Assembly: GCA_958296135.2 (NCBI GenBank)
Contig: CATQHZ020000001.1
Span: 3,328,001 to 3,392,000, forward strand
DNA length: 64,000 bases
DNA from: an uncultured Poribacteria bacterium
GTDB lineage: Bacteria; Poribacteria; WGA-4E; WGA-3G
Direction: 5' to 3'
The notes under the pieces are model-generated. The model did not search any database. It was given only the letters and a program-made list of their open reading frames with translations, and was not told the origin of the DNA. A program made the translations under genes and the position numbers. This document shows positions 1 through 64,000 of the stretch, piece after piece; position 1 is the stretch's first letter, and each line of letters begins with the position of its first letter.

Positions 1-3000
1 ACGGTAGCCACGCACTGTCTCCGCCGCTTCAATAGCACGGACGTGGTTTTCGTAACTTTCCGCATCAGTTGGAGCGAAGGTATCAATCACGCGCGCGAGA
101 TACCAGTCTCGGAACGCTTTCTCCTTCGCGTGCCACCGCGAGAGCCATCGCCGGAGGAACTTCATCCGCTTCATGAGATTGAGCTGCCAATTCCGCGTGT
201 CAATATCTGCCTCAAAGTCCATCCCCATCACGTTGAAACGAGGACGATTGAGGTGGACGTAGTGTATTCTATCGCCGTTTGCCTCGTCAACTTTATAGCG
301 TCGCTTATCGCGTAGGAGTTTTTCCTCACTCGTTAACAAGTGCGCGACGTAGACTTCGTCTTTAATCAGCATCACTTTATGGAGCGCGGGCATCGCCGCT
401 TTCGTGGCGCGATACCCCTCAGCTTCCGAATCACGCGCGTGAATGTGCAACACCTTTTCAACGTATTGGCGAGCGTAGGCGATGTCTTCAAACTGCACTA
501 TATCGTAAATATGGAGGGCCAGCGTCCGATGCGTGTTGTCGTCCATGTCCAGCGTCGCTACGGTGCTTTCAACGAGCGACTGATAGGCGTGTGCCAACTG
601 TTTGCCGCGCCGTTTCTTCGCCAAAATTTCGCGCTTTGCCGCAAGTATTTCGTCGTGGCACGAGGCGTTCGGATGCGCGGGGGGTTGTAATAACCCGCGT
701 TGACGTAATCCATCTTCGCCGTTGGCGAAGCCTACGTTTATAGTGCTATTTTCTACAGCAAGCCGCCGCCCGGCGTTGAAAGCCTTCAGGTTTGTCTCTA
801 AATCCGCAGGGCGCACCATTTGCTTAAGCGCGAGGTGAATGGGTTCTAATTCCAGCGGTATCAGTCCACGTTGGAAGGCGGTACCGAGCAGCATCATATT
901 CGCATAGACTTTGTTGCCGAACATTTGTTCAGAAATAGCAAACAGATCTGCGCCGAAGTAAGCATCCGCATCCGTGCTGGCGTGGAGTGCGGTCTCCAAA
1001 GCGGCGACATCAAACGCCTCCTTGCCGATGAGCGTCGACATCGTCTCCGTTTTGGCGGTATTCACAACGGCGGCGGTGCGCGCCGGAGATGCAACACGAA
1101 AAAGAGAATTCGCATTGATACCGCGCACCGCCTCTAAAATGTCAAGCCCTAACACCAGATCTGCCTTGCCGTAGGCGATGATAGGCGCGACAGAAACACC
1201 GGGGTGGCTATAGGTGACGTGCGAGTAGACACCGCCGTTGCGAATTGCTAAGCCTTTCCTATCACAGAAGGTGACATCGTAGCCTTGCAGATGCCCAGCA
1301 ACAACGAGAATTTTGGAGATAGTGCCAATACCCATGCCGCCGACACCTGCCGCATAAGCATGCCACGTTTTTTGTCCTGGCGCAAAGCGTGGTTTGCCCC
1401 CTTCTGGGGTGGGCAACGTTGTCTCATTAGACAGAAAAGACGTTGTCTTTTCTTGCATGTCTGTCCAAGGGAGGGATGCTACCTTGCGGGGCGGACGTTT
1501 GCGAGTAACGATAACCTCTTCAAAAGAAGGGCACGCGGATTTAATGCGCGCGCACGCGCCATCGGTGACACACGTGGACATGTCAATCCCGATTTTATCG
1601 CCGTAGTCGGTAGGAATAATCTTTAACGCCGGACATCCCGTCGATTTCGTGCATTCAAGGCAGAACTCGCAGACCTCGGGGGTGATATTAATGTGTCTTT
1701 CCCGCGCAAGAAACCCGTCCTCGGCTAGCGTCTTTTGTTCTTCGCGCCGCAGGCGGCGCTGATAGGTAATCGCGCACTCCTTATCGGCGATGACAATCTT
1801 GACACCGGGTTTAAGTATCGTTTTCTCGAGATATTTTTTGTAAGTACCCCGGTCTTCGGGGTTCGTACGGACGATGTCTATTTCGGAGTCACCGGCAAGG
1901 CCTTGCGCCACTTTCTCAATGTCTTGCGCGAATGTCGGATTACCGAGGATATCGATGTCGCCAGCCGGTGTCGGTTGGTGGCCCGTCATGGCCGTTGTCT
2001 GATTGTCCAAGATAATATAGGCGATGTCCTGATTGTTTTTTATCGAATCGGAGATGGCCGCCATGCCACCGTGAAAAAAGGTGGAATCACCCATGAAGAC
2101 AACTTGTTTGTTTTGAATGAACGCGTCAATGCCTGCGCCAGCGGCACCACCGAGTGCCATTGCAGAGAGGTTGTGCATCAAGCGCGGAAAGGGTTCATAT
2201 TTGAGCATCGAATAGCAGCCGATATCACCGTGAAAAACCAGATCGACCGGGGACGACTTGTGATGTTTTTTCATGTAAGCAGCATCCATAAACTGCTCCG
2301 TGATTTGGAGGAGGACGCTGGACGAATCGCGATGCGGGCACCCGGGGCAAAACGTTGGTGTGCGCTGCGGCATGTCAAACTGCTGTTCGGATACCTGCTT
2401 TTGCAGTGCTGCTTCGCGGTTAAATATTTGTGTCTTGGCGCGAAGTTTCTCGTATTGGCGCAAGGCGTTCGATGTGCAGTTTTGGTGCACGATGATTTCG
2501 CTGCGTAATGTGTCCTCGGCACTGTCAATAACTCCGTTGCTGGTGCGAAGTTTTTCGTCGGCTTTGGCAGCGAAGTGCTTGAAGAGGGGCACAAGCCGTT
2601 GGATGAGGAGGGAGGTATCTAACCCGGCCTCGGAAGGCAGCCCTGGCAACCCCTCCGGGAACTGCTTTCCCCACACCTGCACACGCCGTGTGAGTTCGCT
2701 GTTCTGATACAGCTGCGTCAGGCATGCCTTGAGTTCATTTTCAAGCAGAGAACGTTTCTCTTCCACAACGTAGCAGGCCTCAACCTGCTCGGCAAATTCT
2801 CGCACGATGTCGGTGTCAAGCGGATGCGTCATACCGAGTTTAAGGATAGGCATGTCTCCCAGAACGTTCAATTCGCCGAGAGCATGCTGCAAATAACTAT
2901 ACGCGAAACCGGCGGTAATGAACCCGAAGGCATATTTTTCGTCTGGGCGCGAAGCGTTCGGTTGGCGTTGCCTCGGCAGGCCAACTCCTACTACGTCTCG

Positions 3001-3786
3001 GCTAACGCGGGGCATCCCTTGGCTAAGTGCTCCTGAGTCTGGCCACTGAATCTGATTTAGCTTCAGGGCGCGGGCGGTTTCAAGTGCCTGAGGCAGTCGT
3101 TCCTCCAAAGTTTCCCGCTCAATACGCGCCGTATCCGGCGGTAAGACGACGCGCCGTGAGGCATCAATCAAGCCGGTATCCAAGAGGGTGGGGTTCTGCT
3201 GGTTTATCGTAGGATAGACATTCGGGTGCAGTTCAACGTTTCCGCCGCCATCCGCCTGATTCTGTGTGGCGAGAAGCACGACATAGAGGTTCGCCGCTTT
3301 GGATATCTGAAAGGCGATGTCCACCCAATCTTTGAGTTCCTGAAAGGTGCCGGGCTCCACCAAGGGCGTGTAGAGATGCCGTGCAAGGAACCGAGAATCG
3401 GCTGGCACCTGCGTGCTATGTCCCCACGTGTCATCCCCAACAACAACAACAGCACCGCCAATGGTACCAGCGAGATTGCTGATGGCGAGCGCATCGGCAG
3501 CGACATGCAAACCGACGCTTTTCATGAACGCAATCGCACGCACTTCTGCCATTTGGGAGCCGTTTAACCGGGCAATGCTCAACGCCTCGTTATTGGCTAT
3601 TTGCGCGACAATACCGTTTTCTTTGAAGAGCGCGGCGTTACGCTGGATGACATCAAACACCTCGGCGAGAGGGGAACCGGGGTAGCCGGTGAGGAGACTC
3701 ACACCGCTCTCCAACGCGCCTTTGACGAGCAGTTCGCAGCCAGTATAGACATTTGTGCCGTGAGCTTGTGTAAATCTTTTGTCCAT
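1..3786 (-). CDS. Fused indolepyruvate:ferredoxin oxidoreductase family protein (alpha+beta), runs off the window start
   Basis: ATG at 3786 reads MDKRFTQAHGTNVYTGCELLVKGALESGVSLLTGYPGSPLAEV; the same frame later gives WHAYAAGVGGMGIG (beta-domain start). It is absent from the ORF track, consistent with no stop before position 1. Contains three repeat-derived in-frame insertions. Confidence 0.85.
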   Translation of the reverse strand, partial: MDKRFTQAHGTNVYTGCELLVKGALESGVSLLTGYPGSPLAEVFDVIQRNAALFKENGIVAQIANNEALSIARLNGSQMAEVRAIAFMKSVGLHVAADALAISNLAGTIGGAVVVVGDDTWGHSTQVPADSRFLARHLYTPLVEPGTFQELKDWVDIAFQISKAANLYVVLLATQNQADGGGNVELHPNVYPTINQQNPTLLDTGLIDASRRVVLPPDTARIERETLEERLPQALETARALKLNQIQWPDSGALSQGMPRVSRDVVGVGLPRQRQPNASRPDEKYAFGFITAGFAYSYLQHALGELNVLGDMPILKLGMTHPLDTDIVREFAEQVEACYVVEEKRSLLENELKACLTQLYQNSELTRRVQVWGKQFPEGLPGLPSEAGLDTSLLIQRLVPLFKHFAAKADEKLRTSNGVIDSAEDTLRSEIIVHQNCTSNALRQYEKLRAKTQIFNREAALQKQVSEQQFDMPQRTPTFCPGCPHRDSSSVLLQITEQFMDAAYMKKHHKSSPVDLVFHGDIGCYSMLKYEPFPRLMHNLSAMALGGAAGAGIDAFIQNKQVVFMGDSTFFHGGMAAISDSIKNNQDIAYIILDNQTTAMTGHQPTPAGDIDILGNPTFAQDIEKVAQGLAGDSEIDIVRTNPEDRGTYKKYLEKTILKPGVKIVIADKECAITYQRRLRREEQKTLAEDGFLARERHINITPEVCEFCLECTKSTGCPALKIIPTDYGDKIGIDMSTCVTDGACARIKSACPSFEEVIVTRKRPPRKVASLPWTDMQEKTTSFLSNETTLPTPEGGKPRFAPGQKTWHAYAAGVGGMGIGTISKILVVAGHLQGYDVTFCDRKGLAIRNGGVYSHVTYSHPGVSVAPIIAYGKADLVLGLDILEAVRGINANSLFRVASPARTAAVVNTAKTETMSTLIGKEAFDVAALETALHASTDADAYFGADLFAISEQMFGNKVYANMMLLGTAFQRGLIPLELEPIHLALKQMVRPADLETNLKAFNAGRRLAVENSTINVGFANGEDGLRQRGLLQPPAHPNASCHDEILAAKREILAKKRRGKQLAHAYQSLVESTVATLDMDDNTHRTLALHIYDIVQFEDIAYARQYVEKVLHIHARDSEAEGYRATKAAMPALHKVMLIKDEVYVAHLLTSEEKLLRDKRRYKVDEANGDRIHYVHLNRPRFNVMGMDFEADIDTRNWQLNLMKRMKFLRRWLSRWHAKEKAFRDWYLARVIDTFAPTDAESYENHVRAIEAAETVRGYR

Positions 3787-3935
3787 TGTGTTATTTAACT
3801 GCTCCTTTACAGGCGCGTTCAAGTCTGGCAGGAGAACCTACAAACCTTGTCTTTCCTGTAGGCTAGCGGGGTTGTCTTAGCAGTCCATCTTGAGGTTGTC
3901 AGTTGGGCTCAGGCGAGCCCCTATACGTGCTTTTG

Positions 3936-5747
3936 CTATTCTCCTAACCTCTCGCGCGCGTGTGCGAGGCCGATTTCAGTTTCTTCCCCGCCGTGCATTC
4001 GCACAATTTCGCTGACGCGTTCTTCGGGTGTCAGCGGTTTCGCTGTAATGAGCGTCCGGTCTCCGATAACCTTCTTCTCCACCCGAAAATGTTTATCGGC
4101 AAACCGGGCTATCTGGGGGAGGTGTGTGATGCAGATAACTTGTGAAAATTCTGCGAGTTGCTTCAATTTTTTTCCAACGACACTGGCGACTTTGCCGCCG
4201 ATACCGCTATCAATCTCATCAAAAATGAGCGTGGGAATATCGTCCACTTGAACAAGCACCGTTTTGAGCGCGAGCATGATGCGCGAGATTTCGCCGCCCG
4301 AGGCAATCTTTGCAATAGGACGCGGCTCCGAACCGACGTTGGGCGCAATTAAAAATTCTACGGCATCGATGCCATCCGGTCCGAAAGCGTATCGTTTCTC
4401 GTCAATTTGAAGCGCGTTTTTTCTCGTGCGCCAGGCGTTTGATAAGGGTTGTGAGTGCAAGCGTAACCCGTCATCGACATTGTCGATAACTACGTTTTCG
4501 TCTTCGTTTTCGTCTTCGTTTTCGTCTTCCTTGGGGTGAACAGCGACAATGAATCTTGCGTTGTCCATCCCCAGTGTCCGCAATTCCCGTTCAATCAGGA
4601 CAGAGAGTCGTTTTGCAACCTGTTTCCGTTTGGCGGAGAGCGCGGTACACAGCTGCTGCGCCTCCTGCGTCACCTCGTCAATTTGCGCGTTCAGTTTCTC
4701 AATCCTTTCGGTACCGAAGTGTAACGCCTGGAGTTGCCGCGACGCATCGGCATGGTATGCCAGTATCTCTTCAATAGTGTTGCCGTAGCGTCGCCTGAGT
4801 TTTGAGAGGAGTTCCAAGCGTTCGGTGACTTCGGCGAGGCGCATCGGATTGAACTCCACCCCCGCCGCATACTGGCGGAGGTGCGCGGCGATATCCTCTA
4901 TTTCATACAGCGATGAATCCAACCGTTCATGAACGTCGGACAGACTTGCGTCCATCTCACACAACTTGCCGAGAGATTTGGAGACAGTTTTCAGCAGTTC
5001 CAACACAGCCCTCTCTGACGCGTCCCGCGTGCGCCTACCGCTTTCCAGCTGGGCATAGACGCGGTTTGCGGTATCAAACAGCGTCTCGGCGTTGCTAAGC
5101 ACCCGTGCTTCAGCCGCGAGTGCTTCATCTTCGCCTTCGACAAGGTTCGCCGCCGCCAATTCGTCACACTCAAATTCAAGGCGTTCCTTCTCACGTTCGG
5201 ATGCTTGCACTGCCTGCGTCACCTGCGTTACCTCGTTTAGCAATTTTTGACGGTGCTGATAGAGCTTGCCAACCTGTTTTCGCATTTCACTGCAATCGCC
5301 AAAGTCATCTAGGAGTTTGACATGCGTTTCAGTCCGGAACAACGACTGGTGCTCATGCTGCCCGTGGATATCAACGAGCAAGGTGCCGAGTGCCTGCAGT
5401 TGTCTTAAATTCGCCATCTGCCCATTGAGATGGCATCGGCTCCGTCCGTTCGCGTTTATCTGTCGGGTGAGAATAGCGGTATCGTCAGCATCTAACACGG
5501 CGGCGGCAGATGCCGCCCAGAAAGGATGCTGTGGCGATGGCGCGACACCCACCTCCACTTTCGCCGCGGCTGTCCCTTCCCGAACAATATCGGCAGTGGC
5601 GCGCTCGCCTAACACGAGGCCTACTGATTTGAGGATGACAGACTTGCCGGCACCCGTTTCCCCGGTGAAGATATTCAACCCCGGCGCGAACTCTAACTCT
5701 AGTTCATCAATGAGGGCAATATTGCGAATAGAAAGGGCTTCTATCAT
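3936..5747 (-). CDS. recN: DNA repair protein RecN
   Basis: Walker A TGETGAGKS, signature ASGGEISR, LIFDEID and ITHLPQIA; likely start MIEALSIRN at 5747. Confidence 0.96.
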   Translation of the reverse strand: MIEALSIRNIALIDELELEFAPGLNIFTGETGAGKSVILKSVGLVLGERATADIVREGTAAAKVEVGVAPSPQHPFWAASAAAVLDADDTAILTRQINANGRSRCHLNGQMANLRQLQALGTLLVDIHGQHEHQSLFRTETHVKLLDDFGDCSEMRKQVGKLYQHRQKLLNEVTQVTQAVQASEREKERLEFECDELAAANLVEGEDEALAAEARVLSNAETLFDTANRVYAQLESGRRTRDASERAVLELLKTVSKSLGKLCEMDASLSDVHERLDSSLYEIEDIAAHLRQYAAGVEFNPMRLAEVTERLELLSKLRRRYGNTIEEILAYHADASRQLQALHFGTERIEKLNAQIDEVTQEAQQLCTALSAKRKQVAKRLSVLIERELRTLGMDNARFIVAVHPKEDENEDENEDENVVIDNVDDGLRLHSQPLSNAWRTRKNALQIDEKRYAFGPDGIDAVEFLIAPNVGSEPRPIAKIASGGEISRIMLALKTVLVQVDDIPTLIFDEIDSGIGGKVASVVGKKLKQLAEFSQVICITHLPQIARFADKHFRVEKKVIGDRTLITAKPLTPEERVSEIVRMHGGEETEIGLAHARERLGE

Positions 5748-5923
5748 TTCTTCTGTAATGGCGCAGAGCCTTTTGTATTGGCGCAAAGCGTTCGGCAAAA
5801 CCGGTGCGGCAGGTTAACTAGCAGCCGCACTGCGGGCATCCTCGGCGAAGGTATGCAAGTCTTGACACCGTCACGACGGCCCGCTCAGTGGAGACATCTC
5901 TCCAAGAGAACGTGAAACTACCG

Positions 5924-6814
5924 CTAGGAACGACAAACTTTCCTCTTGATGTTTTCGCCTAACATGAGTTTCTCACGCAGGGCCCTGTAATAGTTATGCC
6001 GCCGTGAACGGATGAGCTGAATGGTGCGTTCCGCCTTGCGAACGTTAATCACTGCCTCCGCTCCAAGGCTATGCGTCTCCCGTTGTCCATCAACGAAGAC
6101 ATCAACGCTCTCGTAAGCAGAACGCATCTTGACAGTAATCTCCGCGTCGCCATGCGCGATGAAGGGCCGCACGGTGAGACTATGTGGCGCGATAGGTGTC
6201 AACAACATCGCCTCCAACTGCGGCGCGACAATCGTCCCCGCGCACGAGAGGGAATAGCCGGTGGAACCACTCGGTGTCGCGATGATGAGTCCATCAGCGG
6301 TATACGGAATAAACAGTTGGCCATCAATATAGGCATCTAATTCAATGAGCCGTGTGTAGTGACGGATGACAACATCGTTGAGTGCGAACGCCCGAAACGT
6401 GCTATTGACAACTACCTCTAACATCATTCGGTGCTCAACACGATAGTCACCTTGCAGCGTTGCCTCCAACGTTGGATAGAGTTCTGTCAGCGAAGCGTCC
6501 GTCAAGAAACCGAGGGTGCCGATATTGATGGCGAGGAGCGGCACGTTTTCAATCCCCGGCGTGTGCGCCGCGCTGAGCAGCGTCCCATCGCCCCCCAGGA
6601 CGAGCAGCATGTCCGCTGCACGCACGATGTCTGTTGTCTGCATGCCTATCTTCGGACACCCCAATGCGGCTGCAGGCTCATCCGCTATGAGCGGCGTAAC
6701 ACCTCGCCGATGCAGCCACTCGGATACTTCTGCGACAATATCGGCGGCGTTCACTTTAGAGGTGTTGACAAAAAAGCCGATCTTTTGTAGTGGAGCAAAG
6801 CGTTCAGAGGACAT
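5924..6814 (-). CDS. nadK: NAD(+) kinase
   Basis: GGDGTLL, NIGTLGFL, ALND and DGLIIATPSGSTGYSLS motifs; adjacent to recN; start probably 6814. Confidence 0.95.
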   Translation of the reverse strand: MSSERFAPLQKIGFFVNTSKVNAADIVAEVSEWLHRRGVTPLIADEPAAALGCPKIGMQTTDIVRAADMLLVLGGDGTLLSAAHTPGIENVPLLAINIGTLGFLTDASLTELYPTLEATLQGDYRVEHRMMLEVVVNSTFRAFALNDVVIRHYTRLIELDAYIDGQLFIPYTADGLIIATPSGSTGYSLSCAGTIVAPQLEAMLLTPIAPHSLTVRPFIAHGDAEITVKMRSAYESVDVFVDGQRETHSLGAEAVINVRKAERTIQLIRSRRHNYYRALREKLMLGENIKRKVCRS

Positions 6815-6841
6815 TTCTCGTCTTTCACCTCTCTTCACCAA

Positions 6842-7118
6842 TGCCGTCATCGACGTTGACGTTTTTGTCGTTCGCAAGGCGTTCGGCGGACGTTTCTGCT
6901 AGTTTCACGTCGCTCTACCAATGCCGTCATCGACGTTGACGTTTTTTGTCGTTCGCAAGGCGTTCGGCGGACGTTTCTGATGGTTTCACGTCGCTCTACC
7001 TGTGCCGTCATCGACGTTGACGTTTTTTGTCGTTCGCAAGGCGTTCGGCGGACGTTTCTGATGGTTTCACGTCGCTCTACCTGTGCCGTCATCGACGTTG
7101 TCGATGACTACGTTTTCG
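6842..7118. repeat. Tandem array of about 3.4 copies of an 80-81 bp REP-derived unit
   Basis: Unit tgccgtcatcgacgttgacgtttt(t)tgtcgttcgcaaggcgttcggcggacgtttctg...ctctacc starts at 6842, 6922, 7003 and 7084. Confidence 0.95.
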
Positions 7119-8211
7119 TTGAAGAACTCTTTGCGGAACGCCTCTCGACATACGAAAAACAGAGAATCACGCCGCAGCCTCCTAAAAACAGCATCAACGT
7201 GATAAATAGGTTCGCATCCAGCTGCGGGAGGATGTGCGCGGTATCCACCCGTTCGCCATCAACCATCACAAATTCGCGAAACGGCCACAAACCGTAAAGC
7301 GAACCTACCATCAAACCTATCAGAAAGGCAACGGTGAGGTTACGGTAACGGTGTAGCAGATAGTTCAGCAGCCGCGTAAATGCCACCAGTCCAAACAGAC
7401 ATCCGAGCGCGAAGGCAGCGAGCGTGAGTAAATCTTCCCACATCGCCGAATTCGGCATCTGCCGCGTGGCGAGGATTTCGGATGCGCCTGTCATCACCCC
7501 GTTAATCGCGGTGAGTAGCGGAAAATAGACACCGAACGCGAGCATCAGAAATGAGCCGCTGATGCCGGGCAGTATCATTGCAGAAATCGCCAGCGCGCCG
7601 CACCCAAACATCTTCGTCGTTCGCAACGCGTTCGACAAGGGTTGTTGGTGCAGTGACACCTCTCTGCGTAAGCCGTCATCGACGTTGTCAATGACTACGC
7701 TCTCTGTTGCTGCGGTTTCACCACCTGTCCCCAGAGAGATGCCGACTATCAGCACCACCGCCATGAGTAACACAACCAGTTCCTTGCCCCCAAACCCTTT
7801 GAGCATTCGTGCCGGTATTGCGATAGATATCAAAATGAGCCCGCTAAAGAAGCCATACGTTGCATCGTGGTGGACATTCAGCAGATAGACTATCAGTTTT
7901 GAGGTAAGCAACACCGCTGCAACCGCGCCTACGCCTAAGAAGGCGAGGAAACCCACATCCGCGCGGCGCAGTTCCGCTAGTGCATCCGCGCAGGCACTTT
8001 TTTTGAAGGAGAGCACACGAAGCACCTTTTTGACAGTAGTTAGTCGAATGTTCTGCAGTGCAGCGATGAGCCGTTCATAAATCCCTAAGACGAGAGCCAG
8101 CGTGCCGCCGCTCATACCGGGAATGATGTTCGCAACACCGATGAGGAAGCCGTTGACAAGATTTCGTATTGGTGCCAAGCGTTCGTCTCTGTTTTTCTGA
8201 TGCTTTGACAT
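7108..8211 (-). CDS. DUF368 family membrane protein (putative undecaprenyl-phosphate translocase)
   Basis: Two IPGxSG repeats (ANIIPGMSGGT, AMILPGISGS), multiple TM helices, GSLYGLWPF. Confidence 0.9.
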   Translation of the reverse strand: MSKHQKNRDERLAPIRNLVNGFLIGVANIIPGMSGGTLALVLGIYERLIAALQNIRLTTVKKVLRVLSFKKSACADALAELRRADVGFLAFLGVGAVAAVLLTSKLIVYLLNVHHDATYGFFSGLILISIAIPARMLKGFGGKELVVLLMAVVLIVGISLGTGGETAATESVVIDNVDDGLRREVSLHQQPLSNALRTTKMFGCGALAISAMILPGISGSFLMLAFGVYFPLLTAINGVMTGASEILATRQMPNSAMWEDLLTLAAFALGCLFGLVAFTRLLNYLLHRYRNLTVAFLIGLMVGSLYGLWPFREFVMVDGERVDTAHILPQLDANLFITLMLFLGGCGVILCFSYVERRSAKSSSTKT

Positions 8212-8268
8212 CTCTCTGCCCTAGCCCTCATCAAAAAATTATCGGTTCCCTGCCCAGAGAAAGTTAAC

Positions 8269-8928
8269 TCACCGAAAGGAACGACAGAATAATTGTGTAA
8301 AAAGCCGTATCTCGCGCAGCGGTTTGATGTCGCTTCGGTAATCGCCGTAGCAGGCTGCAATCGGTAAACTCTCTATCCGCAACCCGCGCCGCCCGGCTTT
8401 AATCAGCAGTTCTGACTCTGTCTCATACCGCTCTGTCTCAAGTTGTATCTGCGCTAAGACTGTGGCGCGAATAAGCCGATACCCAGACTGAAAATCTGGC
8501 ACTGTTTGCCCACATAACTTTGAACCGACAAACGAAATGAGCGCGTTATTGACGCGCCGATGCAGCGGCATCGTTTCTCGCGCCCTGACGCGCGCGCCGA
8601 TGAGGATATCAGGCTGTGTGCGCGTAAAATGTGCCAGAAAGCGAGGGATATCCGCTGGGGCGTGCTGTCCATCGCTATCCATGGTGAAAACTGCATCGTA
8701 GCCGCTAGCAAGCGCGTACGCGAAGCCTTTGCGGAGCGCGAACCCCTTGCCGCGATTCGGTGTATGCGCTAAACAGACTGCCCCGCTGTCCACCGCAATC
8801 TCGCCTGTCCTATCCAGAGAGCCATCGTCAATCACGACGATATCGCTGATGTAGGCAGCCGCCTCCTGAATAACCTGTCCTATCTGTTGTGATTCGTTGT
8901 AGGCCGGCAGAAGCAGGCAGATTTTCAT
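8269..8928 (-). CDS. Glycosyltransferase family 2 (DPM1-like)
   Basis: PAYNE, DDGS, NRGKG, MDSDGQH and DFQSGYR motifs. Confidence 0.92.
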   Translation of the reverse strand: MKICLLLPAYNESQQIGQVIQEAAAYISDIVVIDDGSLDRTGEIAVDSGAVCLAHTPNRGKGFALRKGFAYALASGYDAVFTMDSDGQHAPADIPRFLAHFTRTQPDILIGARVRARETMPLHRRVNNALISFVGSKLCGQTVPDFQSGYRLIRATVLAQIQLETERYETESELLIKAGRRGLRIESLPIAACYGDYRSDIKPLREIRLFTQLFCRSFR

Positions 8929-9041
8929 CTCTTCGTCGTTCGCGAGGCGTAACCCTGTATCGCCGATGTTGGCCCACGAACGTGACATGGGGTTACGCTT
9001 TGCGCGCTACAGGAAACGCCCTATCCCGAAACTGTTTTTAA

Positions 9042-9070
9042 ATTATACCACACGCCCGGATTTATGTCAA
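9042..9070 (-). promoter_or_regulatory. Sigma70-type promoter for the GT2-DUF368-nadK-recN unit
   Basis: Perfect TTGACA-17 bp-TATAAT on the minus strand. Confidence 0.8.
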
Positions 9071-9096
9071 CAAAATCTGATAAATGTGATACACTT

Positions 9097-9190
9097 TCCT
9101 TCGTTGTTCGCAAGGCGTTCGGTTAAGTTTGTTGGGGCACTAACGTCTGCTTGCATAACCTGTCATCGACGCTGTCGATGACTACGTTCC
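9097..9190 (-). repeat. Full-length intergenic copy of the ~93 bp family-A REPIN-like element
   Basis: ttcgttgttcgcaaggcgttcgg...gtcatcgacgctgtcgatgactacg matches the copies at 2446, 4420, 7612 and 21530. Confidence 0.85.
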
Positions 9191-9310
9191 TGGTGCTATT
9201 TTTTCTCTTGACAATTGTTGCAGTAACGAACGTGGTTTGAGAAAGTGACGCGATATCCTCAATTCACCGTTCTCTCCTGCAATCCTACAAAAAAATTGAA
9301 AGGTTCAAAC

Positions 9311-10228
9311 ATGAAATTTCCGACGCTATCAGAGACAAAACGCCTAGTGAGGCTACAGCCGCCCACCGGGCGCGTCCGAATGGTGCTTGACACCGATACC
9401 TATAATGAAATCGATGACCAGTTCGCTGTCGTCCACGCGATGCTATCGCCGAAACAACTTGACGTTGAGGCTATCTACGCCGCGCCTTTTCACAACAACC
9501 GCTCCTCCGGCCCCGAAGAAGGCATGGAGAAGAGTTACGATGAAATCCTGCGGCTTTTAGACTTCTTGGATGTCCCCACCGAAGGATTCGTCTATCGCGG
9601 TTCAACGGCATTCCTCTCCGATGCCGAGGCACCGGTGAAGAGCGAGGCAGCAACCGACATGGTGGCACGCGCAATGGAAACCGACACAGACGAACCGCTC
9701 TACGTCGTTGCCATCGGTGCTATCACGAACGTCGCCGCCGCTATCTTAATAGAACCGAAAATCATTGAGCGGATAGTCGTCGTCTGGCTTGGCGGCAATC
9801 CGTTGTACTGGCCGCACACGCGAGAGTTCAACCTGCAACAAGACGTGCTGAGCGCGCAGATAGTTCTCAATTGCGGCGTGCCGTTTGTCCATCTCCCCGC
9901 GCGCGGCGTTGTCTCGCACCTACTGACGACTGTGGCAGAAATGGAACGCTACGTCCAAGGACAAGGCAAAATCGGCGATTACCTCGTCGAAATCTTCAAA
10001 GATTACCACAGCGAGCACTTCGCCTGGTCGAAAGTGATCTGGGATATTTCGGCGACAGCGTACCTCGTCAACAGCAACTGGGTGCCAACAGAGGTTGTCC
10101 ACAGCCCCATCTTGACAGATGGAATGACGTGGAGTTTTGATAACAGGCGGCACTTCATGCGCGTTGCAACAAGCGTAGACCGGGATGCCATTTTCCGCGA
10201 CCTGTTTCAGAAGTTGCAGCACAGTTAA
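9311..10228 (+). CDS. Nucleoside hydrolase (IU-NH family)
   Basis: LDTDTYNEIDDQFA, AIGAITNVA, EFN and WD motifs. Confidence 0.9.
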   Translation: MKFPTLSETKRLVRLQPPTGRVRMVLDTDTYNEIDDQFAVVHAMLSPKQLDVEAIYAAPFHNNRSSGPEEGMEKSYDEILRLLDFLDVPTEGFVYRGSTAFLSDAEAPVKSEAATDMVARAMETDTDEPLYVVAIGAITNVAAAILIEPKIIERIVVVWLGGNPLYWPHTREFNLQQDVLSAQIVLNCGVPFVHLPARGVVSHLLTTVAEMERYVQGQGKIGDYLVEIFKDYHSEHFAWSKVIWDISATAYLVNSNWVPTEVVHSPILTDGMTWSFDNRRHFMRVATSVDRDAIFRDLFQKLQHS

Positions 10229-10299
10229 TCAGAAATTGGGCGGATAGAGACATCCGCCCTTACGTTACTGAGGACACGCTTCTTAAGTGCAACTCTTGG

Positions 10300-11163
10300 C
10301 TAACCCACCCACTCATCGCCGCAAATCACATCCAGCTGATCTTGCGGTTTATAGTAATCAGTAGGATGACGGTTTTCCCCCATATCGCCAAACAACCGTC
10401 GGCGACGCAAGGACATCCGTGCGAGCACTTCTGGCGGCAGCGTATCATAGTCGTAAGGGCGGCACCACATCTGTCCATACCGAAACGTGACACTCTTCCG
10501 AATCCGCTCTGTCCGATTCGGGCCGACACCGTGCCATAACGCCCACGGGAAAATGACTGCATCCCCTGCCTCCGCGAGGACTTGAATCGCGCCATCGGGA
10601 TACGTGCCTTTCGTAAACGCGTTTTCTGGGAAACGGTGTTTGTGGCTCCCCGGGACGCACATAAAATTGCCCTGGTCAGGTTCAGAAAGAGCTGTCAAGA
10701 AAAACTGGATTTTGAATTGCAGCGGCAGACTCTCCGGATGCGGATAGATGCGTTGAAGCGAGGGACCGGCATCGGTATGAAACGCCATCAGCGCATCTGG
10801 CTCAGGGTGCCGGACATAAATCTGCGTTCCCATGATTTGGAGGTAGGGCCCCATCAAGGCGAGGATAGTACCGAAGGTGCACGGATGATCGGTGAGCCTG
10901 TCCAGCGCGTCTGTCCGCTCAATCGCGCGAATGATGGTATACGCGCCTTTTCCGCCTTTCAGACTGGGCGTTTGCTGGACATACGTTTCAATTACCGTAT
11001 CCACAGCGATTAAAAGCGTCTCAATTTCAGTCGGTTTCAGCACCTGTTTGAGTAGCAAAAATCCTTGTTCATGCCACTGCTGCTGTTGGGCTTCGGTTAA
11101 GTGTTTCACGTTTTGCTGTTCCTCCCGGTAGCAACGGAGCGGGCAAGAAAATAATCGGTTCAT
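10300..11163 (-). CDS. Phytanoyl-CoA dioxygenase (PhyH) family Fe(II)/2OG dioxygenase
   Basis: FHTD HxD motif, VPGSH and WHGVGPN; start uncertain. Confidence 0.9.
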   Translation of the reverse strand: MNRLFSCPLRCYREEQQNVKHLTEAQQQQWHEQGFLLLKQVLKPTEIETLLIAVDTVIETYVQQTPSLKGGKGAYTIIRAIERTDALDRLTDHPCTFGTILALMGPYLQIMGTQIYVRHPEPDALMAFHTDAGPSLQRIYPHPESLPLQFKIQFFLTALSEPDQGNFMCVPGSHKHRFPENAFTKGTYPDGAIQVLAEAGDAVIFPWALWHGVGPNRTERIRKSVTFRYGQMWCRPYDYDTLPPEVLARMSLRRRRLFGDMGENRHPTDYYKPQDQLDVICGDEWVG

Positions 11164-11344
11164 TTTGGCGGGCGGATATAGAAATCCGCCCTGACGCTCT
11201 TGGCGCGTGCACGCGTTCCAAAAATGACTTCCTTAATTACTGAAACTTCATGAGCCCGCGCCATGATAGAAGGCACAAAGCGATAGCGAGGGACAGTGGA
11301 CATCTCTGCAGCGAGACTGCAGAGATGACAAAGTTAAAGGTAGC

Positions 11345-11526
11345 GTGTTTACGCGGGGCGACACACGCACATTTTCTGTAGACGTGACCGTGTTTACGCG
11401 GGGCGACACACGCACATTTTCTGTAGACGTGACCGTGTTTACGCGGGGCGACACACGCACGTTTGCTGTAGACGTGACCGTGTTTACGCGGGGCGACACA
11501 CGCACATTTTCTGTAGGCGTGACCGT
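11345..11526. repeat. Four tandem 45 bp repeats
   Basis: gtgtttacgcggggcgacacacgcacattttctgtagacgtgacc at 11345, 11390, 11435 and 11480. Confidence 0.95.
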
Positions 11527-11586
11527 AACGGCCCTCGCGCTACGGTTAAGGGGACCCCGCGCCATGATAGAAGGCACAAAGCCCTT

Positions 11587-12255
11587 CTAGTCAATCCGTT
11601 TGAGTCGGCCCCATGTAGTCGCCAACTTCTCACGCGCGTCAACGGCAAGGGTATCTTTGACGTTATCACCCGTAATCATAACATCGTCAAAACTCGCCCC
11701 GGTCTCCCATGCCCACACGCCGATCTTGCCGGTTTTGTAGGTGCTGTCCTCTTTCTCATCCTGCAGCTCACCGTTGATGTGCAGCTGGAAGGTGTCGCCT
11801 TCAACGACTACTTTGACATCAAACCACTCGCCGTTCTCTATCTTAAGTTTCCCGGCGGCGGGGATGTTGCTGGTAATCGCGACGCGCGTATCCCACACGC
11901 CCTTGCTGTGCTTCCACAACTCGGACTTGTTGTTCTGGACGTTGAGGTAGTAGATGTAGTATTCCATCTCGCTTTTCGCCCGGAAAACTAAGCCTGCCCA
12001 GTTGCCCTCGTCCATGCGGATTTTCGCCTCAACGGTATAGTCATCCCACTTCTCTTCGCCGACGAGGGAATGTTCGGCTTTCCCCCCTTTCTCAACTTGG
12101 TAGATGCCGCCCTTGATTGCCCACTTGCCGTTGGCGACTTCCCAGTCATCGTGCTTCTCCTCAAAATCCCACAGTTGCGTCCCGCTCCACGCGGGAAGGC
12201 AAAGTGCTACGCCGCAGAAGATAATGAGGTTTAAGGCAATAGCCATCTTTCTCAT
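11587..12255 (-). CDS. Secreted DUF1080/GH16-like beta-sandwich protein with C-terminal TWG motif
   Basis: Signal peptide, WDDYTVEAK, AGLVFR, GKIGVW and FDDV; ends AVDAREKLATTWGRLKRID. Confidence 0.8.
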   Translation of the reverse strand: MRKMAIALNLIIFCGVALCLPAWSGTQLWDFEEKHDDWEVANGKWAIKGGIYQVEKGGKAEHSLVGEEKWDDYTVEAKIRMDEGNWAGLVFRAKSEMEYYIYYLNVQNNKSELWKHSKGVWDTRVAITSNIPAAGKLKIENGEWFDVKVVVEGDTFQLHINGELQDEKEDSTYKTGKIGVWAWETGASFDDVMITGDNVKDTLAVDAREKLATTWGRLKRID

Positions 12256-12286
12256 ACGTTTTCTCCTTTTGCATTCGTATTCAAAT

Positions 12287-12417
12287 AGGACTTACGCAAA
12301 TGCCATGATTCAACGCCCGTAGGTGCCCCACTTTGTGGAAAGAGAAACCGCGCCGATGCAGTTCATTCTACCGTAAGTGAGCCCCCGGGTCTTGACGCGC
12401 GCGTCTGCGGAAGTCCA
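12287..12417. mobile_element. Putative ~130 bp MITE
   Basis: Imperfect terminal inverted repeats AGGACTTACGCA ... TGCGGAAGTCCA; solo related ends near 26211 and 63096. Confidence 0.5.
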
Positions 12418-12551
12418 GTAACAAATAGTATATCATCATACCCGAAAAAAGTCAAAACTTATTAATTGGAAATTTTATTGGGTTTGCGGTATACTGCAAT
12501 TGTTCGCCCGCGCACGCGGGATAAATTTAGACTTTCAAGGAGCATCATAAC

Positions 12552-13544
12552 ATGCACACATTCCGACATCATTGGATTTCTATAACACTTCTTCTCGCCT
12601 GTCTCGCGATCGGGGTAACAGAAACTCCCGCCGCTGTGAAGATTGGCCTCATTTACGATGTCCGCGGCCGTGGAGATCTCTCCTTTAACGATGCCGCCTA
12701 CGCTGGTGCGAAAAAAGCCGCTGATGAATTTAATCTTAAACTCACAGAGGTGAACCCCGGTCAGAGCACCGACACCGAATTAGCACTCCGCCGGCTTGCG
12801 AAACTCAAATATGAGATTATCATCGGCGTTGGGTTTCGGTTCCGCGACCCGATTCACCGCGTGGCGGGTGAGTTTCCGAGCGTCAAATTCGCGCTAATCG
12901 ACGAGGTAGTCCCTATGCCGAACGTCGCCTCGCTCACCTATCGCGCCCAGGAAGGCACGTTCCTGGCTGGTGTTATCGCCGCGCTCAAAACAGAGACGAA
13001 CCGCATCGGTTTTATCGGCGGGATGAAAATCCCGCTGTTGGAAGCGTTTGAGATTGGCTTCGATGCCGGGCGGCAGGCAGCCAACCCCGATGTCCAGCTG
13101 CTCGTTGACTATGTCGGTGTCACACCACAAGCCTTCGATGATCCTGCGAAAGGGAAGGAGTTGGCAATTGCGCAGTATAACAAAGGCGCGGATGTCATCA
13201 TCGCGGCAGCCGGTGCGAGTGGGTTGGGCATCCTCGAAGCGGCGAAGTCACTGAAAAAATGGATTATCTGGGTGGATTCAAACGGCAACCATCTTGCCCC
13301 TGGGCTCGTCCTCACCAGCATCATCAAAGGGGTAGAAATCTCTGTCTATGAGACGATAAAAAGCGTTCACGAGGGCACTTTCACCGGTGGGCAAAAGGAT
13401 TATGGACTGAAAGAAGATGGCGTGGAATACACAGTGGATGACGACAACCGCGCACTGCTCTCGGACGACATTTTGGAACAAGTTGAGGCGTTTAAGGCGA
13501 AAATTATCGCTGGCGAAATCGTCGTCCCCTACAAAAGGGAATAG
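12552..13544 (+). CDS. BMP family (nucleoside) ABC transporter substrate-binding protein
   Basis: GRGDLSFND, IGFIGG, GADVI...AGASGLG and WVDS motifs. Confidence 0.92.
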   Translation: MHTFRHHWISITLLLACLAIGVTETPAAVKIGLIYDVRGRGDLSFNDAAYAGAKKAADEFNLKLTEVNPGQSTDTELALRRLAKLKYEIIIGVGFRFRDPIHRVAGEFPSVKFALIDEVVPMPNVASLTYRAQEGTFLAGVIAALKTETNRIGFIGGMKIPLLEAFEIGFDAGRQAANPDVQLLVDYVGVTPQAFDDPAKGKELAIAQYNKGADVIIAAAGASGLGILEAAKSLKKWIIWVDSNGNHLAPGLVLTSIIKGVEISVYETIKSVHEGTFTGGQKDYGLKEDGVEYTVDDDNRALLSDDILEQVEAFKAKIIAGEIVVPYKRE

Positions 13545-13652
13545 AAAATACCGACGCGGCGAGAGTGTCAGGGTGGATTTCTATATCAGCCTGTTACCTC
13601 CAAGGGCGACAGGCGGATACGGACATTCGCCACTACGAGCACAGCACGGAAA

Positions 13653-15347
13653 ATGACACACAAACCCATCATAGAAATGCGCGGCATCAGCAAACGGTTT
13701 GGACAGGTGCAGGCGAACGCCGCCGTGGATTTCACGCTACGCCGCGGGGAAATCCACGCCATCGTCGGAGAAAACGGGGCCGGCAAATCTACGTTGATGA
13801 AGATTCTCTACGGACTTTATCAACCGGATGCAGGCGAGCTCGCCGTTAATGGACACCGCGTGGATATTTCTTCCACTCGGCGAGCGATGCGCCTCGGCTT
13901 AGGGATGATACAGCAGCACTTCACGCTCATCCCTGTCTTCACCGCGCTGCAGAACATTATCCTCGCGAAAGAGCCCCGCAAATTCAGAGCCTTCCTCAAT
14001 TACCAGAAGGCGGAAGCGGAAGTAATGGCTCTCGCCGCGCAACTCGGATTTCAGGTGCCTTTGAATACACCGATTGAATCTCTGCCGATTGGCGCGCAAC
14101 AGCACACCGAAATCTTGAAGGCACTCTACCATGGCGCGGAAATCCTTATCATGGATGAGCCCACAGCAGTGCTAGCACCGCAAGAGATTGAGGGCCTCTT
14201 TCGTTGTATGCACGGCCTCAGACAGGAAGGGAAAAGCCTCGTCATCATCACGCACAAACTTGACGAGGTAATGGCGATAGCCGATACCGTCACGGTGATG
14301 CGGCGCGGAAAGACGGTGGCATCTTTGCCGACTGCCAAAACTGATGCTACACAGCTAGCGGAACTGATGCTCGGTGAGCCTGTCGCACGTCATAACGTGG
14401 CAGGAGGCCCCCAGGCGGGGGGCCGTCGTGAACCGACTGCTTCTCATGCCGTAGGGCGAGGGCCCGTCCCGCACCAGGCACCCCTGCTCCGCTTGGAAAA
14501 CGTCACTGTGCAGGAACAGCAGAAACATAAGTCTTCACAACTTGAAGACAGGCTGCTAAGGCAACTCAAAGCGTTACGTAGGGCGAGGGCCTGTCCCTCG
14601 CCAGGCCAAACAACCGCTAGGGACAACAAAAACGCAACCGGGCGGGCACTCCTACAAGGAATCACCCTTGAGGTGCATCGGGGCGAAATCGTCGGGATAG
14701 CGGGTGTCGAAGGGAATGGACAGACTGAACTTGTTGAGGCATTGACTGGGCTCCGCCAGATTCACGGCGGCACCCTCACCTTAAACGGGGAGGCGATGCG
14801 TGAAGACCCGGCCCTGCTCCGCGAGAAAGGGGTGGCGCACCTGCCAGCTGATAGGCACCGCCACGGCATCAGCCTCAATGACCGGCTCGACGAAAATTTC
14901 ATCATCGGACGGCATAGAAAAAAGCAATTCAGCCGCTACGGCCTGCTGCAACACAAATCTATCCAACGCTTCGCGGCGAACGCGCTGGCGAAATATGACA
15001 TCCGCGTAGGAGATATTGCGCAGCCGATTCGGACGCTCTCCGGGGGCAATCAGCAAAAGGTAGTCGTCGCGCGGGAATTGGCAGGCGGTAGACCGGCTCC
15101 GGAACTCATCATCGCCGCGCATCCGACGCGCGGGTTAGATATCCATGCAGCAAGATTTGTCCACACACGCCTCTTTCAAGCACGCAACAGCGGTAAAGCC
15201 ATTCTCCTCGTTTCCTCTGAGTTGGAAGAACTGCTTCACCTCAGTGACAGAATCGCTGTGATGTTCAACGGACAAATCGCCGGAATTGTCAAACCAGAAG
15301 AGACAGACATGTCAGAACTCGGCGCGTTGATGCTCGGATTGAGCTGA
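13653..15347 (+). CDS. Nucleoside/sugar ABC transporter ATP-binding protein (two NBDs) with expanded linkers
   Basis: GENGAGKST, MDEPT, LSGGNQQK and HPTRGLD; linker contains REP-derived peptides. Confidence 0.92.
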   Translation: MTHKPIIEMRGISKRFGQVQANAAVDFTLRRGEIHAIVGENGAGKSTLMKILYGLYQPDAGELAVNGHRVDISSTRRAMRLGLGMIQQHFTLIPVFTALQNIILAKEPRKFRAFLNYQKAEAEVMALAAQLGFQVPLNTPIESLPIGAQQHTEILKALYHGAEILIMDEPTAVLAPQEIEGLFRCMHGLRQEGKSLVIITHKLDEVMAIADTVTVMRRGKTVASLPTAKTDATQLAELMLGEPVARHNVAGGPQAGGRREPTASHAVGRGPVPHQAPLLRLENVTVQEQQKHKSSQLEDRLLRQLKALRRARACPSPGQTTARDNKNATGRALLQGITLEVHRGEIVGIAGVEGNGQTELVEALTGLRQIHGGTLTLNGEAMREDPALLREKGVAHLPADRHRHGISLNDRLDENFIIGRHRKKQFSRYGLLQHKSIQRFAANALAKYDIRVGDIAQPIRTLSGGNQQKVVVARELAGGRPAPELIIAAHPTRGLDIHAARFVHTRLFQARNSGKAILLVSSELEELLHLSDRIAVMFNGQIAGIVKPEETDMSELGALMLGLS

Positions 15348-15399
15348 GCGAGTCCCAGTAGGAAAGACCTCCGTTACGCCTATCCTATAGGAGATCAAA

Positions 15400-16230
15400 A
15401 TGATTATTGATTCACACACGCATGCCTGGCCCCGGTGGCCCTATCAACCGCCTGTTCCCGACGATGAGAGCCGGGGCAGGGTCGAACAACTCCTCCACGA
15501 AATGGATTTGCACAATGTCGACCGGGCAGTGCTTATCTGCGCGCGTATTGATAGGAATGCCGATAACAACGATTATGTCGCGCAGTGTGTCAAACGCTAT
15601 CCGGAACGGCTCATCCAGTTTGCCGATGTCGATTGCTCTTGGACAGAAACGTATCACACGCCGGGTGCAGCGGAGCGGCTCAAAATTGCCGCCCAGACTT
15701 ACTCGCTTAAAGGCTACACGCATTATCTCAGAGGCGATGACGATGGAAGTTGGTTCTTTTCAGAGGAAGGACAACGCTTCTTTCAGACGACAGCAGACCT
15801 CGGTTTGATTGCCAGCATCGCAATGGGCGGCCATCAGCACGCGCCTTTGCAAAAACTGGCGGCTCAGTTTCCGACTATCCCCTTCCTGTGCCATCACATG
15901 GCGGGCACACGGGTAGGTGAAGCCGCGCAATTCAAACAGGTGCTCGCCGCCGCGAAGGTGCCGAATATCTACGTGAAGATGTCGGGATTCGCCTACGTTT
16001 CACAGGTTTCGTGGGATTATCCGTATTCGGATACACACGAGATTGTCCGCGCGCTCTATGAACATTTCGGCCCAGGCCGGCTCTGTTGGGGTTCAGATTA
16101 TCCGGTGGTGCGTTCGTTCATGACATATCAACACGCGCTGGAGGCGTTTCGCACGCATTGCACGTTCATTCCGGAGGCAGACAAGGCGCAGATCTTGGGC
16201 GGCACGCTTCAGGGATTGCTGCGCGAATAA
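15400..16230 (+). CDS. Amidohydrolase family protein (Amidohydro_2)
   Basis: IIDSHTH, NIYVKMSG and WGSDYP motifs. Confidence 0.9.
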   Translation: MIIDSHTHAWPRWPYQPPVPDDESRGRVEQLLHEMDLHNVDRAVLICARIDRNADNNDYVAQCVKRYPERLIQFADVDCSWTETYHTPGAAERLKIAAQTYSLKGYTHYLRGDDDGSWFFSEEGQRFFQTTADLGLIASIAMGGHQHAPLQKLAAQFPTIPFLCHHMAGTRVGEAAQFKQVLAAAKVPNIYVKMSGFAYVSQVSWDYPYSDTHEIVRALYEHFGPGRLCWGSDYPVVRSFMTYQHALEAFRTHCTFIPEADKAQILGGTLQGLLRE

Positions 16231-16261
16231 GCCGCGCCTATTTTCCTTCTGCAAATAAAGT

Positions 16262-16492
16262 TCAAATGAAACTCTTGATTAATGCGCCAATCGCGACTAG
16301 CATAGCTGCGGCGGCAATCCATTCCGCGCGACGCGCGCGGGCACCGATAGCCGCTTTCTCGCGTCCTTCCAACTTGCCGCGAATAAAGTCGACATCGCGT
16401 ACCACGCTGAGAATATGCGTTTGCATCGCCTCCAAGCGCGCGTTTGTCTCCTGTCGCAGGGATTCAATGGCTTGCAATATCTGCTCAGTCAC
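16262..16492 (-). CDS. Small coiled-coil protein with C-terminal TM helix
   Basis: GTG start after GGAGG RBS, own TATAAT promoter near 16553, hydrophobic C-terminus. Confidence 0.65.
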   Translation of the reverse strand: MTEQILQAIESLRQETNARLEAMQTHILSVVRDVDFIRGKLEGREKAAIGARARRAEWIAAAAMLVAIGALIKSFI

Positions 16493-16776
16493 GGTTAATC
16501 CTCCGTTGGTAGTTAGGGCAAGGTTTAAGGGCTCGCGCTATCGGTATCAATTATTATACACGATTTCATTGCGATTGTCACACTTTTTTGCGGAAACTCT
16601 CAATTTTTCCCTTGTTTTTTTTATACAAAACGGGTATAATAAATTAGCAACGGACGCAACCCATCTTGCGTCACGTATTTAAGTACAGTAGGGCGAGGGC
16701 CCGGCGATAACGAATCGCCGAGGGTTCCCCTCGCCGTGTCCGATTAGAACTGTAAACTGCATAGGAGGAAAAACAG

Positions 16777-17430
16777 ATGAAAAAGGTTTTTGTTTGGACA
16801 ACGCTCGCGCTTATTCTCACGGCAAGCGTAGCATTCGCAACGCAGCTCCCGAGCGTGCAAGGCGAATATATTGAGGCGCGCGCCGCAAGCGTCTACACCG
16901 GCGCATGCCACTTCGGCGCCGAATTTGTGGACGGTGGCAAAGAGGCGACTCTCGTCTGGCACATTCAGCGCGGGACCTGGAACGAAGTACCGCTGGAGGG
17001 CTTAACTGCTGTGGCCATCGTCACTGCCAAGAAGAACTTGGCAATCGATACCGAAACCCGTAAGAGTGTGCTATACGTCAACACGGAAACTACGGCGGCA
17101 CAGCGCACCGCACTCCGAGAGATGTTGGCGACAACGCAGACAGAAGTCCTCGGCGACATCGTTGCTACGCAAACGGCACCGATTGCCTTTACCAAGAAAG
17201 GCACGCAATACGATGTCACAGTAGGCGAAGTCCTCGCGCTTTCAGTGAACCGCTATCCGTGCGCGGCATGCACGCAACCGCTTCAAATCTGGTATGAACC
17301 GCTGATGAACATTCAGAACGCCATCGTCGGCAAATCGGAAGTCTATCGCTACAAAGACACGCATCTCCCCGTGACATGGCATCAAGGCGACGCGGTGAAC
17401 AACGTCTTCGTCGGCGATTTCTCCATGTAA
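16777..17430 (+). CDS. DUF1326-like secreted protein
   Basis: Signal peptide, GEYIEAR.ASVYTGACH, strong AGGAGG RBS. Confidence 0.7.
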   Translation: MKKVFVWTTLALILTASVAFATQLPSVQGEYIEARAASVYTGACHFGAEFVDGGKEATLVWHIQRGTWNEVPLEGLTAVAIVTAKKNLAIDTETRKSVLYVNTETTAAQRTALREMLATTQTEVLGDIVATQTAPIAFTKKGTQYDVTVGEVLALSVNRYPCAACTQPLQIWYEPLMNIQNAIVGKSEVYRYKDTHLPVTWHQGDAVNNVFVGDFSM

Positions 17431-17739
17431 CCGAGCCCAACGTTACGTTTGGCGAGGGCCTGGCCCTCGCCAAACAACAAACAACGCCGAAACGAACCGT
17501 AGGGCGGGGGCCTGTCCCCCGCCAATATCACCTAAAAATACCCGACTTACATCTCCGCTCTCCACACCTAAATAACTTGCTAAATTTGTTACCTAATTCT
17601 CAATTCTTTCGTTAACATTTACTGAAACCTGCCAGAAGGAAAAGAACCATTCCGAATAAAAGAAGGCTAGGTCCTGAATGGCTAGCGTTTCGGTGATTGG
17701 CAGGTAAAAATTAATAAAATCTCAGAAAAGGCGGTCCCT

Positions 17740-18294
17740 ATGGACGAAACTGTTGAGGAATATCAGAAAGAACTCCTCTGGCGGACAGCGGCGGAGACCT
17801 TCTATCGTGTGGCGTATGCGGAGGGGCTTATCACCTCTGTGATCCGTGCTTGGCGGCCGATTGATAGCTTCATCAAAAGCATGGTGACGCTCACGACTAT
17901 CGCCTCCGTAATGCTTGGATGGGCGGTGTGGGGCACCCCGGTAGTTGAAGCCGCCGGCACCGACTTAGGGAAGATGATATGGCTGGCAGTGGCCGGCACC
18001 GCGGCATTCTTAAGCCTGTTACATGTCATCTTCAAAATCTCCGACCGGATGGAGGACCTGAGCCACAACGCGCAGTATTTCAAGAGCCTACGTCTCAATC
18101 TGGAACGGTTCATCTATGAGATGGAGATCGATCCGGATTTCCCACTCGAACAATTCAAAACCACGTTTGAGTTGTATCGGGAATGGCTGCTTGTCGGCTC
18201 GCAAATGTTGAAGGATGACCTCCTCCTCACGCGCAGACGGCGGCTGAAGGTTCAGAGAAAGTTGAATCAACAAATGGGAGACATGATTCTATGA
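17740..18294 (+). CDS. Two-TM protein, SLATT-like
   Basis: N-terminal helix, two hydrophobic helices, then the amphipathic helix HNAQYFKSLRLNLE; AT-rich upstream region. Confidence 0.55.
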   Translation: MDETVEEYQKELLWRTAAETFYRVAYAEGLITSVIRAWRPIDSFIKSMVTLTTIASVMLGWAVWGTPVVEAAGTDLGKMIWLAVAGTAAFLSLLHVIFKISDRMEDLSHNAQYFKSLRLNLERFIYEMEIDPDFPLEQFKTTFELYREWLLVGSQMLKDDLLLTRRRRLKVQRKLNQQMGDMIL

Positions 18295-18524
18295 AAGAGC
18301 AACCTCTTGATATCCAGGCAGCCGTGCAGGAACATTCGGTGGCACAGCGGCCTGTCCACGCGAGTTATGAGCCGCCAGACCCGGTGCCGCAGTTTCGGCC
18401 CCGGCCGAGGCTGCGGCAGGCTCCTGCTTCCACACGGCGGTTATATCCTACACAGAGTGTGAATTTGGCGCAACAAGACCTCGGGCCACAGGAGGCACCT
18501 GAGCCATCACACCCTGAAGCGTAG
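18291..18524 (+). CDS. Small Pro/Gln-rich hypothetical protein
   Basis: ATGA overlap with the upstream stop, GGAG RBS. Confidence 0.4.
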   Translation: MKEQPLDIQAAVQEHSVAQRPVHASYEPPDPVPQFRPRPRLRQAPASTRRLYPTQSVNLAQQDLGPQEAPEPSHPEA

Positions 18525-18684
18525 CCGGCTCCTCTGTTGTTGCAGGAACCAACAGCACGTGGGCGAAAAAGGTTAGGGCAGAAGGAGACGTTATTATCTG
18601 CAATCATACGAAAAACTCCTGAGCGCGAACACGCTCTATCGCGCTCGGGAGCTCGCTCCTACGCCCAAACCGGAAACAGAGCGT

Positions 18685-20103
18685 CTAATAGGGCCGGTCG
18701 CTCGTTGTCAACGCGCACCACCGCGAGGCGAACAGATGGTTGAATAGCGCGTCCTGCGCCGCCGGCGTATGAATCTGCTTTAACGCCAGCGCAGCATGGA
18801 ATCGGACATATCGGTTCTCGTCTTCCAACCGCTCAACGAGGGTAGGAATTGCCGGTGCCGCGAGTTTCCCTAACTTTGTGAGCGCACGAGCGGCGTTGTC
18901 GCGAACCCAATAGAAATCATCACGTAATCCCGTTGTTAATACTTGCACCGCTTCCGTGAGTTCCGTTTCCGCTGCGACTTGCTGGCCGATGAGCCCTAAG
19001 CCTTCCATTGCGTGTCGCCGCACCCATTGACTGCTGTCTTGTGCGGCGCGCGTTAATGCAGGCACTGCCTCCTGCGCGGTTTTCCCCATATCCGCCAGCG
19101 CATACGCCGCGCTCGCCCGGACAGGCTCGGAATCGGCAGCAAGCGCGTCAATCAGCAGCGGCACCGCGGGAGTGCCCCTGATGCTCAACGCATACCCTGC
19201 ATAATTGCAGACCGCGTCGGAAACGCTATACAACGCTTGTTTCAAGGCAGGCATTGCGGCATCGCCGCCCTGCCCCAAACGATAGGCGGCGTTCAAGCAT
19301 GCGCGCTCGTCTTCGCTTGACAAGGTTTCAACCAGCGTCTCCACCTCAGCCGGCGACGCGCCGTTTGCAGTCCCGTTCGGTTTCCCATAATACCAATCCC
19401 AGAGTGATTCCCACATCGCAGGATGTTCCTCTGAATCTGCGCAGCTGCCGAGGGATTTCCAATCTGAAGTCTGGCTATGCCACGCCGGCTCATTGTGCAA
19501 AGCCGGTTCGTCTAAGCGCGAAAAGAGGAACTTCAACATATACCGCTTTTTGTCGCTCTGATTCGGCATCGCACGATGCCAGAGATCATAGTGGACAATC
19601 GTCACTGTACCGGCCTCACCACAGAGTGCGAGCTCGGGTTGCGCGTGCGCGCTCTCACCGGTATCGTAATACTGCGAACCGGGTAAAACGGCAGTCGGCC
19701 CCATGTCCTCCGTAACGTCCTGCGGATAATAGAACGCCATCGTCCAGCGGCACCGGTGCCGGCGAATCTGCTCATCGCCTTCATAGGTATCCTTATGAAA
19801 TACCTGTCCTTCGCTCCCTACTTGATTGTAGTGGCAGTATCGGTGCGGATGCATCACATAGTTGGGACCTAGGACTCCCTGCATCGCGCCGTGGACAACA
19901 GGATGCTCAAAGACTGCCTGAATTTCTGGGATGAGCGGGAGGACATTGTTGCCCAAATTGCCGGTCTGTGCGAACATCCGCTCCAGTTTGTCATAGATGT
20001 CCTCGTGAAAACTCGGCGGGAAATCAGCTTTCACCTTGACGTAGCCATTCATGATGAAATCCCGCATTGCCTGATCGGTAAGCTGCACTGCATTCGTATT
20101 CAT
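18685..20103 (-). CDS. PhyH-family dioxygenase fused to HEAT repeats
   Basis: FHKD, LPGS and WHRAMPN, followed by VR..AA.AL HEAT-like repeats; TTGACT-17-TATAAT promoter at 20136-20164. Confidence 0.88.
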   Translation of the reverse strand: MNTNAVQLTDQAMRDFIMNGYVKVKADFPPSFHEDIYDKLERMFAQTGNLGNNVLPLIPEIQAVFEHPVVHGAMQGVLGPNYVMHPHRYCHYNQVGSEGQVFHKDTYEGDEQIRRHRCRWTMAFYYPQDVTEDMGPTAVLPGSQYYDTGESAHAQPELALCGEAGTVTIVHYDLWHRAMPNQSDKKRYMLKFLFSRLDEPALHNEPAWHSQTSDWKSLGSCADSEEHPAMWESLWDWYYGKPNGTANGASPAEVETLVETLSSEDERACLNAAYRLGQGGDAAMPALKQALYSVSDAVCNYAGYALSIRGTPAVPLLIDALAADSEPVRASAAYALADMGKTAQEAVPALTRAAQDSSQWVRRHAMEGLGLIGQQVAAETELTEAVQVLTTGLRDDFYWVRDNAARALTKLGKLAAPAIPTLVERLEDENRYVRFHAALALKQIHTPAAQDALFNHLFASRWCALTTSDRPY

Positions 20104-20474
20104 TTGACGCGTTCTCCTCCTATTTTCTTGTGGAAATTATAGCAAACATTGCACGGAAAGTCAAGTTTTTGTATTGGCGCAAAGCGTTTGATAACGTCTT
20201 CCTCGTAATCACATCTCTCCGTAACTCCGCAGGGTTACGCCGCTTGAAAACGTGCCTGCGTCGCCTCGCGTAAGCGGGCCACCTTGTTGTTGCATGCTGT
20301 GCTCCTGCGGCTCAGTTTTTATCGGCTCAAAAAATTTGCGTTAAATTTCCGATGCTGCTATACTATTTCATAACGAGAATCAACGCAACCCGCGTAGGGC
20401 GAGGGAAAACCCGGCGAGCGCGAATCGCCGAGGGTTCCCCTCGCCATCGTTCAATAAAAAAAGAGGAACATTGC

Positions 20475-21446
20475 ATGAACGCACCCGAAAGAAAGTGGGA
20501 CGGAACCATCGTCCGCTATCCCGATCCGGCGATTGAGGTAATTGATGCCCGGTTTGCGACATACAAAATCGGCAATTCCGTTGTGGAAAGGCTGTGGACA
20601 GGCGCGCGCTGGTCTGAAGGCCCCGTCTGGTTCGGTGATGGAGGCTACCTGCTCTGGAGTGATATTCCCAACAATCGCATTCTGAAATGGGAAGAATCCA
20701 CCGGTGAAGTGAGCGTCTATCGCCAGCCGTCTAACTATAGCAACGGCCACACCCGCGACCGGCAGGGCAGACTTATCAGTTGCGAGCACGGCGCGCGGCG
20801 CGTCACGCGGACCGAATACGACGGCACCCTCACCGTGCTGATGGATAGTTTCAACGGAAAACCGCTGAATGCCCCGAACGACGTTGCTGTTCATACCGAT
20901 GGGCATATCTGGTTCACCGACCCGGGCTACGGCATTATGCTCAACTACGAGGGGCACAAGGCGGCGTTTGAACTGCCAACCTGCGTCTATCGCCTCAACC
21001 CTGATACCGGCGAGGTTACCGTCGTCACGGATGAACTGGAGAAACCCAACGGGCTCTGCTTCTCACCCGACTACACGAAACTCTACCTCGTTGACACAGG
21101 TGTCACGCACAAAGAGGGAACACCGCGGCACCTCTTTGTCTATGATGTCGTCGACAACGCGCTGTTGGAAAATAAACGGGTTTTTTGCGATATGACACCC
21201 GGGCTCGCCGATGGCATCCGGTGTGATATTGACGGAAACCTGTGGGCGAGTGCCGGCTGGGTAGGCGATGGATATGACGGTGTGCATATCTTCGCGTCGG
21301 ATGGAACGCTCATCGGCAAGATTCATCTGCCGGAAATCTGCGCCAACCTCTGCTTCGGCGGCGTGAAACGGAACCGCCTGTTTATGACAGGCAGCCAGTC
21401 CCTCTACTCAGTCTACGTTGAAGCCCAAGGCGTGCCGCTTTTCTAA
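20475..21446 (+). CDS. SMP-30/gluconolactonase family protein
   Basis: WSEGPVW, SDIPNNR, NAPND, PNGLCFSPD and DGIRCD motifs. Confidence 0.93.
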   Translation: MNAPERKWDGTIVRYPDPAIEVIDARFATYKIGNSVVERLWTGARWSEGPVWFGDGGYLLWSDIPNNRILKWEESTGEVSVYRQPSNYSNGHTRDRQGRLISCEHGARRVTRTEYDGTLTVLMDSFNGKPLNAPNDVAVHTDGHIWFTDPGYGIMLNYEGHKAAFELPTCVYRLNPDTGEVTVVTDELEKPNGLCFSPDYTKLYLVDTGVTHKEGTPRHLFVYDVVDNALLENKRVFCDMTPGLADGIRCDIDGNLWASAGWVGDGYDGVHIFASDGTLIGKIHLPEICANLCFGGVKRNRLFMTGSQSLYSVYVEAQGVPLF

Positions 21447-21579
21447 GACAGAAAAACAGAACCGCAAGAAACGTAGGCATCAACGATAGGCACGCCTATC
21501 AAGACAGGCGAGATGCCAAATTTAGCATCGAAAACGTCGTCTTCGCCAACAACGAAGAGGGCTTACGCCGAGACACGTT

Positions 21580-22428
21580 ATGGCACCAACCCACACCTCC
21601 GAACGCCTTGCGAACAACGAAAAACTAGAATCCATTGATTGTCCGACGTGCGAGCGCGATGACTCCGAACTACTCTTCCGGAAAGACTCGCTGTCAATCG
21701 TCGCATGCAAGGGGTGCGGTTTGCGGTATGTAAATCCTCGCGTCCGCAGCCAGACCTTGGAGGAGAACTACGTTGAGGCCTACTATCCGCCTGAAAAAAT
21801 TAACCGCATCCAGACTGACACGATGGAGTGGTTGCAAATGGCGGAACGGTTGGAGGAGTTGGAAAAACATCTCCCGACGCAGGGACGACTGCTGGATGTC
21901 GGGTGCGGGATTGGGACGTTCTTGCATCTTGCAGACGAACGGGGATGGCAGCCGCACGGAATCGAGCCCTCAAAAAGCGGTGCCGCCTGCGCAAAGGAAA
22001 CCTATCAACTAGACGTGCAGCGCGGAGAACTTTTCGATGCAAACTTTCCGACAGCGCATTTTGACGCAATCACTGCCTATCACGTGCTAGAGCATATCTC
22101 GGAATTGAACCCGTTCCTCGGCGAGCTGCGCCGAGTTTTGAAGCCGCAGACCGGGAAATTGGTTATCGAGGTGCCGAACGGGGGGAGTCTGCAGAGTCGT
22201 CTTCAGAACGCGGATTGGCCCTATGTTCACCCCCGCGACCATCTCTACTACTTCTCTGCACGCACCTTGCCGAAACTGCTGCGGAAACACGGCTTCCGAG
22301 ACATCACCTTGGGTAGGCCGAAGCGTGTGAGCCCCAAAGAAGGCGCGAGGTTCGCACTCCGCGGCGCGACGACAGCAGTGCTCGTCCGCCTCCATTTAGG
22401 CACCGTCATCCGGGTGTATGCCAACTAA
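21580..22428 (+). CDS. Class I SAM-dependent methyltransferase with N-terminal Zn-ribbon
   Basis: CPTC...CKGC, LLDVGCGIG, HVLEH, EVPN and HLYYF; the start codon lies inside a family-A repeat (21530-21624). Confidence 0.88.
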   Translation: MAPTHTSERLANNEKLESIDCPTCERDDSELLFRKDSLSIVACKGCGLRYVNPRVRSQTLEENYVEAYYPPEKINRIQTDTMEWLQMAERLEELEKHLPTQGRLLDVGCGIGTFLHLADERGWQPHGIEPSKSGAACAKETYQLDVQRGELFDANFPTAHFDAITAYHVLEHISELNPFLGELRRVLKPQTGKLVIEVPNGGSLQSRLQNADWPYVHPRDHLYYFSARTLPKLLRKHGFRDITLGRPKRVSPKEGARFALRGATTAVLVRLHLGTVIRVYAN

Positions 22429-22492
22429 TGCTGCTGGAGGACTACAGAACAAACCCCGTGGGCGCGGCTCACCACCGCGCATCAACGCGCGC

Positions 22493-23008
22493 CTACGGAG
22501 AAATTGAAAACGTTTGAATGACATCGTTCATGAGGCACCTGTTGGCGATGGTTTCAAGCAACGCCACGTTCAGCGCGCCGGTGAACCTATATTTCGAGCC
22601 CGTGCAGACCGCGTTGACACCCGTGATGCCCAAATCTTTGACGCCTTTGACAGTGCTATCGCCGACAGCGTCAGTAACACCGGGTTTGAATTGCACCTCA
22701 ATAGTCCAGTCCTCAGTTGAGGTAGTCCTTGAGTGCTCACTTCTACCAGAAGAATTCGGGACAGGAAGGGCTTTCCTACTAGAAAGACGCGCTGCAGTAT
22801 ATGTCTGCGTTATCGGATCGGCGAGCAGTTCTGTACTAATTCTATCAACAGTTTGTGCGTCAAGCGCGCCATCAAGCCAGAAGAGCGTCGCCGTTCGCAC
22901 CGAATCAACGCCGCGAATCCCGAGGTCTGCGATATCCTCAAGGATGCCCTGTCCAACGGTGTCAGGGACTTCCGGTTTATAGTAAACTTCAATTTTCCAA
23001 GTTGTCAT
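22493..23008 (-). CDS. purS: Tandem PurS-like domain protein (FGAM synthase accessory)
   Basis: Two repeats (YKPEVPDTVG...LLADPITQ and FKPGVTDAVG...LMNDVIQ). Confidence 0.7.
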   Translation of the reverse strand: MTTWKIEVYYKPEVPDTVGQGILEDIADLGIRGVDSVRTATLFWLDGALDAQTVDRISTELLADPITQTYTAARLSSRKALPVPNSSGRSEHSRTTSTEDWTIEVQFKPGVTDAVGDSTVKGVKDLGITGVNAVCTGSKYRFTGALNVALLETIANRCLMNDVIQTFSISP

Positions 23009-23037
23009 ATTTTCTCCATAACCAAGGTGAAATCACC

Positions 23038-23883
23038 ATGTCCGTTAACCGAACACATTACGCCAGACAAAAAATTTTAGTTTTCGGCGCGCATCCCGAT
23101 GATTGCGACATGCAAGCGGGAGGTGTCGCCGCCCTATATACCCAACAGGGACATTGCGTGAAATTTGTCTCTGTGACTAACGGCGATGCCGGCCATCATG
23201 AAATGGGTGGCGGCACCTTGGCGCGCCGCAGGGCCGCCGAAGCACAAGCCGCCGCCGCAACCATCGGCATTGAATATGAACTGTTTGATAACCACGATGG
23301 CGAACTCTTGCCGACGTTAGAGAACCGCTATCAAATCATTCGCACCATTCGCGAGTTTCAGCCAGCGCTAATTATGACACACCGACCGAACGATTACCAT
23401 CCAGACCATCGGTATACGTCGATGTTGGTGCAGGACGCGGCGTATATGGTAACGGTGCCGAACATTTGCGCGCTCACGCCGCACCTACAGAAGAATCCAG
23501 TCATTGTTTACCTGAACGACAGGTTCTTGAAACCCTATCCGTTCACGCCGGATGTCGCTGTCGGCATTGATGCCGTGGTAGAGCAGAAAATCGACATGCT
23601 ACATTGCCATACCTCGCAACTCTACGAATGGCTGCCCTACAATAGCGGGACTTTAGCCGATGTCCCCGCGGGGGAAACAGCACGACGCGCATGGCTAGCG
23701 CAGCGGTTACTGACTCGATTCCACAGCATCGCTGAAAAGCACCGCGCGCTATTAGTCTCCCTCTACGGAGAAAAAGTTGGAAATGAAATCCAATACGCCG
23801 AAGTGTTTGAGGGGTGCGAATACGGGTCTCCGCTCACAGCAGAGAATATCCCAACGCTCTTCCCCTTTTTTTCTAACTCCTAA
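23038..23883 (+). CDS. PIG-L/LmbE family deacetylase
   Basis: GAHPDD, TNGDAG, RR.AEA, HPDH and H.SQ motifs. Confidence 0.92.
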   Translation: MSVNRTHYARQKILVFGAHPDDCDMQAGGVAALYTQQGHCVKFVSVTNGDAGHHEMGGGTLARRRAAEAQAAAATIGIEYELFDNHDGELLPTLENRYQIIRTIREFQPALIMTHRPNDYHPDHRYTSMLVQDAAYMVTVPNICALTPHLQKNPVIVYLNDRFLKPYPFTPDVAVGIDAVVEQKIDMLHCHTSQLYEWLPYNSGTLADVPAGETARRAWLAQRLLTRFHSIAEKHRALLVSLYGEKVGNEIQYAEVFEGCEYGSPLTAENIPTLFPFFSNS

Positions 23884-23988
23884 CCCGGTAGGCCGGGCGG
23901 CGCGATTGCTTTTGCGACGCAACGCAATCGCGCAGACTGAAGGCGTAACGGTTTGAAACCGCGCTCGCTACAGCAAGAAAGACAAAAA

Positions 23989-24249
23989 ATGCCAACAGAA
24001 GAAGCCAGTCCACGAACATTGATGGTCATCGTCTGCGTCATCGGTCTGATTTTTGCGATTGTGATGGTAATCCTCTTTTTCAACGCCGCCCCGGCGCGCT
24101 CAAACATAGAGGTGCACCAACAATCGACAGAGGATGCCGCGTGTCTCAAATGCCATTTGAAAGGTGACGAAAAGTCCCCGACGATGCCGCACCTAGACCT
24201 CGGCAACTGCAACCTGTGCCACGGGCTATCAAAAGAGCCGCCGCGCTAA
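23989..24249 (+). CDS. Small membrane-anchored diheme c-type cytochrome (NapB-like)
   Basis: N-terminal TM helix, CLKCH and CNLCH heme-binding motifs, intervening PTMPH. Confidence 0.75.
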   Translation: MPTEEASPRTLMVIVCVIGLIFAIVMVILFFNAAPARSNIEVHQQSTEDAACLKCHLKGDEKSPTMPHLDLGNCNLCHGLSKEPPR

Positions 24250-25131
24250 AACTGCTACCCACGTGATGTCATCTTCTGGCTCGCGCGCGACTTGCAGACA
24301 CTCGAAACGGTGCGCCTCCAAAACGGATTTGACTTGGGCGAGCTCTGTCTCCAAAATGCCTGAGAAAATGACGTGCCCTTCGGGATGCAGGCGCGGCACG
24401 CAGTCCGGGATAATAGGGAGAATCACCTTCGTTAGGATATTTCCGACGATGAGATGATAGGTGCCTCGCTGCCCTTTGAGCCCATCACCTTGCAACAATT
24501 GCACCTGCGAATGGACACCGTTATTGCGAAAATTCGATTCAGCCACAGGTATCGCTGCCGCATCTAGTTCAATCGCATCGACATGTTTTGCCCCTAACTT
24601 CACGGCGGCGATGGTTAAGATGCCGGATCCGGTGCCAATATCGGCGACGCTGTAGGCGCGGTTTGCAACCGCGCATCCTTTTACCGCTCCCTCCAACAAT
24701 TCAAGGGAGAGCCGCGTGGTTGGGTGGTAACCCGTGCCGAATGCCATTCCCGGGTCCAGTCGGATGAGGATGTCTGTCTCGGCAGGCGCGATGTCCTCCC
24801 ACGTCGGTGCGATGAGCAACCGTTTTCCAACGCGCTGGGGCGGAAAGGCTGCCTTCCACGCTTCCTCCCAAGCCTCGGATGCCACCTGTTTTAAGGTAAC
24901 CTGCGCTGGATGCGGTTCAATCCCCCACGTCGGCAGTTGTGCAAGAAAATCTCGCAACTTCTGAACCTTCGCGCCGACCCTGTCATCCAATGGATAGTAG
25001 GCGATGAGGCGGGTTGTCGCCGCAGCGTCATCCTTGAATTCAACGCCGAGCGCATTCAATTGAAATAGATAGTTAGCAACCGCTTCGGATGCCTCGTGGG
25101 AGGTAGTTACCGTCATTTGTGCCCAGTGCAT
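24229..25131 (-). CDS. prmA: Ribosomal protein L11 methyltransferase
   Basis: LDPGMAFGTGYHPTT, DIGTGSGIL and SGIL; located downstream of dnaJ. Confidence 0.95.
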   Translation of the reverse strand: MHWAQMTVTTSHEASEAVANYLFQLNALGVEFKDDAAATTRLIAYYPLDDRVGAKVQKLRDFLAQLPTWGIEPHPAQVTLKQVASEAWEEAWKAAFPPQRVGKRLLIAPTWEDIAPAETDILIRLDPGMAFGTGYHPTTRLSLELLEGAVKGCAVANRAYSVADIGTGSGILTIAAVKLGAKHVDAIELDAAAIPVAESNFRNNGVHSQVQLLQGDGLKGQRGTYHLIVGNILTKVILPIIPDCVPRLHPEGHVIFSGILETELAQVKSVLEAHRFECLQVAREPEDDITWVAVLARRLF

Positions 25132-25267
25132 ATTTTTCGGAGTAGCGCAAAGCGTTCGGCGAACATCTCTGGTGTAAGAACAGTGAACTTCCCAGGCCGA
25201 CTTGACGTTGTCAAGTCTTGCATTTCTTTCTAACATCGTGAAAATCTGTATCGCGCAGCCGCTGATA

Positions 25268-26241
25268 TTACCTTTTCTTTACGATGAGGAGTTCGTGAGC
25301 GTGCTTGACGTGCCCGGTGCCATTCTCAATCCGATTCTTGCCAATGCGGGTTTCGCCCTGCCCTAAGGTATACTGCCATTCAACCTCAATGATTCGGAAA
25401 TCGGCATACCAGCCTCGGATAGTCTTGCAATCGTTGTAGGAAAGGACGAAGCCGCCATTATGCGCGTGGAGCAAGTCGCGTAGCAGTTCATGCTTGAAGC
25501 CGTTATGGTGCACTGGGAAATTCCGTTGTGGATAAATCCCCTTGAACATTTTCCCTTCATCAAGGTAGTAAGGCGGATCGCAGTAGAGGAATTCACCCGG
25601 ATGCAGAGGAAGAGTTTCCTCAAAACTTCCGTGCCGCACAGATAAAAAAGGACACTGGAAATGACGTACCGTTTCCACCGCACGGGCATATTTCCCCGGC
25701 GACTCGTAAATCTTCGACATCCAGCCGAGGAAGCCGGGACCGTAGGAGAGATTGTGATTGAACCAATAATGCGCCCCCAATTCTAACGCATCCTCAATGC
25801 GGTTTTCGTCCTTCCAATGCGCTTTGAGTCTACGCTTAATCTCAGCGTATTGCGTCTTCGTGGGGGCCACCGTTCAAGTCTCTCCGCAAGTTGTTTACCT
25901 GACGTAAGTTGCACATGCCAATAGTTGACGAGGATATCAAAGATGTCGTAGGCTTGCACCCGTATACCGAGTTCTGCAGCGCAGGCAATCTCAACCGCGC
26001 CACCGCCCATAAACGGTGAAACTAGTGTCTCTAAGCCATCGGGCATTTGCTCCACGACATGCCCAACGCCAAGACTTTTCCCACCAGCATAACGCAGCGG
26101 CAGCCCTTTGTAACGCGCGTATTTATACCTTCCCCGGCTTCTCAGCGACTCTAAAAATAGCACTCTCAAAGAAGTGCCAAAAAAGTCCGGATAGATATCC
26201 TTTATCTGAGCAGGACTTGCGGAATAACGTATCACGTGCAA
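25268..26241 (-). pseudogene. D12-class (Dam-like) N6-adenine DNA methyltransferase split by a frameshift near 25862-25868
   Basis: LRYAGGKS and SPFMGGG are in one frame; YCDPPY and LSYN are in another. The frames overlap at TGGCCCCCACG. Confidence 0.85.
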
Positions 26242-26344
26242 TCTAATGCTCCTTTTTTTCTTCGCGCGTAGCGGACAGATGTAACGCTATAGACTCGGAT
26301 TTGGTGCATCAAGACCGGGGGCTCTCCTACCTCATCAGGCCTGT

Positions 26345-27472
26345 CTACGCAGTGCCTTCATCGGCTGAATCGTTGTGGCGAAAGAGTTTATCCCAAAAAC
26401 CGCCATGCTCCGTTTGAGAAGCTTCACCGAGAGACTCCGCAAACTCTTCTAACTTCTTGCGCTGCGTCTGGGTGAGGTGCCGGGGGGTTTCAATCTCGAT
26501 GCTGACAACCAGGTCACCGGCAGCCGAGCGTTTGTAGTGCGGAACCCCTTTGCCGGGAATGCGCAACTGCGCGCCATACTGCGTGCCAGCCGGAATCCGC
26601 AACTCCTCGGTGCCATCAATCCCCTCCACCTTAATCTTCCCACCGAGCGTCGCTTGGACGAAGGAAATGCGTGCGGAGGTAACCAGATCGTTTCGCTCGC
26701 GGCGGAAGCGTTCATGCGGGACGACATTGACAACCACAAAAAGATCGCCCGGCGGCGCGCCGTTCGTGCCAGCCTCGCCTTCGCCCCGCAACTGATATTT
26801 GAAACCGGTCTCAACACCTTTGTCAATAGTCAACGGGATGTCACGCTTGACGCGGATGAGGCCCTGCCCATCACAAGCCTGACAAGGTTCCGTAATGATT
26901 TCGCCTTCGCCGCGGCAGCGGGGACAAGTGCGGGACATGGTGAAAAACCCCTGCGATTGGGTTACCTGCCCTCTGCCGTAACATTCAGGACAGCTCTGAA
27001 CGCGCGACCCTTTTTTTGCACCGCTCCCCTCACACGTCGGGCAAGATTCAATTCGCGGCACCTCCAGAGTTACCTCTTTGCCATGGATGACATCTTCAAG
27101 CGTGACATCAAGGTTGTATTGCAAGCTGCGCCCGCGCTTCGGCGAACGATGCGACTCCCTGAAACCACCGAGCAGATCCCCGAAGACATCCCCGAAAATA
27201 TCGTCAAGGTTGACACCAAAGCCCCCGTAATTGCCAACACTTCCTTCCATCCCGGCATGGCCGAACTGGTTGTAACGGCTCCGTTTTTCAGGATGGCTTA
27301 GCACCTCGTACGCCTCGGTGGCCTCCTTGAATTTCTCTTCAGCCTCTTTGTTCCCCGGATTCTTATCCGGGTGATATTTAATCGCGAGCTTCCGGTAAGC
27401 CTTTTTAACCTCGTTTCCATCAGCACTACGGCTGACATCCAGAACCTCGTAATAGTCGCGTTTTTGCGTCAT
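26345..27472 (-). CDS. dnaJ: Chaperone DnaJ
   Basis: J domain HPD, four CxxCxGxG repeats. Confidence 0.98.
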
Positions 27473-27798
27473 TAAAGTTCACCTTTTCTAAACATAGGTG
27501 AGGGACAGTGTCCTGCGCTGCAGGGGCACGTCTCTGGGGCAGACACCGAGTCGCGGTTTTCCTGAATCGATGCCCACTGTCCCGCAGAGATGCACGCGAA
27601 ACAGCGGAACTACCCTCGTCCTAGTTTCGTGGGAATTTCTCTCCTTTTTCACTTCAGGCGAAGGACAGGCCCTCGTCCTACGTCAAACCAGAACTGCAAG
27701 GATTTGACAACGTCAATGCGGCCTGATAAGACAACCTCTCAGGATACTGGTAACTAAACAGTGCCCCGCGAACAACAAATTACGCTGCAGCGTCACTG

Positions 27799-28485
27799 CT
27801 AATCCGTTTCCGGAGCCTGCTCTGCATTCTCCGCTGGGCCCTGGGAGACGACGACTTGGGAAGCGCGAAGGACGCGAGTGTGCAACTGATACCCGCGCCG
27901 ATATTCCTCAACCACTTTGCCTTCAGGAACCTCATTCGATGGCACTGCAAGGATTGCTTGATGTTGGAGCGGGTCGAACGGTTGCCCAAGTGCCTCAATC
28001 GGCGTGAGCCCGTGGGCGTTGAGAGCATCCAGCAGCTGCTTTTGGACGAGCTGCACGCCTTCGCTGAAGTTAGCAAACTCCGTGTCGGTGTCGTTGGCAC
28101 CGGTCTTTTCAGCGACGCTTTTTATCGCCGCCTCAAGGCTATCCAACACGGGGATAACCCCTTCCAACAGGGCTTCATTGGCGTACTGAAGTTTCCGAAC
28201 CGTTTCGGCTTCCAACCGCTTTTTGGCGTTTTCTGCCTCGGCAGCGGTACGGAGGAGACGCTCGCGCTCTGCTTCATATTGTTCGCGCGCCGATGCTTCA
28301 ACCGCCTCCAACTGCTCCCTATACTCCGATTGGAGAGCCTCAAGTTCTGCTACCACAGCTTCAAGCGTGCGTTCTTGCGGTGCTGCACAAGTCTCTTCTT
28401 GCGTTGTCTCCAGTTCGTCCTCACACGCCGGAGCCGCTGGTGTATCAACTACAATTTCTATGGGAACCTCTTTAACGTCAGACAT
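27799..28485 (-). CDS. grpE: Nucleotide exchange factor GrpE
   Basis: LR.AAE.EN.KKR, FDPLQHQA and GY...RVLR.SQV.V. Confidence 0.95.
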   Translation of the reverse strand: MSDVKEVPIEIVVDTPAAPACEDELETTQEETCAAPQERTLEAVVAELEALQSEYREQLEAVEASAREQYEAERERLLRTAAEAENAKKRLEAETVRKLQYANEALLEGVIPVLDSLEAAIKSVAEKTGANDTDTEFANFSEGVQLVQKQLLDALNAHGLTPIEALGQPFDPLQHQAILAVPSNEVPEGKVVEEYRRGYQLHTRVLRASQVVVSQGPAENAEQAPETD

Positions 28486-28570
28486 TATTCTTCCTTTGTT
28501 GGGTTAGGTATCGGGCATGCGCGTGTTGAAAGCGCGCCGGTTGCCCCGTGACTACTGAGTTTGGTTCGCG

Positions 28571-29317
28571 TTAGCCATGAACAGCATCGGCGAACTGTTT
28601 CATCAGTTCAAACGAGCCATTTTCTTCAAGCACATTGCCTGTGACGATGAAATCCGCCCCGGCGTTGACTTTTTTCTCGGCGAGCACTGGCGTGCGGATG
28701 CCGCCGCCGACAATCAATGGAATGTTGATGTACGCTTTCACTGCGGCAATCATCGCATCCGAGACAGCGTGCTTCGCGCCACTGCCAGCCTCCAAGTAGA
28801 CGAGCTTCATACCGAGGTATTGGGCGGCTAACGCGTGCGGGCCCGCGATATCCGGCTTATTGCGCGGAATCGGCATCGTGCCACTCACGAATTCAACAGC
28901 AGTTCGGTTGCCGCCTTCAATCAACAAGTAGCCGGTGGGGATGGGTTCTAGCGCGTAGCGTTGAATCCACGGCGCGGCTTTCACCTGTTCCCCGATGAGA
29001 TAGTTCGGGTTTCTGCCACTGATGAGGCTCATGTAGAGAATCGCATCGGCGTGTGCAGTGAGGTGCATTGAGTCCCCCGGGAAAAGCACGATAGGGAGGC
29101 GTGTCGCGTTTTTCAACGTTTCCGCAATCGGATGCAAGGCGGTTGTTAAAAAACTGCCGCCGAGCAGAATCGCATCTGCACCTGCCTGTTCAACGTCGCA
29201 TGCAAGCCGGGCGCACGTCGCAACCTCACACTGCTCCGGATCGAGCAGGACAAGATAGCCAGCACGATGTCTATTCAGGACCTCGTGGAAGTGGTTCAGA
29301 ACCCAATGTGAAGCCAA
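28571..29317 (-). CDS. Geranylgeranylglyceryl phosphate (GGGP) synthase family, group II-like
   Basis: LLDPE, LGGS, LFPG, SLISGRNPNYLIGEQV, PTGYLLIEGG, YLEAGSGA, VGGGIR and VTGN motifs. Confidence 0.9.
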   Translation of the reverse strand: MASHWVLNHFHEVLNRHRAGYLVLLDPEQCEVATCARLACDVEQAGADAILLGGSFLTTALHPIAETLKNATRLPIVLFPGDSMHLTAHADAILYMSLISGRNPNYLIGEQVKAAPWIQRYALEPIPTGYLLIEGGNRTAVEFVSGTMPIPRNKPDIAGPHALAAQYLGMKLVYLEAGSGAKHAVSDAMIAAVKAYINIPLIVGGGIRTPVLAEKKVNAGADFIVTGNVLEENGSFELMKQFADAVHG

Positions 29318-29383
29318 ATGGAAACGTTCCTTCTCAATAAAGCGTTTACGGATTTGCGCGTGTTTCCCGCGCGTGTCCTAATT

Positions 29384-29412
29384 ATTTTACCACATTTATG
29401 CCCATTTGTCAA
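29384..29412 (-). promoter_or_regulatory. Sigma70-type promoter upstream of GGGPS-grpE-dnaJ
   Basis: TTGACA-17 bp-TAAAAT on the minus strand. Confidence 0.7.
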
Positions 29413-30662
29413 ATTATTCGCCGCGCCAATTCGTAGAGCAAAACGCCTGCAGCGACACCGACATTGAGCGACGCTTGGCTTTGCCTTCTTCCCGCTGCTG
29501 TTAGCACGCCAGGTGCCATCGGGATACCTACCAAGTCCGTGCAACCTTCGCGTGCCTGCACAGAAATACCGGTATGTTCATTGCCCACGACAACAGCGGT
29601 AGGCGGTTCAAGTTCTAGCGTGTAGAGGGATTTCTCGGTGTGCGCAGTCGCGCCTAGCACAGTCCAACCCGCCTTTTGAAGTGCTTCAAGTGCAGGTGCG
29701 GTATCCGCCGAGAAAAAGAGGGGAAAGCGGCCCACCGCGCCGCGCGCAGCACGAATGCAGTTTTTATGAAAAGGACTTGCGCCTTCGCCACACAGCAAAA
29801 CAGCAGAAACTCCTGCCGCGTCCGCTGTCCGCAGCGTCATTCCTAAATTATCAGGATTCCCGATATTTTCGGCGATGAGCAGCGTGCAACTCGGACTAAA
29901 GTGAAAATTTAGTTCATTAGATGCTGCCAAAAACCGGCGATAGTTGAGATGCACCGAAGCCACTACCAGCGGCACAGGACGAGTTGTGGTAACCGAACCC
30001 ATGATGCCATCGCTGACTTGGTAGTAGGCGAGATTCTCCGCATGCGCCCGCGTGAGAAGGCTTTTCCCTTCTGATGTCGCAAGGAAACCGGCAGTGTAGA
30101 GAATCGTTTCCACCGGCAATCCGTCTGCCACGGCGCGCGCAACGATGCGCGCCCCTTCTATCACAAATTGCTTGTGCGCAAGTTTGCCCTTTAAGGCGGT
30201 TAATTTCCGAAACTGTGAAGCGATTGCATCCTTGCGCCTCGAAATGGTTCGCCGTTCCGCCTTGTTCTCACTGCCCCGTTTGACACCCCGATAAAAGCAC
30301 CCTGCATCGGTTTGGACAAATTCACCCACTAGCACTTCCCTCAGCGCGTTGTCCATCCATGTCTCTGGGACATGAAACATGCCGATACTTTGCCGTGGAT
30401 AAGCGAGCAGAAGTTCGCGCAACGCCCTTTCCGTTGTGGCGGTGATGGACACTTCGTAGTCAACCCTTTCATTTTCCGCGTCCGTTTCGTGTGTCGTGCC
30501 CGTTGGCCACATTAGCATCACACCATCGATTTTTTGCCATCCAGAAACACTCACCTCATAGGAGCAATCCCCTGAGCGCGATGCCTTAAAACGGGAAACT
30601 GCATCGGAAACCTCGGTGCCTTCTCTCTCCAAAAAAGCGATGATGTTTTCGTAGATGTCCAT
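29409..30662 (-). CDS. TrmH/SpoU family RNA methyltransferase with N-terminal extension
   Basis: FVIEG, NPDNLG.TLRTADAAG, GNEHTG, IPM and SLNVGVA; about 130 extra N-terminal residues. Confidence 0.88.
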   Translation of the reverse strand: MDIYENIIAFLEREGTEVSDAVSRFKASRSGDCSYEVSVSGWQKIDGVMLMWPTGTTHETDAENERVDYEVSITATTERALRELLLAYPRQSIGMFHVPETWMDNALREVLVGEFVQTDAGCFYRGVKRGSENKAERRTISRRKDAIASQFRKLTALKGKLAHKQFVIEGARIVARAVADGLPVETILYTAGFLATSEGKSLLTRAHAENLAYYQVSDGIMGSVTTTRPVPLVVASVHLNYRRFLAASNELNFHFSPSCTLLIAENIGNPDNLGMTLRTADAAGVSAVLLCGEGASPFHKNCIRAARGAVGRFPLFFSADTAPALEALQKAGWTVLGATAHTEKSLYTLELEPPTAVVVGNEHTGISVQAREGCTDLVGIPMAPGVLTAAGRRQSQASLNVGVAAGVLLYELARRII

Positions 30663-30664
30663 AA

Positions 30665-31540
30665 TTACCAAAACGTTCCGAGATAAATCGCCCCAAGCCC
30701 GATAAATATGTCCCACTTCATCCAGCGTTGAATGAAGGCGCAGTTTTCCTTAGCGGCATCTCTCCACAACCGAATGCCCAAGTAGAGGATAACCAGATCT
30801 ACGCCGAGCACAACAACCACTAAATAGATGCCTGAATACCACCCGAATAGGTACGGGATAGGACTCAACAAGATGACTACGGCTAAGCAGACTAACGCGA
30901 TTTTCACGGCGAGTCGCGGGTTGAGAATCGCCAGCGTCTTAACACCGTTTTTCAAGTCGCCCTCCGTGTCCTCGAGGTCTTTCACAATTTCGCGCGGCAA
31001 TGTGAACAAGAACGCGAACATTGCAGGAACAAGCGTGCCTGCCACCGATTCTATCGCTACGCCGCCGGCAATGAAGGTTAACCCTGTCAATCCGCTGACA
31101 ACTAGATTGCCAATGAACGGCGTGCGTTTCAGCCAGAGCGCGTAGGTGAAAACGGCGATGGAGACGAGCATCGCGATGCCGAGTGCGTAAACGTTGATGC
31201 ACGCGCCAAGCCCGATGCCAAGAGCGATGAGGCATATCGCAAAAATCAGCGCGGCGCGCCTGCGAATGCGCCCGGAAGGGAGCGGCCGCTGGGCCCTGTT
31301 GATGCAATCGATGTCGTAATCACAGTAATCGTTTATCGCGTTTCCAGCGGAGAGCAAGACAAGTGCCGAGACAGAGACAAGCCAGATTCGGATATCAATG
31401 AGGTTCTCCCACCTGTCTGCGCTAGCAAACATGCCACCGAGCCACGCGGAAACAAAAGCGATGACACCATTCAGTGGGCGCGCCAACTCAACATAATTTT
31501 TCGTCTGTCGCAATGCGTTCGATAAAGTAGATTGGTGCAA
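30665..31540 (-). CDS. UbiA-family prenyltransferase, digeranylgeranylglyceryl phosphate (DGGGP) synthase-like
   Basis: YVELARP.N, GNAINDYCDYDIDCINR..RPLPSGRI, Y...LKRTPFIGN and REIVKDLEDTEGD motifs; TTG start inside a repeat. Confidence 0.82.
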   Translation of the reverse strand: MHQSTLSNALRQTKNYVELARPLNGVIAFVSAWLGGMFASADRWENLIDIRIWLVSVSALVLLSAGNAINDYCDYDIDCINRAQRPLPSGRIRRRAALIFAICLIALGIGLGACINVYALGIAMLVSIAVFTYALWLKRTPFIGNLVVSGLTGLTFIAGGVAIESVAGTLVPAMFAFLFTLPREIVKDLEDTEGDLKNGVKTLAILNPRLAVKIALVCLAVVILLSPIPYLFGWYSGIYLVVVVLGVDLVILYLGIRLWRDAAKENCAFIQRWMKWDIFIGLGAIYLGTFW

Positions 31541-31668
31541 TCACATGTTCCTGCGTAAACCGTCATTACGGTGCCGGTCAAACTGCCGATGCAGCTCGCC
31601 TCTCTTGAGAGGCGTAACGGTGTCAATGACTACGTTCTTGATGCTACGGACAGCTCCTCGCGCGCCGC

Positions 31669-32742
31669 TTAATCTTTGCCCTCCAACGCTCGGATTTTCG
31701 CCTCCAATTCCACCACTCGTTTCTGGAGTTTGGTAAATTCAGGGAGAAGTTCGGGCAATTTTCGGGTGGCGGCGTGGATGCGCAATTCTTGTTGATGAGG
31801 CCGCGCGGGAAACCCGGAGAGATGACTGCCGGGCGGCATATCCTTCGTCACCGCGGATTTCGCGTAAACGACACTGTCATCACCGAGGGTGAGATGCCCG
31901 GCCGCCCCTGCATGTCCCGCGATGTTCACCCGGTTACCGATGATAGTGCTCCCCGCGATGCCGGCTTGCGCGGCGATGCAACAATCTTCTCCGATAACCA
32001 CGTTATGCGCAATTTGCACGAGGTTGTCCAATTTCGTCCCGCGCTTGATGTGCGTCACCGCGAGCGTTGCCCTGTCAATGGTAGTATTCGCGCCGATCTC
32101 AACGTCGTCCTCAATGATAACCGTGCCGATCTGCGGGATTTTGTGGTGCAGCGGCGTGCTTTTCTCACGGCGTGTGCCGACCGGCGCGAAGCCGAACCCA
32201 TCACTCCCTATGACCGCGCCGCAGTGAATAATCACCCGGTCGCCGATAGTTACCTCCTCGCGGATGTTGACGTGAGGGTAAATTAACCCATCGGCTCCGA
32301 TTTTGCTGCCTTCGCCGATATAGACGAACGGCTGGATGACGGTACCCTCGCCGATTTCAACGTTGTCGCCGATGACAGCGAACGCTTGGATGGCGACGCG
32401 CTCTCCAAGTTTCACATTCTTCCCGATAATCGCTGTCTCATCAACACCGGGGAGGGCCCGATGGTTTTTGTCCCACGCGAACATCTCCAAGACCTGGACA
32501 AATGCCCAGTAGGGGTTCTCCACGCGGATAGTCGGCATTCCGTTGCTGGCGACATCGCGGCCGATGATAATCGCTGCCGCCTTCGTTGTCGCTATAGCGG
32601 CGAGATACTTCGGGTTCGCGACGAAGGTAATCTGCGTCGGACAGGCCTCTTTAATCCCCGAAACGCCGCTAATCTCAATCTCACCGTCTCCGGATAACTC
32701 GCCGCCCAACTCTTTACAAATTTGCTTGAGTTTGATACGCAT
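31669..32742 (-). CDS. lpxD: UDP-3-O-acylglucosamine N-acyltransferase
   Basis: Hexapeptide repeats, IGSDGFGF, KIPQIG, IGANTTIDRA and DNLVQIAHNV. Confidence 0.97.
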   Translation of the reverse strand: MRIKLKQICKELGGELSGDGEIEISGVSGIKEACPTQITFVANPKYLAAIATTKAAAIIIGRDVASNGMPTIRVENPYWAFVQVLEMFAWDKNHRALPGVDETAIIGKNVKLGERVAIQAFAVIGDNVEIGEGTVIQPFVYIGEGSKIGADGLIYPHVNIREEVTIGDRVIIHCGAVIGSDGFGFAPVGTRREKSTPLHHKIPQIGTVIIEDDVEIGANTTIDRATLAVTHIKRGTKLDNLVQIAHNVVIGEDCCIAAQAGIAGSTIIGNRVNIAGHAGAAGHLTLGDDSVVYAKSAVTKDMPPGSHLSGFPARPHQQELRIHAATRKLPELLPEFTKLQKRVVELEAKIRALEGKD

Positions 32743-32858
32743 TTTTTTGAATCGCTTCTTCTGTTGTTGCAGGAATCCACAGCAATGAGTGGAAAAACGT
32801 CACTCGAAAAAGGGACGTTATTTTCTCCAACCATACGAAAAATTCACCACGCACCGGG

Positions 32859-33404
32859 CTACTCGGTGTTTTCGTTTAACGAGCCTATCAACCGCTGTGT
32901 GAGATCGTGTTTTTCGTCCACATAAAGCACAACGAGCCCCTTTTCAAGGATAATGTCGTAGTCGTCCGCTTCACCGACTTCAATAATCCGGTCGCGGATC
33001 TCCTTGTAAATGGGTTCCATTAGTTCCTTCTCTTTGTTCAGCAGGCCCTGTTGGCTTTCCTGAGCCTTCCGCTGGTATTCCTGCTGTTTTCGGAGAATTT
33101 CCGCCTCCAGATCCGCTGTCTGCGCCTCCTCAACGAAGAGCTGCGTTTTCGCCTTTTTGTCTCGAAGGCTCCGGATTTCGTCCTCTAGCGCATTCAGGCT
33201 CTCCTCTAGGCGGCCCCCATACACTTGGAGGGTTCCAATAGCCGCCTTCGCTTTCTCATACCCCTCCAGCACCTTTTGCGTATTGACTACGCCGAGTTTA
33301 AAGGCCTCCTGGCCGATACTGCCAGAAATGAGGCAGAAAGAGGCGATTAAAACAATTAACATTGATAGGCGTGCTTTGGCAGCACGCGACCCAAGTGATT
33401 TCAT
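32859..33404 (-). CDS. skp: OmpH/Skp periplasmic chaperone
   Basis: Signal peptide, KLGVVN..KVL, coiled coil, YDIIL and DLT; lies between bamA and lpxD. Confidence 0.9.
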   Translation of the reverse strand: MKSLGSRAAKARLSMLIVLIASFCLISGSIGQEAFKLGVVNTQKVLEGYEKAKAAIGTLQVYGGRLEESLNALEDEIRSLRDKKAKTQLFVEEAQTADLEAEILRKQQEYQRKAQESQQGLLNKEKELMEPIYKEIRDRIIEVGEADDYDIILEKGLVVLYVDEKHDLTQRLIGSLNENTE

Positions 33405-33593
33405 TTTTTGTATTTCCTTTCGGTGACTCAGCTCCCTCCTGGGAGGGAACAGTTGTCGGGTTGAATCCTTCATCGTCGTTGACGATGACTACATTTTCGG
33501 TGCCAAAACTTAGCGAAGGCATCCCCCACGTCAGCGGATGCGCATGGCAAGTTTCCCCGCCAAGGCATCTCTATCAAACGCTCGGGGTCAAGC

Positions 33594-36071
33594 CTAAAAG
33601 CCGGGGCCCACTGTGAAATGGAATTTGCCGGCCGGTTCTCCCGTAATCCGATCCAAGCCGTAGCCCCAGCCGAGTCGCACGAGCATGCCGAGCATCGTAA
33701 AACGGGCCTCAGCACCGACTGAGCGTTTCAGGTTGATTTCACGAAAGACGTTTGTCGTGCTCTCATCCCACACCTGTCCGATGTCAAAGAATAGTGCCGC
33801 CGTAAGTTGCGGGGAAACGGGAACGCGATATTCAAAGTTGGCGAAGAATACTTTATCTCCACCGTACGGGTTTAAACTATCGGGGTAAATCTCCCAATCC
33901 TCGTAGCCGCGAAGCGTATCCACACCACCGAGGAAGAAGCGTTCATAGAAGAGGAAATACGCGTCATTGCTTTTACTGCGCATGTAACCGGCACGGGCGT
34001 GCGCCGCAAAGACGTGATTCCACCACGGGCTGTAGAACCAACTAGTGTCCGCCGAGTATTTCTGGAACTGGTTGTCCGCACCCAAAATGCCGCCTGAATA
34101 TTCATAAGAGAGCGTATTCAGAGAGCCGGCTGTCGGGTCAAACACCGAAGTGCGGTAATCGCGGGTGTCCCTGCCCACAGCGAACAGAATACTTCGCGTC
34201 GACCGGTCAACGATTTGTTCGTCCGGATTGTGTGCTTCAACCGCTTCGTTACGGAAGCGGACGGACAGGTCGATGTCTTGCGTAATCGGGTGCCCAAGCG
34301 TCACAGAAGCCCCTCTTCTGCCCCAAACATACCGGTCGTACGAGTATAAGCTCCCTGCGCGACGCAGTGCAGAACCGACTGTGCCGTAGTAGCGGCGGAA
34401 GCGGCGGTTATCGTAAAGCCGTGCGTTCAGCCGCGTCGGGGTACCTAAAATCCACGGCGTTCCGAAACTGAGCTCGGCAGTGTGATGGTCGCGGGTGCCG
34501 AGCTCGCCTTTGACATGCAAGCGGTAGGCGCGCCCTCGGAAATTATTTTGTCCAACTTCGGCCACGCCGAAGATGCCGCCTTCGCTACCGTAACCGCCCC
34601 CGAGGCTCAGCATGCCAGTGCGCGGTGTCTCCGCGATGTTCACCCTGAGGTCCTTCCGATTTTCGTCGGCAGTATCGCTTGGGACAAAGTCAACGGCACG
34701 AATGAAGGAGCCCATTTGAAACAACCGTTGCCGCGCTTTCCGCAAGGATTTGACATCCAGCAACTCTTCGGATTTAATCTTCAACCAATCTAACTCGCGT
34801 TTGACGACGTGCTCCTTCGTTTTTTCCAACCCAGTAATCACGACTTTATTGATGATGATGATGTCCCCCTCGTTGATGTTCAGGGTGATGTTCACGACAC
34901 CGTTCACTTCATCAAACACGGGAATTGGCACGACTTCCGAGAGTAGGTAGCCTTTGTCAAGATAAGCCTGCTGCAGTTTTCCGATGGATTCATCGAAAGT
35001 GCCGCGGTTGAAAATTTCGCCTTCCGCCGGGTCAAGCATCCGGCGAATCTTTTTTTCTGAGAAGACTGCCTTTGCACCGGACTCCACTTCAAGGGTATAC
35101 GCGCCGATCACAAACTCGGGGCCTTCATCCACGGTGATGTCCAAAATCAGCCCGGTCTTGTCCTCCGTGAACCGCTTTTCATGTCCCAGGACTTTCACCT
35201 GTGCAAATCCCCGGTCTTGATAGTAGTTTCGGAGGTTGAGCGCTAAGTCTTCCTCTTCAAACAGCATCTGATCGAAGGGTTTGCCGGTGCGTGTCTTGAG
35301 CTGCTTTCGCAACTTGTTGACAGAAACGCGTTTATTCCCAATGAAGTTAATCTCCTCAATCCTGACGCGAGGGCCCTCATTGATCTCAAAGGTGACCTGG
35401 ATTGTTTTGGCTGCGCGGGTTTCTCCATCCGTAGGTTCCGCCTTGCTCTTTTCGTCCGGTTCAGTGTCGGTAACCTCCTCGGTGTTGAGGGGGCGGATGT
35501 GGGTTTGGATGCTCACCAAGTAGTAGCCCTTTTCGTGGTAGAGCTGCTTGAGCACGCGCTCGCTCTCCCACTGCCGCCGTTCGCTATAAATTTCGGCAGT
35601 CCGGAACGTCAACTTATCCTTGAGTTTGCCGGCACTCAACTCTTCATTGCCGATAAAGTTGATGTCGCCAATCTTCGGGCTTTCAACCACGTTGTAGATA
35701 ACCTCTAGCCCGCCATCCTTAATGGATTCCACCGCCACCGAGATGTCGGAGAAAAAGCCGGTATCCTTGTAGAGGCTCTCAATGTCCTTCGTGAGCAGTT
35801 CCTGAGAAATTTCCTGCCCGACGTGCGTCTGAATGAGCGTCCGCAACATCTCCTCAGACGTGGTGTGAACCCCCTTAAAGGAGACCTTTCTAACGACAAG
35901 CCTCTCGTCAACTGCGGATGGGGCGGGCTCTTCCGATGCGACGGTAGGTTCCGGAGCGGCTTGCACTGCCTGTTCTTCGGCATACACCGTGCCAACGCTT
36001 AGCCCGGCGATGACGAAAAAGGATAGGCAAAGCGCAGTGATTTGGGTTAACATGTCTCTTCTTTCATCCAT
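33594..36071 (-). CDS. bamA: Outer membrane protein assembly factor BamA
   Basis: POTRA repeats, F.LGG..TLRGY and C-terminal FHFTVGPGF. Confidence 0.95.
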   Translation of the reverse strand: MDERRDMLTQITALCLSFFVIAGLSVGTVYAEEQAVQAAPEPTVASEEPAPSAVDERLVVRKVSFKGVHTTSEEMLRTLIQTHVGQEISQELLTKDIESLYKDTGFFSDISVAVESIKDGGLEVIYNVVESPKIGDINFIGNEELSAGKLKDKLTFRTAEIYSERRQWESERVLKQLYHEKGYYLVSIQTHIRPLNTEEVTDTEPDEKSKAEPTDGETRAAKTIQVTFEINEGPRVRIEEINFIGNKRVSVNKLRKQLKTRTGKPFDQMLFEEEDLALNLRNYYQDRGFAQVKVLGHEKRFTEDKTGLILDITVDEGPEFVIGAYTLEVESGAKAVFSEKKIRRMLDPAEGEIFNRGTFDESIGKLQQAYLDKGYLLSEVVPIPVFDEVNGVVNITLNINEGDIIIINKVVITGLEKTKEHVVKRELDWLKIKSEELLDVKSLRKARQRLFQMGSFIRAVDFVPSDTADENRKDLRVNIAETPRTGMLSLGGGYGSEGGIFGVAEVGQNNFRGRAYRLHVKGELGTRDHHTAELSFGTPWILGTPTRLNARLYDNRRFRRYYGTVGSALRRAGSLYSYDRYVWGRRGASVTLGHPITQDIDLSVRFRNEAVEAHNPDEQIVDRSTRSILFAVGRDTRDYRTSVFDPTAGSLNTLSYEYSGGILGADNQFQKYSADTSWFYSPWWNHVFAAHARAGYMRSKSNDAYFLFYERFFLGGVDTLRGYEDWEIYPDSLNPYGGDKVFFANFEYRVPVSPQLTAALFFDIGQVWDESTTNVFREINLKRSVGAEARFTMLGMLVRLGWGYGLDRITGEPAGKFHFTVGPGF

Positions 36072-36180
36072 TTTCTTTCCTCCTATGCAGCGGTTTTCAG
36101 CGGCGGCGTTTTTGCATGGCGAGAGACAGTCAGAGACAGTCAGAGACAGTCACTCGCCGTGTGGTATAGTGGCAGCGCGC

Positions 36181-37053
36181 CTACACGTAAATCGGCGTTC
36201 CGGTGCTGTTCGCCAACTGCCGGAATGCAGCCATAAGTTTCTGTGTCACGGCTCCGGGCTGCCCATCTCCGATGACACGTCTGTCGATGTTGACAACAGG
36301 GATAACCTCGGCTGCCGTGCCGGTTAGGAAGCACTCGTCTGCAATGTAGAGCGCGTGCCGTGTAAAGATGCGTTCTTCTACCTGCATGCCCGCGTCGCGC
36401 GCCAATTCGATGACGCTGTTCCGCGTAACGCCTTCTAAAATGCCGATGTGGACAGGCGGCGTGACAAGCACCCCGTTTTTCACCCAAAAGATATTATCGC
36501 CGCTGCACTCCACGACATAGCCATCGGCGTTGAGCATTAGCACCTCAACCGCCCCGGCTTGCTTCCCCTCAATTTTCGCCAAGATGTTATTGAGGTAGTT
36601 CAGCGACTTGATTCGGGGATTGATAGCTTCCGGATAATTCCGTCGGATTGAGGTGGTTACGATATCCAACCCCTCTTCATAAAAATTTTGTGGATAGAGG
36701 GTGATCTTATCTGCAATAATAATGATAGTGGGGTTCGGGCACTTGTCCGGGTCTAACCCCAGATCGCCGACACCGCGGGTGACGATCAAACGAATATAAG
36801 CCTCATGGAGGTTATTTCGACGGAGTGTCTCCAGTACCGTCTCCTTCATGGTTTCAATAGGAGTCGGAATCTGTAGCATAATGGATTTGGCAGAGTCGTA
36901 GAGTCGTTCGAGGTGTTCATCGAGTTTAAAGACGCGTCCGTTGTAGGAGCGGATGCCCTCAAAAACGCCGTCGCCGTAGAGCAACCCGTGGTCGAACACG
37001 GAAACTTTGGCTTCAGCCTGCGGTAAAAATTCTCCATCGATATAAATCAACAT
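36181..37053 (-). CDS. ilvE: Branched-chain amino acid aminotransferase
   Basis: DHGLLYGDGVFEGIR, KSLNY, ILEGVTR and FLTGTAAEV. Confidence 0.96.
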   Translation of the reverse strand: MLIYIDGEFLPQAEAKVSVFDHGLLYGDGVFEGIRSYNGRVFKLDEHLERLYDSAKSIMLQIPTPIETMKETVLETLRRNNLHEAYIRLIVTRGVGDLGLDPDKCPNPTIIIIADKITLYPQNFYEEGLDIVTTSIRRNYPEAINPRIKSLNYLNNILAKIEGKQAGAVEVLMLNADGYVVECSGDNIFWVKNGVLVTPPVHIGILEGVTRNSVIELARDAGMQVEERIFTRHALYIADECFLTGTAAEVIPVVNIDRRVIGDGQPGAVTQKLMAAFRQLANSTGTPIYV

Positions 37054-37169
37054 AAATCCTTCCTTCAAACCGGTAGGCGCGAGCTCGCGAACACGCCGTC
37101 TACCTTCCTATTTATTCTGATGTTGAGCCTGATTGCAGAAAATAACGTCTCCTTTCCAGTGACGTTTTT

Positions 37170-37928
37170 CTACCACTTGCCAGCAGTACTGATTTTTCCA
37201 TCGACGAGGTGAACAGTTCTGTCAGCCCGCTCGGCGAGTTCCTTATTGTGTGTGACGATAACGAACGTCTGCCCGGCTTGCGCGTTCATAAGCCATAAAA
37301 GTTCTAACACCGCCTCGCTACTGCGCGAGTCCAGATTGCCTGTCGGTTCATCAGCGAGGACAACTTGGGGTTGATTCATCAGCGCGCGTGCGATTGCGAC
37401 ACGCTGCCGTTCGCCGCCGGAGAGTTGGCTCGGGTAGTGTTCCTGCCGTTCGGAGAGTCCGACGTAGGCGAGCAACTCTTGCGCCCTCGTATAAACGCTG
37501 CGCGTATCGTAACATGAGGCAATCTCCTTCGCCTTGTCCGTATGTGGGTGTACCGAACTTTGTTGGGTAACTCCCCCGAGAATCGCGCTCATTGCAACGT
37601 TTTCAAGCGCGGTAAATTCCGGCAGCAGATGATGAAACTGAAAGACAAAGCCGATGTGCTCGTTCCGGAACCGGGCGAGTGCCTTATCGGGAAAAGTGAA
37701 GATGTCCTGTTCTTCGTAAAAGACAGTTCCTGCTGTCGGCCGGTCCAGCGCGCCGAGGATATGGAGGAGTGTGCTTTTGCCCACGCCGGATGCGCCGACG
37801 ATGGCAAGCATCTCCGAAGGACGTACCATGAAATCCACGCCTTGCAGCACTGGAAGTTCTGCTTCGCCATCATAGTAGGATTTGTGTAAATCCTTAATGC
37901 GGATGAGTGCTTCTCGCGAGTGTGTCAC
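37170..37928 (-). CDS. lolD: Lipoprotein-releasing ABC transporter ATP-binding protein
   Basis: GASGVGKST, GFVFQFHHLL, LSGGERQR and ADEPTGNLD; about 25 aa insertion. Confidence 0.92.
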   Translation of the reverse strand: MTHSREALIRIKDLHKSYYDGEAELPVLQGVDFMVRPSEMLAIVGASGVGKSTLLHILGALDRPTAGTVFYEEQDIFTFPDKALARFRNEHIGFVFQFHHLLPEFTALENVAMSAILGGVTQQSSVHPHTDKAKEIASCYDTRSVYTRAQELLAYVGLSERQEHYPSQLSGGERQRVAIARALMNQPQVVLADEPTGNLDSRSSEAVLELLWLMNAQAGQTFVIVTHNKELAERADRTVHLVDGKISTAGKW

Positions 37929-37991
37929 ACTGTCTCCCTATTTACGACTGACACGGACAGGGACAGGCCCTGTCCCTACCAGAAGAGCAAA

Positions 37992-39452
37992 TTATTCGTG
38001 TTGCAACGCCTCAACCGGATTCAGATTCGCCGCCTGCCATGCCGGGTAGAGCGTTGCCAGCCAGCAAATCAGGAACGATAGCGCGTTGATGAAACCGACA
38101 AAGAACCAATTCACCTTTATCGGCAACTGATTCATCTGATAAATTTGGCTGAGCCCTAACTCCACCAGTGAAATCGGCTTGACGAAACAATAAAGCCCAA
38201 ACCCTATTGAAACGAGCCAGAAGAGCCATAACGCCATTTTAAAACCGCCCGGTCTCGGTGTAATCCGCCGCAACGCAATCAGCACTTGTAACAAAACAGG
38301 CATAGCGACGATGAGGGCCCACCACGGGGACGGCCGAAGACTGTTGGAACTGAGGAGCCAACAGAGCGTGAGTCCCAATCCTGTGCCGAGCAGTGTGCCA
38401 AGTATTCCGATAACGCTTCCCTGAATCATGAAGATGCCCATAATGCTCCCACGTGAGGCACCGAGCGTGCGGAACGTGCCAACGTCCCTCGTCTTCTCCA
38501 TGACAGTCATAATGAGCGTGCTTGCGATGTTAAAAGCCGCCACTAAAATAATGAGTGCTTCAATGACGACTGTGAGCGTCTTCTCTAACCGCAGTGCGGC
38601 GAAGAGGGGCGCGTGCACCTCCATCCACGTTCGCGCTATCGGGAGTCCCTCTAAAACAGAAAATTGCACCGTGTCCGTAATCCGTGGTGCCGCCTGAGGT
38701 GCCACTTCCGCGTCACGTAGCCGGACAAAGATGGCGTTGACACGATTGGCTCTGTTATACAATTTCTGCGCCGCCGCGATGTGAATAAACCCAAAGCTGT
38801 TGTCGTAAACCGCCAATTCCGATTCATACAACCCGATGACGACGAAGTTGGAGAGATCTGGGATGAACGTATCTGGGTTTATCGGATGTTCCTGAAGTTC
38901 CACGACGAGCCGCAAGATATCGCCTTTGACGATACCGAGCCGGTCTGCCAGGCGCGCGCCGAGCACGATGCCGCCGGTTACCGTATTATCGCTCAAGCGT
39001 TCTGCCTTTGCAATGAGAGGCGAATTCTGGAAGTCAACGGAGCCTGCCACAAATCGTGAGAAGCCTGTCACTATGTCTTCTTTCGCCGGTTCAATGCCTT
39101 TGATGTGAATCACGTCCTGAATTCTTTTGCTATGTTCAGGAAAAACGGCGACTTGTGAGTAAACCACCGGGGATGCGGCGACGACTTCGTCAAGTGCCTC
39201 AATTTGTGCAATGCGTTGTGTGTACCCTCCAAAAAAATCGCTACCGTGTAGCATCAACACGACGTGTGCCTCATTCGCGAGGAAGCGTTCCTTGAGGCCG
39301 TGCTCAACGCCGTTTAGAACGGCAATCGCCAGAATCACGGTTGCCACACCGAGCGCGACACCGCCGATCGAGATGATACTGATGAGCGAGATAAAGGACT
39401 GCTTTCGCCGCGAACGAAGGTATCGCGAGGCGACAAACCATTCAAATTTCAT
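37992..39452 (-). CDS. lolE: Lipoprotein-releasing ABC permease LolC/E
   Basis: FEWFVASRYLR, VAAFNIASTLIM.V.EK and YPA.QAA.L.P.EAL. Confidence 0.9.
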   Translation of the reverse strand: MKFEWFVASRYLRSRRKQSFISLISIISIGGVALGVATVILAIAVLNGVEHGLKERFLANEAHVVLMLHGSDFFGGYTQRIAQIEALDEVVAASPVVYSQVAVFPEHSKRIQDVIHIKGIEPAKEDIVTGFSRFVAGSVDFQNSPLIAKAERLSDNTVTGGIVLGARLADRLGIVKGDILRLVVELQEHPINPDTFIPDLSNFVVIGLYESELAVYDNSFGFIHIAAAQKLYNRANRVNAIFVRLRDAEVAPQAAPRITDTVQFSVLEGLPIARTWMEVHAPLFAALRLEKTLTVVIEALIILVAAFNIASTLIMTVMEKTRDVGTFRTLGASRGSIMGIFMIQGSVIGILGTLLGTGLGLTLCWLLSSNSLRPSPWWALIVAMPVLLQVLIALRRITPRPGGFKMALWLFWLVSIGFGLYCFVKPISLVELGLSQIYQMNQLPIKVNWFFVGFINALSFLICWLATLYPAWQAANLNPVEALQHE

Positions 39453-39463
39453 ATTTTTTGGCG

Positions 39464-40261
39464 TTATCCCTCGATTTCCGCCCGGAGTCGCTCGAGTTCT
39501 GCTAAAGCCTGTTCAAGTTGGGCTTCGGCATCTTTGCGTGCGCGTGCCTCTTGCTGGGCTTGTGCCTCGGCATCTTTGCGTGCGCGTGCCTCTTGCTGGG
39601 CTTGTGCCTCGGCATCTTTGGCGCGCCCAAGGGCATCTTCGGCGAGATTCACGGCTTCTACCGCACGCGCCTCTGCTTCTAGCGCGCGTTCACTTGGCGG
39701 CTGCAACCACCGCCGCGCCCGAGCATCGTAAAAGCGCAAACCTTCGGGACGCTCACCCAATTCCAACCCCAGAACCGCGGACTTCAACCGGCCATCCACA
39801 AACGGTATCTCTTCATACGTATCGCCGACGAGCCGATACCCGATGAGCGGATGCTCAACGACACCATACGGAATGTAGAGATAATATTCTTGCACGCCGA
39901 GAAGAGACGCGTAAATCGCCTTCTTCCTACCCTGGTCCTGCCGATAGGTGCCGAGGCTGCCTACCTCCAACACAAAAGCCGGTGCGCGCCGTTCTTGCTC
40001 AATAACATAGAATCGCCGCTGTTTTTTCGAGACACCGTGAACGACGAAGACATCCGGCGCGACCATCTTCATTTTGACACCATCTCGGTAGTAGACGAAA
40101 AGATTGCCCGAGACATAGACATTCGGCGCGGCCGAGAAGTGCTCTTTAAGCGTCTCAATGCAATCCACCATTAAGTCGCGATGCAAGTCAGTTTCAGCCA
40201 TAGGCTTCCCATCCGATTCCGGATAGTCAAGGGTGGGTGCAGACTGGATTTTTCGCTGCAT
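39464..40261 (-). CDS. Uma2 family endonuclease with coiled-coil tail
   Basis: YPESDGKPMAET, APDVFVV, VLEV and EYYLY; EARARKDAEAQAQQ repeats. Confidence 0.9.
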   Translation of the reverse strand: MQRKIQSAPTLDYPESDGKPMAETDLHRDLMVDCIETLKEHFSAAPNVYVSGNLFVYYRDGVKMKMVAPDVFVVHGVSKKQRRFYVIEQERRAPAFVLEVGSLGTYRQDQGRKKAIYASLLGVQEYYLYIPYGVVEHPLIGYRLVGDTYEEIPFVDGRLKSAVLGLELGERPEGLRFYDARARRWLQPPSERALEAEARAVEAVNLAEDALGRAKDAEAQAQQEARARKDAEAQAQQEARARKDAEAQLEQALAELERLRAEIEG

Positions 40262-40300
40262 TATTTCCCCTCCTAGCATTGTTCTACGCGCTTCCGACGC

Positions 40301-40855
40301 TCACGGGCGCGCACAAACAAAATCACGTTTGAGTATACCATAGAGGATAGACGCTTCAAAAACGCCGCACCGTTTGACCTCTCTCGGAGAGTCCCTCTCA
40401 TAACGCATCCCTATCTTCTGCATCACGCGTCCAGAAGCAGGATTCCGTTTGAAGTGGTAAGCGTAAATCCGATTGAGACAGAGCTCTTGAAACCCGTATG
40501 CGAGTATAGCACGCGCCGCTTCGGTGCAATAACCACGGTTCCAATAAGGTTTTCCTACCCAATAGCCGAGTTCGCCGGTTCCGGGAGCGTCCTTAATCCC
40601 AAGTCCAATCGCGCCAATTAGAGTTCCCTCCTGTCGGCGTGTTATCGCGAAAGTTGCGCCTGCGCCCTTTTCAAACTGCTCGTGGCAGGAACTAATCCAC
40701 TCTTCTGCCACACCATCTTCGTAAGGGTGCGGCATGCTACACGTCATATCGGCGATGTCACGTTCCCCGGCGAGGCGTTGCACATCCGCCGCGTCCGCAA
40801 GCGTCAACGGACGTAGTGTGAGTCTATCGGTGTGGCGTGTCGGTTGCGTTTTCAT
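40301..40855 (-). CDS. RimJ/RimL-type GNAT acetyltransferase
   Basis: T.RL.LRP, ELGYW, YWNRGY.TEA and N.AS.RVMQK.GM. Confidence 0.92.
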   Translation of the reverse strand: MKTQPTRHTDRLTLRPLTLADAADVQRLAGERDIADMTCSMPHPYEDGVAEEWISSCHEQFEKGAGATFAITRRQEGTLIGAIGLGIKDAPGTGELGYWVGKPYWNRGYCTEAARAILAYGFQELCLNRIYAYHFKRNPASGRVMQKIGMRYERDSPREVKRCGVFEASILYGILKRDFVCARP

Positions 40856-42331
40856 TTAACTCTCCGGTCGCATCTGTGGAAACAGAATGACATCCCGAAT
40901 GGAGTATTGGTTTGTGAGCAACATCGTGAGCCGGTCAATCCCGATGCCGAGGCCGCCGGTGGGTGGCATACCGTATTCCAAAGCGCGGAGGTAATCTTCG
41001 TCCAACATGAACGCCTCTTCGTCGCCATTCTCTAACCGATTTGCCTGCTCAATGAAGCGTTGACGCTGATCGACCGGGTCATTTAGTTCGCTAAAGGCGT
41101 TGCCAACTTCCATGCCACTGATGAAAAATTCAAAGCGTTCCACGAATGCGGGATTATCGGGCTTTTTCTTCGCGAACGGAGATACCTCAATCGGGTAATC
41201 GGTGATGAACGTCGGCTGAATCAGTTTCGGTTCGACGAACGCGTCGAAGAGCTCGGCAATGATTTCCCCCTTGGATTCATCACCGGCCAAAGCAACCCCG
41301 GCGTTGACAGCCTCCGAGTAAAGTGCATCGGCGGACAGCGCCCCCGGGTCGAGGTTTTCGCTATGCTCCCGAATAGACTCTATCATAGTGAGTCTGCGCC
41401 AGGGCGGCGTGAAATCGATTTCATGCTCCTGATAGGGAATTTTGGTTGTGCCGTGGATGCGCGCCACCGTATTCGCGATGAGTGTCTCTGTCAACGCCAT
41501 TATCTGGCGATAGTCGGCGTAAGCCTGATAGAGTTCCAGCATTGTAAATTCAGGGTTGTGGTCCCTGTCCATGCCTTCATTTCGGAAGTCGCGCGAGAAT
41601 TCGTAAACCCTGTCAAACCCGCCGACGATGAGCCTTTTGAGATAGAGCTCGTTTGCGATGCGCAAATAGAGGGACTGCGCCAGCGTATGGTGATACGTCG
41701 TGAAAGGGCGCGCGCTTGCGCCACCGTAGATAGGTTGGAGCACCGGTGTCTCCACTTCAATAAAATTTTGCGCGTTGAGCATGTCCCGAATCGCTTGGAC
41801 AATTTGTGTCCGCTTGATAAAGACGTTCTTTACCTCCGGGTTCATGATGAGATCGGCGTAACGTTGCCGATAGCGCGTCTGTTTGTCTTGCAAACCGTGC
41901 CATTTTTCGGGTAGGGGCCGGAGCGATTTGGAGAGCAGCTGCACCGCGTCAACGAGGACGGTGAGTTCCCCGGTGCGCGTCCGGAAAACCACGCCCTCAA
42001 CCCCGATGATGTCGCCGACATCAAAGCGTCGATAAATCAGATAAGGTTCCGCGCCGACTTTGTCGCGGCGGACGTAAATCTGGATGCGCCCCTCGCTGTC
42101 TTGTAGGTGCGCGAAGCTGCTTTTGCCGTGGTCGCGCTTCGTCATGATGCGGCCGGCGAGTCGGATGCGTTGCGTTTCGTCAGGTGTCTCTTGCGTCTCG
42201 GCGAAGTCTCGGTGAACCACCGATGTGGTGTGCGTCGGTTCGTATTTATGCGGATACGGCTCCACGCCGAATTCGCGAATCTCGTGCAATTTGTCGCGCC
42301 GCTGCTGAATTAGAGCCTTTGTTTCTTCCAA
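40856..42331 (-). CDS. lysS: Lysyl-tRNA synthetase (class II)
   Basis: YRQRYADL, EVETP, FRNEG, HNPEFTMLE and GMPPTGGLGIGIDRL; TTGACT-17-TATAAT promoter at 42364-42392. Confidence 0.98.
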   Translation of the reverse strand: MEETKALIQQRRDKLHEIREFGVEPYPHKYEPTHTTSVVHRDFAETQETPDETQRIRLAGRIMTKRDHGKSSFAHLQDSEGRIQIYVRRDKVGAEPYLIYRRFDVGDIIGVEGVVFRTRTGELTVLVDAVQLLSKSLRPLPEKWHGLQDKQTRYRQRYADLIMNPEVKNVFIKRTQIVQAIRDMLNAQNFIEVETPVLQPIYGGASARPFTTYHHTLAQSLYLRIANELYLKRLIVGGFDRVYEFSRDFRNEGMDRDHNPEFTMLELYQAYADYRQIMALTETLIANTVARIHGTTKIPYQEHEIDFTPPWRRLTMIESIREHSENLDPGALSADALYSEAVNAGVALAGDESKGEIIAELFDAFVEPKLIQPTFITDYPIEVSPFAKKKPDNPAFVERFEFFISGMEVGNAFSELNDPVDQRQRFIEQANRLENGDEEAFMLDEDYLRALEYGMPPTGGLGIGIDRLTMLLTNQYSIRDVILFPQMRPES

Positions 42332-42501
42332 CGGTTCTTCCTCCTTTCCTTTTGGCTGTTTTAATTATACCTTAATTTTCGTGATAAGTCAACCGAAAAA
42401 TTTGCGATGTCTGTTTTCACGGGCTGCGAGCGGTTTTTGGTTCTTCACGGCACGGCGAGGAACAGGTTTCCCTCGCCCTACGGTTCATCAAGGTTTTTCG
42501 G

Positions 42502-43606
42502 CTATTTCCGCTGTGCCTTCAACTTTAGGTACCCCTCAATGAAGGCATCTAATGCGCCATCCAACACCGCGTCAACATTGCCAGTCTCGATGTTTGTGCG
42601 CACATCCTTGACCCGCTGGTAGGGATGCAGGACATAGGAGCGGATCTGGCTGCCGAAGTTAATATCGGGACGTTCGCTGCGCTGTTTGGCGAGTTCTGCA
42701 TCGCGTTCTTCGCGATACCGTTCATAGAGCCGCGAACGTAACAACTTCATCGCAATCTCCCGGTTCTTATGCTGTGAACGTTCATTTTGGCACTGCACGA
42801 TAATCCCGGTAGGCTTGTGCATAATCCGAACGGCGGAATCGGTGACGTTGACGTGCTGTCCGCCTGCGCCGCTCGCGCGGTAGCAATCGATGCGAAGCTC
42901 TTCGGCTTGGATGTCCACCGCCACCGTGTCATCAATCTCGGGCGTAACGTCAATCGCGGCGAAGGAGGTATGCCGGCGGTTGTTAAAATCAAACGGTGAT
43001 AGCCGCACGAGCCGGTGGACTCCCGCTTCGGCTTGTAGATATCCGTAGGCGGCTGCGCCCGCAACGAGAATAGTCGCGCCTTTAATGCCCGCCTCATCGT
43101 CCGTCGTCACATCGACGATTTCGGTTTTATAGCCACGCCTGTCGCACCACCGGAGATACATCCGCATAAGCATCTCAGCCCAATCTTGCGCGTCAATCCC
43201 GCCGGCCCCGGAGTGGATACTGAGAATGGCGTTATTTTCGTCAAACTCGCCGGTGAGCAGTAAACGGAGTTCCATTTTCTCCAAACGGTTCGTCGCCGCC
43301 GCCAAGCCGCTGGAGAGTTCGGCGTGTAAGGTGGTATCGTCTTCCTCAATGGCGAGTTCCAGCCAGGACGCTAATTCCTCAATCTCGCTGTTCAGTTTTT
43401 CATAGTCGGCGATTTCCTCTCGGAGGAAGGCGATGCGCTTGTTCACCTTTTGGACGCGTTGCGGGTTCTTCCAAAAATCAGGCGCGAGCGCGTCGTCTTC
43501 TAACCCCGCCAATTCATTCTGTTTTTCAGCCAGGTCAAAGATACCCTCGGAGTTCAAGCAACCGGGTGCGCATTTCTTCGACCTGGGTTTTAAGTTCTAC
43601 AAGCAT
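42502..43606 (-). CDS. prfB: Peptide chain release factor 2 with programmed +1 frameshift
   Basis: ATG 43606 reads MLVELKTQVEEMRTRLLELRGYL, then CTT-TGA-C at 43540-43534 preceded by an internal SD (GAGGG); the +1 frame has SPF and GGQ. Confidence 0.96.
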
Positions 43607-45286
43607 CTATTCTTTTCTCCCTTCGTAAATTTTCCATGCGAGCCATCCGATGCAGAGCATCGCGCAAAGGATCGGAAACCAATCGCCGTAGCGCGTATAA
43701 AGCGTCTGCCCGCCTGCTGCCGTATCCCCATGGGCGAGAGGCACACGCGCAACGAGAACCTCTTGCGTAGCGTTCGGCGTAATCAGCGGCGTTAGCGTCC
43801 TGCCGAATTTATCAACGACACCTGACACTCCGCCGTTCGCGCAGCGGAACACAGCAATGCGATTCTCCACCGCGCGGAAAGGTGCCATAGCGAAATGCTG
43901 TTCCGGGAACGCTGTCCCGACAAACCAAGCGTCATTCGTGAGGATGCCCATCACGCTCGCACCTTCCTTGACGAACTTGCGAAAGTGGTCTGGAAAAACA
44001 GACTCGAAGCAAATCGCAACGCCAATGTCAATTCCCTCGGTGCCGTTTCTTTTAACGTTTGACAGCGATAAAAGGTTTACTTTTTTTCCCGGCTCAAACG
44101 GTTCAAAGAGGATAAAGTTCGGGACAAAGTCAGGAATAAACCTTGCTAAAGGCACATATTCCCCGAAAGGAACGAGGTGCATTTTGTCATATTGCCCGAG
44201 TGCTTCCGCTTGCGGTGATAGCAAAAAGACGCTGTTGTAAAGTTTCTTTGATTCATCACGATGGGTTGTCCCGATAAGGAACGGAACCCCGGTCTCTCGC
44301 AGCAGCCGCCTAAACCTGCCGTGGGAGGCTGGCCACGCCCCTGTCACTACTTTCTCTCGCACCGCGGTTTCAGGCCACACAATGAGCTCGGGTGACACCG
44401 CGCTTGCTTGCTCTGTCAGCGTTATATAGCGGCGCAATATGGCCGGCACTTCATTACGGTTCCATTTCCGAAGTTGCGGAATGTTGCCGGGGACGAGCGC
44501 GACGTTTAAATCGTTTTGGCCTGGGGACGCGCTTTGTAAGCGCGCCTCCCCCAATTGCAGTTGCAAAATCCCGTAACCAAAGCAAGCGAAGGACAAGATG
44601 AGCGGCACTACCACTGCCGGTGCACGAAGTAACTTGAATAAATTGGCACGCTGAGGAACAGGCCCGCGCCCTACGTCATGAGATGCGTTGAAGATTAAAG
44701 TTGCGATACCGGCATTGAAAAGCACGATGACAAAACTCACGCCGTGCACACCGAATATGGAGACTATCTGTATCCCCGGCAGATTGTTCCACTGCGAATA
44801 GCCGATGCTTCCCCACGGAAACCCGGTTAACATCCAACTCCGCACCCACTCCAGTGCTGTCCAGATGCAGGCGGCCGCGATAGGAAATAGCACACTAGCG
44901 CTCCACGGCAACATGTGGACTAACGCGGCGCATACCCCGAAATAGAGCGCGGTATAGCCAACGAGGAGCAGGTACCCGAGCAAGGTCGCGTAGATGCTCG
45001 CATACGGATAGAGGAGCAAGATGGCAAGCAGCATCCCTGCGAAAAAGAGGAAACCCGTTAAGTAGCCGATACCGAAAGCGGACTTCCAACTCTTGGCATG
45101 CCTCAGCGCGACGAAGAGCGGCACCAGTGCAACCCAAGCAAGCGGAAAAAGGTTCGCATGTGGGAAGCTGCAAAACAGCAAAATCGCCGACAGTGTCGCG
45201 AGTATCCAGTGTTGGTAGCGTTTGACGAAATCTTTCGTAGGGTTACCCTCCACGAGAATTTTGGTATCCAACAGTGCGTGAATCAT
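43607..45286 (-). CDS. lnt: Apolipoprotein N-acyltransferase
   Basis: GFPW, VWPE, YDKMHLVPFGEY, ICFE, TNDAWF and RAVENR. Confidence 0.95.
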   Translation of the reverse strand: MIHALLDTKILVEGNPTKDFVKRYQHWILATLSAILLFCSFPHANLFPLAWVALVPLFVALRHAKSWKSAFGIGYLTGFLFFAGMLLAILLLYPYASIYATLLGYLLLVGYTALYFGVCAALVHMLPWSASVLFPIAAACIWTALEWVRSWMLTGFPWGSIGYSQWNNLPGIQIVSIFGVHGVSFVIVLFNAGIATLIFNASHDVGRGPVPQRANLFKLLRAPAVVVPLILSFACFGYGILQLQLGEARLQSASPGQNDLNVALVPGNIPQLRKWNRNEVPAILRRYITLTEQASAVSPELIVWPETAVREKVVTGAWPASHGRFRRLLRETGVPFLIGTTHRDESKKLYNSVFLLSPQAEALGQYDKMHLVPFGEYVPLARFIPDFVPNFILFEPFEPGKKVNLLSLSNVKRNGTEGIDIGVAICFESVFPDHFRKFVKEGASVMGILTNDAWFVGTAFPEQHFAMAPFRAVENRIAVFRCANGGVSGVVDKFGRTLTPLITPNATQEVLVARVPLAHGDTAAGGQTLYTRYGDWFPILCAMLCIGWLAWKIYEGRKE

Positions 45287-45519
45287 CCGTATTTTTTCAA
45301 CCGCTCCTCTTCAATAATTTTCTTGCATTCCTCGTCAGTCGGTGGCGGGGTATCCGTTCTCACAATCGCGCGTATCTCCTCCAGTGTCATCGTCTGCGGC
45401 GGTCTGGGAATCTGCGGCGGCACCACCGTTTCCAAAATTTGACGGGCAAGATCAATCCGCACGGCCGCATCCCATTGCCGCACGCGCTCAAGCACCTCGA
45501 AAATCTGCTCGGAATCCAT
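45283..45519 (-). CDS. Small antitoxin-like protein (copy 1)
   Basis: 78 aa, paralogous to 45681-45917, ends IIEEERLKKYG. Confidence 0.7.
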   Translation of the reverse strand: MDSEQIFEVLERVRQWDAAVRIDLARQILETVVPPQIPRPPQTMTLEEIRAIVRTDTPPPTDEECKKIIEEERLKKYG

Positions 45520-45548
45520 ACTCTGAAACTCCTTATCGTTATCGGGTT

Positions 45549-45660
45549 AATAGAAGGGACCTCATCAACAGGAAATCGTTCCTATCAGCAGTGATGAGAT
45601 AGGTTTTAACAACCTCCGCCTTGACGATACATCATCGGAAACAACGGTTTCAAATAGGGT
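45549..45660 (-). pseudogene. Possible decayed PIN-domain toxin remnant
   Basis: Minus-strand fragments FETVVSDD and YLITADRNDFLL, in different frames, resemble PIN motifs. Confidence 0.4.
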
Positions 45661-45680
45661 ACCACGATGTGACAAAAAAG

Positions 45681-45917
45681 TCAACCGTATTTTTTCAACC
45701 GCTCCTCTTCAATGATTTTGTTGCATGCCTCATCGGTGGGCGGCGGAGTATCCGTTCTTAGCATCGCGTGAATCTCTTCCAGCGTCATAGTCTTCCGCGG
45801 TCTGGGAATCTGTGGCGGCACCACCGTCTCCAAGATTTGACAGGCGAGGTAAATTCTCACGTCCGCATCCCATTTCTGCACGCGCTCAAACCCCTCGACA
45901 ATTTGCTCGGAATCCAT
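45681..45917 (-). CDS. Small antitoxin-like protein (copy 2)
   Basis: 78 aa, near-identical architecture to copy 1. Confidence 0.7.
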   Translation of the reverse strand: MDSEQIVEGFERVQKWDADVRIYLACQILETVVPPQIPRPRKTMTLEEIHAMLRTDTPPPTDEACNKIIEEERLKKYG

Positions 45918-45931
45918 GTTTTGAAACGCCT

Positions 45932-48040
45932 TTAAAAAATATCCGCCTTCAACAAATACGCCATCTTGATAAACACAATCCGCTCTGTCTCACCATCGGC
46001 ATCGCGGTTGTCGTTGTAGACGATGAAGAAGTTGCTCTCCGGACGATACTCATAAGCAAAAAGCCCGAAGACGCGGCGTTCCTTTTCCAAGGTAAACTCC
46101 GCACTGGCTCTCGCATACATCCGCTGCGCAAACTGATAATTCACGATGAAACGGCGCGTCCATTCCGATAGCCGCCACCGCGTAGCATCCGGTTCCCGTT
46201 CATGGAGACGCTGGAGGATGAACTCAAAACTGAGCTTTGGTGTAGGACGAATCGTAATCTCCGGTCGGATGAAGAACGTATCCCGATTATCGCGCACGCC
46301 GAATGTGCCGGTGTTCCGAATTTGGATATACTTCGGTGGAAACCAGCCCGCGAAAAAGCGCACCGTCCTGTCCGTAAAGGGCTCATTCTCATCGTTGACG
46401 TGATAATACCATTCAGGCCCGAGGAGAAAAAAGAAGTCTTTCACGCCGAGCAATCCGCTGAAATTCGCGCGGTGGTTCGTCAGTTCGCCTGCATGGTTTT
46501 CAAGCCGTTCATAAGTGACTTCCCCGCGGAGTCGTTCCAGCGCGCCTTTATACTGCTTGTTATAGCGACTTCTCAAGACGAAGCCCCGTCTATCAATGCG
46601 CGGGATAAAGCCGGTTTCGGGGTTAAAGTTTTCACCGATATCCGCGTAAATCGCATCAAATGAAAACACGTTCGTCCGCCGGTCTAATTGGATAAAAACC
46701 AGACCATCCGCTGTGTTTTCTGTCATGTTGAAGCCGCCTGCCTTCCATTCTCTGGCGTACTCCAAATTGAGATTCATCTCCGCGGGGAGCCGAATCCGCG
46801 CATCCATCCCGCCTGCCCTATCGTAGACACCACCGCGCTGCTTGTTTACACCTAAAACGCCGACAGATGAGGTTTTCCCCAACTCCCGTTGCAACCGAAA
46901 AACAGTATAGTTATAGTCATTAAGCGGTAAGTCTCCCGCCTCCATTTCCTGCTCTTCGTTTTCAGGGCCGGCGATGGCTCCCATCAAGGCGATGTTGTAA
47001 TCGCTGACCTTGCCGATGACTTTCCCGCCGCCAACCAGGGCTTCGACGCGGCGGCTATAGAACAAATCGAGCGGCATTTGGAACAGTTCGTTTCCCTCAA
47101 GGAAAAAGGGACGTTTTTCGGGAAAACGGAGGGGGATGTCGGTTAAATTGACGAGGTCCGGGTCTGCCTCGATCTGGGCGAAATCCGGATTGAGCGTCAC
47201 GTCCACCGTGAAATCGGCGATGGGATACCGCACGTCAATGCCCGCATCTGCCCTCACGCCAACTGGTTCATCGCCGATTTGTTGCGGCTTCAAGGTGCTG
47301 TAAGGCTTGAGTTTCAGCGGCCGCTTCGTCACCAATTCGGTAATCGGAATCCCGGTCAACCGTCCGAATCGAGACACCGCGTATTGGCGTTCACCCAAAT
47401 CTACCCAGGTCTGCTCTTCGCCGAGAGCTTCATCGTTTCGCCAGAAGTTGATACCCCACGTTGTGGCTGTCGGCTCCTTTGGAAAACGGAGTGAGGCAAA
47501 CGGAATGGCGAACTCGGCTATCCACTTGTCTGTATCCTTGCTGGCTTGTCCTGTCCATTCGCAGTCCCACGAAATGGCGGTGCCGATTTGAGACGAGCCG
47601 GTGCGGCGGTTCGCGCCTTCATTCGTGAGCCGCCGGTCTGTCTGCGTGCCGAGTGGATTCAAGGCGAACGCGTAGCAGTTACGGTTATCCAGAAAGGTAT
47701 CAATAAGGATTTCGACGTGATCATCGGAGAAGAAGAACGAGTCGCGCCGCGTCTGATTCGCCGCGAGTTTGTGCATATCGCTCTTGAACGATTCAAAAGC
47801 GACGTAGAGGTTATTTGCATCGTGCGTCAGGTAAACGGTGGTTGCCTGCGATGCTGGGGCACCGCGCTGCGGCTCAAATTGGACGAATTGTCCGGTTTGG
47901 GCGGCGTTCTGCCAACATGCGTCGTCTAGTTTTCCATCGATTTTCGGGGGTGTTTCGGTTGAGACAGCGTTAATTTCTCGGCTAGCGGCGGCGATACCGC
48001 AGAGACAAACGATGCCGAGAATGCTTAGTACGATTTTCAT
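45932..48040 (-). CDS. CBM9-like domain plus DUF5916 outer-membrane protein
   Basis: Signal peptide, PKIDGKLDD..W, E.AIPF.SLRF, NPDF.Q.EAD and FPEKRPFF.EG; C-terminal F. Confidence 0.85.
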   Translation of the reverse strand: MKIVLSILGIVCLCGIAAASREINAVSTETPPKIDGKLDDACWQNAAQTGQFVQFEPQRGAPASQATTVYLTHDANNLYVAFESFKSDMHKLAANQTRRDSFFFSDDHVEILIDTFLDNRNCYAFALNPLGTQTDRRLTNEGANRRTGSSQIGTAISWDCEWTGQASKDTDKWIAEFAIPFASLRFPKEPTATTWGINFWRNDEALGEEQTWVDLGERQYAVSRFGRLTGIPITELVTKRPLKLKPYSTLKPQQIGDEPVGVRADAGIDVRYPIADFTVDVTLNPDFAQIEADPDLVNLTDIPLRFPEKRPFFLEGNELFQMPLDLFYSRRVEALVGGGKVIGKVSDYNIALMGAIAGPENEEQEMEAGDLPLNDYNYTVFRLQRELGKTSSVGVLGVNKQRGGVYDRAGGMDARIRLPAEMNLNLEYAREWKAGGFNMTENTADGLVFIQLDRRTNVFSFDAIYADIGENFNPETGFIPRIDRRGFVLRSRYNKQYKGALERLRGEVTYERLENHAGELTNHRANFSGLLGVKDFFFLLGPEWYYHVNDENEPFTDRTVRFFAGWFPPKYIQIRNTGTFGVRDNRDTFFIRPEITIRPTPKLSFEFILQRLHEREPDATRWRLSEWTRRFIVNYQFAQRMYARASAEFTLEKERRVFGLFAYEYRPESNFFIVYNDNRDADGETERIVFIKMAYLLKADIF

Positions 48041-48508
48041 AGGTTTTCTGATTTGGGAGCCTCCTTTTTTCGGTTGGGGGTATGTTATCGTATTTTGGGT
48101 TTTGTGTCAACTGCGAAAATTCAGGGCGATTTGGTTGTCTCAATAGAGGCGCGATGAAATCGCTTGGACTAGACAAAATCCTGCCCGCCTTGCGCGGGGC
48201 TCTCGCTTTTCTGAACCTGTTGCTTCAAAGCGGCACGCTCATGACAATTTGACAAGACGAGAACTGCTGCCTAGTTCGTAGCACGAGATGTCAAACCTTG
48301 CTTGCGAGGTAGCGAGGTTTATTTTTCTTCTAGGCGTAACGGGCCTGTCCCTAGCGCACCCGCGGTCGACGCGAAGATGTCCGATAGCCGAGAAAAAACA
48401 GATTTGATTTTTGGCGTTTTGTGTGGTATACTCTATTATGTCATCGGATTTGCAATTTCGACGAACCCACTTTTACGCGTTTCTATAACTAGACACAGAG
48501 GTAGGCAC

Positions 48509-51500
48509 GTGAGCACGCAACCTGAAAATGTTATCACAGCCGAATTAGTCCGCATTCTGAATCGGATGAGTCCGAGATGGAAACTGGAACAACACCAACG
48601 TCCCTTCCGCGGCAGCCAGAAAAACCCCGACATTTTTATCACCCGACCAGGGTATGAACCCGTCGCCATTGAGGCAAAATACGTCGACTCGCCGGACGAT
48701 GTAGTGGCGCAAGCACAGAAACATGTCGGCCGTGTGCTGGAAACCGAGTACGCCACGCGCACCGAAACCCTGCACACCGTCATGGCGATTCGGTACCCGG
48801 CGTGGTTCAAGGATGTCGCGGGCAGAAACATTGAGGAGAAACTCTGCCGTGCTACCGATCTTCAATATCTGCTCAAAGGCAAGAGCGGCGGCGAAACCTA
48901 CCAATTTCCGCGCAACGGATGGGCGAACGGTACCGTTGCAGATATCGCGAACGCGGTGCATGTCGGGACAGTGCCGAGCGAACGGATTGACGATGCCGCA
49001 GCGGAAATGGAACGTGCTGTCAATATCGCCGCCCAGCAGCTGGACGATGCAGTCAAAGCACGTACCGCTATCGGGGACAGACTAGAGCACATCTTGCATC
49101 AAGAACGAGGCACACAGACCGCCCGCATGGCATGCCTTATCATCACGGACGCGTTTGTCTTCCAATCGTCACTAGCGGGCAAAGACTTGAAAGAACTCGC
49201 CGGCGACAACCTGTCGGCATTGAAGGCACTCGAAAATCGGAAACCGGTCCGCTCCCTCGGCCAGCATCTCCGCCAAATGGATTTCGCAGACGTGCTGACA
49301 GACTGGGAAACCCTCCTGAAAGTCAACTACCAGCCGATCTTCGCCGATGCCATGCAGATGGTAACGGCAATCGCTACCGACGACGCGTTGGTAAATGAGC
49401 TGCTCAGCATCCTGTGCAAGGCGGCGAATGACCTGGTGAAGACGAGGCTCGCGCAGATTCATGAGTTGGCAGGTGAAGTATTCCAAAAACTCATCGTCGA
49501 CCGGAAATACGTTAAGGCAAACTATACGCTGCCCACTTCAGCAGCACTGCTCTCAACGTTGGTATGTCCCGAACTTCCCGATGGGCGGCTGCCGAAAGTT
49601 GCCGACTTCGCCTGCGGGACCGGGTCACTGCTCAACGGCGTTTACAAGCGGGTGCAGCGGCTTTATGAACAGCAAGGCGACAAGGATAGCGCGGACATCC
49701 ATAAAGAGATGCTTGAGAACAACCTCGCCGGTAGCGACATTATGCCGAACGCGACGCACATCACTTTTGCCAGTCTCGCGAGCGCGCAGCCAGAGATGCC
49801 CCTCGGCGCGACGCGGATTGTCACGGCACCCTACGGCAAGCAACCCAATGAGACATTCGCCGTAGGCGCGCTGGAACTCCTTGACGAGGAATTGCTACTG
49901 CCGATGATGGATACCGAGGCGGTCCAACTCGGCGGCGAGGAAAGTGCCACCGTTGAGATAAAGCGGATGTTCCGAAACGGCGAGATGGACATCGTCATCC
50001 AAAACCCGCCGTTTGTGAAACACAGTGCCGATGGAAACACGGAGGTGCCGAAAGTCGTCTTTCAAGGCACCGAGCGTCCATCGGCAGAAAAGAAAGAACT
50101 CCAAGCAGCCCTCCGGCGTAAAGGGACGCGAGTGGCTCACGGCGTGGCGGGACACAGTTCCTACTTCGTTGAACTCGCTGACCGGAAACTCAAGGAAGGC
50201 GGCACGATGGGTGTCATTCTCCCCGCGACAATCCTAGCCTCGGCATCGATGCAGAAAGTGCGGGATATGTGGGCGACAGAATACCACAACGTCTATGTCA
50301 TCACCATCGCCGGCGCGAAGGGACATGATAGTGCTTTTTCGGCGGCCACCAAAATAGCAGAGTGCATTGTCGTGGCGACGAAGGGTATCGGAGACAACAC
50401 CGGTGCTGCAACATTTGTCTCCTTGACCCACCGTCCGAATAGCCTGCTAGAGGCAACAGAGGTTGCGAACTGCATTCTCCGCAGCCATGGTGGTGAAGAG
50501 ACGCTCAGTATCGGCGAGGATGCCGTGGGCAAGCGTGTAGAATGCCCGGTGGTTATTGGACAGACCTGGGGTGCCTCACGCGTCAAATCCGTTTCCGTGC
50601 TACAGACAGCGGAGAAACTTGCAAATTCGGTATTGTCTCTCCCACGACTCACGACATCGCTGTCCATTCCGATGGCGCGCGTGGAAGACATCGCTGTCGT
50701 TGGATTCACTGAACCTACTATTAAAGGGAAGAACGGTGCATTCACAGTGGTGAAAGGGTATGAGAAGAGTGACGACGGTTATCCGGCGCTTTGGCAGGCA
50801 AATTGTAAACAACAGCGTGCGATGATGGTCATACCGGATTCGCAGGCGAAAATCCGCACCGGCGCGGAAGCGAAAGCCGAACGCGTCTTGGCACGCATCA
50901 GCCAAGCCCACTACTACCTGTCACCGACGTTCAGCGCAACCTCGGCTATCGCGATGTTTACCGAAGAACCGAGCATCGGTGCATGCATCATTACAAACGT
51001 AGCGTTTCAGGACTCGCGCCACGGAATCGCATGGACGCTGTGGTGCAATTCAACGTTGGGGTTAGTCTGTCATTGGATGTACAGCCAGAAGCAACAAGCA
51101 GGGCGGGGACGGTTGACAAGCACAACCTTCAAAACCTTGCCGACGTTAGATGTCCGTCAACTCTCCGATAACGCGTTATCAAACGCAGCGGCGATTTTCG
51201 AGCGGTTAAAATACGAACGGATGCTGCCGCTCAACGAATGCGCCAAAGACGAGATTCGGCATGAATTAGATGCGGAACTGCTGACGCGAGTGCTCGGTAT
51301 TGAGGACATCGGGGTGCTCGCTTCGATGCAAACGTTGCGGGAGATGCTCTGCGCAGAGCCGAGCATTCACGGTGGAAAGCAGTCCACGTGCAATCTGGAT
51401 AAGGAATTGGAGAAGTTGTCCGCGCAGGGCATCGTGCTGCCGGGGAGGACAGCGGAAGCGACGGTGCTGCAGCAGGCGGTTATGGATTTCACGTTAGCTC

Positions 51501-51517
51501 CGCCACCGAATGCGTAA
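48509..51517 (+). CDS. Type IIG-like fused restriction endonuclease/N6-adenine methyltransferase (about 1002 aa)
   Basis: GTG start with GAGG RBS; N-terminal PD...EAK nuclease motif (PDIF...AIEAK), motif I DFACGTG, motif IV NPPF and a C-terminal TRD-like region. Confidence 0.82.
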   Translation: MSTQPENVITAELVRILNRMSPRWKLEQHQRPFRGSQKNPDIFITRPGYEPVAIEAKYVDSPDDVVAQAQKHVGRVLETEYATRTETLHTVMAIRYPAWFKDVAGRNIEEKLCRATDLQYLLKGKSGGETYQFPRNGWANGTVADIANAVHVGTVPSERIDDAAAEMERAVNIAAQQLDDAVKARTAIGDRLEHILHQERGTQTARMACLIITDAFVFQSSLAGKDLKELAGDNLSALKALENRKPVRSLGQHLRQMDFADVLTDWETLLKVNYQPIFADAMQMVTAIATDDALVNELLSILCKAANDLVKTRLAQIHELAGEVFQKLIVDRKYVKANYTLPTSAALLSTLVCPELPDGRLPKVADFACGTGSLLNGVYKRVQRLYEQQGDKDSADIHKEMLENNLAGSDIMPNATHITFASLASAQPEMPLGATRIVTAPYGKQPNETFAVGALELLDEELLLPMMDTEAVQLGGEESATVEIKRMFRNGEMDIVIQNPPFVKHSADGNTEVPKVVFQGTERPSAEKKELQAALRRKGTRVAHGVAGHSSYFVELADRKLKEGGTMGVILPATILASASMQKVRDMWATEYHNVYVITIAGAKGHDSAFSAATKIAECIVVATKGIGDNTGAATFVSLTHRPNSLLEATEVANCILRSHGGEETLSIGEDAVGKRVECPVVIGQTWGASRVKSVSVLQTAEKLANSVLSLPRLTTSLSIPMARVEDIAVVGFTEPTIKGKNGAFTVVKGYEKSDDGYPALWQANCKQQRAMMVIPDSQAKIRTGAEAKAERVLARISQAHYYLSPTFSATSAIAMFTEEPSIGACIITNVAFQDSRHGIAWTLWCNSTLGLVCHWMYSQKQQAGRGRLTSTTFKTLPTLDVRQLSDNALSNAAAIFERLKYERMLPLNECAKDEIRHELDAELLTRVLGIEDIGVLASMQTLREMLCAEPSIHGGKQSTCNLDKELEKLSAQGIVLPGRTAEATVLQQAVMDFTLAPPPNA

Positions 51518-51623
51518 GGCTGCGGATAGTAAAATTGATTGCAGGAAACCGGATTTCACCGGTTTCCGCGAGGCGCAAGGGCAAGAGGTTAAGCAACTGA
51601 ATAACATAGGGAACCACCTTTCG

Positions 51624-51895
51624 GGGGCCAAGTCGGGGGCCAAGTCTTTGGTAACACCGATAGAGAGAAAGCCCTAACCTAAGCGGTACTCTACTGACTT
51701 TGGGGCCAAGTGCACCTGAAATCTGAGTACTGTTGGGGAAATACGAATTAAGGATAAAAGAGAGAGTGTAGTGAGTGTATTCTCCTTTAAATGGGGTTTT
51801 TGAGCGCACTTGGCCCCCGAAACGCAACCGACTCGACAACCACAGGGCTCCGTGTCCGGGGCCAAGTCTAAAAGCAAATGACCGGACTTGGCCCC
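51624..51895. repeat. Iteron-like cluster: six GGGGCCAAGT copies in both orientations
   Basis: Direct copies at 51624, 51636, 51702 and 51858; inverted copies at 51808 and 51886; purine/AT-rich core between copies 3 and 4. Confidence 0.85.
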
Positions 51896-52244
51896 CATCA
51901 TTTTGAAGAAAGAGGTACATTCGGGATTTTCCACTGGCTTGTTCGGTTCAACTACGGGCAAGCGGACATATTTTCGGGTGCCCAGTTTAATATGCTTTTC
52001 TTGCTGTTTGGTCATGAATTCCATATTAGCAGAGGATATCGAGCCGTTGCAGTTAGAGACGCGGGCACTTTTGTTTGGAATTGGATAGATAAACATGACA
52101 AATACATGAAGCGAATTCAATAACCGAACAGCCCTCGGGAAAACCGTCCCCGAATCTGTGTAAACCGATCCACACAATTCACGTTAAAATTAACGTTAAA
52201 AAAATGAATTCAAAAAGGAGGGCGCGTTTTGAGCGCGCTTTTTC

Positions 52245-53405
52245 ATGAGACAACACTGGATTTTTGACAAGGCGAGGGACAGGCCCTCGCGCTACGGTTA
52301 CCCTTTACTCATACTTTTCACAGTTGCACTGCTTTTTCCTGCGAGGCTCTGGGCAGGGCCGGGCCGGACCGGGGCGCAAATCCTGAATCTCGGCGGGGGC
52401 GCGCGGGCGAGAGCCCTCGGGGATGCTTTCTCCGCTGTCTCCGGCGATGTCACGACATCGCTGTGGAACCCGAGCGGCATCGCACAGATGCCGGAGAGCA
52501 AACTTCGCTCCGGCCAGAGCGCGGCGCAAGCGTCTATGTTTTACACCGACTACAGCGCGCCGTTCGGTGAGGCAGGCGAAGGTTTATACTACACCTTTCT
52601 CTCCGGCGCAATGCCCCTCGGCGATGTCGGCACCCTCGGTGCGACGCTCCAACTGCAAGGACAAGGCACGATTGCCGTGACTACCGATTCGCCCGATGTC
52701 GTCCGTGAGGAGAGCCTCGGCACGAACTGGGCATTGACGTTCTCTTACGCCGACAGGATTACCGAAAGCCTGGCAGCCGGAATTAGCGGCAAAATGATTC
52801 GGATGGTACTCGGCAGAGAAAGCGGGAGCTCTTACGCTGTCGACCTGGGGATGCAGTACCTACTGCCGCTTGATATCATGCCGATAACCGTCGGCGCAGC
52901 GATTCAGAACATCGGCCCCGGCATCTCGTTCATCGATGAGAATCAGGCGGATCCGTTGCCCCGCCTGCTCCGCCTCGGCACCTCTATTAGTCTTTTCCGC
53001 GCGAAGTACCACCACATCCGTTTCGTGAGCGGTATCACGGCGTACATTGATAAACTGGCAGAGAATGAAGATGAACTCGCCGCAGATTTAGAACGGTTGA
53101 ACGCAGAGCGCGCGGACAAACTGACCCGAGAGCAACTGCTCTCCGACCGGGGTGTCGGTATCCGCGCGTTTGAGTGGCGGCACCTTCAAAAGAACCTCGG
53201 CTTAGAATACTGGCTCGGCAACCTGTTGGCACTCCGCGTCGGTTACAAGGCGGAACCCGGCATTAACGTGCCAGATTTGGCGGACTATTTTACCTACGGC
53301 ATCGGTGTCCAGGTCTACCTTTTTAATCTGGATTTAACTTATGGCCCACGCTTCGGTCCGAGTCGCGAACGGCTCATTGAGGCAACAGGAATAGTGGTTT
53401 TTTAG
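52245..53405 (+). CDS. PorV/PorQ (UPF0164)-like outer-membrane beta-barrel
   Basis: Signal peptide, GA..L.LG.GARA.ALG.A...WNPSG, D.G..Y, DPLP..LR.G and G.EY...LR.GY; C-terminal F. Confidence 0.8.
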   Translation: MRQHWIFDKARDRPSRYGYPLLILFTVALLFPARLWAGPGRTGAQILNLGGGARARALGDAFSAVSGDVTTSLWNPSGIAQMPESKLRSGQSAAQASMFYTDYSAPFGEAGEGLYYTFLSGAMPLGDVGTLGATLQLQGQGTIAVTTDSPDVVREESLGTNWALTFSYADRITESLAAGISGKMIRMVLGRESGSSYAVDLGMQYLLPLDIMPITVGAAIQNIGPGISFIDENQADPLPRLLRLGTSISLFRAKYHHIRFVSGITAYIDKLAENEDELAADLERLNAERADKLTREQLLSDRGVGIRAFEWRHLQKNLGLEYWLGNLLALRVGYKAEPGINVPDLADYFTYGIGVQVYLFNLDLTYGPRFGPSRERLIEATGIVVF

Positions 53406-53467
53406 TACCTGAAAAGGATCGCATCCGATAAAGGAACGTTAGGTCCTTAATGTCTATAGAGGTGAAT

Positions 53468-54280
53468 ATGAAAATCCACACGCAAATTGTGGTTCTTGCG
53501 ATAGCGTTCTGTTTTTTGTCGGGTATCTGCTTCGCAGAAGCATGGCGAAAGACGGGCCCCCACTCTACGGTGAAAGAAGTCGGAGAAGCAAGGAAAGGGG
53601 AGGTAAATCCTCTCAACGGTTTCTACCTTGAGTCTGCGCTTGGAAATCGGACGTTGGAAGCTGAGGACGCGGCGACACCGCTGAAATCGCCGAACGAGGC
53701 GTTTCTGTATTCGTTCGTTTTACCGGGCGCGGGGCAATTTTATACCGGCGCGAAACGCGGGTATCTCTACGCCGCCGCGGAGGTGGGATTGCTCGCAACC
53801 TATTTTATTCTGCGCAACACTGCCGCAAATACGCGCGATGAGTATCGCGATGTCGTGAGGCAACACGTTATTTTTGACGGACCCGGGTCTTTTGATAACT
53901 GGGATCTGGTTGAGGATTTTGAGCACGCGACGCAATACGAAAATTGGAACCACGTCTACGATTCTGAAGAGACACGTGTGCGGACAGGCAAGTGGTATTG
54001 GGAAGACGCGCGCCCTTTTAAAGACGAGGAAGACATCGCCATCGATTTTGACTCGCGATACCGATTGGACGCATTCGATCTGCGGCAACGGGCGAACGAT
54101 ACGTTTGAACTCGCACGCACCTTCCTCGGTTTAGCGATTTTGAACCACGTTGTCAGCGCAATTGATGCACGCATCACGGCGAAAAATTGGAACCGAAAGC
54201 AGGCGCGCACGAACGCGGTGGAGATAGACGTGCAGGCGAGCGCAATGAAAAGCGCGGTGTTGGTGCGGAAATGGTTCTAG
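53468..54280 (+). CDS. Hypothetical exported/membrane protein (DUF5683-like)
   Basis: Signal peptide, KSP..A.LYS..LPGAGQ.Y and NH..SAIDA. Confidence 0.65.
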   Translation: MKIHTQIVVLAIAFCFLSGICFAEAWRKTGPHSTVKEVGEARKGEVNPLNGFYLESALGNRTLEAEDAATPLKSPNEAFLYSFVLPGAGQFYTGAKRGYLYAAAEVGLLATYFILRNTAANTRDEYRDVVRQHVIFDGPGSFDNWDLVEDFEHATQYENWNHVYDSEETRVRTGKWYWEDARPFKDEEDIAIDFDSRYRLDAFDLRQRANDTFELARTFLGLAILNHVVSAIDARITAKNWNRKQARTNAVEIDVQASAMKSAVLVRKWF

Positions 54281-54347
54281 TTAGGTTCGTAGGTTGAGGG
54301 CCTGTCCCTCAACAAGTTACCCATGAAAAACAAGGACGGATACAAAA

Positions 54348-55286
54348 ATGTCCATCAAGCCCTCAAAACTTTCAGACGCTTTAAATTCGGTTACGGCGAT
54401 TCCTATCATCCCTTTCAGTGGGGACAAGATCGACTACGCAGGGCACGCGAAAAACGTTGACTATTTAATGCGTAACAACTATCTTGACGAAGGGCGGCCC
54501 CGCGTCATCGCCCTCGCGGGCACAAGCCTGATTCATCACATCAGTGAAACCGAGCAGCTCCGCCTCATTGAAAAGACAGGGCGGCAGATAGGAAGTGAGG
54601 GGCTCCTCATCTCCGGCATTGTGCCAAACCCGATTTACCAAGCGGGGCAGCTTATTGAGGCGCAGGCAGAACTCCCTCGGCCGCCGGATGCGTATCTGCT
54701 GATGCCTTTAACAGGGATATCCAGTCCCGAAGGTATCTATGAGCAGTATATGAAATTCGGTGAGCGGTATGGGAATTCGTGTGGGGCGCGGTTCCTCTAC
54801 TATTTCCGGCAGCAGCGCGACATGTCCGCCGTTATCCGATTGCTGAAGGATTCGCCGCATTTTATCGGTGTGAAAATCGGCACGGGTGAAGAGGATGTAA
54901 CACCTCTCGTTGAGGGTATCGGTGATAACGGCATCGTGATGTGGGGCATCGGCGACAGATGCACGCGCCCGGCGCAGCTCGGGACGAAAGGACACACCTC
55001 CGGCATTGCAGTCGCGTTTGCGCGTGCATCGGATGAAATCAACAACGCGCAACGCCGCGGGGATTACGCGACCTCGGCGCGCATCGAGGCAGACCTCGAG
55101 CCGCTTGAGGAAATTCGTTTCATCAACGAACGCATCTACAACTATTCGGCAGTGGTGGAGGCGATGATTTTAAGCGAGTTTAGCGATATTGCGGGTGGCA
55201 CCGGCGGCCCGTTTAATCCGCGGGTGCCATCGGATATTCAGGAGCAGGTTCGCGCGGCGACGCGAATTTTGAAGAAGTATCATTAG
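54348..55286 (+). CDS. Dihydrodipicolinate synthase-like (DapA family) aldolase
   Basis: AIPIIPF...IDY, LYY and FIGVK Schiff-base lysine region. Confidence 0.75.
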   Translation: MSIKPSKLSDALNSVTAIPIIPFSGDKIDYAGHAKNVDYLMRNNYLDEGRPRVIALAGTSLIHHISETEQLRLIEKTGRQIGSEGLLISGIVPNPIYQAGQLIEAQAELPRPPDAYLLMPLTGISSPEGIYEQYMKFGERYGNSCGARFLYYFRQQRDMSAVIRLLKDSPHFIGVKIGTGEEDVTPLVEGIGDNGIVMWGIGDRCTRPAQLGTKGHTSGIAVAFARASDEINNAQRRGDYATSARIEADLEPLEEIRFINERIYNYSAVVEAMILSEFSDIAGGTGGPFNPRVPSDIQEQVRAATRILKKYH

Positions 55287-55383
55287 GAGGCGTTGACAGA
55301 TTCGGCATTTGCCTTGCACCTCGCTGAGAAATCGTGTACACTCAATGCAGCGGTTAAAACCAATGCATCGGAGGGATTTCATC

Positions 55384-55989
55384 ATGCCGTATAGCCATTT
55401 TACGCTAGATACAGTGCGGGACGCATTTCAATTAGAAAGGGTTAACGCCCGGGGTATCTTTGCTGATGTTGAACCTATGAAGCCCAGTGAACTTCTCACC
55501 GCCGTGTTGGAGCGAAGTGTGCCTTTAGCCACCGCTATCGGTACCGAGAAGGCAAAATCCGAAATGATTGTCGCCCAGGTGCTCATTGAACTCGGCGAAC
55601 TTTTAGAAAACCGCGTCAGCCTTTTTTCAGGGATTGACTTCAACGTTGATAAAGATGTCGGCTTGACAGGTGTGGCTGATTTTTTGATTAGTCTATCTCC
55701 GTGGCAATTTTCTTTGGAAGCCCCCGTCATTATCCTTGTTGAGGCGAAGGACGATGACTTGGAAATTGGCCTCGGACAATGTGTCGCAGAGATGGTGGCT
55801 GCCCAACGTTTTAACGCCACGAAAGGGAATAACATCCCCCGAGTTTATGGGGCCACCACGACAGGCGTAATGTGGCGGTTCCTCAAATTGGAGGGCCGGA
55901 CATTCCACGTTGACATGGTGCCTTATCCGCTCGTGCCGTGTGATAAAATCCTCGGCATCCTCGCGAGTATGGTGGCACAAAAGGTGTGA
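55384..55989 (+). CDS. Hypothetical protein with PD-(D/E)xK-like motif
   Basis: G.ADF...IILVEAK, GLGQC.AEM and YG..TTG..W.F. Confidence 0.65.
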   Translation: MPYSHFTLDTVRDAFQLERVNARGIFADVEPMKPSELLTAVLERSVPLATAIGTEKAKSEMIVAQVLIELGELLENRVSLFSGIDFNVDKDVGLTGVADFLISLSPWQFSLEAPVIILVEAKDDDLEIGLGQCVAEMVAAQRFNATKGNNIPRVYGATTTGVMWRFLKLEGRTFHVDMVPYPLVPCDKILGILASMVAQKV

Positions 55990-56014
55990 GACGACGAACT
56001 AGGAGGAAATTTTC

Positions 56015-57754
56015 ATGTCCTACGATAGCTTAACCTTACGTCTTGTTGCAGAAGAACTGCGCGAAACGCTTTTGGGCGGCACCTTCAGGCATATTGAACA
56101 AGCAAACCCGACAACCTTTTCGTTCAAGGTTGTTCGCGGGGTTGATACGCGCTGGCTGACAATCTCCGCGCATTCGGTGCACGCGCGCGCGCATCTCATC
56201 AACCGGCCACCGCCCGGACAGAAGCAGTCCTATCTCGCCGATTTTCTCACAACGCACCTCAGGCGTGGCATTATCACCGCAATCGAACAACTCGGCTGGG
56301 ATCGGATTCTGAAAATCACTGTCCAACCCGTATCCGATGAACCCATTCAGCCATCGCCGAAGGCGCTCATCGCGGAATTTATGGGGAAGCATAGCAACAT
56401 TATCCTCATAGATGCAATGGACGACAGAATCTTGGAGAGCCTCAAGCATATTGACGAAACGCAAAGCCGGCACCGGGAAGTCTTGCCAGGGGAAACCTAC
56501 TGTTTGCCGCCGCAACAAGAGAAGGCAAATCCATTGGCACTCGATAATGCAGGGTTTACTGCCATCGTTGAAAGTCTCCCACAGGTAACTTGGCGCGGGC
56601 TGTTTAACAACATCGATGGACTCAGTCCGACACTCGCCAAGGAGATTGTCGCGCGGGCAGAAAAGATGCCGCCCTGGGAAGCGTATCAGCAGGTCATCGC
56701 CTATCTTGACGCGGCGCGCGTTGCCCCGCAACTGCTCCTTGATGAAACCACACCGATTGCCGTCTCTCCACTGCCGCTGCACCAATGGCCCAATGCTATC
56801 TGCCAAACGTTTGACACGATGAGCGCGGCACTCTGTGCCTATTACGAAGCGATTACTTTGAAAGAGACAATGGCATCGGAGCGGCGCACGCTCACGCAAG
56901 CGTTGGATAAACAGCAAAACCAGCTGCAACGAAAAACGAAAGGGCTGCAGACAGATTTAGCCCGCGCCGAAAAATCGGAGGATTACCGCATTCAAGGCGA
57001 ACTCCTCCTCGCGAATTTGCACAACATCACCCGAGGACAAACGGAAGCAACGTTGCAAAACTACTACAGTCCGGCATTGGAGACACTCTCGATTCCGCTG
57101 AATCCGGAGCAGAGCCCCTCCGACAATGCACAGGCGTACTTCAAGAAATATACGAAAGCGAAACGCGGACGGACGCGCATCCTCCAACTCATCGCAGAAC
57201 TGGAGGCAGAAGAGAAAGTGCTGCAGCTGTACGCCGCCCAACTGGAAGCGGCGGCGACGCTAGACGCACTGCAGCAAATTCGCACGGCGTTCATCGCGAA
57301 CGGGTATCTCAAGGCGCATCAGCGGAAAAAGCAGAAACAGCCGGTAAGCGAAGGACCCTTCCGAAAATACACCTCCGCGAACGGGTTTCAGATGTATGTC
57401 GGCAGGAACAGCCAGTCAAACGATTTGCTTCTGCGCCAGATTGCGAAACCGCGTGATATGTGGCTGCACGCGAAGCAAATCCACGGCTCGCATGTCATCA
57501 TCCGAAACCCGGAAAACCGCCCGGATATTCCGATGCCGACGTTGTTGCAAGCGGCGCAACTCGCCGCCTATTACAGCAAAGCGCACCACGCGAGTTATGT
57601 CCCAGTGGACTACACATGGGCGCGGTATGTGGTGAAGCGGAAGGGGAACGTCGCGGGGTATGTCCATTATACACATGAGAAGACGTTGTATGTGGAACCG
57701 GCACTGCCATCGTCAAAAGAAGATGAGACGAAACGCAATAATAGGACCCGGTAG
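56015..57754 (+). CDS. rqcH: Ribosome quality control protein RqcH (NFACT/FbpA family)
   Basis: DRIL, EFMGKHSN, NAQ.YFKKY.KAK, VGRN..SND and WLHA...GSHV. Confidence 0.93.
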   Translation: MSYDSLTLRLVAEELRETLLGGTFRHIEQANPTTFSFKVVRGVDTRWLTISAHSVHARAHLINRPPPGQKQSYLADFLTTHLRRGIITAIEQLGWDRILKITVQPVSDEPIQPSPKALIAEFMGKHSNIILIDAMDDRILESLKHIDETQSRHREVLPGETYCLPPQQEKANPLALDNAGFTAIVESLPQVTWRGLFNNIDGLSPTLAKEIVARAEKMPPWEAYQQVIAYLDAARVAPQLLLDETTPIAVSPLPLHQWPNAICQTFDTMSAALCAYYEAITLKETMASERRTLTQALDKQQNQLQRKTKGLQTDLARAEKSEDYRIQGELLLANLHNITRGQTEATLQNYYSPALETLSIPLNPEQSPSDNAQAYFKKYTKAKRGRTRILQLIAELEAEEKVLQLYAAQLEAAATLDALQQIRTAFIANGYLKAHQRKKQKQPVSEGPFRKYTSANGFQMYVGRNSQSNDLLLRQIAKPRDMWLHAKQIHGSHVIIRNPENRPDIPMPTLLQAAQLAAYYSKAHHASYVPVDYTWARYVVKRKGNVAGYVHYTHEKTLYVEPALPSSKEDETKRNNRTR

Positions 57755-57812
57755 ACGCAAAAACGTATAATAGAGCCCGGTAGGCGCGGTTGCAAACTGC
57801 GCTAAATTTTTG

Positions 57813-57840
57813 TTGACATCATTTGTGATTGTGTTATATT
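57813..57840 (+). promoter_or_regulatory. Sigma70-type promoter
   Basis: TTGACA-16 bp-(TG-n-)TATATT. Confidence 0.6.
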
Positions 57841-58684
57841 ATTCTCCAATTAACATAGGACAGACGCTGCAAGAACCCCGTGCTGGAACCTAACGCTGGC
57901 GCGGTCCTAGTAGGAGGCATCCATGATGAAACGATTTATTACAGCATCCCTGCTCTGCGTCCTCACGCTTTTTGGGACAGGCGCGACGCAGGCCTTAGAC
58001 GAATGGGTATTCGTTGACATTGAACCCTACGCAAACACGAAACTGGTCGACCACGAATGGTGGACGCTCGCCAAGGGGGACAGCACTTTCTCCCGCCTGC
58101 CAATCGGCGAGGTAGAGGATTTTGACGGCCCCGATAAAAAGGTCCAATTCCAGATTATTGACGGGGCCATCGTCATTTTCGGCACTAACGCGGCGAAGTG
58201 GCCGAAGGCAGTCGAAGACATCGTCGTCGATGGCAAGGCGAAGTTTATCTATTTCCTCCATGCAACCGGATGGGAACAGAACGGCGTGCCGAGTTACAAA
58301 TTCGTCATGAACTATCAGGATGGCAAAAAGGAGGACGTTCCTAGCTTCCGAAAATCGAGACACATCGTGATAAAAGCGGATTTATCGTGATAAACGCCAA
58401 CATAAGTGCTATACGAAGTGTTACCGTGTTGGGCTCGGTCGAGCGTGCAGTGTTATTCGGGAGACCGAATAACACCTCTTCGGCTCAGCAGATCGTGCAG
58501 TGTTTTTTGTAATAACAAAAAACACATCTTCGGAAACCGGTTTGGAAACCTTTGCAAACCTGCCTACACGAGCTGCAGCAGCGTGTATTCACGCTCGCCT
58601 ACACGCCCGCCCGCCAATGATATCACCGCCAGCGCATTGCCCATCCTAGTGATATAGGCGAAACACGGCAGACGGGAACACCTC

Positions 58685-59767
58685 ATGAAAACGCATAATA
58701 TTGCACTGCGCCCGACAACGGCACAGGTTCAACAATTTCATCAGCACGCGGGATACCGCCGATTTGTCTATAACTATGCTTTGTCCGATTTCAAAGCAGG
58801 GTTAGCTGAAGGCGAATGGCGGAATGGGCGCACGCTACGCACTCGGTTTAATGCCGTAAAAGATACGCAGTTTGACTGGCAGAAACCGCTCATCGCCCGC
58901 GTGGCATCACATGCCTTTGATGATTTTAACACGGCGTGTCAACGGTGGAAAAACAAGCTGTCCAAGTTTCCAAAGTATAAGCGGAAGTCGGGTAAGCAGT
59001 CGTTTCGCGTTGACAATAAACGCAATGCGATAAAATGTGAAGGTAAACGGCTTTACCTACCGAAGATAGGTTGGGTGCGGACGTTTGAAGCGTTGCGGTT
59101 TAAAGGTGACGTGATGCGCGTAGTGATTAAGAAGCGAGGGCATCGTTGGTTTGCATCGGTGCTCGTCGAAACCCTGTCAATGGTTTCCAAGCCCGATTTA
59201 CGTGGTTTGCCTACCGTGGGCATCGATGTCGGTATCAACACCCTCGCCACTTGCTCCGATGGACGCACTTTTGAAAACCCGCGCGCCTTGGCCCGTTTTC
59301 AACGTCAACTCCGCCGTGCGCAACGCGCCCTAAGTCGTTCAGTCTATCGCAGTCAGAATTGGTGGAAGAAGAAGGAACGTGTTGTCCGTATCCACTATCG
59401 TATCGCTTGCATCCGCGAAGACGCGCATCACAAGGCCAGCACGGCGATTGTGAAAGGTGTCTCAGCAATCGGTATAGAATCTCTGAACGTGAAAGGCATG
59501 ATGAAAAACCGCCGGCTTGCGAAGGCATTATCAGACGCGGCACTCGGTGGATTTCTCTCCAAGTTGAAGACGAAAGCACAGGCACTTGGCGTGCATATTG
59601 AGGAAGCCTCTCAGTGGTTCGCTTCATCGAAGACGTGCAGTGCTTGTGGACATAAGAAGGATACCCTCACGTTATCGGAACGTGACTATCACTGCAGCGG
59701 GTGTGGATTGCGGATAGACCGCGATTTGAACGCTGCAAGGAATTTGGAACCCTCGCCGCTGGTTTGA
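58685..59767 (+). CDS. tnpB: RNA-guided endonuclease TnpB
   Basis: HTH RFVYNYAL, PKYKRK, RuvC GIDVG / IESL / DRDLNAA, and Zn finger CSACG..CSGCG. Confidence 0.95.
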   Translation: MKTHNIALRPTTAQVQQFHQHAGYRRFVYNYALSDFKAGLAEGEWRNGRTLRTRFNAVKDTQFDWQKPLIARVASHAFDDFNTACQRWKNKLSKFPKYKRKSGKQSFRVDNKRNAIKCEGKRLYLPKIGWVRTFEALRFKGDVMRVVIKKRGHRWFASVLVETLSMVSKPDLRGLPTVGIDVGINTLATCSDGRTFENPRALARFQRQLRRAQRALSRSVYRSQNWWKKKERVVRIHYRIACIREDAHHKASTAIVKGVSAIGIESLNVKGMMKNRRLAKALSDAALGGFLSKLKTKAQALGVHIEEASQWFASSKTCSACGHKKDTLTLSERDYHCSGCGLRIDRDLNAARNLEPSPLV

Positions 59768-59917
59768 CGGAGAGGTAAAACGCCTGTGGAGCTCGTGTCA
59801 GACCTCAATGTAAACGCATTTCAGTGTGTTTCGGAGGCAGTGAGTGTTGAAGCAGGAACTTTAGAAATCGGACAAACTCATACGGACTTGTCCAGATATG
59901 TCTCGATTTCAGGGAAC
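59760..59917 (+). ncRNA. Putative TnpB omegaRNA scaffold (right end)
   Basis: AACGCCTGTGGAG...TGAAGCAGGAA signature downstream of tnpB, ending at the element right end. Confidence 0.6.
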
Positions 59918-60253
59918 AGGAACTAGAGATGATCTCCGGTTTTAACTCCGATGATTGGTGCCACGAAGGAACTGAGCTCAAGGACGATAATTCTGTCTGG
60001 GGCTGGATTAAAAAGGAAGGCCCGCCCTGTGGGCACGCCGGGCTCATTACCACGAAGTGGGAAAACCCGCGACCCGATGTCAAAATCGCGACGATAGACG
60101 CTATCTCTCTTGAATTAGGCTCCGTGCCTGTCATTCCGGCGATTACGTTAGGCGAGGCGACGCTCGCCGTAGAACCAGCGGAGAAATTGGCTATCACGTG
60201 GGGCAGTCTGAAACGCGTTCGTGATGAACTCTAGGAGTCTGTTTAACGCAAGG

Positions 60254-60293
60254 AAGCGCGAGACTGGATTTCGTTCCACGGCTCGCGCTTTTT
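60254..60293 (+). terminator. Intrinsic terminator
   Basis: AAGCGCGAG...CTCGCGCTT hairpin followed by a T run. Confidence 0.7.
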
Positions 60294-60355
60294 GTTTGCA
60301 TCCTTAACATGAACGGCGGGAAACCATAGAAATCTGCGCAAAACGAAAAATTTAT

Positions 60356-60384
60356 TTGCAATTGTGCCGTTTTTGTGTTAAAAT
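60356..60384 (+). promoter_or_regulatory. Sigma70-type promoter for glyA-folC
   Basis: TTGCAA-17 bp-(TG-n-)TAAAAT. Confidence 0.6.
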
Positions 60385-60420
60385 TCTGTTTTCACGAATG
60401 CACGCACGGAGAAAAATGAA

Positions 60421-61692
60421 ATGAATAAATTGTTATCCGAAGTCGACCCGCAAATCGTTAAGATTGCCCAGAAGGATCTCGCACGACAACAAAACGCGCT
60501 CATGCTCATCCCATCCGAAAACTACGCGAGCCGCGCCGTGATGGAAATACAAGGAAGCATCCTCGCAAACAAATACGCCGAAGGCTACCCCGGCGAACGC
60601 TACTATAACGGATGCGAGTTCATGGACGAAGTTGAATCCCTCGCAATTGAACGAGCGAAGGCACTCTTCGATGTTGAATGCGTCAACGTCCAACCGCACG
60701 CAGGCACGCAGGCGAACATGGCGGTTTACTACGCCTTGCTTGAACCCGGCGACACGATACTCTCCATGTCCCTCAGCCACGGCGGACATCTGAGCCACGG
60801 CGATGCCGTCAATTTTTCCGGACGCTACTATAACGTCGTAACGTATGGCGTGAATGCAGAAACCGAACGGATTGACATGGACGAAGTCTCGCGACTCGCT
60901 CAGCAGCATCGGCCCAAACTCATCGTTGTCGGCGCGACAGCGTACCCGCGCCAGTTTGATTTCGCCGAGTGGCGGCGTGTTGCAGATTCCATCGGTGCCT
61001 ATCTGCTCGCGGATATTGCCCACATCGCGGGGCTCGTCGCCGGCGGCGCTCATCCGAGTCCTGTGCCTTATAGCGATGTCGTCACGACGACAACCCATAA
61101 GACACTGCGCGGGCCTCGTGGTGCCATCGTGATGTGCAAGGCAGAACATGCCGCAAAAATCGACAGGGCGGTGTTCCCAGGCTTGCAAGGCGGGCCCTTC
61201 CTGCACACCATCGCTGCGAAAGCGGTAGCGTTTAAGGAAGCAAGTGAACCGGCGTTCAAAGCGTATCAGGCGCAAATTGTCAAAAATGCGGCCGCACTCG
61301 CAGCACGGTTAACACAAAACGGTTTCAGACTCGTGAGCGGCGGAACGGAAAATCACCTCATGCTCGTCGATTTGACTTCCAAATACGAGAAATTAAGCGG
61401 GAGACAAGCCGCCGACCATTTGGAAGATGCCGGCATTATTGTGAATAAAAACAGCATTCCTTTCGATAAAAGGAAGCCGCGCACGACAAGCGGCATCCGC
61501 CTCGGCACACCGATGATAACAACACGCGGGATGAAAGAGGAACAGATGCACCTGATCGCCGACTTCATCGCGGAAACCTTGGAGAACCGGCAGAAGACAG
61601 CCATCAAACGGCGCATCCGCGAGAAAGTGGCGGAATTGTGCACGCAATTCCCGATATACGGATACCTGTCCGCCCCAAAATTGCCAGAATAG
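60421..61692 (+). CDS. glyA: Serine hydroxymethyltransferase
   Basis: [35 protein letters not shown] and SGIRLGT. Confidence 0.98.
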
Positions 61693-63053
61693 TGGACTAC
61701 AACGCAGCGATAGCCTACATCACCGAATTTATTGATTATGAACGGAGTCCTGACTTCTCACGGCAGGCGCGCCTTTATAACCTCAACCGCATCTCGCACC
61801 TATTAGGATTACTTGGAAACCCGCAGGAACGGCTGCGCGTTGTCCACATCGCGGGAAGCAAAGGAAAGGGCTCAACGGCGGCACTCATCGCGTCAATTCT
61901 CAGCTCCGCCGGCTATAAAACAGGATTGTTTACCTCGCCGCATCTGAGGACACCGAGGGAACGGTGCCGAATCAATGGTGAACTCATTTCCAAAACGGAC
62001 ATCGCGCTAGCCATTGAGAAGATGAAACCGGCGATTGATGAAGTGTCGCGTTCGGAATTTGGGCGCGTCTCCTTCTTTGAAATCTATACGGCACTCGCCT
62101 TCTGCTACTTTGCCGATAAAGCGACAGACTTCGCTGTCGTTGAGGTAGGATTAGGCGGACGCCTCGATGCAACAAACGTGGTGAACCCAGTAGCAACCGT
62201 CATCACGCCGATTGGTTTAGAACACACGGCGATCCTCGGCGAAACCTACACCGCTATTGCAGCGGAAAAGGCGGAGATTATTAAACACGGCTGTCCACTT
62301 GCCTTGGCCCCCCAAGTTCCGGCGGCACAAGCAGTTTTTGAGAAAATTGCGTCTGAACGGGCGGCACCAATCATTTCCGCGGCGGCCAACAACAAGTTGC
62401 GCCGCGCGCGCTTACAAAGCGCGACTACCGAGACTCGTGCATCTGTACCGGTAGGGCAGCACTTTGACGTGGAAAACTACCCAGGGCTTTTTATCCCGCT
62501 CTTGGGAGAGCATCAATGCATCAATGCCGCAACCGCTATCGCGGGAATTGAGTGCCTCAAACAGCGCGGATATACTATGCCACGTGAAAGCGTCTATCGC
62601 GGCATCGCGCAGGTGGAGTGGCCCGGGCGGATGCAGGTAATTCAGGATTCGCCGATTGTCCTGCTTGACGGTGCACATTCGCCAGAATCCATGCGGCTTT
62701 TATGCCGAGAGATACGCCGAAACTTCCGTTACAACCGGCTGATCTTCGTTGTAAGTCTCATGCGGGATAAGGCAGTGAAGGAAGTCGGCAAGATAGTCTG
62801 TCAAGATGCGGATGCCGTGATTGTCACGGAGGTATCCGATAACCCGCGGGTAATGCCTGCTCATGACATTCATCGCGCATGGCAAACGATGTGTCAAGAG
62901 GTCACCGTCTGTCCAACACCGAAGGAGGCACTGAGGACAGCCTTGGCATGGGCATCGTCAGAGGAGCTCGTCTGTGTGACAGGTTCGCTCTACCTCGTCG
63001 GTGAGGTTCTGCATCTGAAACTTGACACCCAGTCCGAAGATATGATAACGTAA
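61692..63053 (+). CDS. folC: Bifunctional dihydrofolate/folylpolyglutamate synthase
   Basis: HIAGSKGKGST, FTSPHL, EVGLGGRLDATNV, LDGAH and TGSLYLVG; GTG start overlaps the glyA stop. Confidence 0.95.
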   Translation: MDYNAAIAYITEFIDYERSPDFSRQARLYNLNRISHLLGLLGNPQERLRVVHIAGSKGKGSTAALIASILSSAGYKTGLFTSPHLRTPRERCRINGELISKTDIALAIEKMKPAIDEVSRSEFGRVSFFEIYTALAFCYFADKATDFAVVEVGLGGRLDATNVVNPVATVITPIGLEHTAILGETYTAIAAEKAEIIKHGCPLALAPQVPAAQAVFEKIASERAAPIISAAANNKLRRARLQSATTETRASVPVGQHFDVENYPGLFIPLLGEHQCINAATAIAGIECLKQRGYTMPRESVYRGIAQVEWPGRMQVIQDSPIVLLDGAHSPESMRLLCREIRRNFRYNRLIFVVSLMRDKAVKEVGKIVCQDADAVIVTEVSDNPRVMPAHDIHRAWQTMCQEVTVCPTPKEALRTALAWASSEELVCVTGSLYLVGEVLHLKLDTQSEDMIT

Positions 63054-63136
63054 CCGGAAGCGTTATGGAAACGTGCCTACCAGAAATGAGAGATTTGCGC
63101 AAGTCCTATTCACAAAAAAATCCATAGGAGGAAATA

Positions 63137-64000
63137 ATGCTTGAAATCAGTTCTCAAAGCGTAAAGCGTGGGAGTCGACTCCTGCAAATGTTGATAGTTC
63201 CGCTACTCGGGCTCGGTGTAGTCGAGAAGGCTTTTGCCCAAACCGCTGCCCTCCCCGCCGTGCCAACTGCATGGTGGATTGCCCCGGTCGGCTCCCTTAT
63301 CGCTTTAGGATTCGCATTCTATTTTTACCGTGCTCTCATGAAACAGGATGAGGGCAACGCCACCATGCGCGATATTGCGCAATCCGTGCGAGAAGGCGCG
63401 ATGGCCTACCTCAGACAGCAATATAAAGTCGTCGGCATCGTTTTCGTTGTGCTGTGCCTCATCTTTCTGTTTATGGCTTTTGTCCTGAACGCGCAAAACC
63501 AAGTCGTCCCGTTCGCCTTCCTCACCGGCGGATTTTTCTCCGGGCTCTGCGGGTTCCTCGGCATGAAAACCGCGACCAACGCCTCTGCGCGCACAACAAG
63601 TGCAGCAATGCAAGGCCTGAACGCCGGGTTGAAGGTCGCCTTCCGTGCAGGCGCGGTAATGGGGCTCGTCGTCGTCGGCTTCGCGCTCCTTGATATCACC
63701 GGGTGGTTTCTCATCCTCTACTATGTCTTCCCGAAGGTATTCCCCGGATTTTTGGCGGAGAACCCACTGCCAGAAATTACAGTGATTATGCTGAGCTTCG
63801 GGATGGGCGCGTCAACGCAAGCACTCTTCGCACGCGTCGGCGGCGGCATCTATACGAAAGCGGCCGATGTCGGCGCAGACCTGGTTGGAAAGGTAGAGGC
63901 AGGAATCCCAGAGGATGACCCGAGGAACCCTGCCGTTATCGCAGACAACGTGGGTGATAACGTTGGCGATGTCGCAGGGATGGGGGCAGACCTCTACGAA
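63137..64000 (+). CDS. hppA: Membrane-bound Na+/H+-translocating pyrophosphatase (partial, runs off the window)
   Basis: GGGIYTKAADVGADLVGKVEAGIPEDDPRNPAVIADNVGDNVGD at the window end; AGGAGG RBS. Confidence 0.95.
   Translation, partial: MLEISSQSVKRGSRLLQMLIVPLLGLGVVEKAFAQTAALPAVPTAWWIAPVGSLIALGFAFYFYRALMKQDEGNATMRDIAQSVREGAMAYLRQQYKVVGIVFVVLCLIFLFMAFVLNAQNQVVPFAFLTGGFFSGLCGFLGMKTATNASARTTSAAMQGLNAGLKVAFRAGAVMGLVVVGFALLDITGWFLILYYVFPKVFPGFLAENPLPEITVIMLSFGMGASTQALFARVGGGIYTKAADVGADLVGKVEAGIPEDDPRNPAVIADNVGDNVGDVAGMGADLYE

Follow-up and report, generated by a model that had tools for sequence, protein, structure and literature searches.

To our knowledge, a mixed archaeal/bacterial membrane has yet to be demonstrated in any natural organism. 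Among the closest described systems are pairs of GGGPS and DGGGPS in bacteria of the FCB group, which were tested for Ca. Cloacimonetes (Villanueva et al. 2021, ISME J, PMC7852524; Coleman et al. 2019, PMC6431249), in agreement with the initial annotation of the locus studied here. The 2021 Cloacimonetes work rests on expression of the genes in E. coli, where the Cloacimonadota pair gave archaeal-type lipids (PMC7852524). In the same article, Bacteroidetes GGGPS homologues are described as using G1P in vitro (section 22), CdsA is reported to be able to substitute for CarS (section 23), and co-location of the two genes within bacteria is said to seem restricted to Cloacimonetes. Poribacteria are not named in the main text of either paper and are not mentioned in the supplement of PMC6431249, although the supplementary trees of PMC7852524 may include the phylum.

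Here, a window of 64,000 nucleotides (the whole stretch of DNA analysed) was examined from a genome assigned to sponge-symbiont Poribacteria, an affiliation that had been suggested from the sequence and that the genome assignment confirms. A known bacterial oddity is thereby extended to a further phylum. New are the distribution of the pair across Poribacteria, its clean losses, its co-location, the adjacency to Omp85 genes in the FCB group and the family-wide absence of GpsA.

Results

Gene cluster

Read along the minus strand, the cluster consists of BamA, Skp, LpxD, a DGGGPS-type UbiA, a SpoU/RlmB-like RNA methylase and a group II GGGPS (Table 1). The initial annotation had put these six genes on one strand, and both strand and coordinates hold. 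Its description of an outer-membrane/lipid A cluster stands in part: bamA, skp and lpxD all score above cut-offs, but lpxD is the sole lipid A pathway gene at the locus, and a scan of 49 of the 57 window ORFs showed no fabZ, lpxA or lpxB. Genes for lolCE, lolD and lnt lie upstream of the cluster.

The gene between the pair had been called trmH. Its best NCBIfam match is instead RlmB (102 bits vs 42 bits for TrmH), although the RlmB cut-off of 160 is not reached. About 165 N-terminal residues have no match to a known family, and 52 nt are shared with the 3' end of the UbiA gene. Since spoU is kept where both flanking genes are deleted, it probably stands outside the lipid module, as a bystander between the UbiA and GGGPS genes. 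The sigma-70-like promoter match between spoU and the GGGPS gene is a lead only, since the promoter scan as a whole was not enriched (5 found vs 4.9 expected).

Table 1 Features of the cluster and its downstream border.
Feature	Position	Strand	Details
bamA	33594..36071	-	825 aa, POTRA repeats and Omp85 barrel; TIGR03303 408 bits vs cut-off 297; PF07244, PF01103
skp/ompH periplasmic chaperone	32859..33473	-	PF03938 91.7 bits
lpxD, UDP-3-O-acylglucosamine N-acyltransferase	31669..32742	-	TIGR01853 364 bits vs cut-off 242.5
DGGGPS-type UbiA prenyltransferase	30665..31540	-	291-aa ORF; PF01040 157 bits
SpoU-superfamily RNA 2'-O-methyltransferase, RlmB-like	29409..30716	-	PF00588 102 bits, PF22435 35.5 bits
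Sigma-70-like promoter match between spoU and GGGPS (lead only)	29384..29412	-	TTGACA, 17 nt, TAAAAT, with TG; 11/12 positions
Group II GGGP synthase	28571..29317	-	248 aa; TIGR01769 219.5 bits vs 161.55; NF003198 286.6 vs 247
grpE	27799..28485	-	PF01025 143.5 bits; conserved downstream border of cluster
dnaJ	26345-27472		After grpE; DnaJ families; conserved downstream border of cluster

UbiA and GGGPS proteins

The three UbiA motifs quoted in the initial annotation are present in the translation (NDYCDYDIDCIN, YALWLKRTPFIGN and REIVKDLEDTEGD), and the assignment of the protein to the DGGGPS type, not to the quinone, heme or chlorophyll enzymes, is borne out by structure matches, NCBIfam scores and phylogeny. 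The closest solved relative is the M. jannaschii DGGGPS (PDB 6m31; 135 bits, E 2e-38, full-length alignment), vs 39 bits for chlorophyll synthase and 26 bits for 4od4. The DGGGPS-type NCBIfam models score 220 (NF009523), 207 (NF009521) and 177 bits (NF009522), which do not reach the respective curated equivalog cut-offs of 269, 296 and 353 bits; other subfamilies score at most 84 bits (ChlG 84, heme O synthase 68, UbiA 54). Five bacterial homologues checked likewise fall below the curated cut-offs. One of them, a Cloacimonadota UbiA (222, 199 and 154 bits) from the phylum whose pair was expressed in E. coli, misses them by about as much as the Poribacteria protein. Seven hydrophobic segments in a crude scan point to a polytopic membrane protein. 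Most relatives are 282 aa long and align from about residue 10-16, so the start codon probably lies some 10-16 codons downstream of the ORF start.

In the M. jannaschii enzyme, mutations show N62, D66, D70, Y125, K130, D180, D183 and D187 to be important (as listed in section 8 of the review PMC9385802). They align with N70, D74, D78, Y133, K138, D188, D191 and D195 of the Poribacteria protein, so that 8/8 are kept, although these residues are conserved throughout the UbiA superfamily and are no guide to the acceptor. In the UbiA tree, 80 DGGGPS-like rows (archaeal and FCB) are separated from the MqnP-like, CtaB and second UbiA paralogues of the window's genome (support 95), and the Poribacteria protein falls in an FCB clade next to Fidelibacterota, its closest relatives.

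The second enzyme is assigned to group II by its matches to solved structures (184 bits to 4mm1 and 182 bits to 4jej, vs 23 bits to the PcrB/HepGPS structure 4naf); NF003197 gives only 25 bits. The motifs YLEAGSGA and GGGIR are found, and the GGGPS tree places the protein in a bacterial FCB-type clade (support 100/99). In the alignment, Phe stands opposite W141 of 4mm1 (Arg in 4jej), a residue that we take to be the aromatic anchor of the hexamer.

Distribution and loss of the pair

Among 176 Poribacteria genomes, 140 carry both genes, 29 carry neither and 7 carry one only. The two lie together at 56 of the 62 Poribacteria loci, vs 1 of 95 other bacterial loci. In three genomes (G175, G098 and G104), the order BamA-Skp-LpxD-SpoU-GrpE-DnaJ-PrmA is kept, but the UbiA and GGGPS genes that would flank spoU are gone. 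Each gene forms a single Poribacteria clade with full support (UbiA 100, GGGPS 100/99), and the UbiA and GGGPS trees share their overall shape. The pair behaves as a single unit and is inherited vertically within Poribacteria. At least three lineages are without the pair, which is thus not essential. The surroundings are also conserved: bamA is retained upstream at 53 of the 62 Poribacteria loci, lpxD precedes the UbiA gene in the same orientation at 55 of 59, and the downstream order grpE-dnaJ recurs in most.

Remaining pathway and glycerol-phosphate source

A G1PDH-like candidate is encoded outside the window (G000:C1:4504627-4505676) and scores 137 bits on NF002022 (cut-off 413) and 73 bits on GldA. 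Its structure matches in the PDB are mixed between G1PDH and GldA, and it is not nested among archaeal EgsA in a tree that leaves its placement weak. The gene is uncoupled from the pair: it occurs in 0/40 genomes of one genus (g5), 33 of which carry the pair, and it is retained in G175, which lost the pair. The genome also encodes IspH of the MEP pathway and a short-chain IdsA/GGPPS-like synthase (L091:1342-2415), which scores 231 and 208 bits where the cut-offs are 468 and 500. No PF01864 match, and thus no CarS, was found in the genome (94.7% complete); CdsA and five CDP-alcohol transferases are present. For geranylgeranyl reductase, the sole candidate reaches 131 bits on TIGR02032 (cut-off 158.8) but 167 bits on a halogenase model. 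GpsA was found in 0/112 genomes of the window's family, where GlpK is universal, and PlsY was not found in the window's genome.

Discussion

These results suggest a module that is real, conserved and probably functional, and we consider it fairly likely that a functioning two-step module for isoprenoid ether lipids, of the bacterial (FCB) type, is encoded in the cluster. In the first step, the soluble group II GGGPS would put a geranylgeranyl chain on glycerol phosphate, with G1P preferred in tested relatives and G3P possible, and the membrane-bound DGGGPS-type UbiA would add a second prenyl chain, yielding a DGGGP-like diether. As CarS is absent, activation of this diether would fall to the bacterial CdsA; attachment of a head group would follow, through one of the five CDP-alcohol transferases. 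The resulting ether lipids would coexist with acyl lipids and lipid A, and a mixed membrane is plausible on this evidence. We infer the substrates, chain length, stereochemistry, product abundance and receiving membrane alike from sequence.

A possible, although rather less probable, alternative is that the product of the pair is a specialised envelope lipid of low abundance and not a bulk membrane lipid. Candidates would be a prenyl-glyceryl ether in or for the outer membrane, a lipid anchor or a membrane regulator, and the heptaprenylglyceryl lipids of Bacillus, which are minor, offer a comparison; however, we know of no specialised envelope lipid of such a kind. The dispensability of the pair in some lineages fits this alternative, as does the finding of neither CarS nor a clear geranylgeranyl reductase in the genome. 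The fixed place of the pair behind bamA-skp-lpxD points the same way, although neighbourhood by itself is no proof of a functional link. Outside Poribacteria, genes of this UbiA subfamily sit immediately downstream of one for a BamA-like Omp85 protein (~560-616 aa) at 25 of 77 bacterial loci (Bacteroidota 6/11, Ignavibacteriota 5/6, Kryptoniota 3/3, Zixibacteria 3/4), but such adjacency is seen in 0/10 loci of Calditrichota and 0/11 of Fidelibacterota, the closest relatives of the Poribacteria enzyme, and may stem from inherited synteny. Still, the recurrent bamA/Omp85 link suggests that the lipids may be bound for the outer-membrane system, and its repetition in several phyla gives a testable hint on the site of lipid action.

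The two-step ether-lipid module that we favour might also have a larger role. GpsA provides the usual bacterial route from DHAP to G3P. With no GpsA in the window's family and no PlsY in the window's genome, G3P would come only from glycerol via GlpK, and the sole recognisable glycerol-phosphate-type DHAP-reducing enzyme is the G1PDH-family protein. Were this protein to make G1P in a family free of GpsA, GGGPS and DGGGPS would form the de novo glycerolipid route and isoprenoid ethers would be major in the membrane. We regard this as unlikely, but if true, it would constitute a natural heterochiral mixed membrane. The family-wide absence of GpsA raises the question of which glycerol-phosphate stereoisomer underlies the lipids.

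It is very unlikely that GGGP is not the acceptor and that the UbiA protein instead prenylates a quinone, a pigment or another small molecule, with GGGPS acting alone and the proximity of the genes being incidental. Acceptor switches do occur among UbiA subfamilies, and the protein stays below all curated DGGGPS cut-offs, but the next-best subfamily, chlorophyll synthase, reaches only 84 bits on NCBIfam or 39 bits in the PDB. Another, weaker DGGGPS-like paralogue (L089, 131 bits) is present in the genome, and in some relatives the cluster includes an additional, divergent UbiA gene; however, separate MqnP-like and heme O synthase enzymes are encoded in the same genome. The similar shape of the two trees, the joint loss around a retained spoU and the rarity of genomes with one gene only (both/neither/one, 140/29/7) also argue against an unrelated acceptor. 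Least credible of all is that the genes are inactive, disused relics of an old transfer, as their loss in several lineages might suggest, since the frames are open across Poribacteria (identity 38-85% for UbiA and 50-90% for GGGPS, the latter over 144 genomes of 28 genera), all eight catalytic residues are kept, and one fully supported Poribacteria clade per gene is expected under long purifying selection.

Poribacteria may be a better test case for a mixed membrane, as many closed genomes are at hand and the lineages with clean loss of both genes provide natural controls. Poribacteria cells are abundant in sponges, so cell sorting and lipidomics should be feasible.

Comparison with known systems

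One of the systems compared is the Bacillus PcrB/heptaprenylglyceryl phosphate synthase, which makes a prenyl-glyceryl-phosphate ether of minor abundance. Like PcrB, the Poribacteria GGGPS is a bacterial member of the PF01884 family. Unlike PcrB, which has no DGGGPS partner, it has a DGGGPS-type one, and it gives only the low scores to 4naf and NF003197 noted above. Its likeness is to the group II enzymes of M. thermautotrophicus (4mm1) and Flavobacterium johnsoniae (4jej), and it passes both the TIGR01769 and NF003198 cut-offs. The UbiA protein resembles the M. jannaschii DGGGPS (PDB 6M31; Ren et al. 2020, as covered in PMC9385802) in keeping the Asp-rich motifs 1 and 3 and the Y/K motif 2 and in being a polytopic membrane protein. 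In contrast to that enzyme, it is bacterial, falls below the curated equivalog cut-offs and has a predicted DGGGPS role.

The Poribacteria pair also resembles the Ca. Cloacimonetes/FCB pair. Both combine a group II GGGPS with a DGGGPS-type UbiA in a diderm with fatty-acid lipid genes, and both are without CarS, for which bacterial CdsA is the proposed stand-in, and apparently without canonical EgsA. The NCBIfam profiles of the two UbiA proteins are near-identical (222, 199 and 154 bits for Cloacimonadota; 220, 207 and 177 bits for Poribacteria), although the Cloacimonadota row falls among archaeal rows of the tree and the Poribacteria protein in the FCB clade by Fidelibacterota. The arrangement also differs, since the Poribacteria pair is split by spoU and attached to bamA-skp-lpxD. 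The co-location that appeared restricted to Cloacimonetes in the account of PMC7852524 is seen here in Poribacteria, at 56 of the 62 loci.

Gene order and surroundings

The DGGGPS-type UbiA gene and the group II GGGPS gene lie on one strand with bamA, skp, lpxD and a SpoU-family methylase gene, in the order that the initial annotation described, and are followed by grpE and then dnaJ. The label trmH used there for the gene between the pair proved imprecise, as the protein is RlmB-like (102 bits on the RlmB model, below its cut-off of 160, versus 42 bits for TrmH). The N-terminal ~165 residues of this methylase match no Pfam family, and a search of the ESM Atlas with its N-terminal 170 residues gave no cluster match (score ~0.80, the noise level). 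The extension is conserved across Poribacteria, and in many genomes the UbiA gene runs about 45-52 nt into the start of the spoU gene.

Upstream of the cluster we observed ilvE, lolD, lolCE, an ORF without a family, a GNAT gene, lysS, a release-factor gene and lnt. The surroundings are therefore rich in envelope-biogenesis genes, although lpxD alone represents lipid A synthesis there. Scans for promoter-like sites (5, versus 4.9 expected) and terminator-like sites (14, versus 11.4 expected) showed no enrichment. A search for sequencing runs with this sequence found four, all from one study and probably from the source sample, with no RNA run among them.

Several other features of the window were recorded. 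A D12/Dam DNA adenine methyltransferase gene is predicted to be split, because two adjoining ORFs match its N- and C-terminal parts; it sits between dnaJ and prmA, which directly adjoin in most relatives. Two PhyH (phytanoyl-CoA dioxygenase family) proteins are encoded, one as a fusion with HEAT repeats; in other organisms, substrates of this family are isoprenoid-derived acyl chains. Also present are an IS605-type TnpB (OrfB) gene and a gene whose 1071-aa product contains a restriction-modification methylase domain of the Eco57I type.

Positions of the genes and features discussed. Plain numbers are window positions; G000 is the genome of the window, G027 a genome of family f2, and L-numbers are individual loci.
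Feature	Position	Strand
bamA	33594-36071	minus
skp	32859-33473	minus
lpxD	31669-32742	minus
UbiA-family gene (DGGGPS-type)	30665-31540	minus
SpoU-family methylase gene	29409-30716	minus
Codons of the SpoU N-terminal extension	near 30220-30716	
PcrB-family gene (GGGPS)	28571-29317	minus
Split D12/Dam methyltransferase gene	25268-26241	
PhyH genes	10300-11163; 18685-20103	
Eco57I-type methylase gene	48302-51517	
TnpB (OrfB) gene	58685-59767	
Weaker DGGGPS-like paralogue	G000:C1:1148396-1149070 (L089:1396-2364)	
G1PDH-like gene	G000:C1:4504627-4505676	
Divergent extra UbiA-family gene	L008:5005-5952	
Glycerol kinase match in a long frame (example)	G027:C1:3347924-3349399	

Family assignment of the two enzymes

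The GGGPS passes two curated cut-offs and matches the group II structures 4mm1 (184 bits) and 4jej (182 bits), whereas its score to 4naf, a Bacillus-type HepGPS, is 23 bits. For the UbiA protein, the best solved relative is the Methanocaldococcus jannaschii DGGGPS (MjDGGGPS; 6m31; 135 bits, E 2e-38, residues 11-288 aligned), followed by chlorophyll synthase (39 bits) and 4od4 (26 bits). Its top three NCBIfam models are all DGGGPS-type (220, 207 and 177 bits), and other subfamilies reach at most 84 bits. The protein falls below the curated cut-off on each of these three models; on two of them, homologues from Gemmatimonadota, Bacteroidota, Fidelibacterota and Cloacimonadota reach 199-226 bits, and judging by these scores the shortfall is general among bacterial homologues.

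The three UbiA motifs quoted earlier were found in the translation. Of the probed MjDGGGPS residues listed in section 8 of the review PMC9385802, all eight are identical in the alignment: N70, D74, D78, Y133, K138, D188, D191 and D195 correspond to N62, D66, D70, Y125, K130, D180, D183 and D187 of MjDGGGPS. These residues show a presumably competent active site and do not identify the acceptor, because they are common to the whole UbiA superfamily. A homologue search of protein databases returned close matches of Poribacteria type only, and JGI automatic annotation already labels one Poribacteria homologue DGGGPS.

The same genome encodes three further UbiA members. One is MqnP-like, one is a heme O synthase, and the third is a DGGGPS-like paralogue with a weaker score (131 bits on NF009523), whose gene neighbours encode a sulfatase and a beta-helix protein. 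At locus L008 and 13 other Poribacteria loci (14 of 80 from the search for UbiA relatives), lpxD and the DGGGPS-type gene are separated by another UbiA-family gene, which is divergent (315 aa; PF01040, 73 bits) and finds no counterpart in the window's genome. The weaker DGGGPS-like paralogue was considered as such a counterpart and rejected, since the two belong to different subfamilies and the extra gene gives no match in this genome.

Phylogeny

A search of species-representative genomes placed 59 loci closest to the UbiA gene (55-85% identity); 55 are Candidatus Poribacteria and the other four have the same gene order. The next matches are Neomarinimicrobiota at ~39% identity. In the UbiA tree (IQ-TREE 'quick' setting; 83 named rows, L178 being left out as too short), a long branch (SH-aLRT 95) separates all 80 DGGGPS-like rows from the paralogues of the window's own genome. 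Together with the structure and NCBIfam scores, this separation bears out the DGGGPS-type call of the initial annotation. Within the DGGGPS-like rows, 46 bacterial-type rows grouped together (support 80), the 12 Poribacteria rows (support 100) being joined by Fidelibacterota (87) and the remaining FCB-type phyla standing together (95); the lone Cloacimonadota row sits among archaeal rows.

The GGGPS tree ('careful' setting, 25 rows) shows the same picture, with Poribacteria as one 10-row clade (100/99) inside a 19-row bacterial FCB-type clade (100/99); the other six rows, five archaeal and one from Parcubacteria, stand apart. Both trees were built on rows chosen by hand among the search hits and have no root inside the family; they show affiliation, and not which way genes were transferred. 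The Poribacteria clade also appears in a 179-row FastTree with unnamed representatives.

Backbone supply and the rest of the pathway

Further lipid and isoprenoid enzymes were looked for in the genome (5.19 Mb, 4 contigs, 94.7% complete). A short-chain IdsA/GGPPS-like synthase, whose own scores lie below cut-offs, is present, as are a long-chain-like polyprenyl synthase, IspH of the MEP pathway, CdsA, five CDP-alcohol transferases and three PlsC-family acyltransferases. Neither CarS nor PlsY gave a match in this genome. A geranylgeranyl reductase is doubtful, its candidate scoring 131 bits versus a cut-off of 158.8 and matching a halogenase model better.

The candidate G1P dehydrogenase, a 350-aa Fe-ADH_2 protein encoded outside the window, scores higher on EgsA (137 bits) than on GldA (73 bits) but far below the EgsA cut-off of 413. 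Its PDB matches mix G1PDH and glycerol dehydrogenases (50-79 bits), its ESM Atlas matches are generic Fe-ADH_2 clusters only, and in a small tree the protein belongs to a long-branched Poribacteria clade that does not fall within archaeal EgsA. The neighbouring genes, for an M19 dipeptidase and a PD40-repeat protein, are uninformative on function. Seven genera have orthologues (at least 43% identity), among them genus g6 with 60 of its 65 genomes. This protein is a possible G1P source, a role unsupported by distribution because orthologues are found in 0/40 genomes of genus g5, where 33/40 carry the pair, and because one g6 genome (G175) kept the gene and lost the pair.

Unexpectedly, GpsA is missing from the window's genome and from its whole family (112 genomes). 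The genome has no match to the GpsA Pfam C-domain, and tblastn with two Poribacteria GpsA proteins gave a best E-value of 0.12. GpsA was found in 37 of 176 Poribacteria genomes and in 0/111 other members of the family; a full-length Poribacteria GpsA query likewise found 0/112. An apparent GpsA column in a 2016 survey table (PMC5059525) has a Poribacteria match, based on early single-cell genomes, and this is at odds with these counts. In a cross-tally of the genome lists the pair occurs in 125/139 genomes without GpsA versus 15/37 with it, most of the contrast being driven by genus g15. GlpK is present in 176/176 genomes, so G3P can, by prediction, be obtained from glycerol. In ten genomes of family f2 the glycerol kinase match lies inside open frames of ~1081-1106 aa, a length that suggests fusion with another domain.

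Co-occurrence and joint loss of the pair

GGGPS occurs in 144/176 Poribacteria genomes (28/31 genera) and the UbiA gene in 143/176 (27/31 genera). In the combined lists, 140 genomes have both, three UbiA only, four GGGPS only and 29 neither; 19 of these 29 belong to genus g15, and the absences therefore reflect few independent events. Five genomes with neither gene were probed for lpxD. Two of them (G135 and G136) were rejected as pair losses, as lpxD is missing too; the cluster region is probably unassembled there, and hence uninformative.

In three genomes from two genera (G175 of g6; G098 and G104 of g5), BamA-Skp-LpxD-SpoU-GrpE-DnaJ-PrmA is kept and both the UbiA gene and GGGPS are gone. 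This double loss flanking a retained spoU is the strongest evidence here that the pair works together. The same losses indicate a bystander methylase and a dispensable ether-lipid module. Of the 59 Poribacteria loci, 55 have a same-strand lpxD upstream, and two of the remaining four include next to nothing on that side; the UbiA gene is followed by spoU in 56, and 54 contain GGGPS.

We consider it probable that the predicted GGGPS and UbiA enzymes make a DGGGP-like diether, which bacterial head-group enzymes would then process further. The main rival, that the pair serves a specialised, low-abundance envelope lipid, is a less likely but serious alternative. That the UbiA enzyme acts on an unrelated acceptor is improbable, and that the pair is an inactive relic more improbable still; both readings sit badly with the joint losses and with the conservation of the genes. 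The mixed membrane suggested by the initial annotation is plausible as a hypothesis.

Omp85 adjacency in other phyla

Adjacency to Omp85-family genes was counted in bacteria outside Poribacteria, at loci whose upstream sequence spans 1800 nt or more, requiring an Omp85 gene on the same strand that ends no more than 700 nt upstream of the UbiA gene. It was observed at 25/77 loci: Bacteroidota 6/11, Ignavibacteriota 5/6, Kryptoniota 3/3, Zixibacteria 3/4, Chlorobiota 1/2, Gemmatimonadota 1/4 and loci without a phylum name 6/16, with none in Calditrichota (0/10), Fidelibacterota (0/11), Latescibacterota (0/4), Caldifarciminota (WOR-3; 0/2), Cloacimonadota, Parcubacteria, Deferribacterota or Lentisphaerota (0/1 each). 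The arrangement thus spans at least six phyla (e.g. L136, L141, L153, L168, L173, L120, L162 and L137). By Pfam and NCBIfam, the adjacent proteins (536-616 aa) contain POTRA and Omp85 domains and are BamA-like (111-246 bits, below the cut-off of 297), not TamA. Upstream of the Omp85 gene there is often a ~660-712-aa protein without a family or, in Bacteroidota, a GWxTD protein. The adjacency may be synteny passed on by descent, or it may mark a functional link with the outer membrane; neighbourhood alone is indecisive between the two. A literature search found nothing on DGGGP synthase with the outer membrane in Bacteroidetes.

Comparison with known pairs

Bacterial GGGPS/DGGGPS pairs as a kind are already known (PMC7852524; PMC6431249). 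In our literature search, broad reviews alone mentioned both Poribacteria and geranylgeranylglyceryl, without connecting them. The present analysis adds counts over the whole phylum, natural deletions of both genes, the Omp85 neighbours seen in other phyla and the family-wide absence of GpsA. With flanks of 3-6 kb and all distinct loci gathered, GGGPS and UbiA share a locus in 56/62 cases in Poribacteria, 1/95 in other bacteria (a Parcubacteria) and 5/48 in archaea; GGGPS lies elsewhere in the genome in 9 of 10 FCB-type genomes probed. In the Ca. Cloacimonetes study PMC7852524, the terms 'operon', 'adjacent' and 'synten' are absent, and its section 25 states that co-location of the pair within bacteria seems restricted to Cloacimonetes. 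Because 56 of 62 loci hold both genes, Poribacteria are a further case of such co-location, but with a gene in between.
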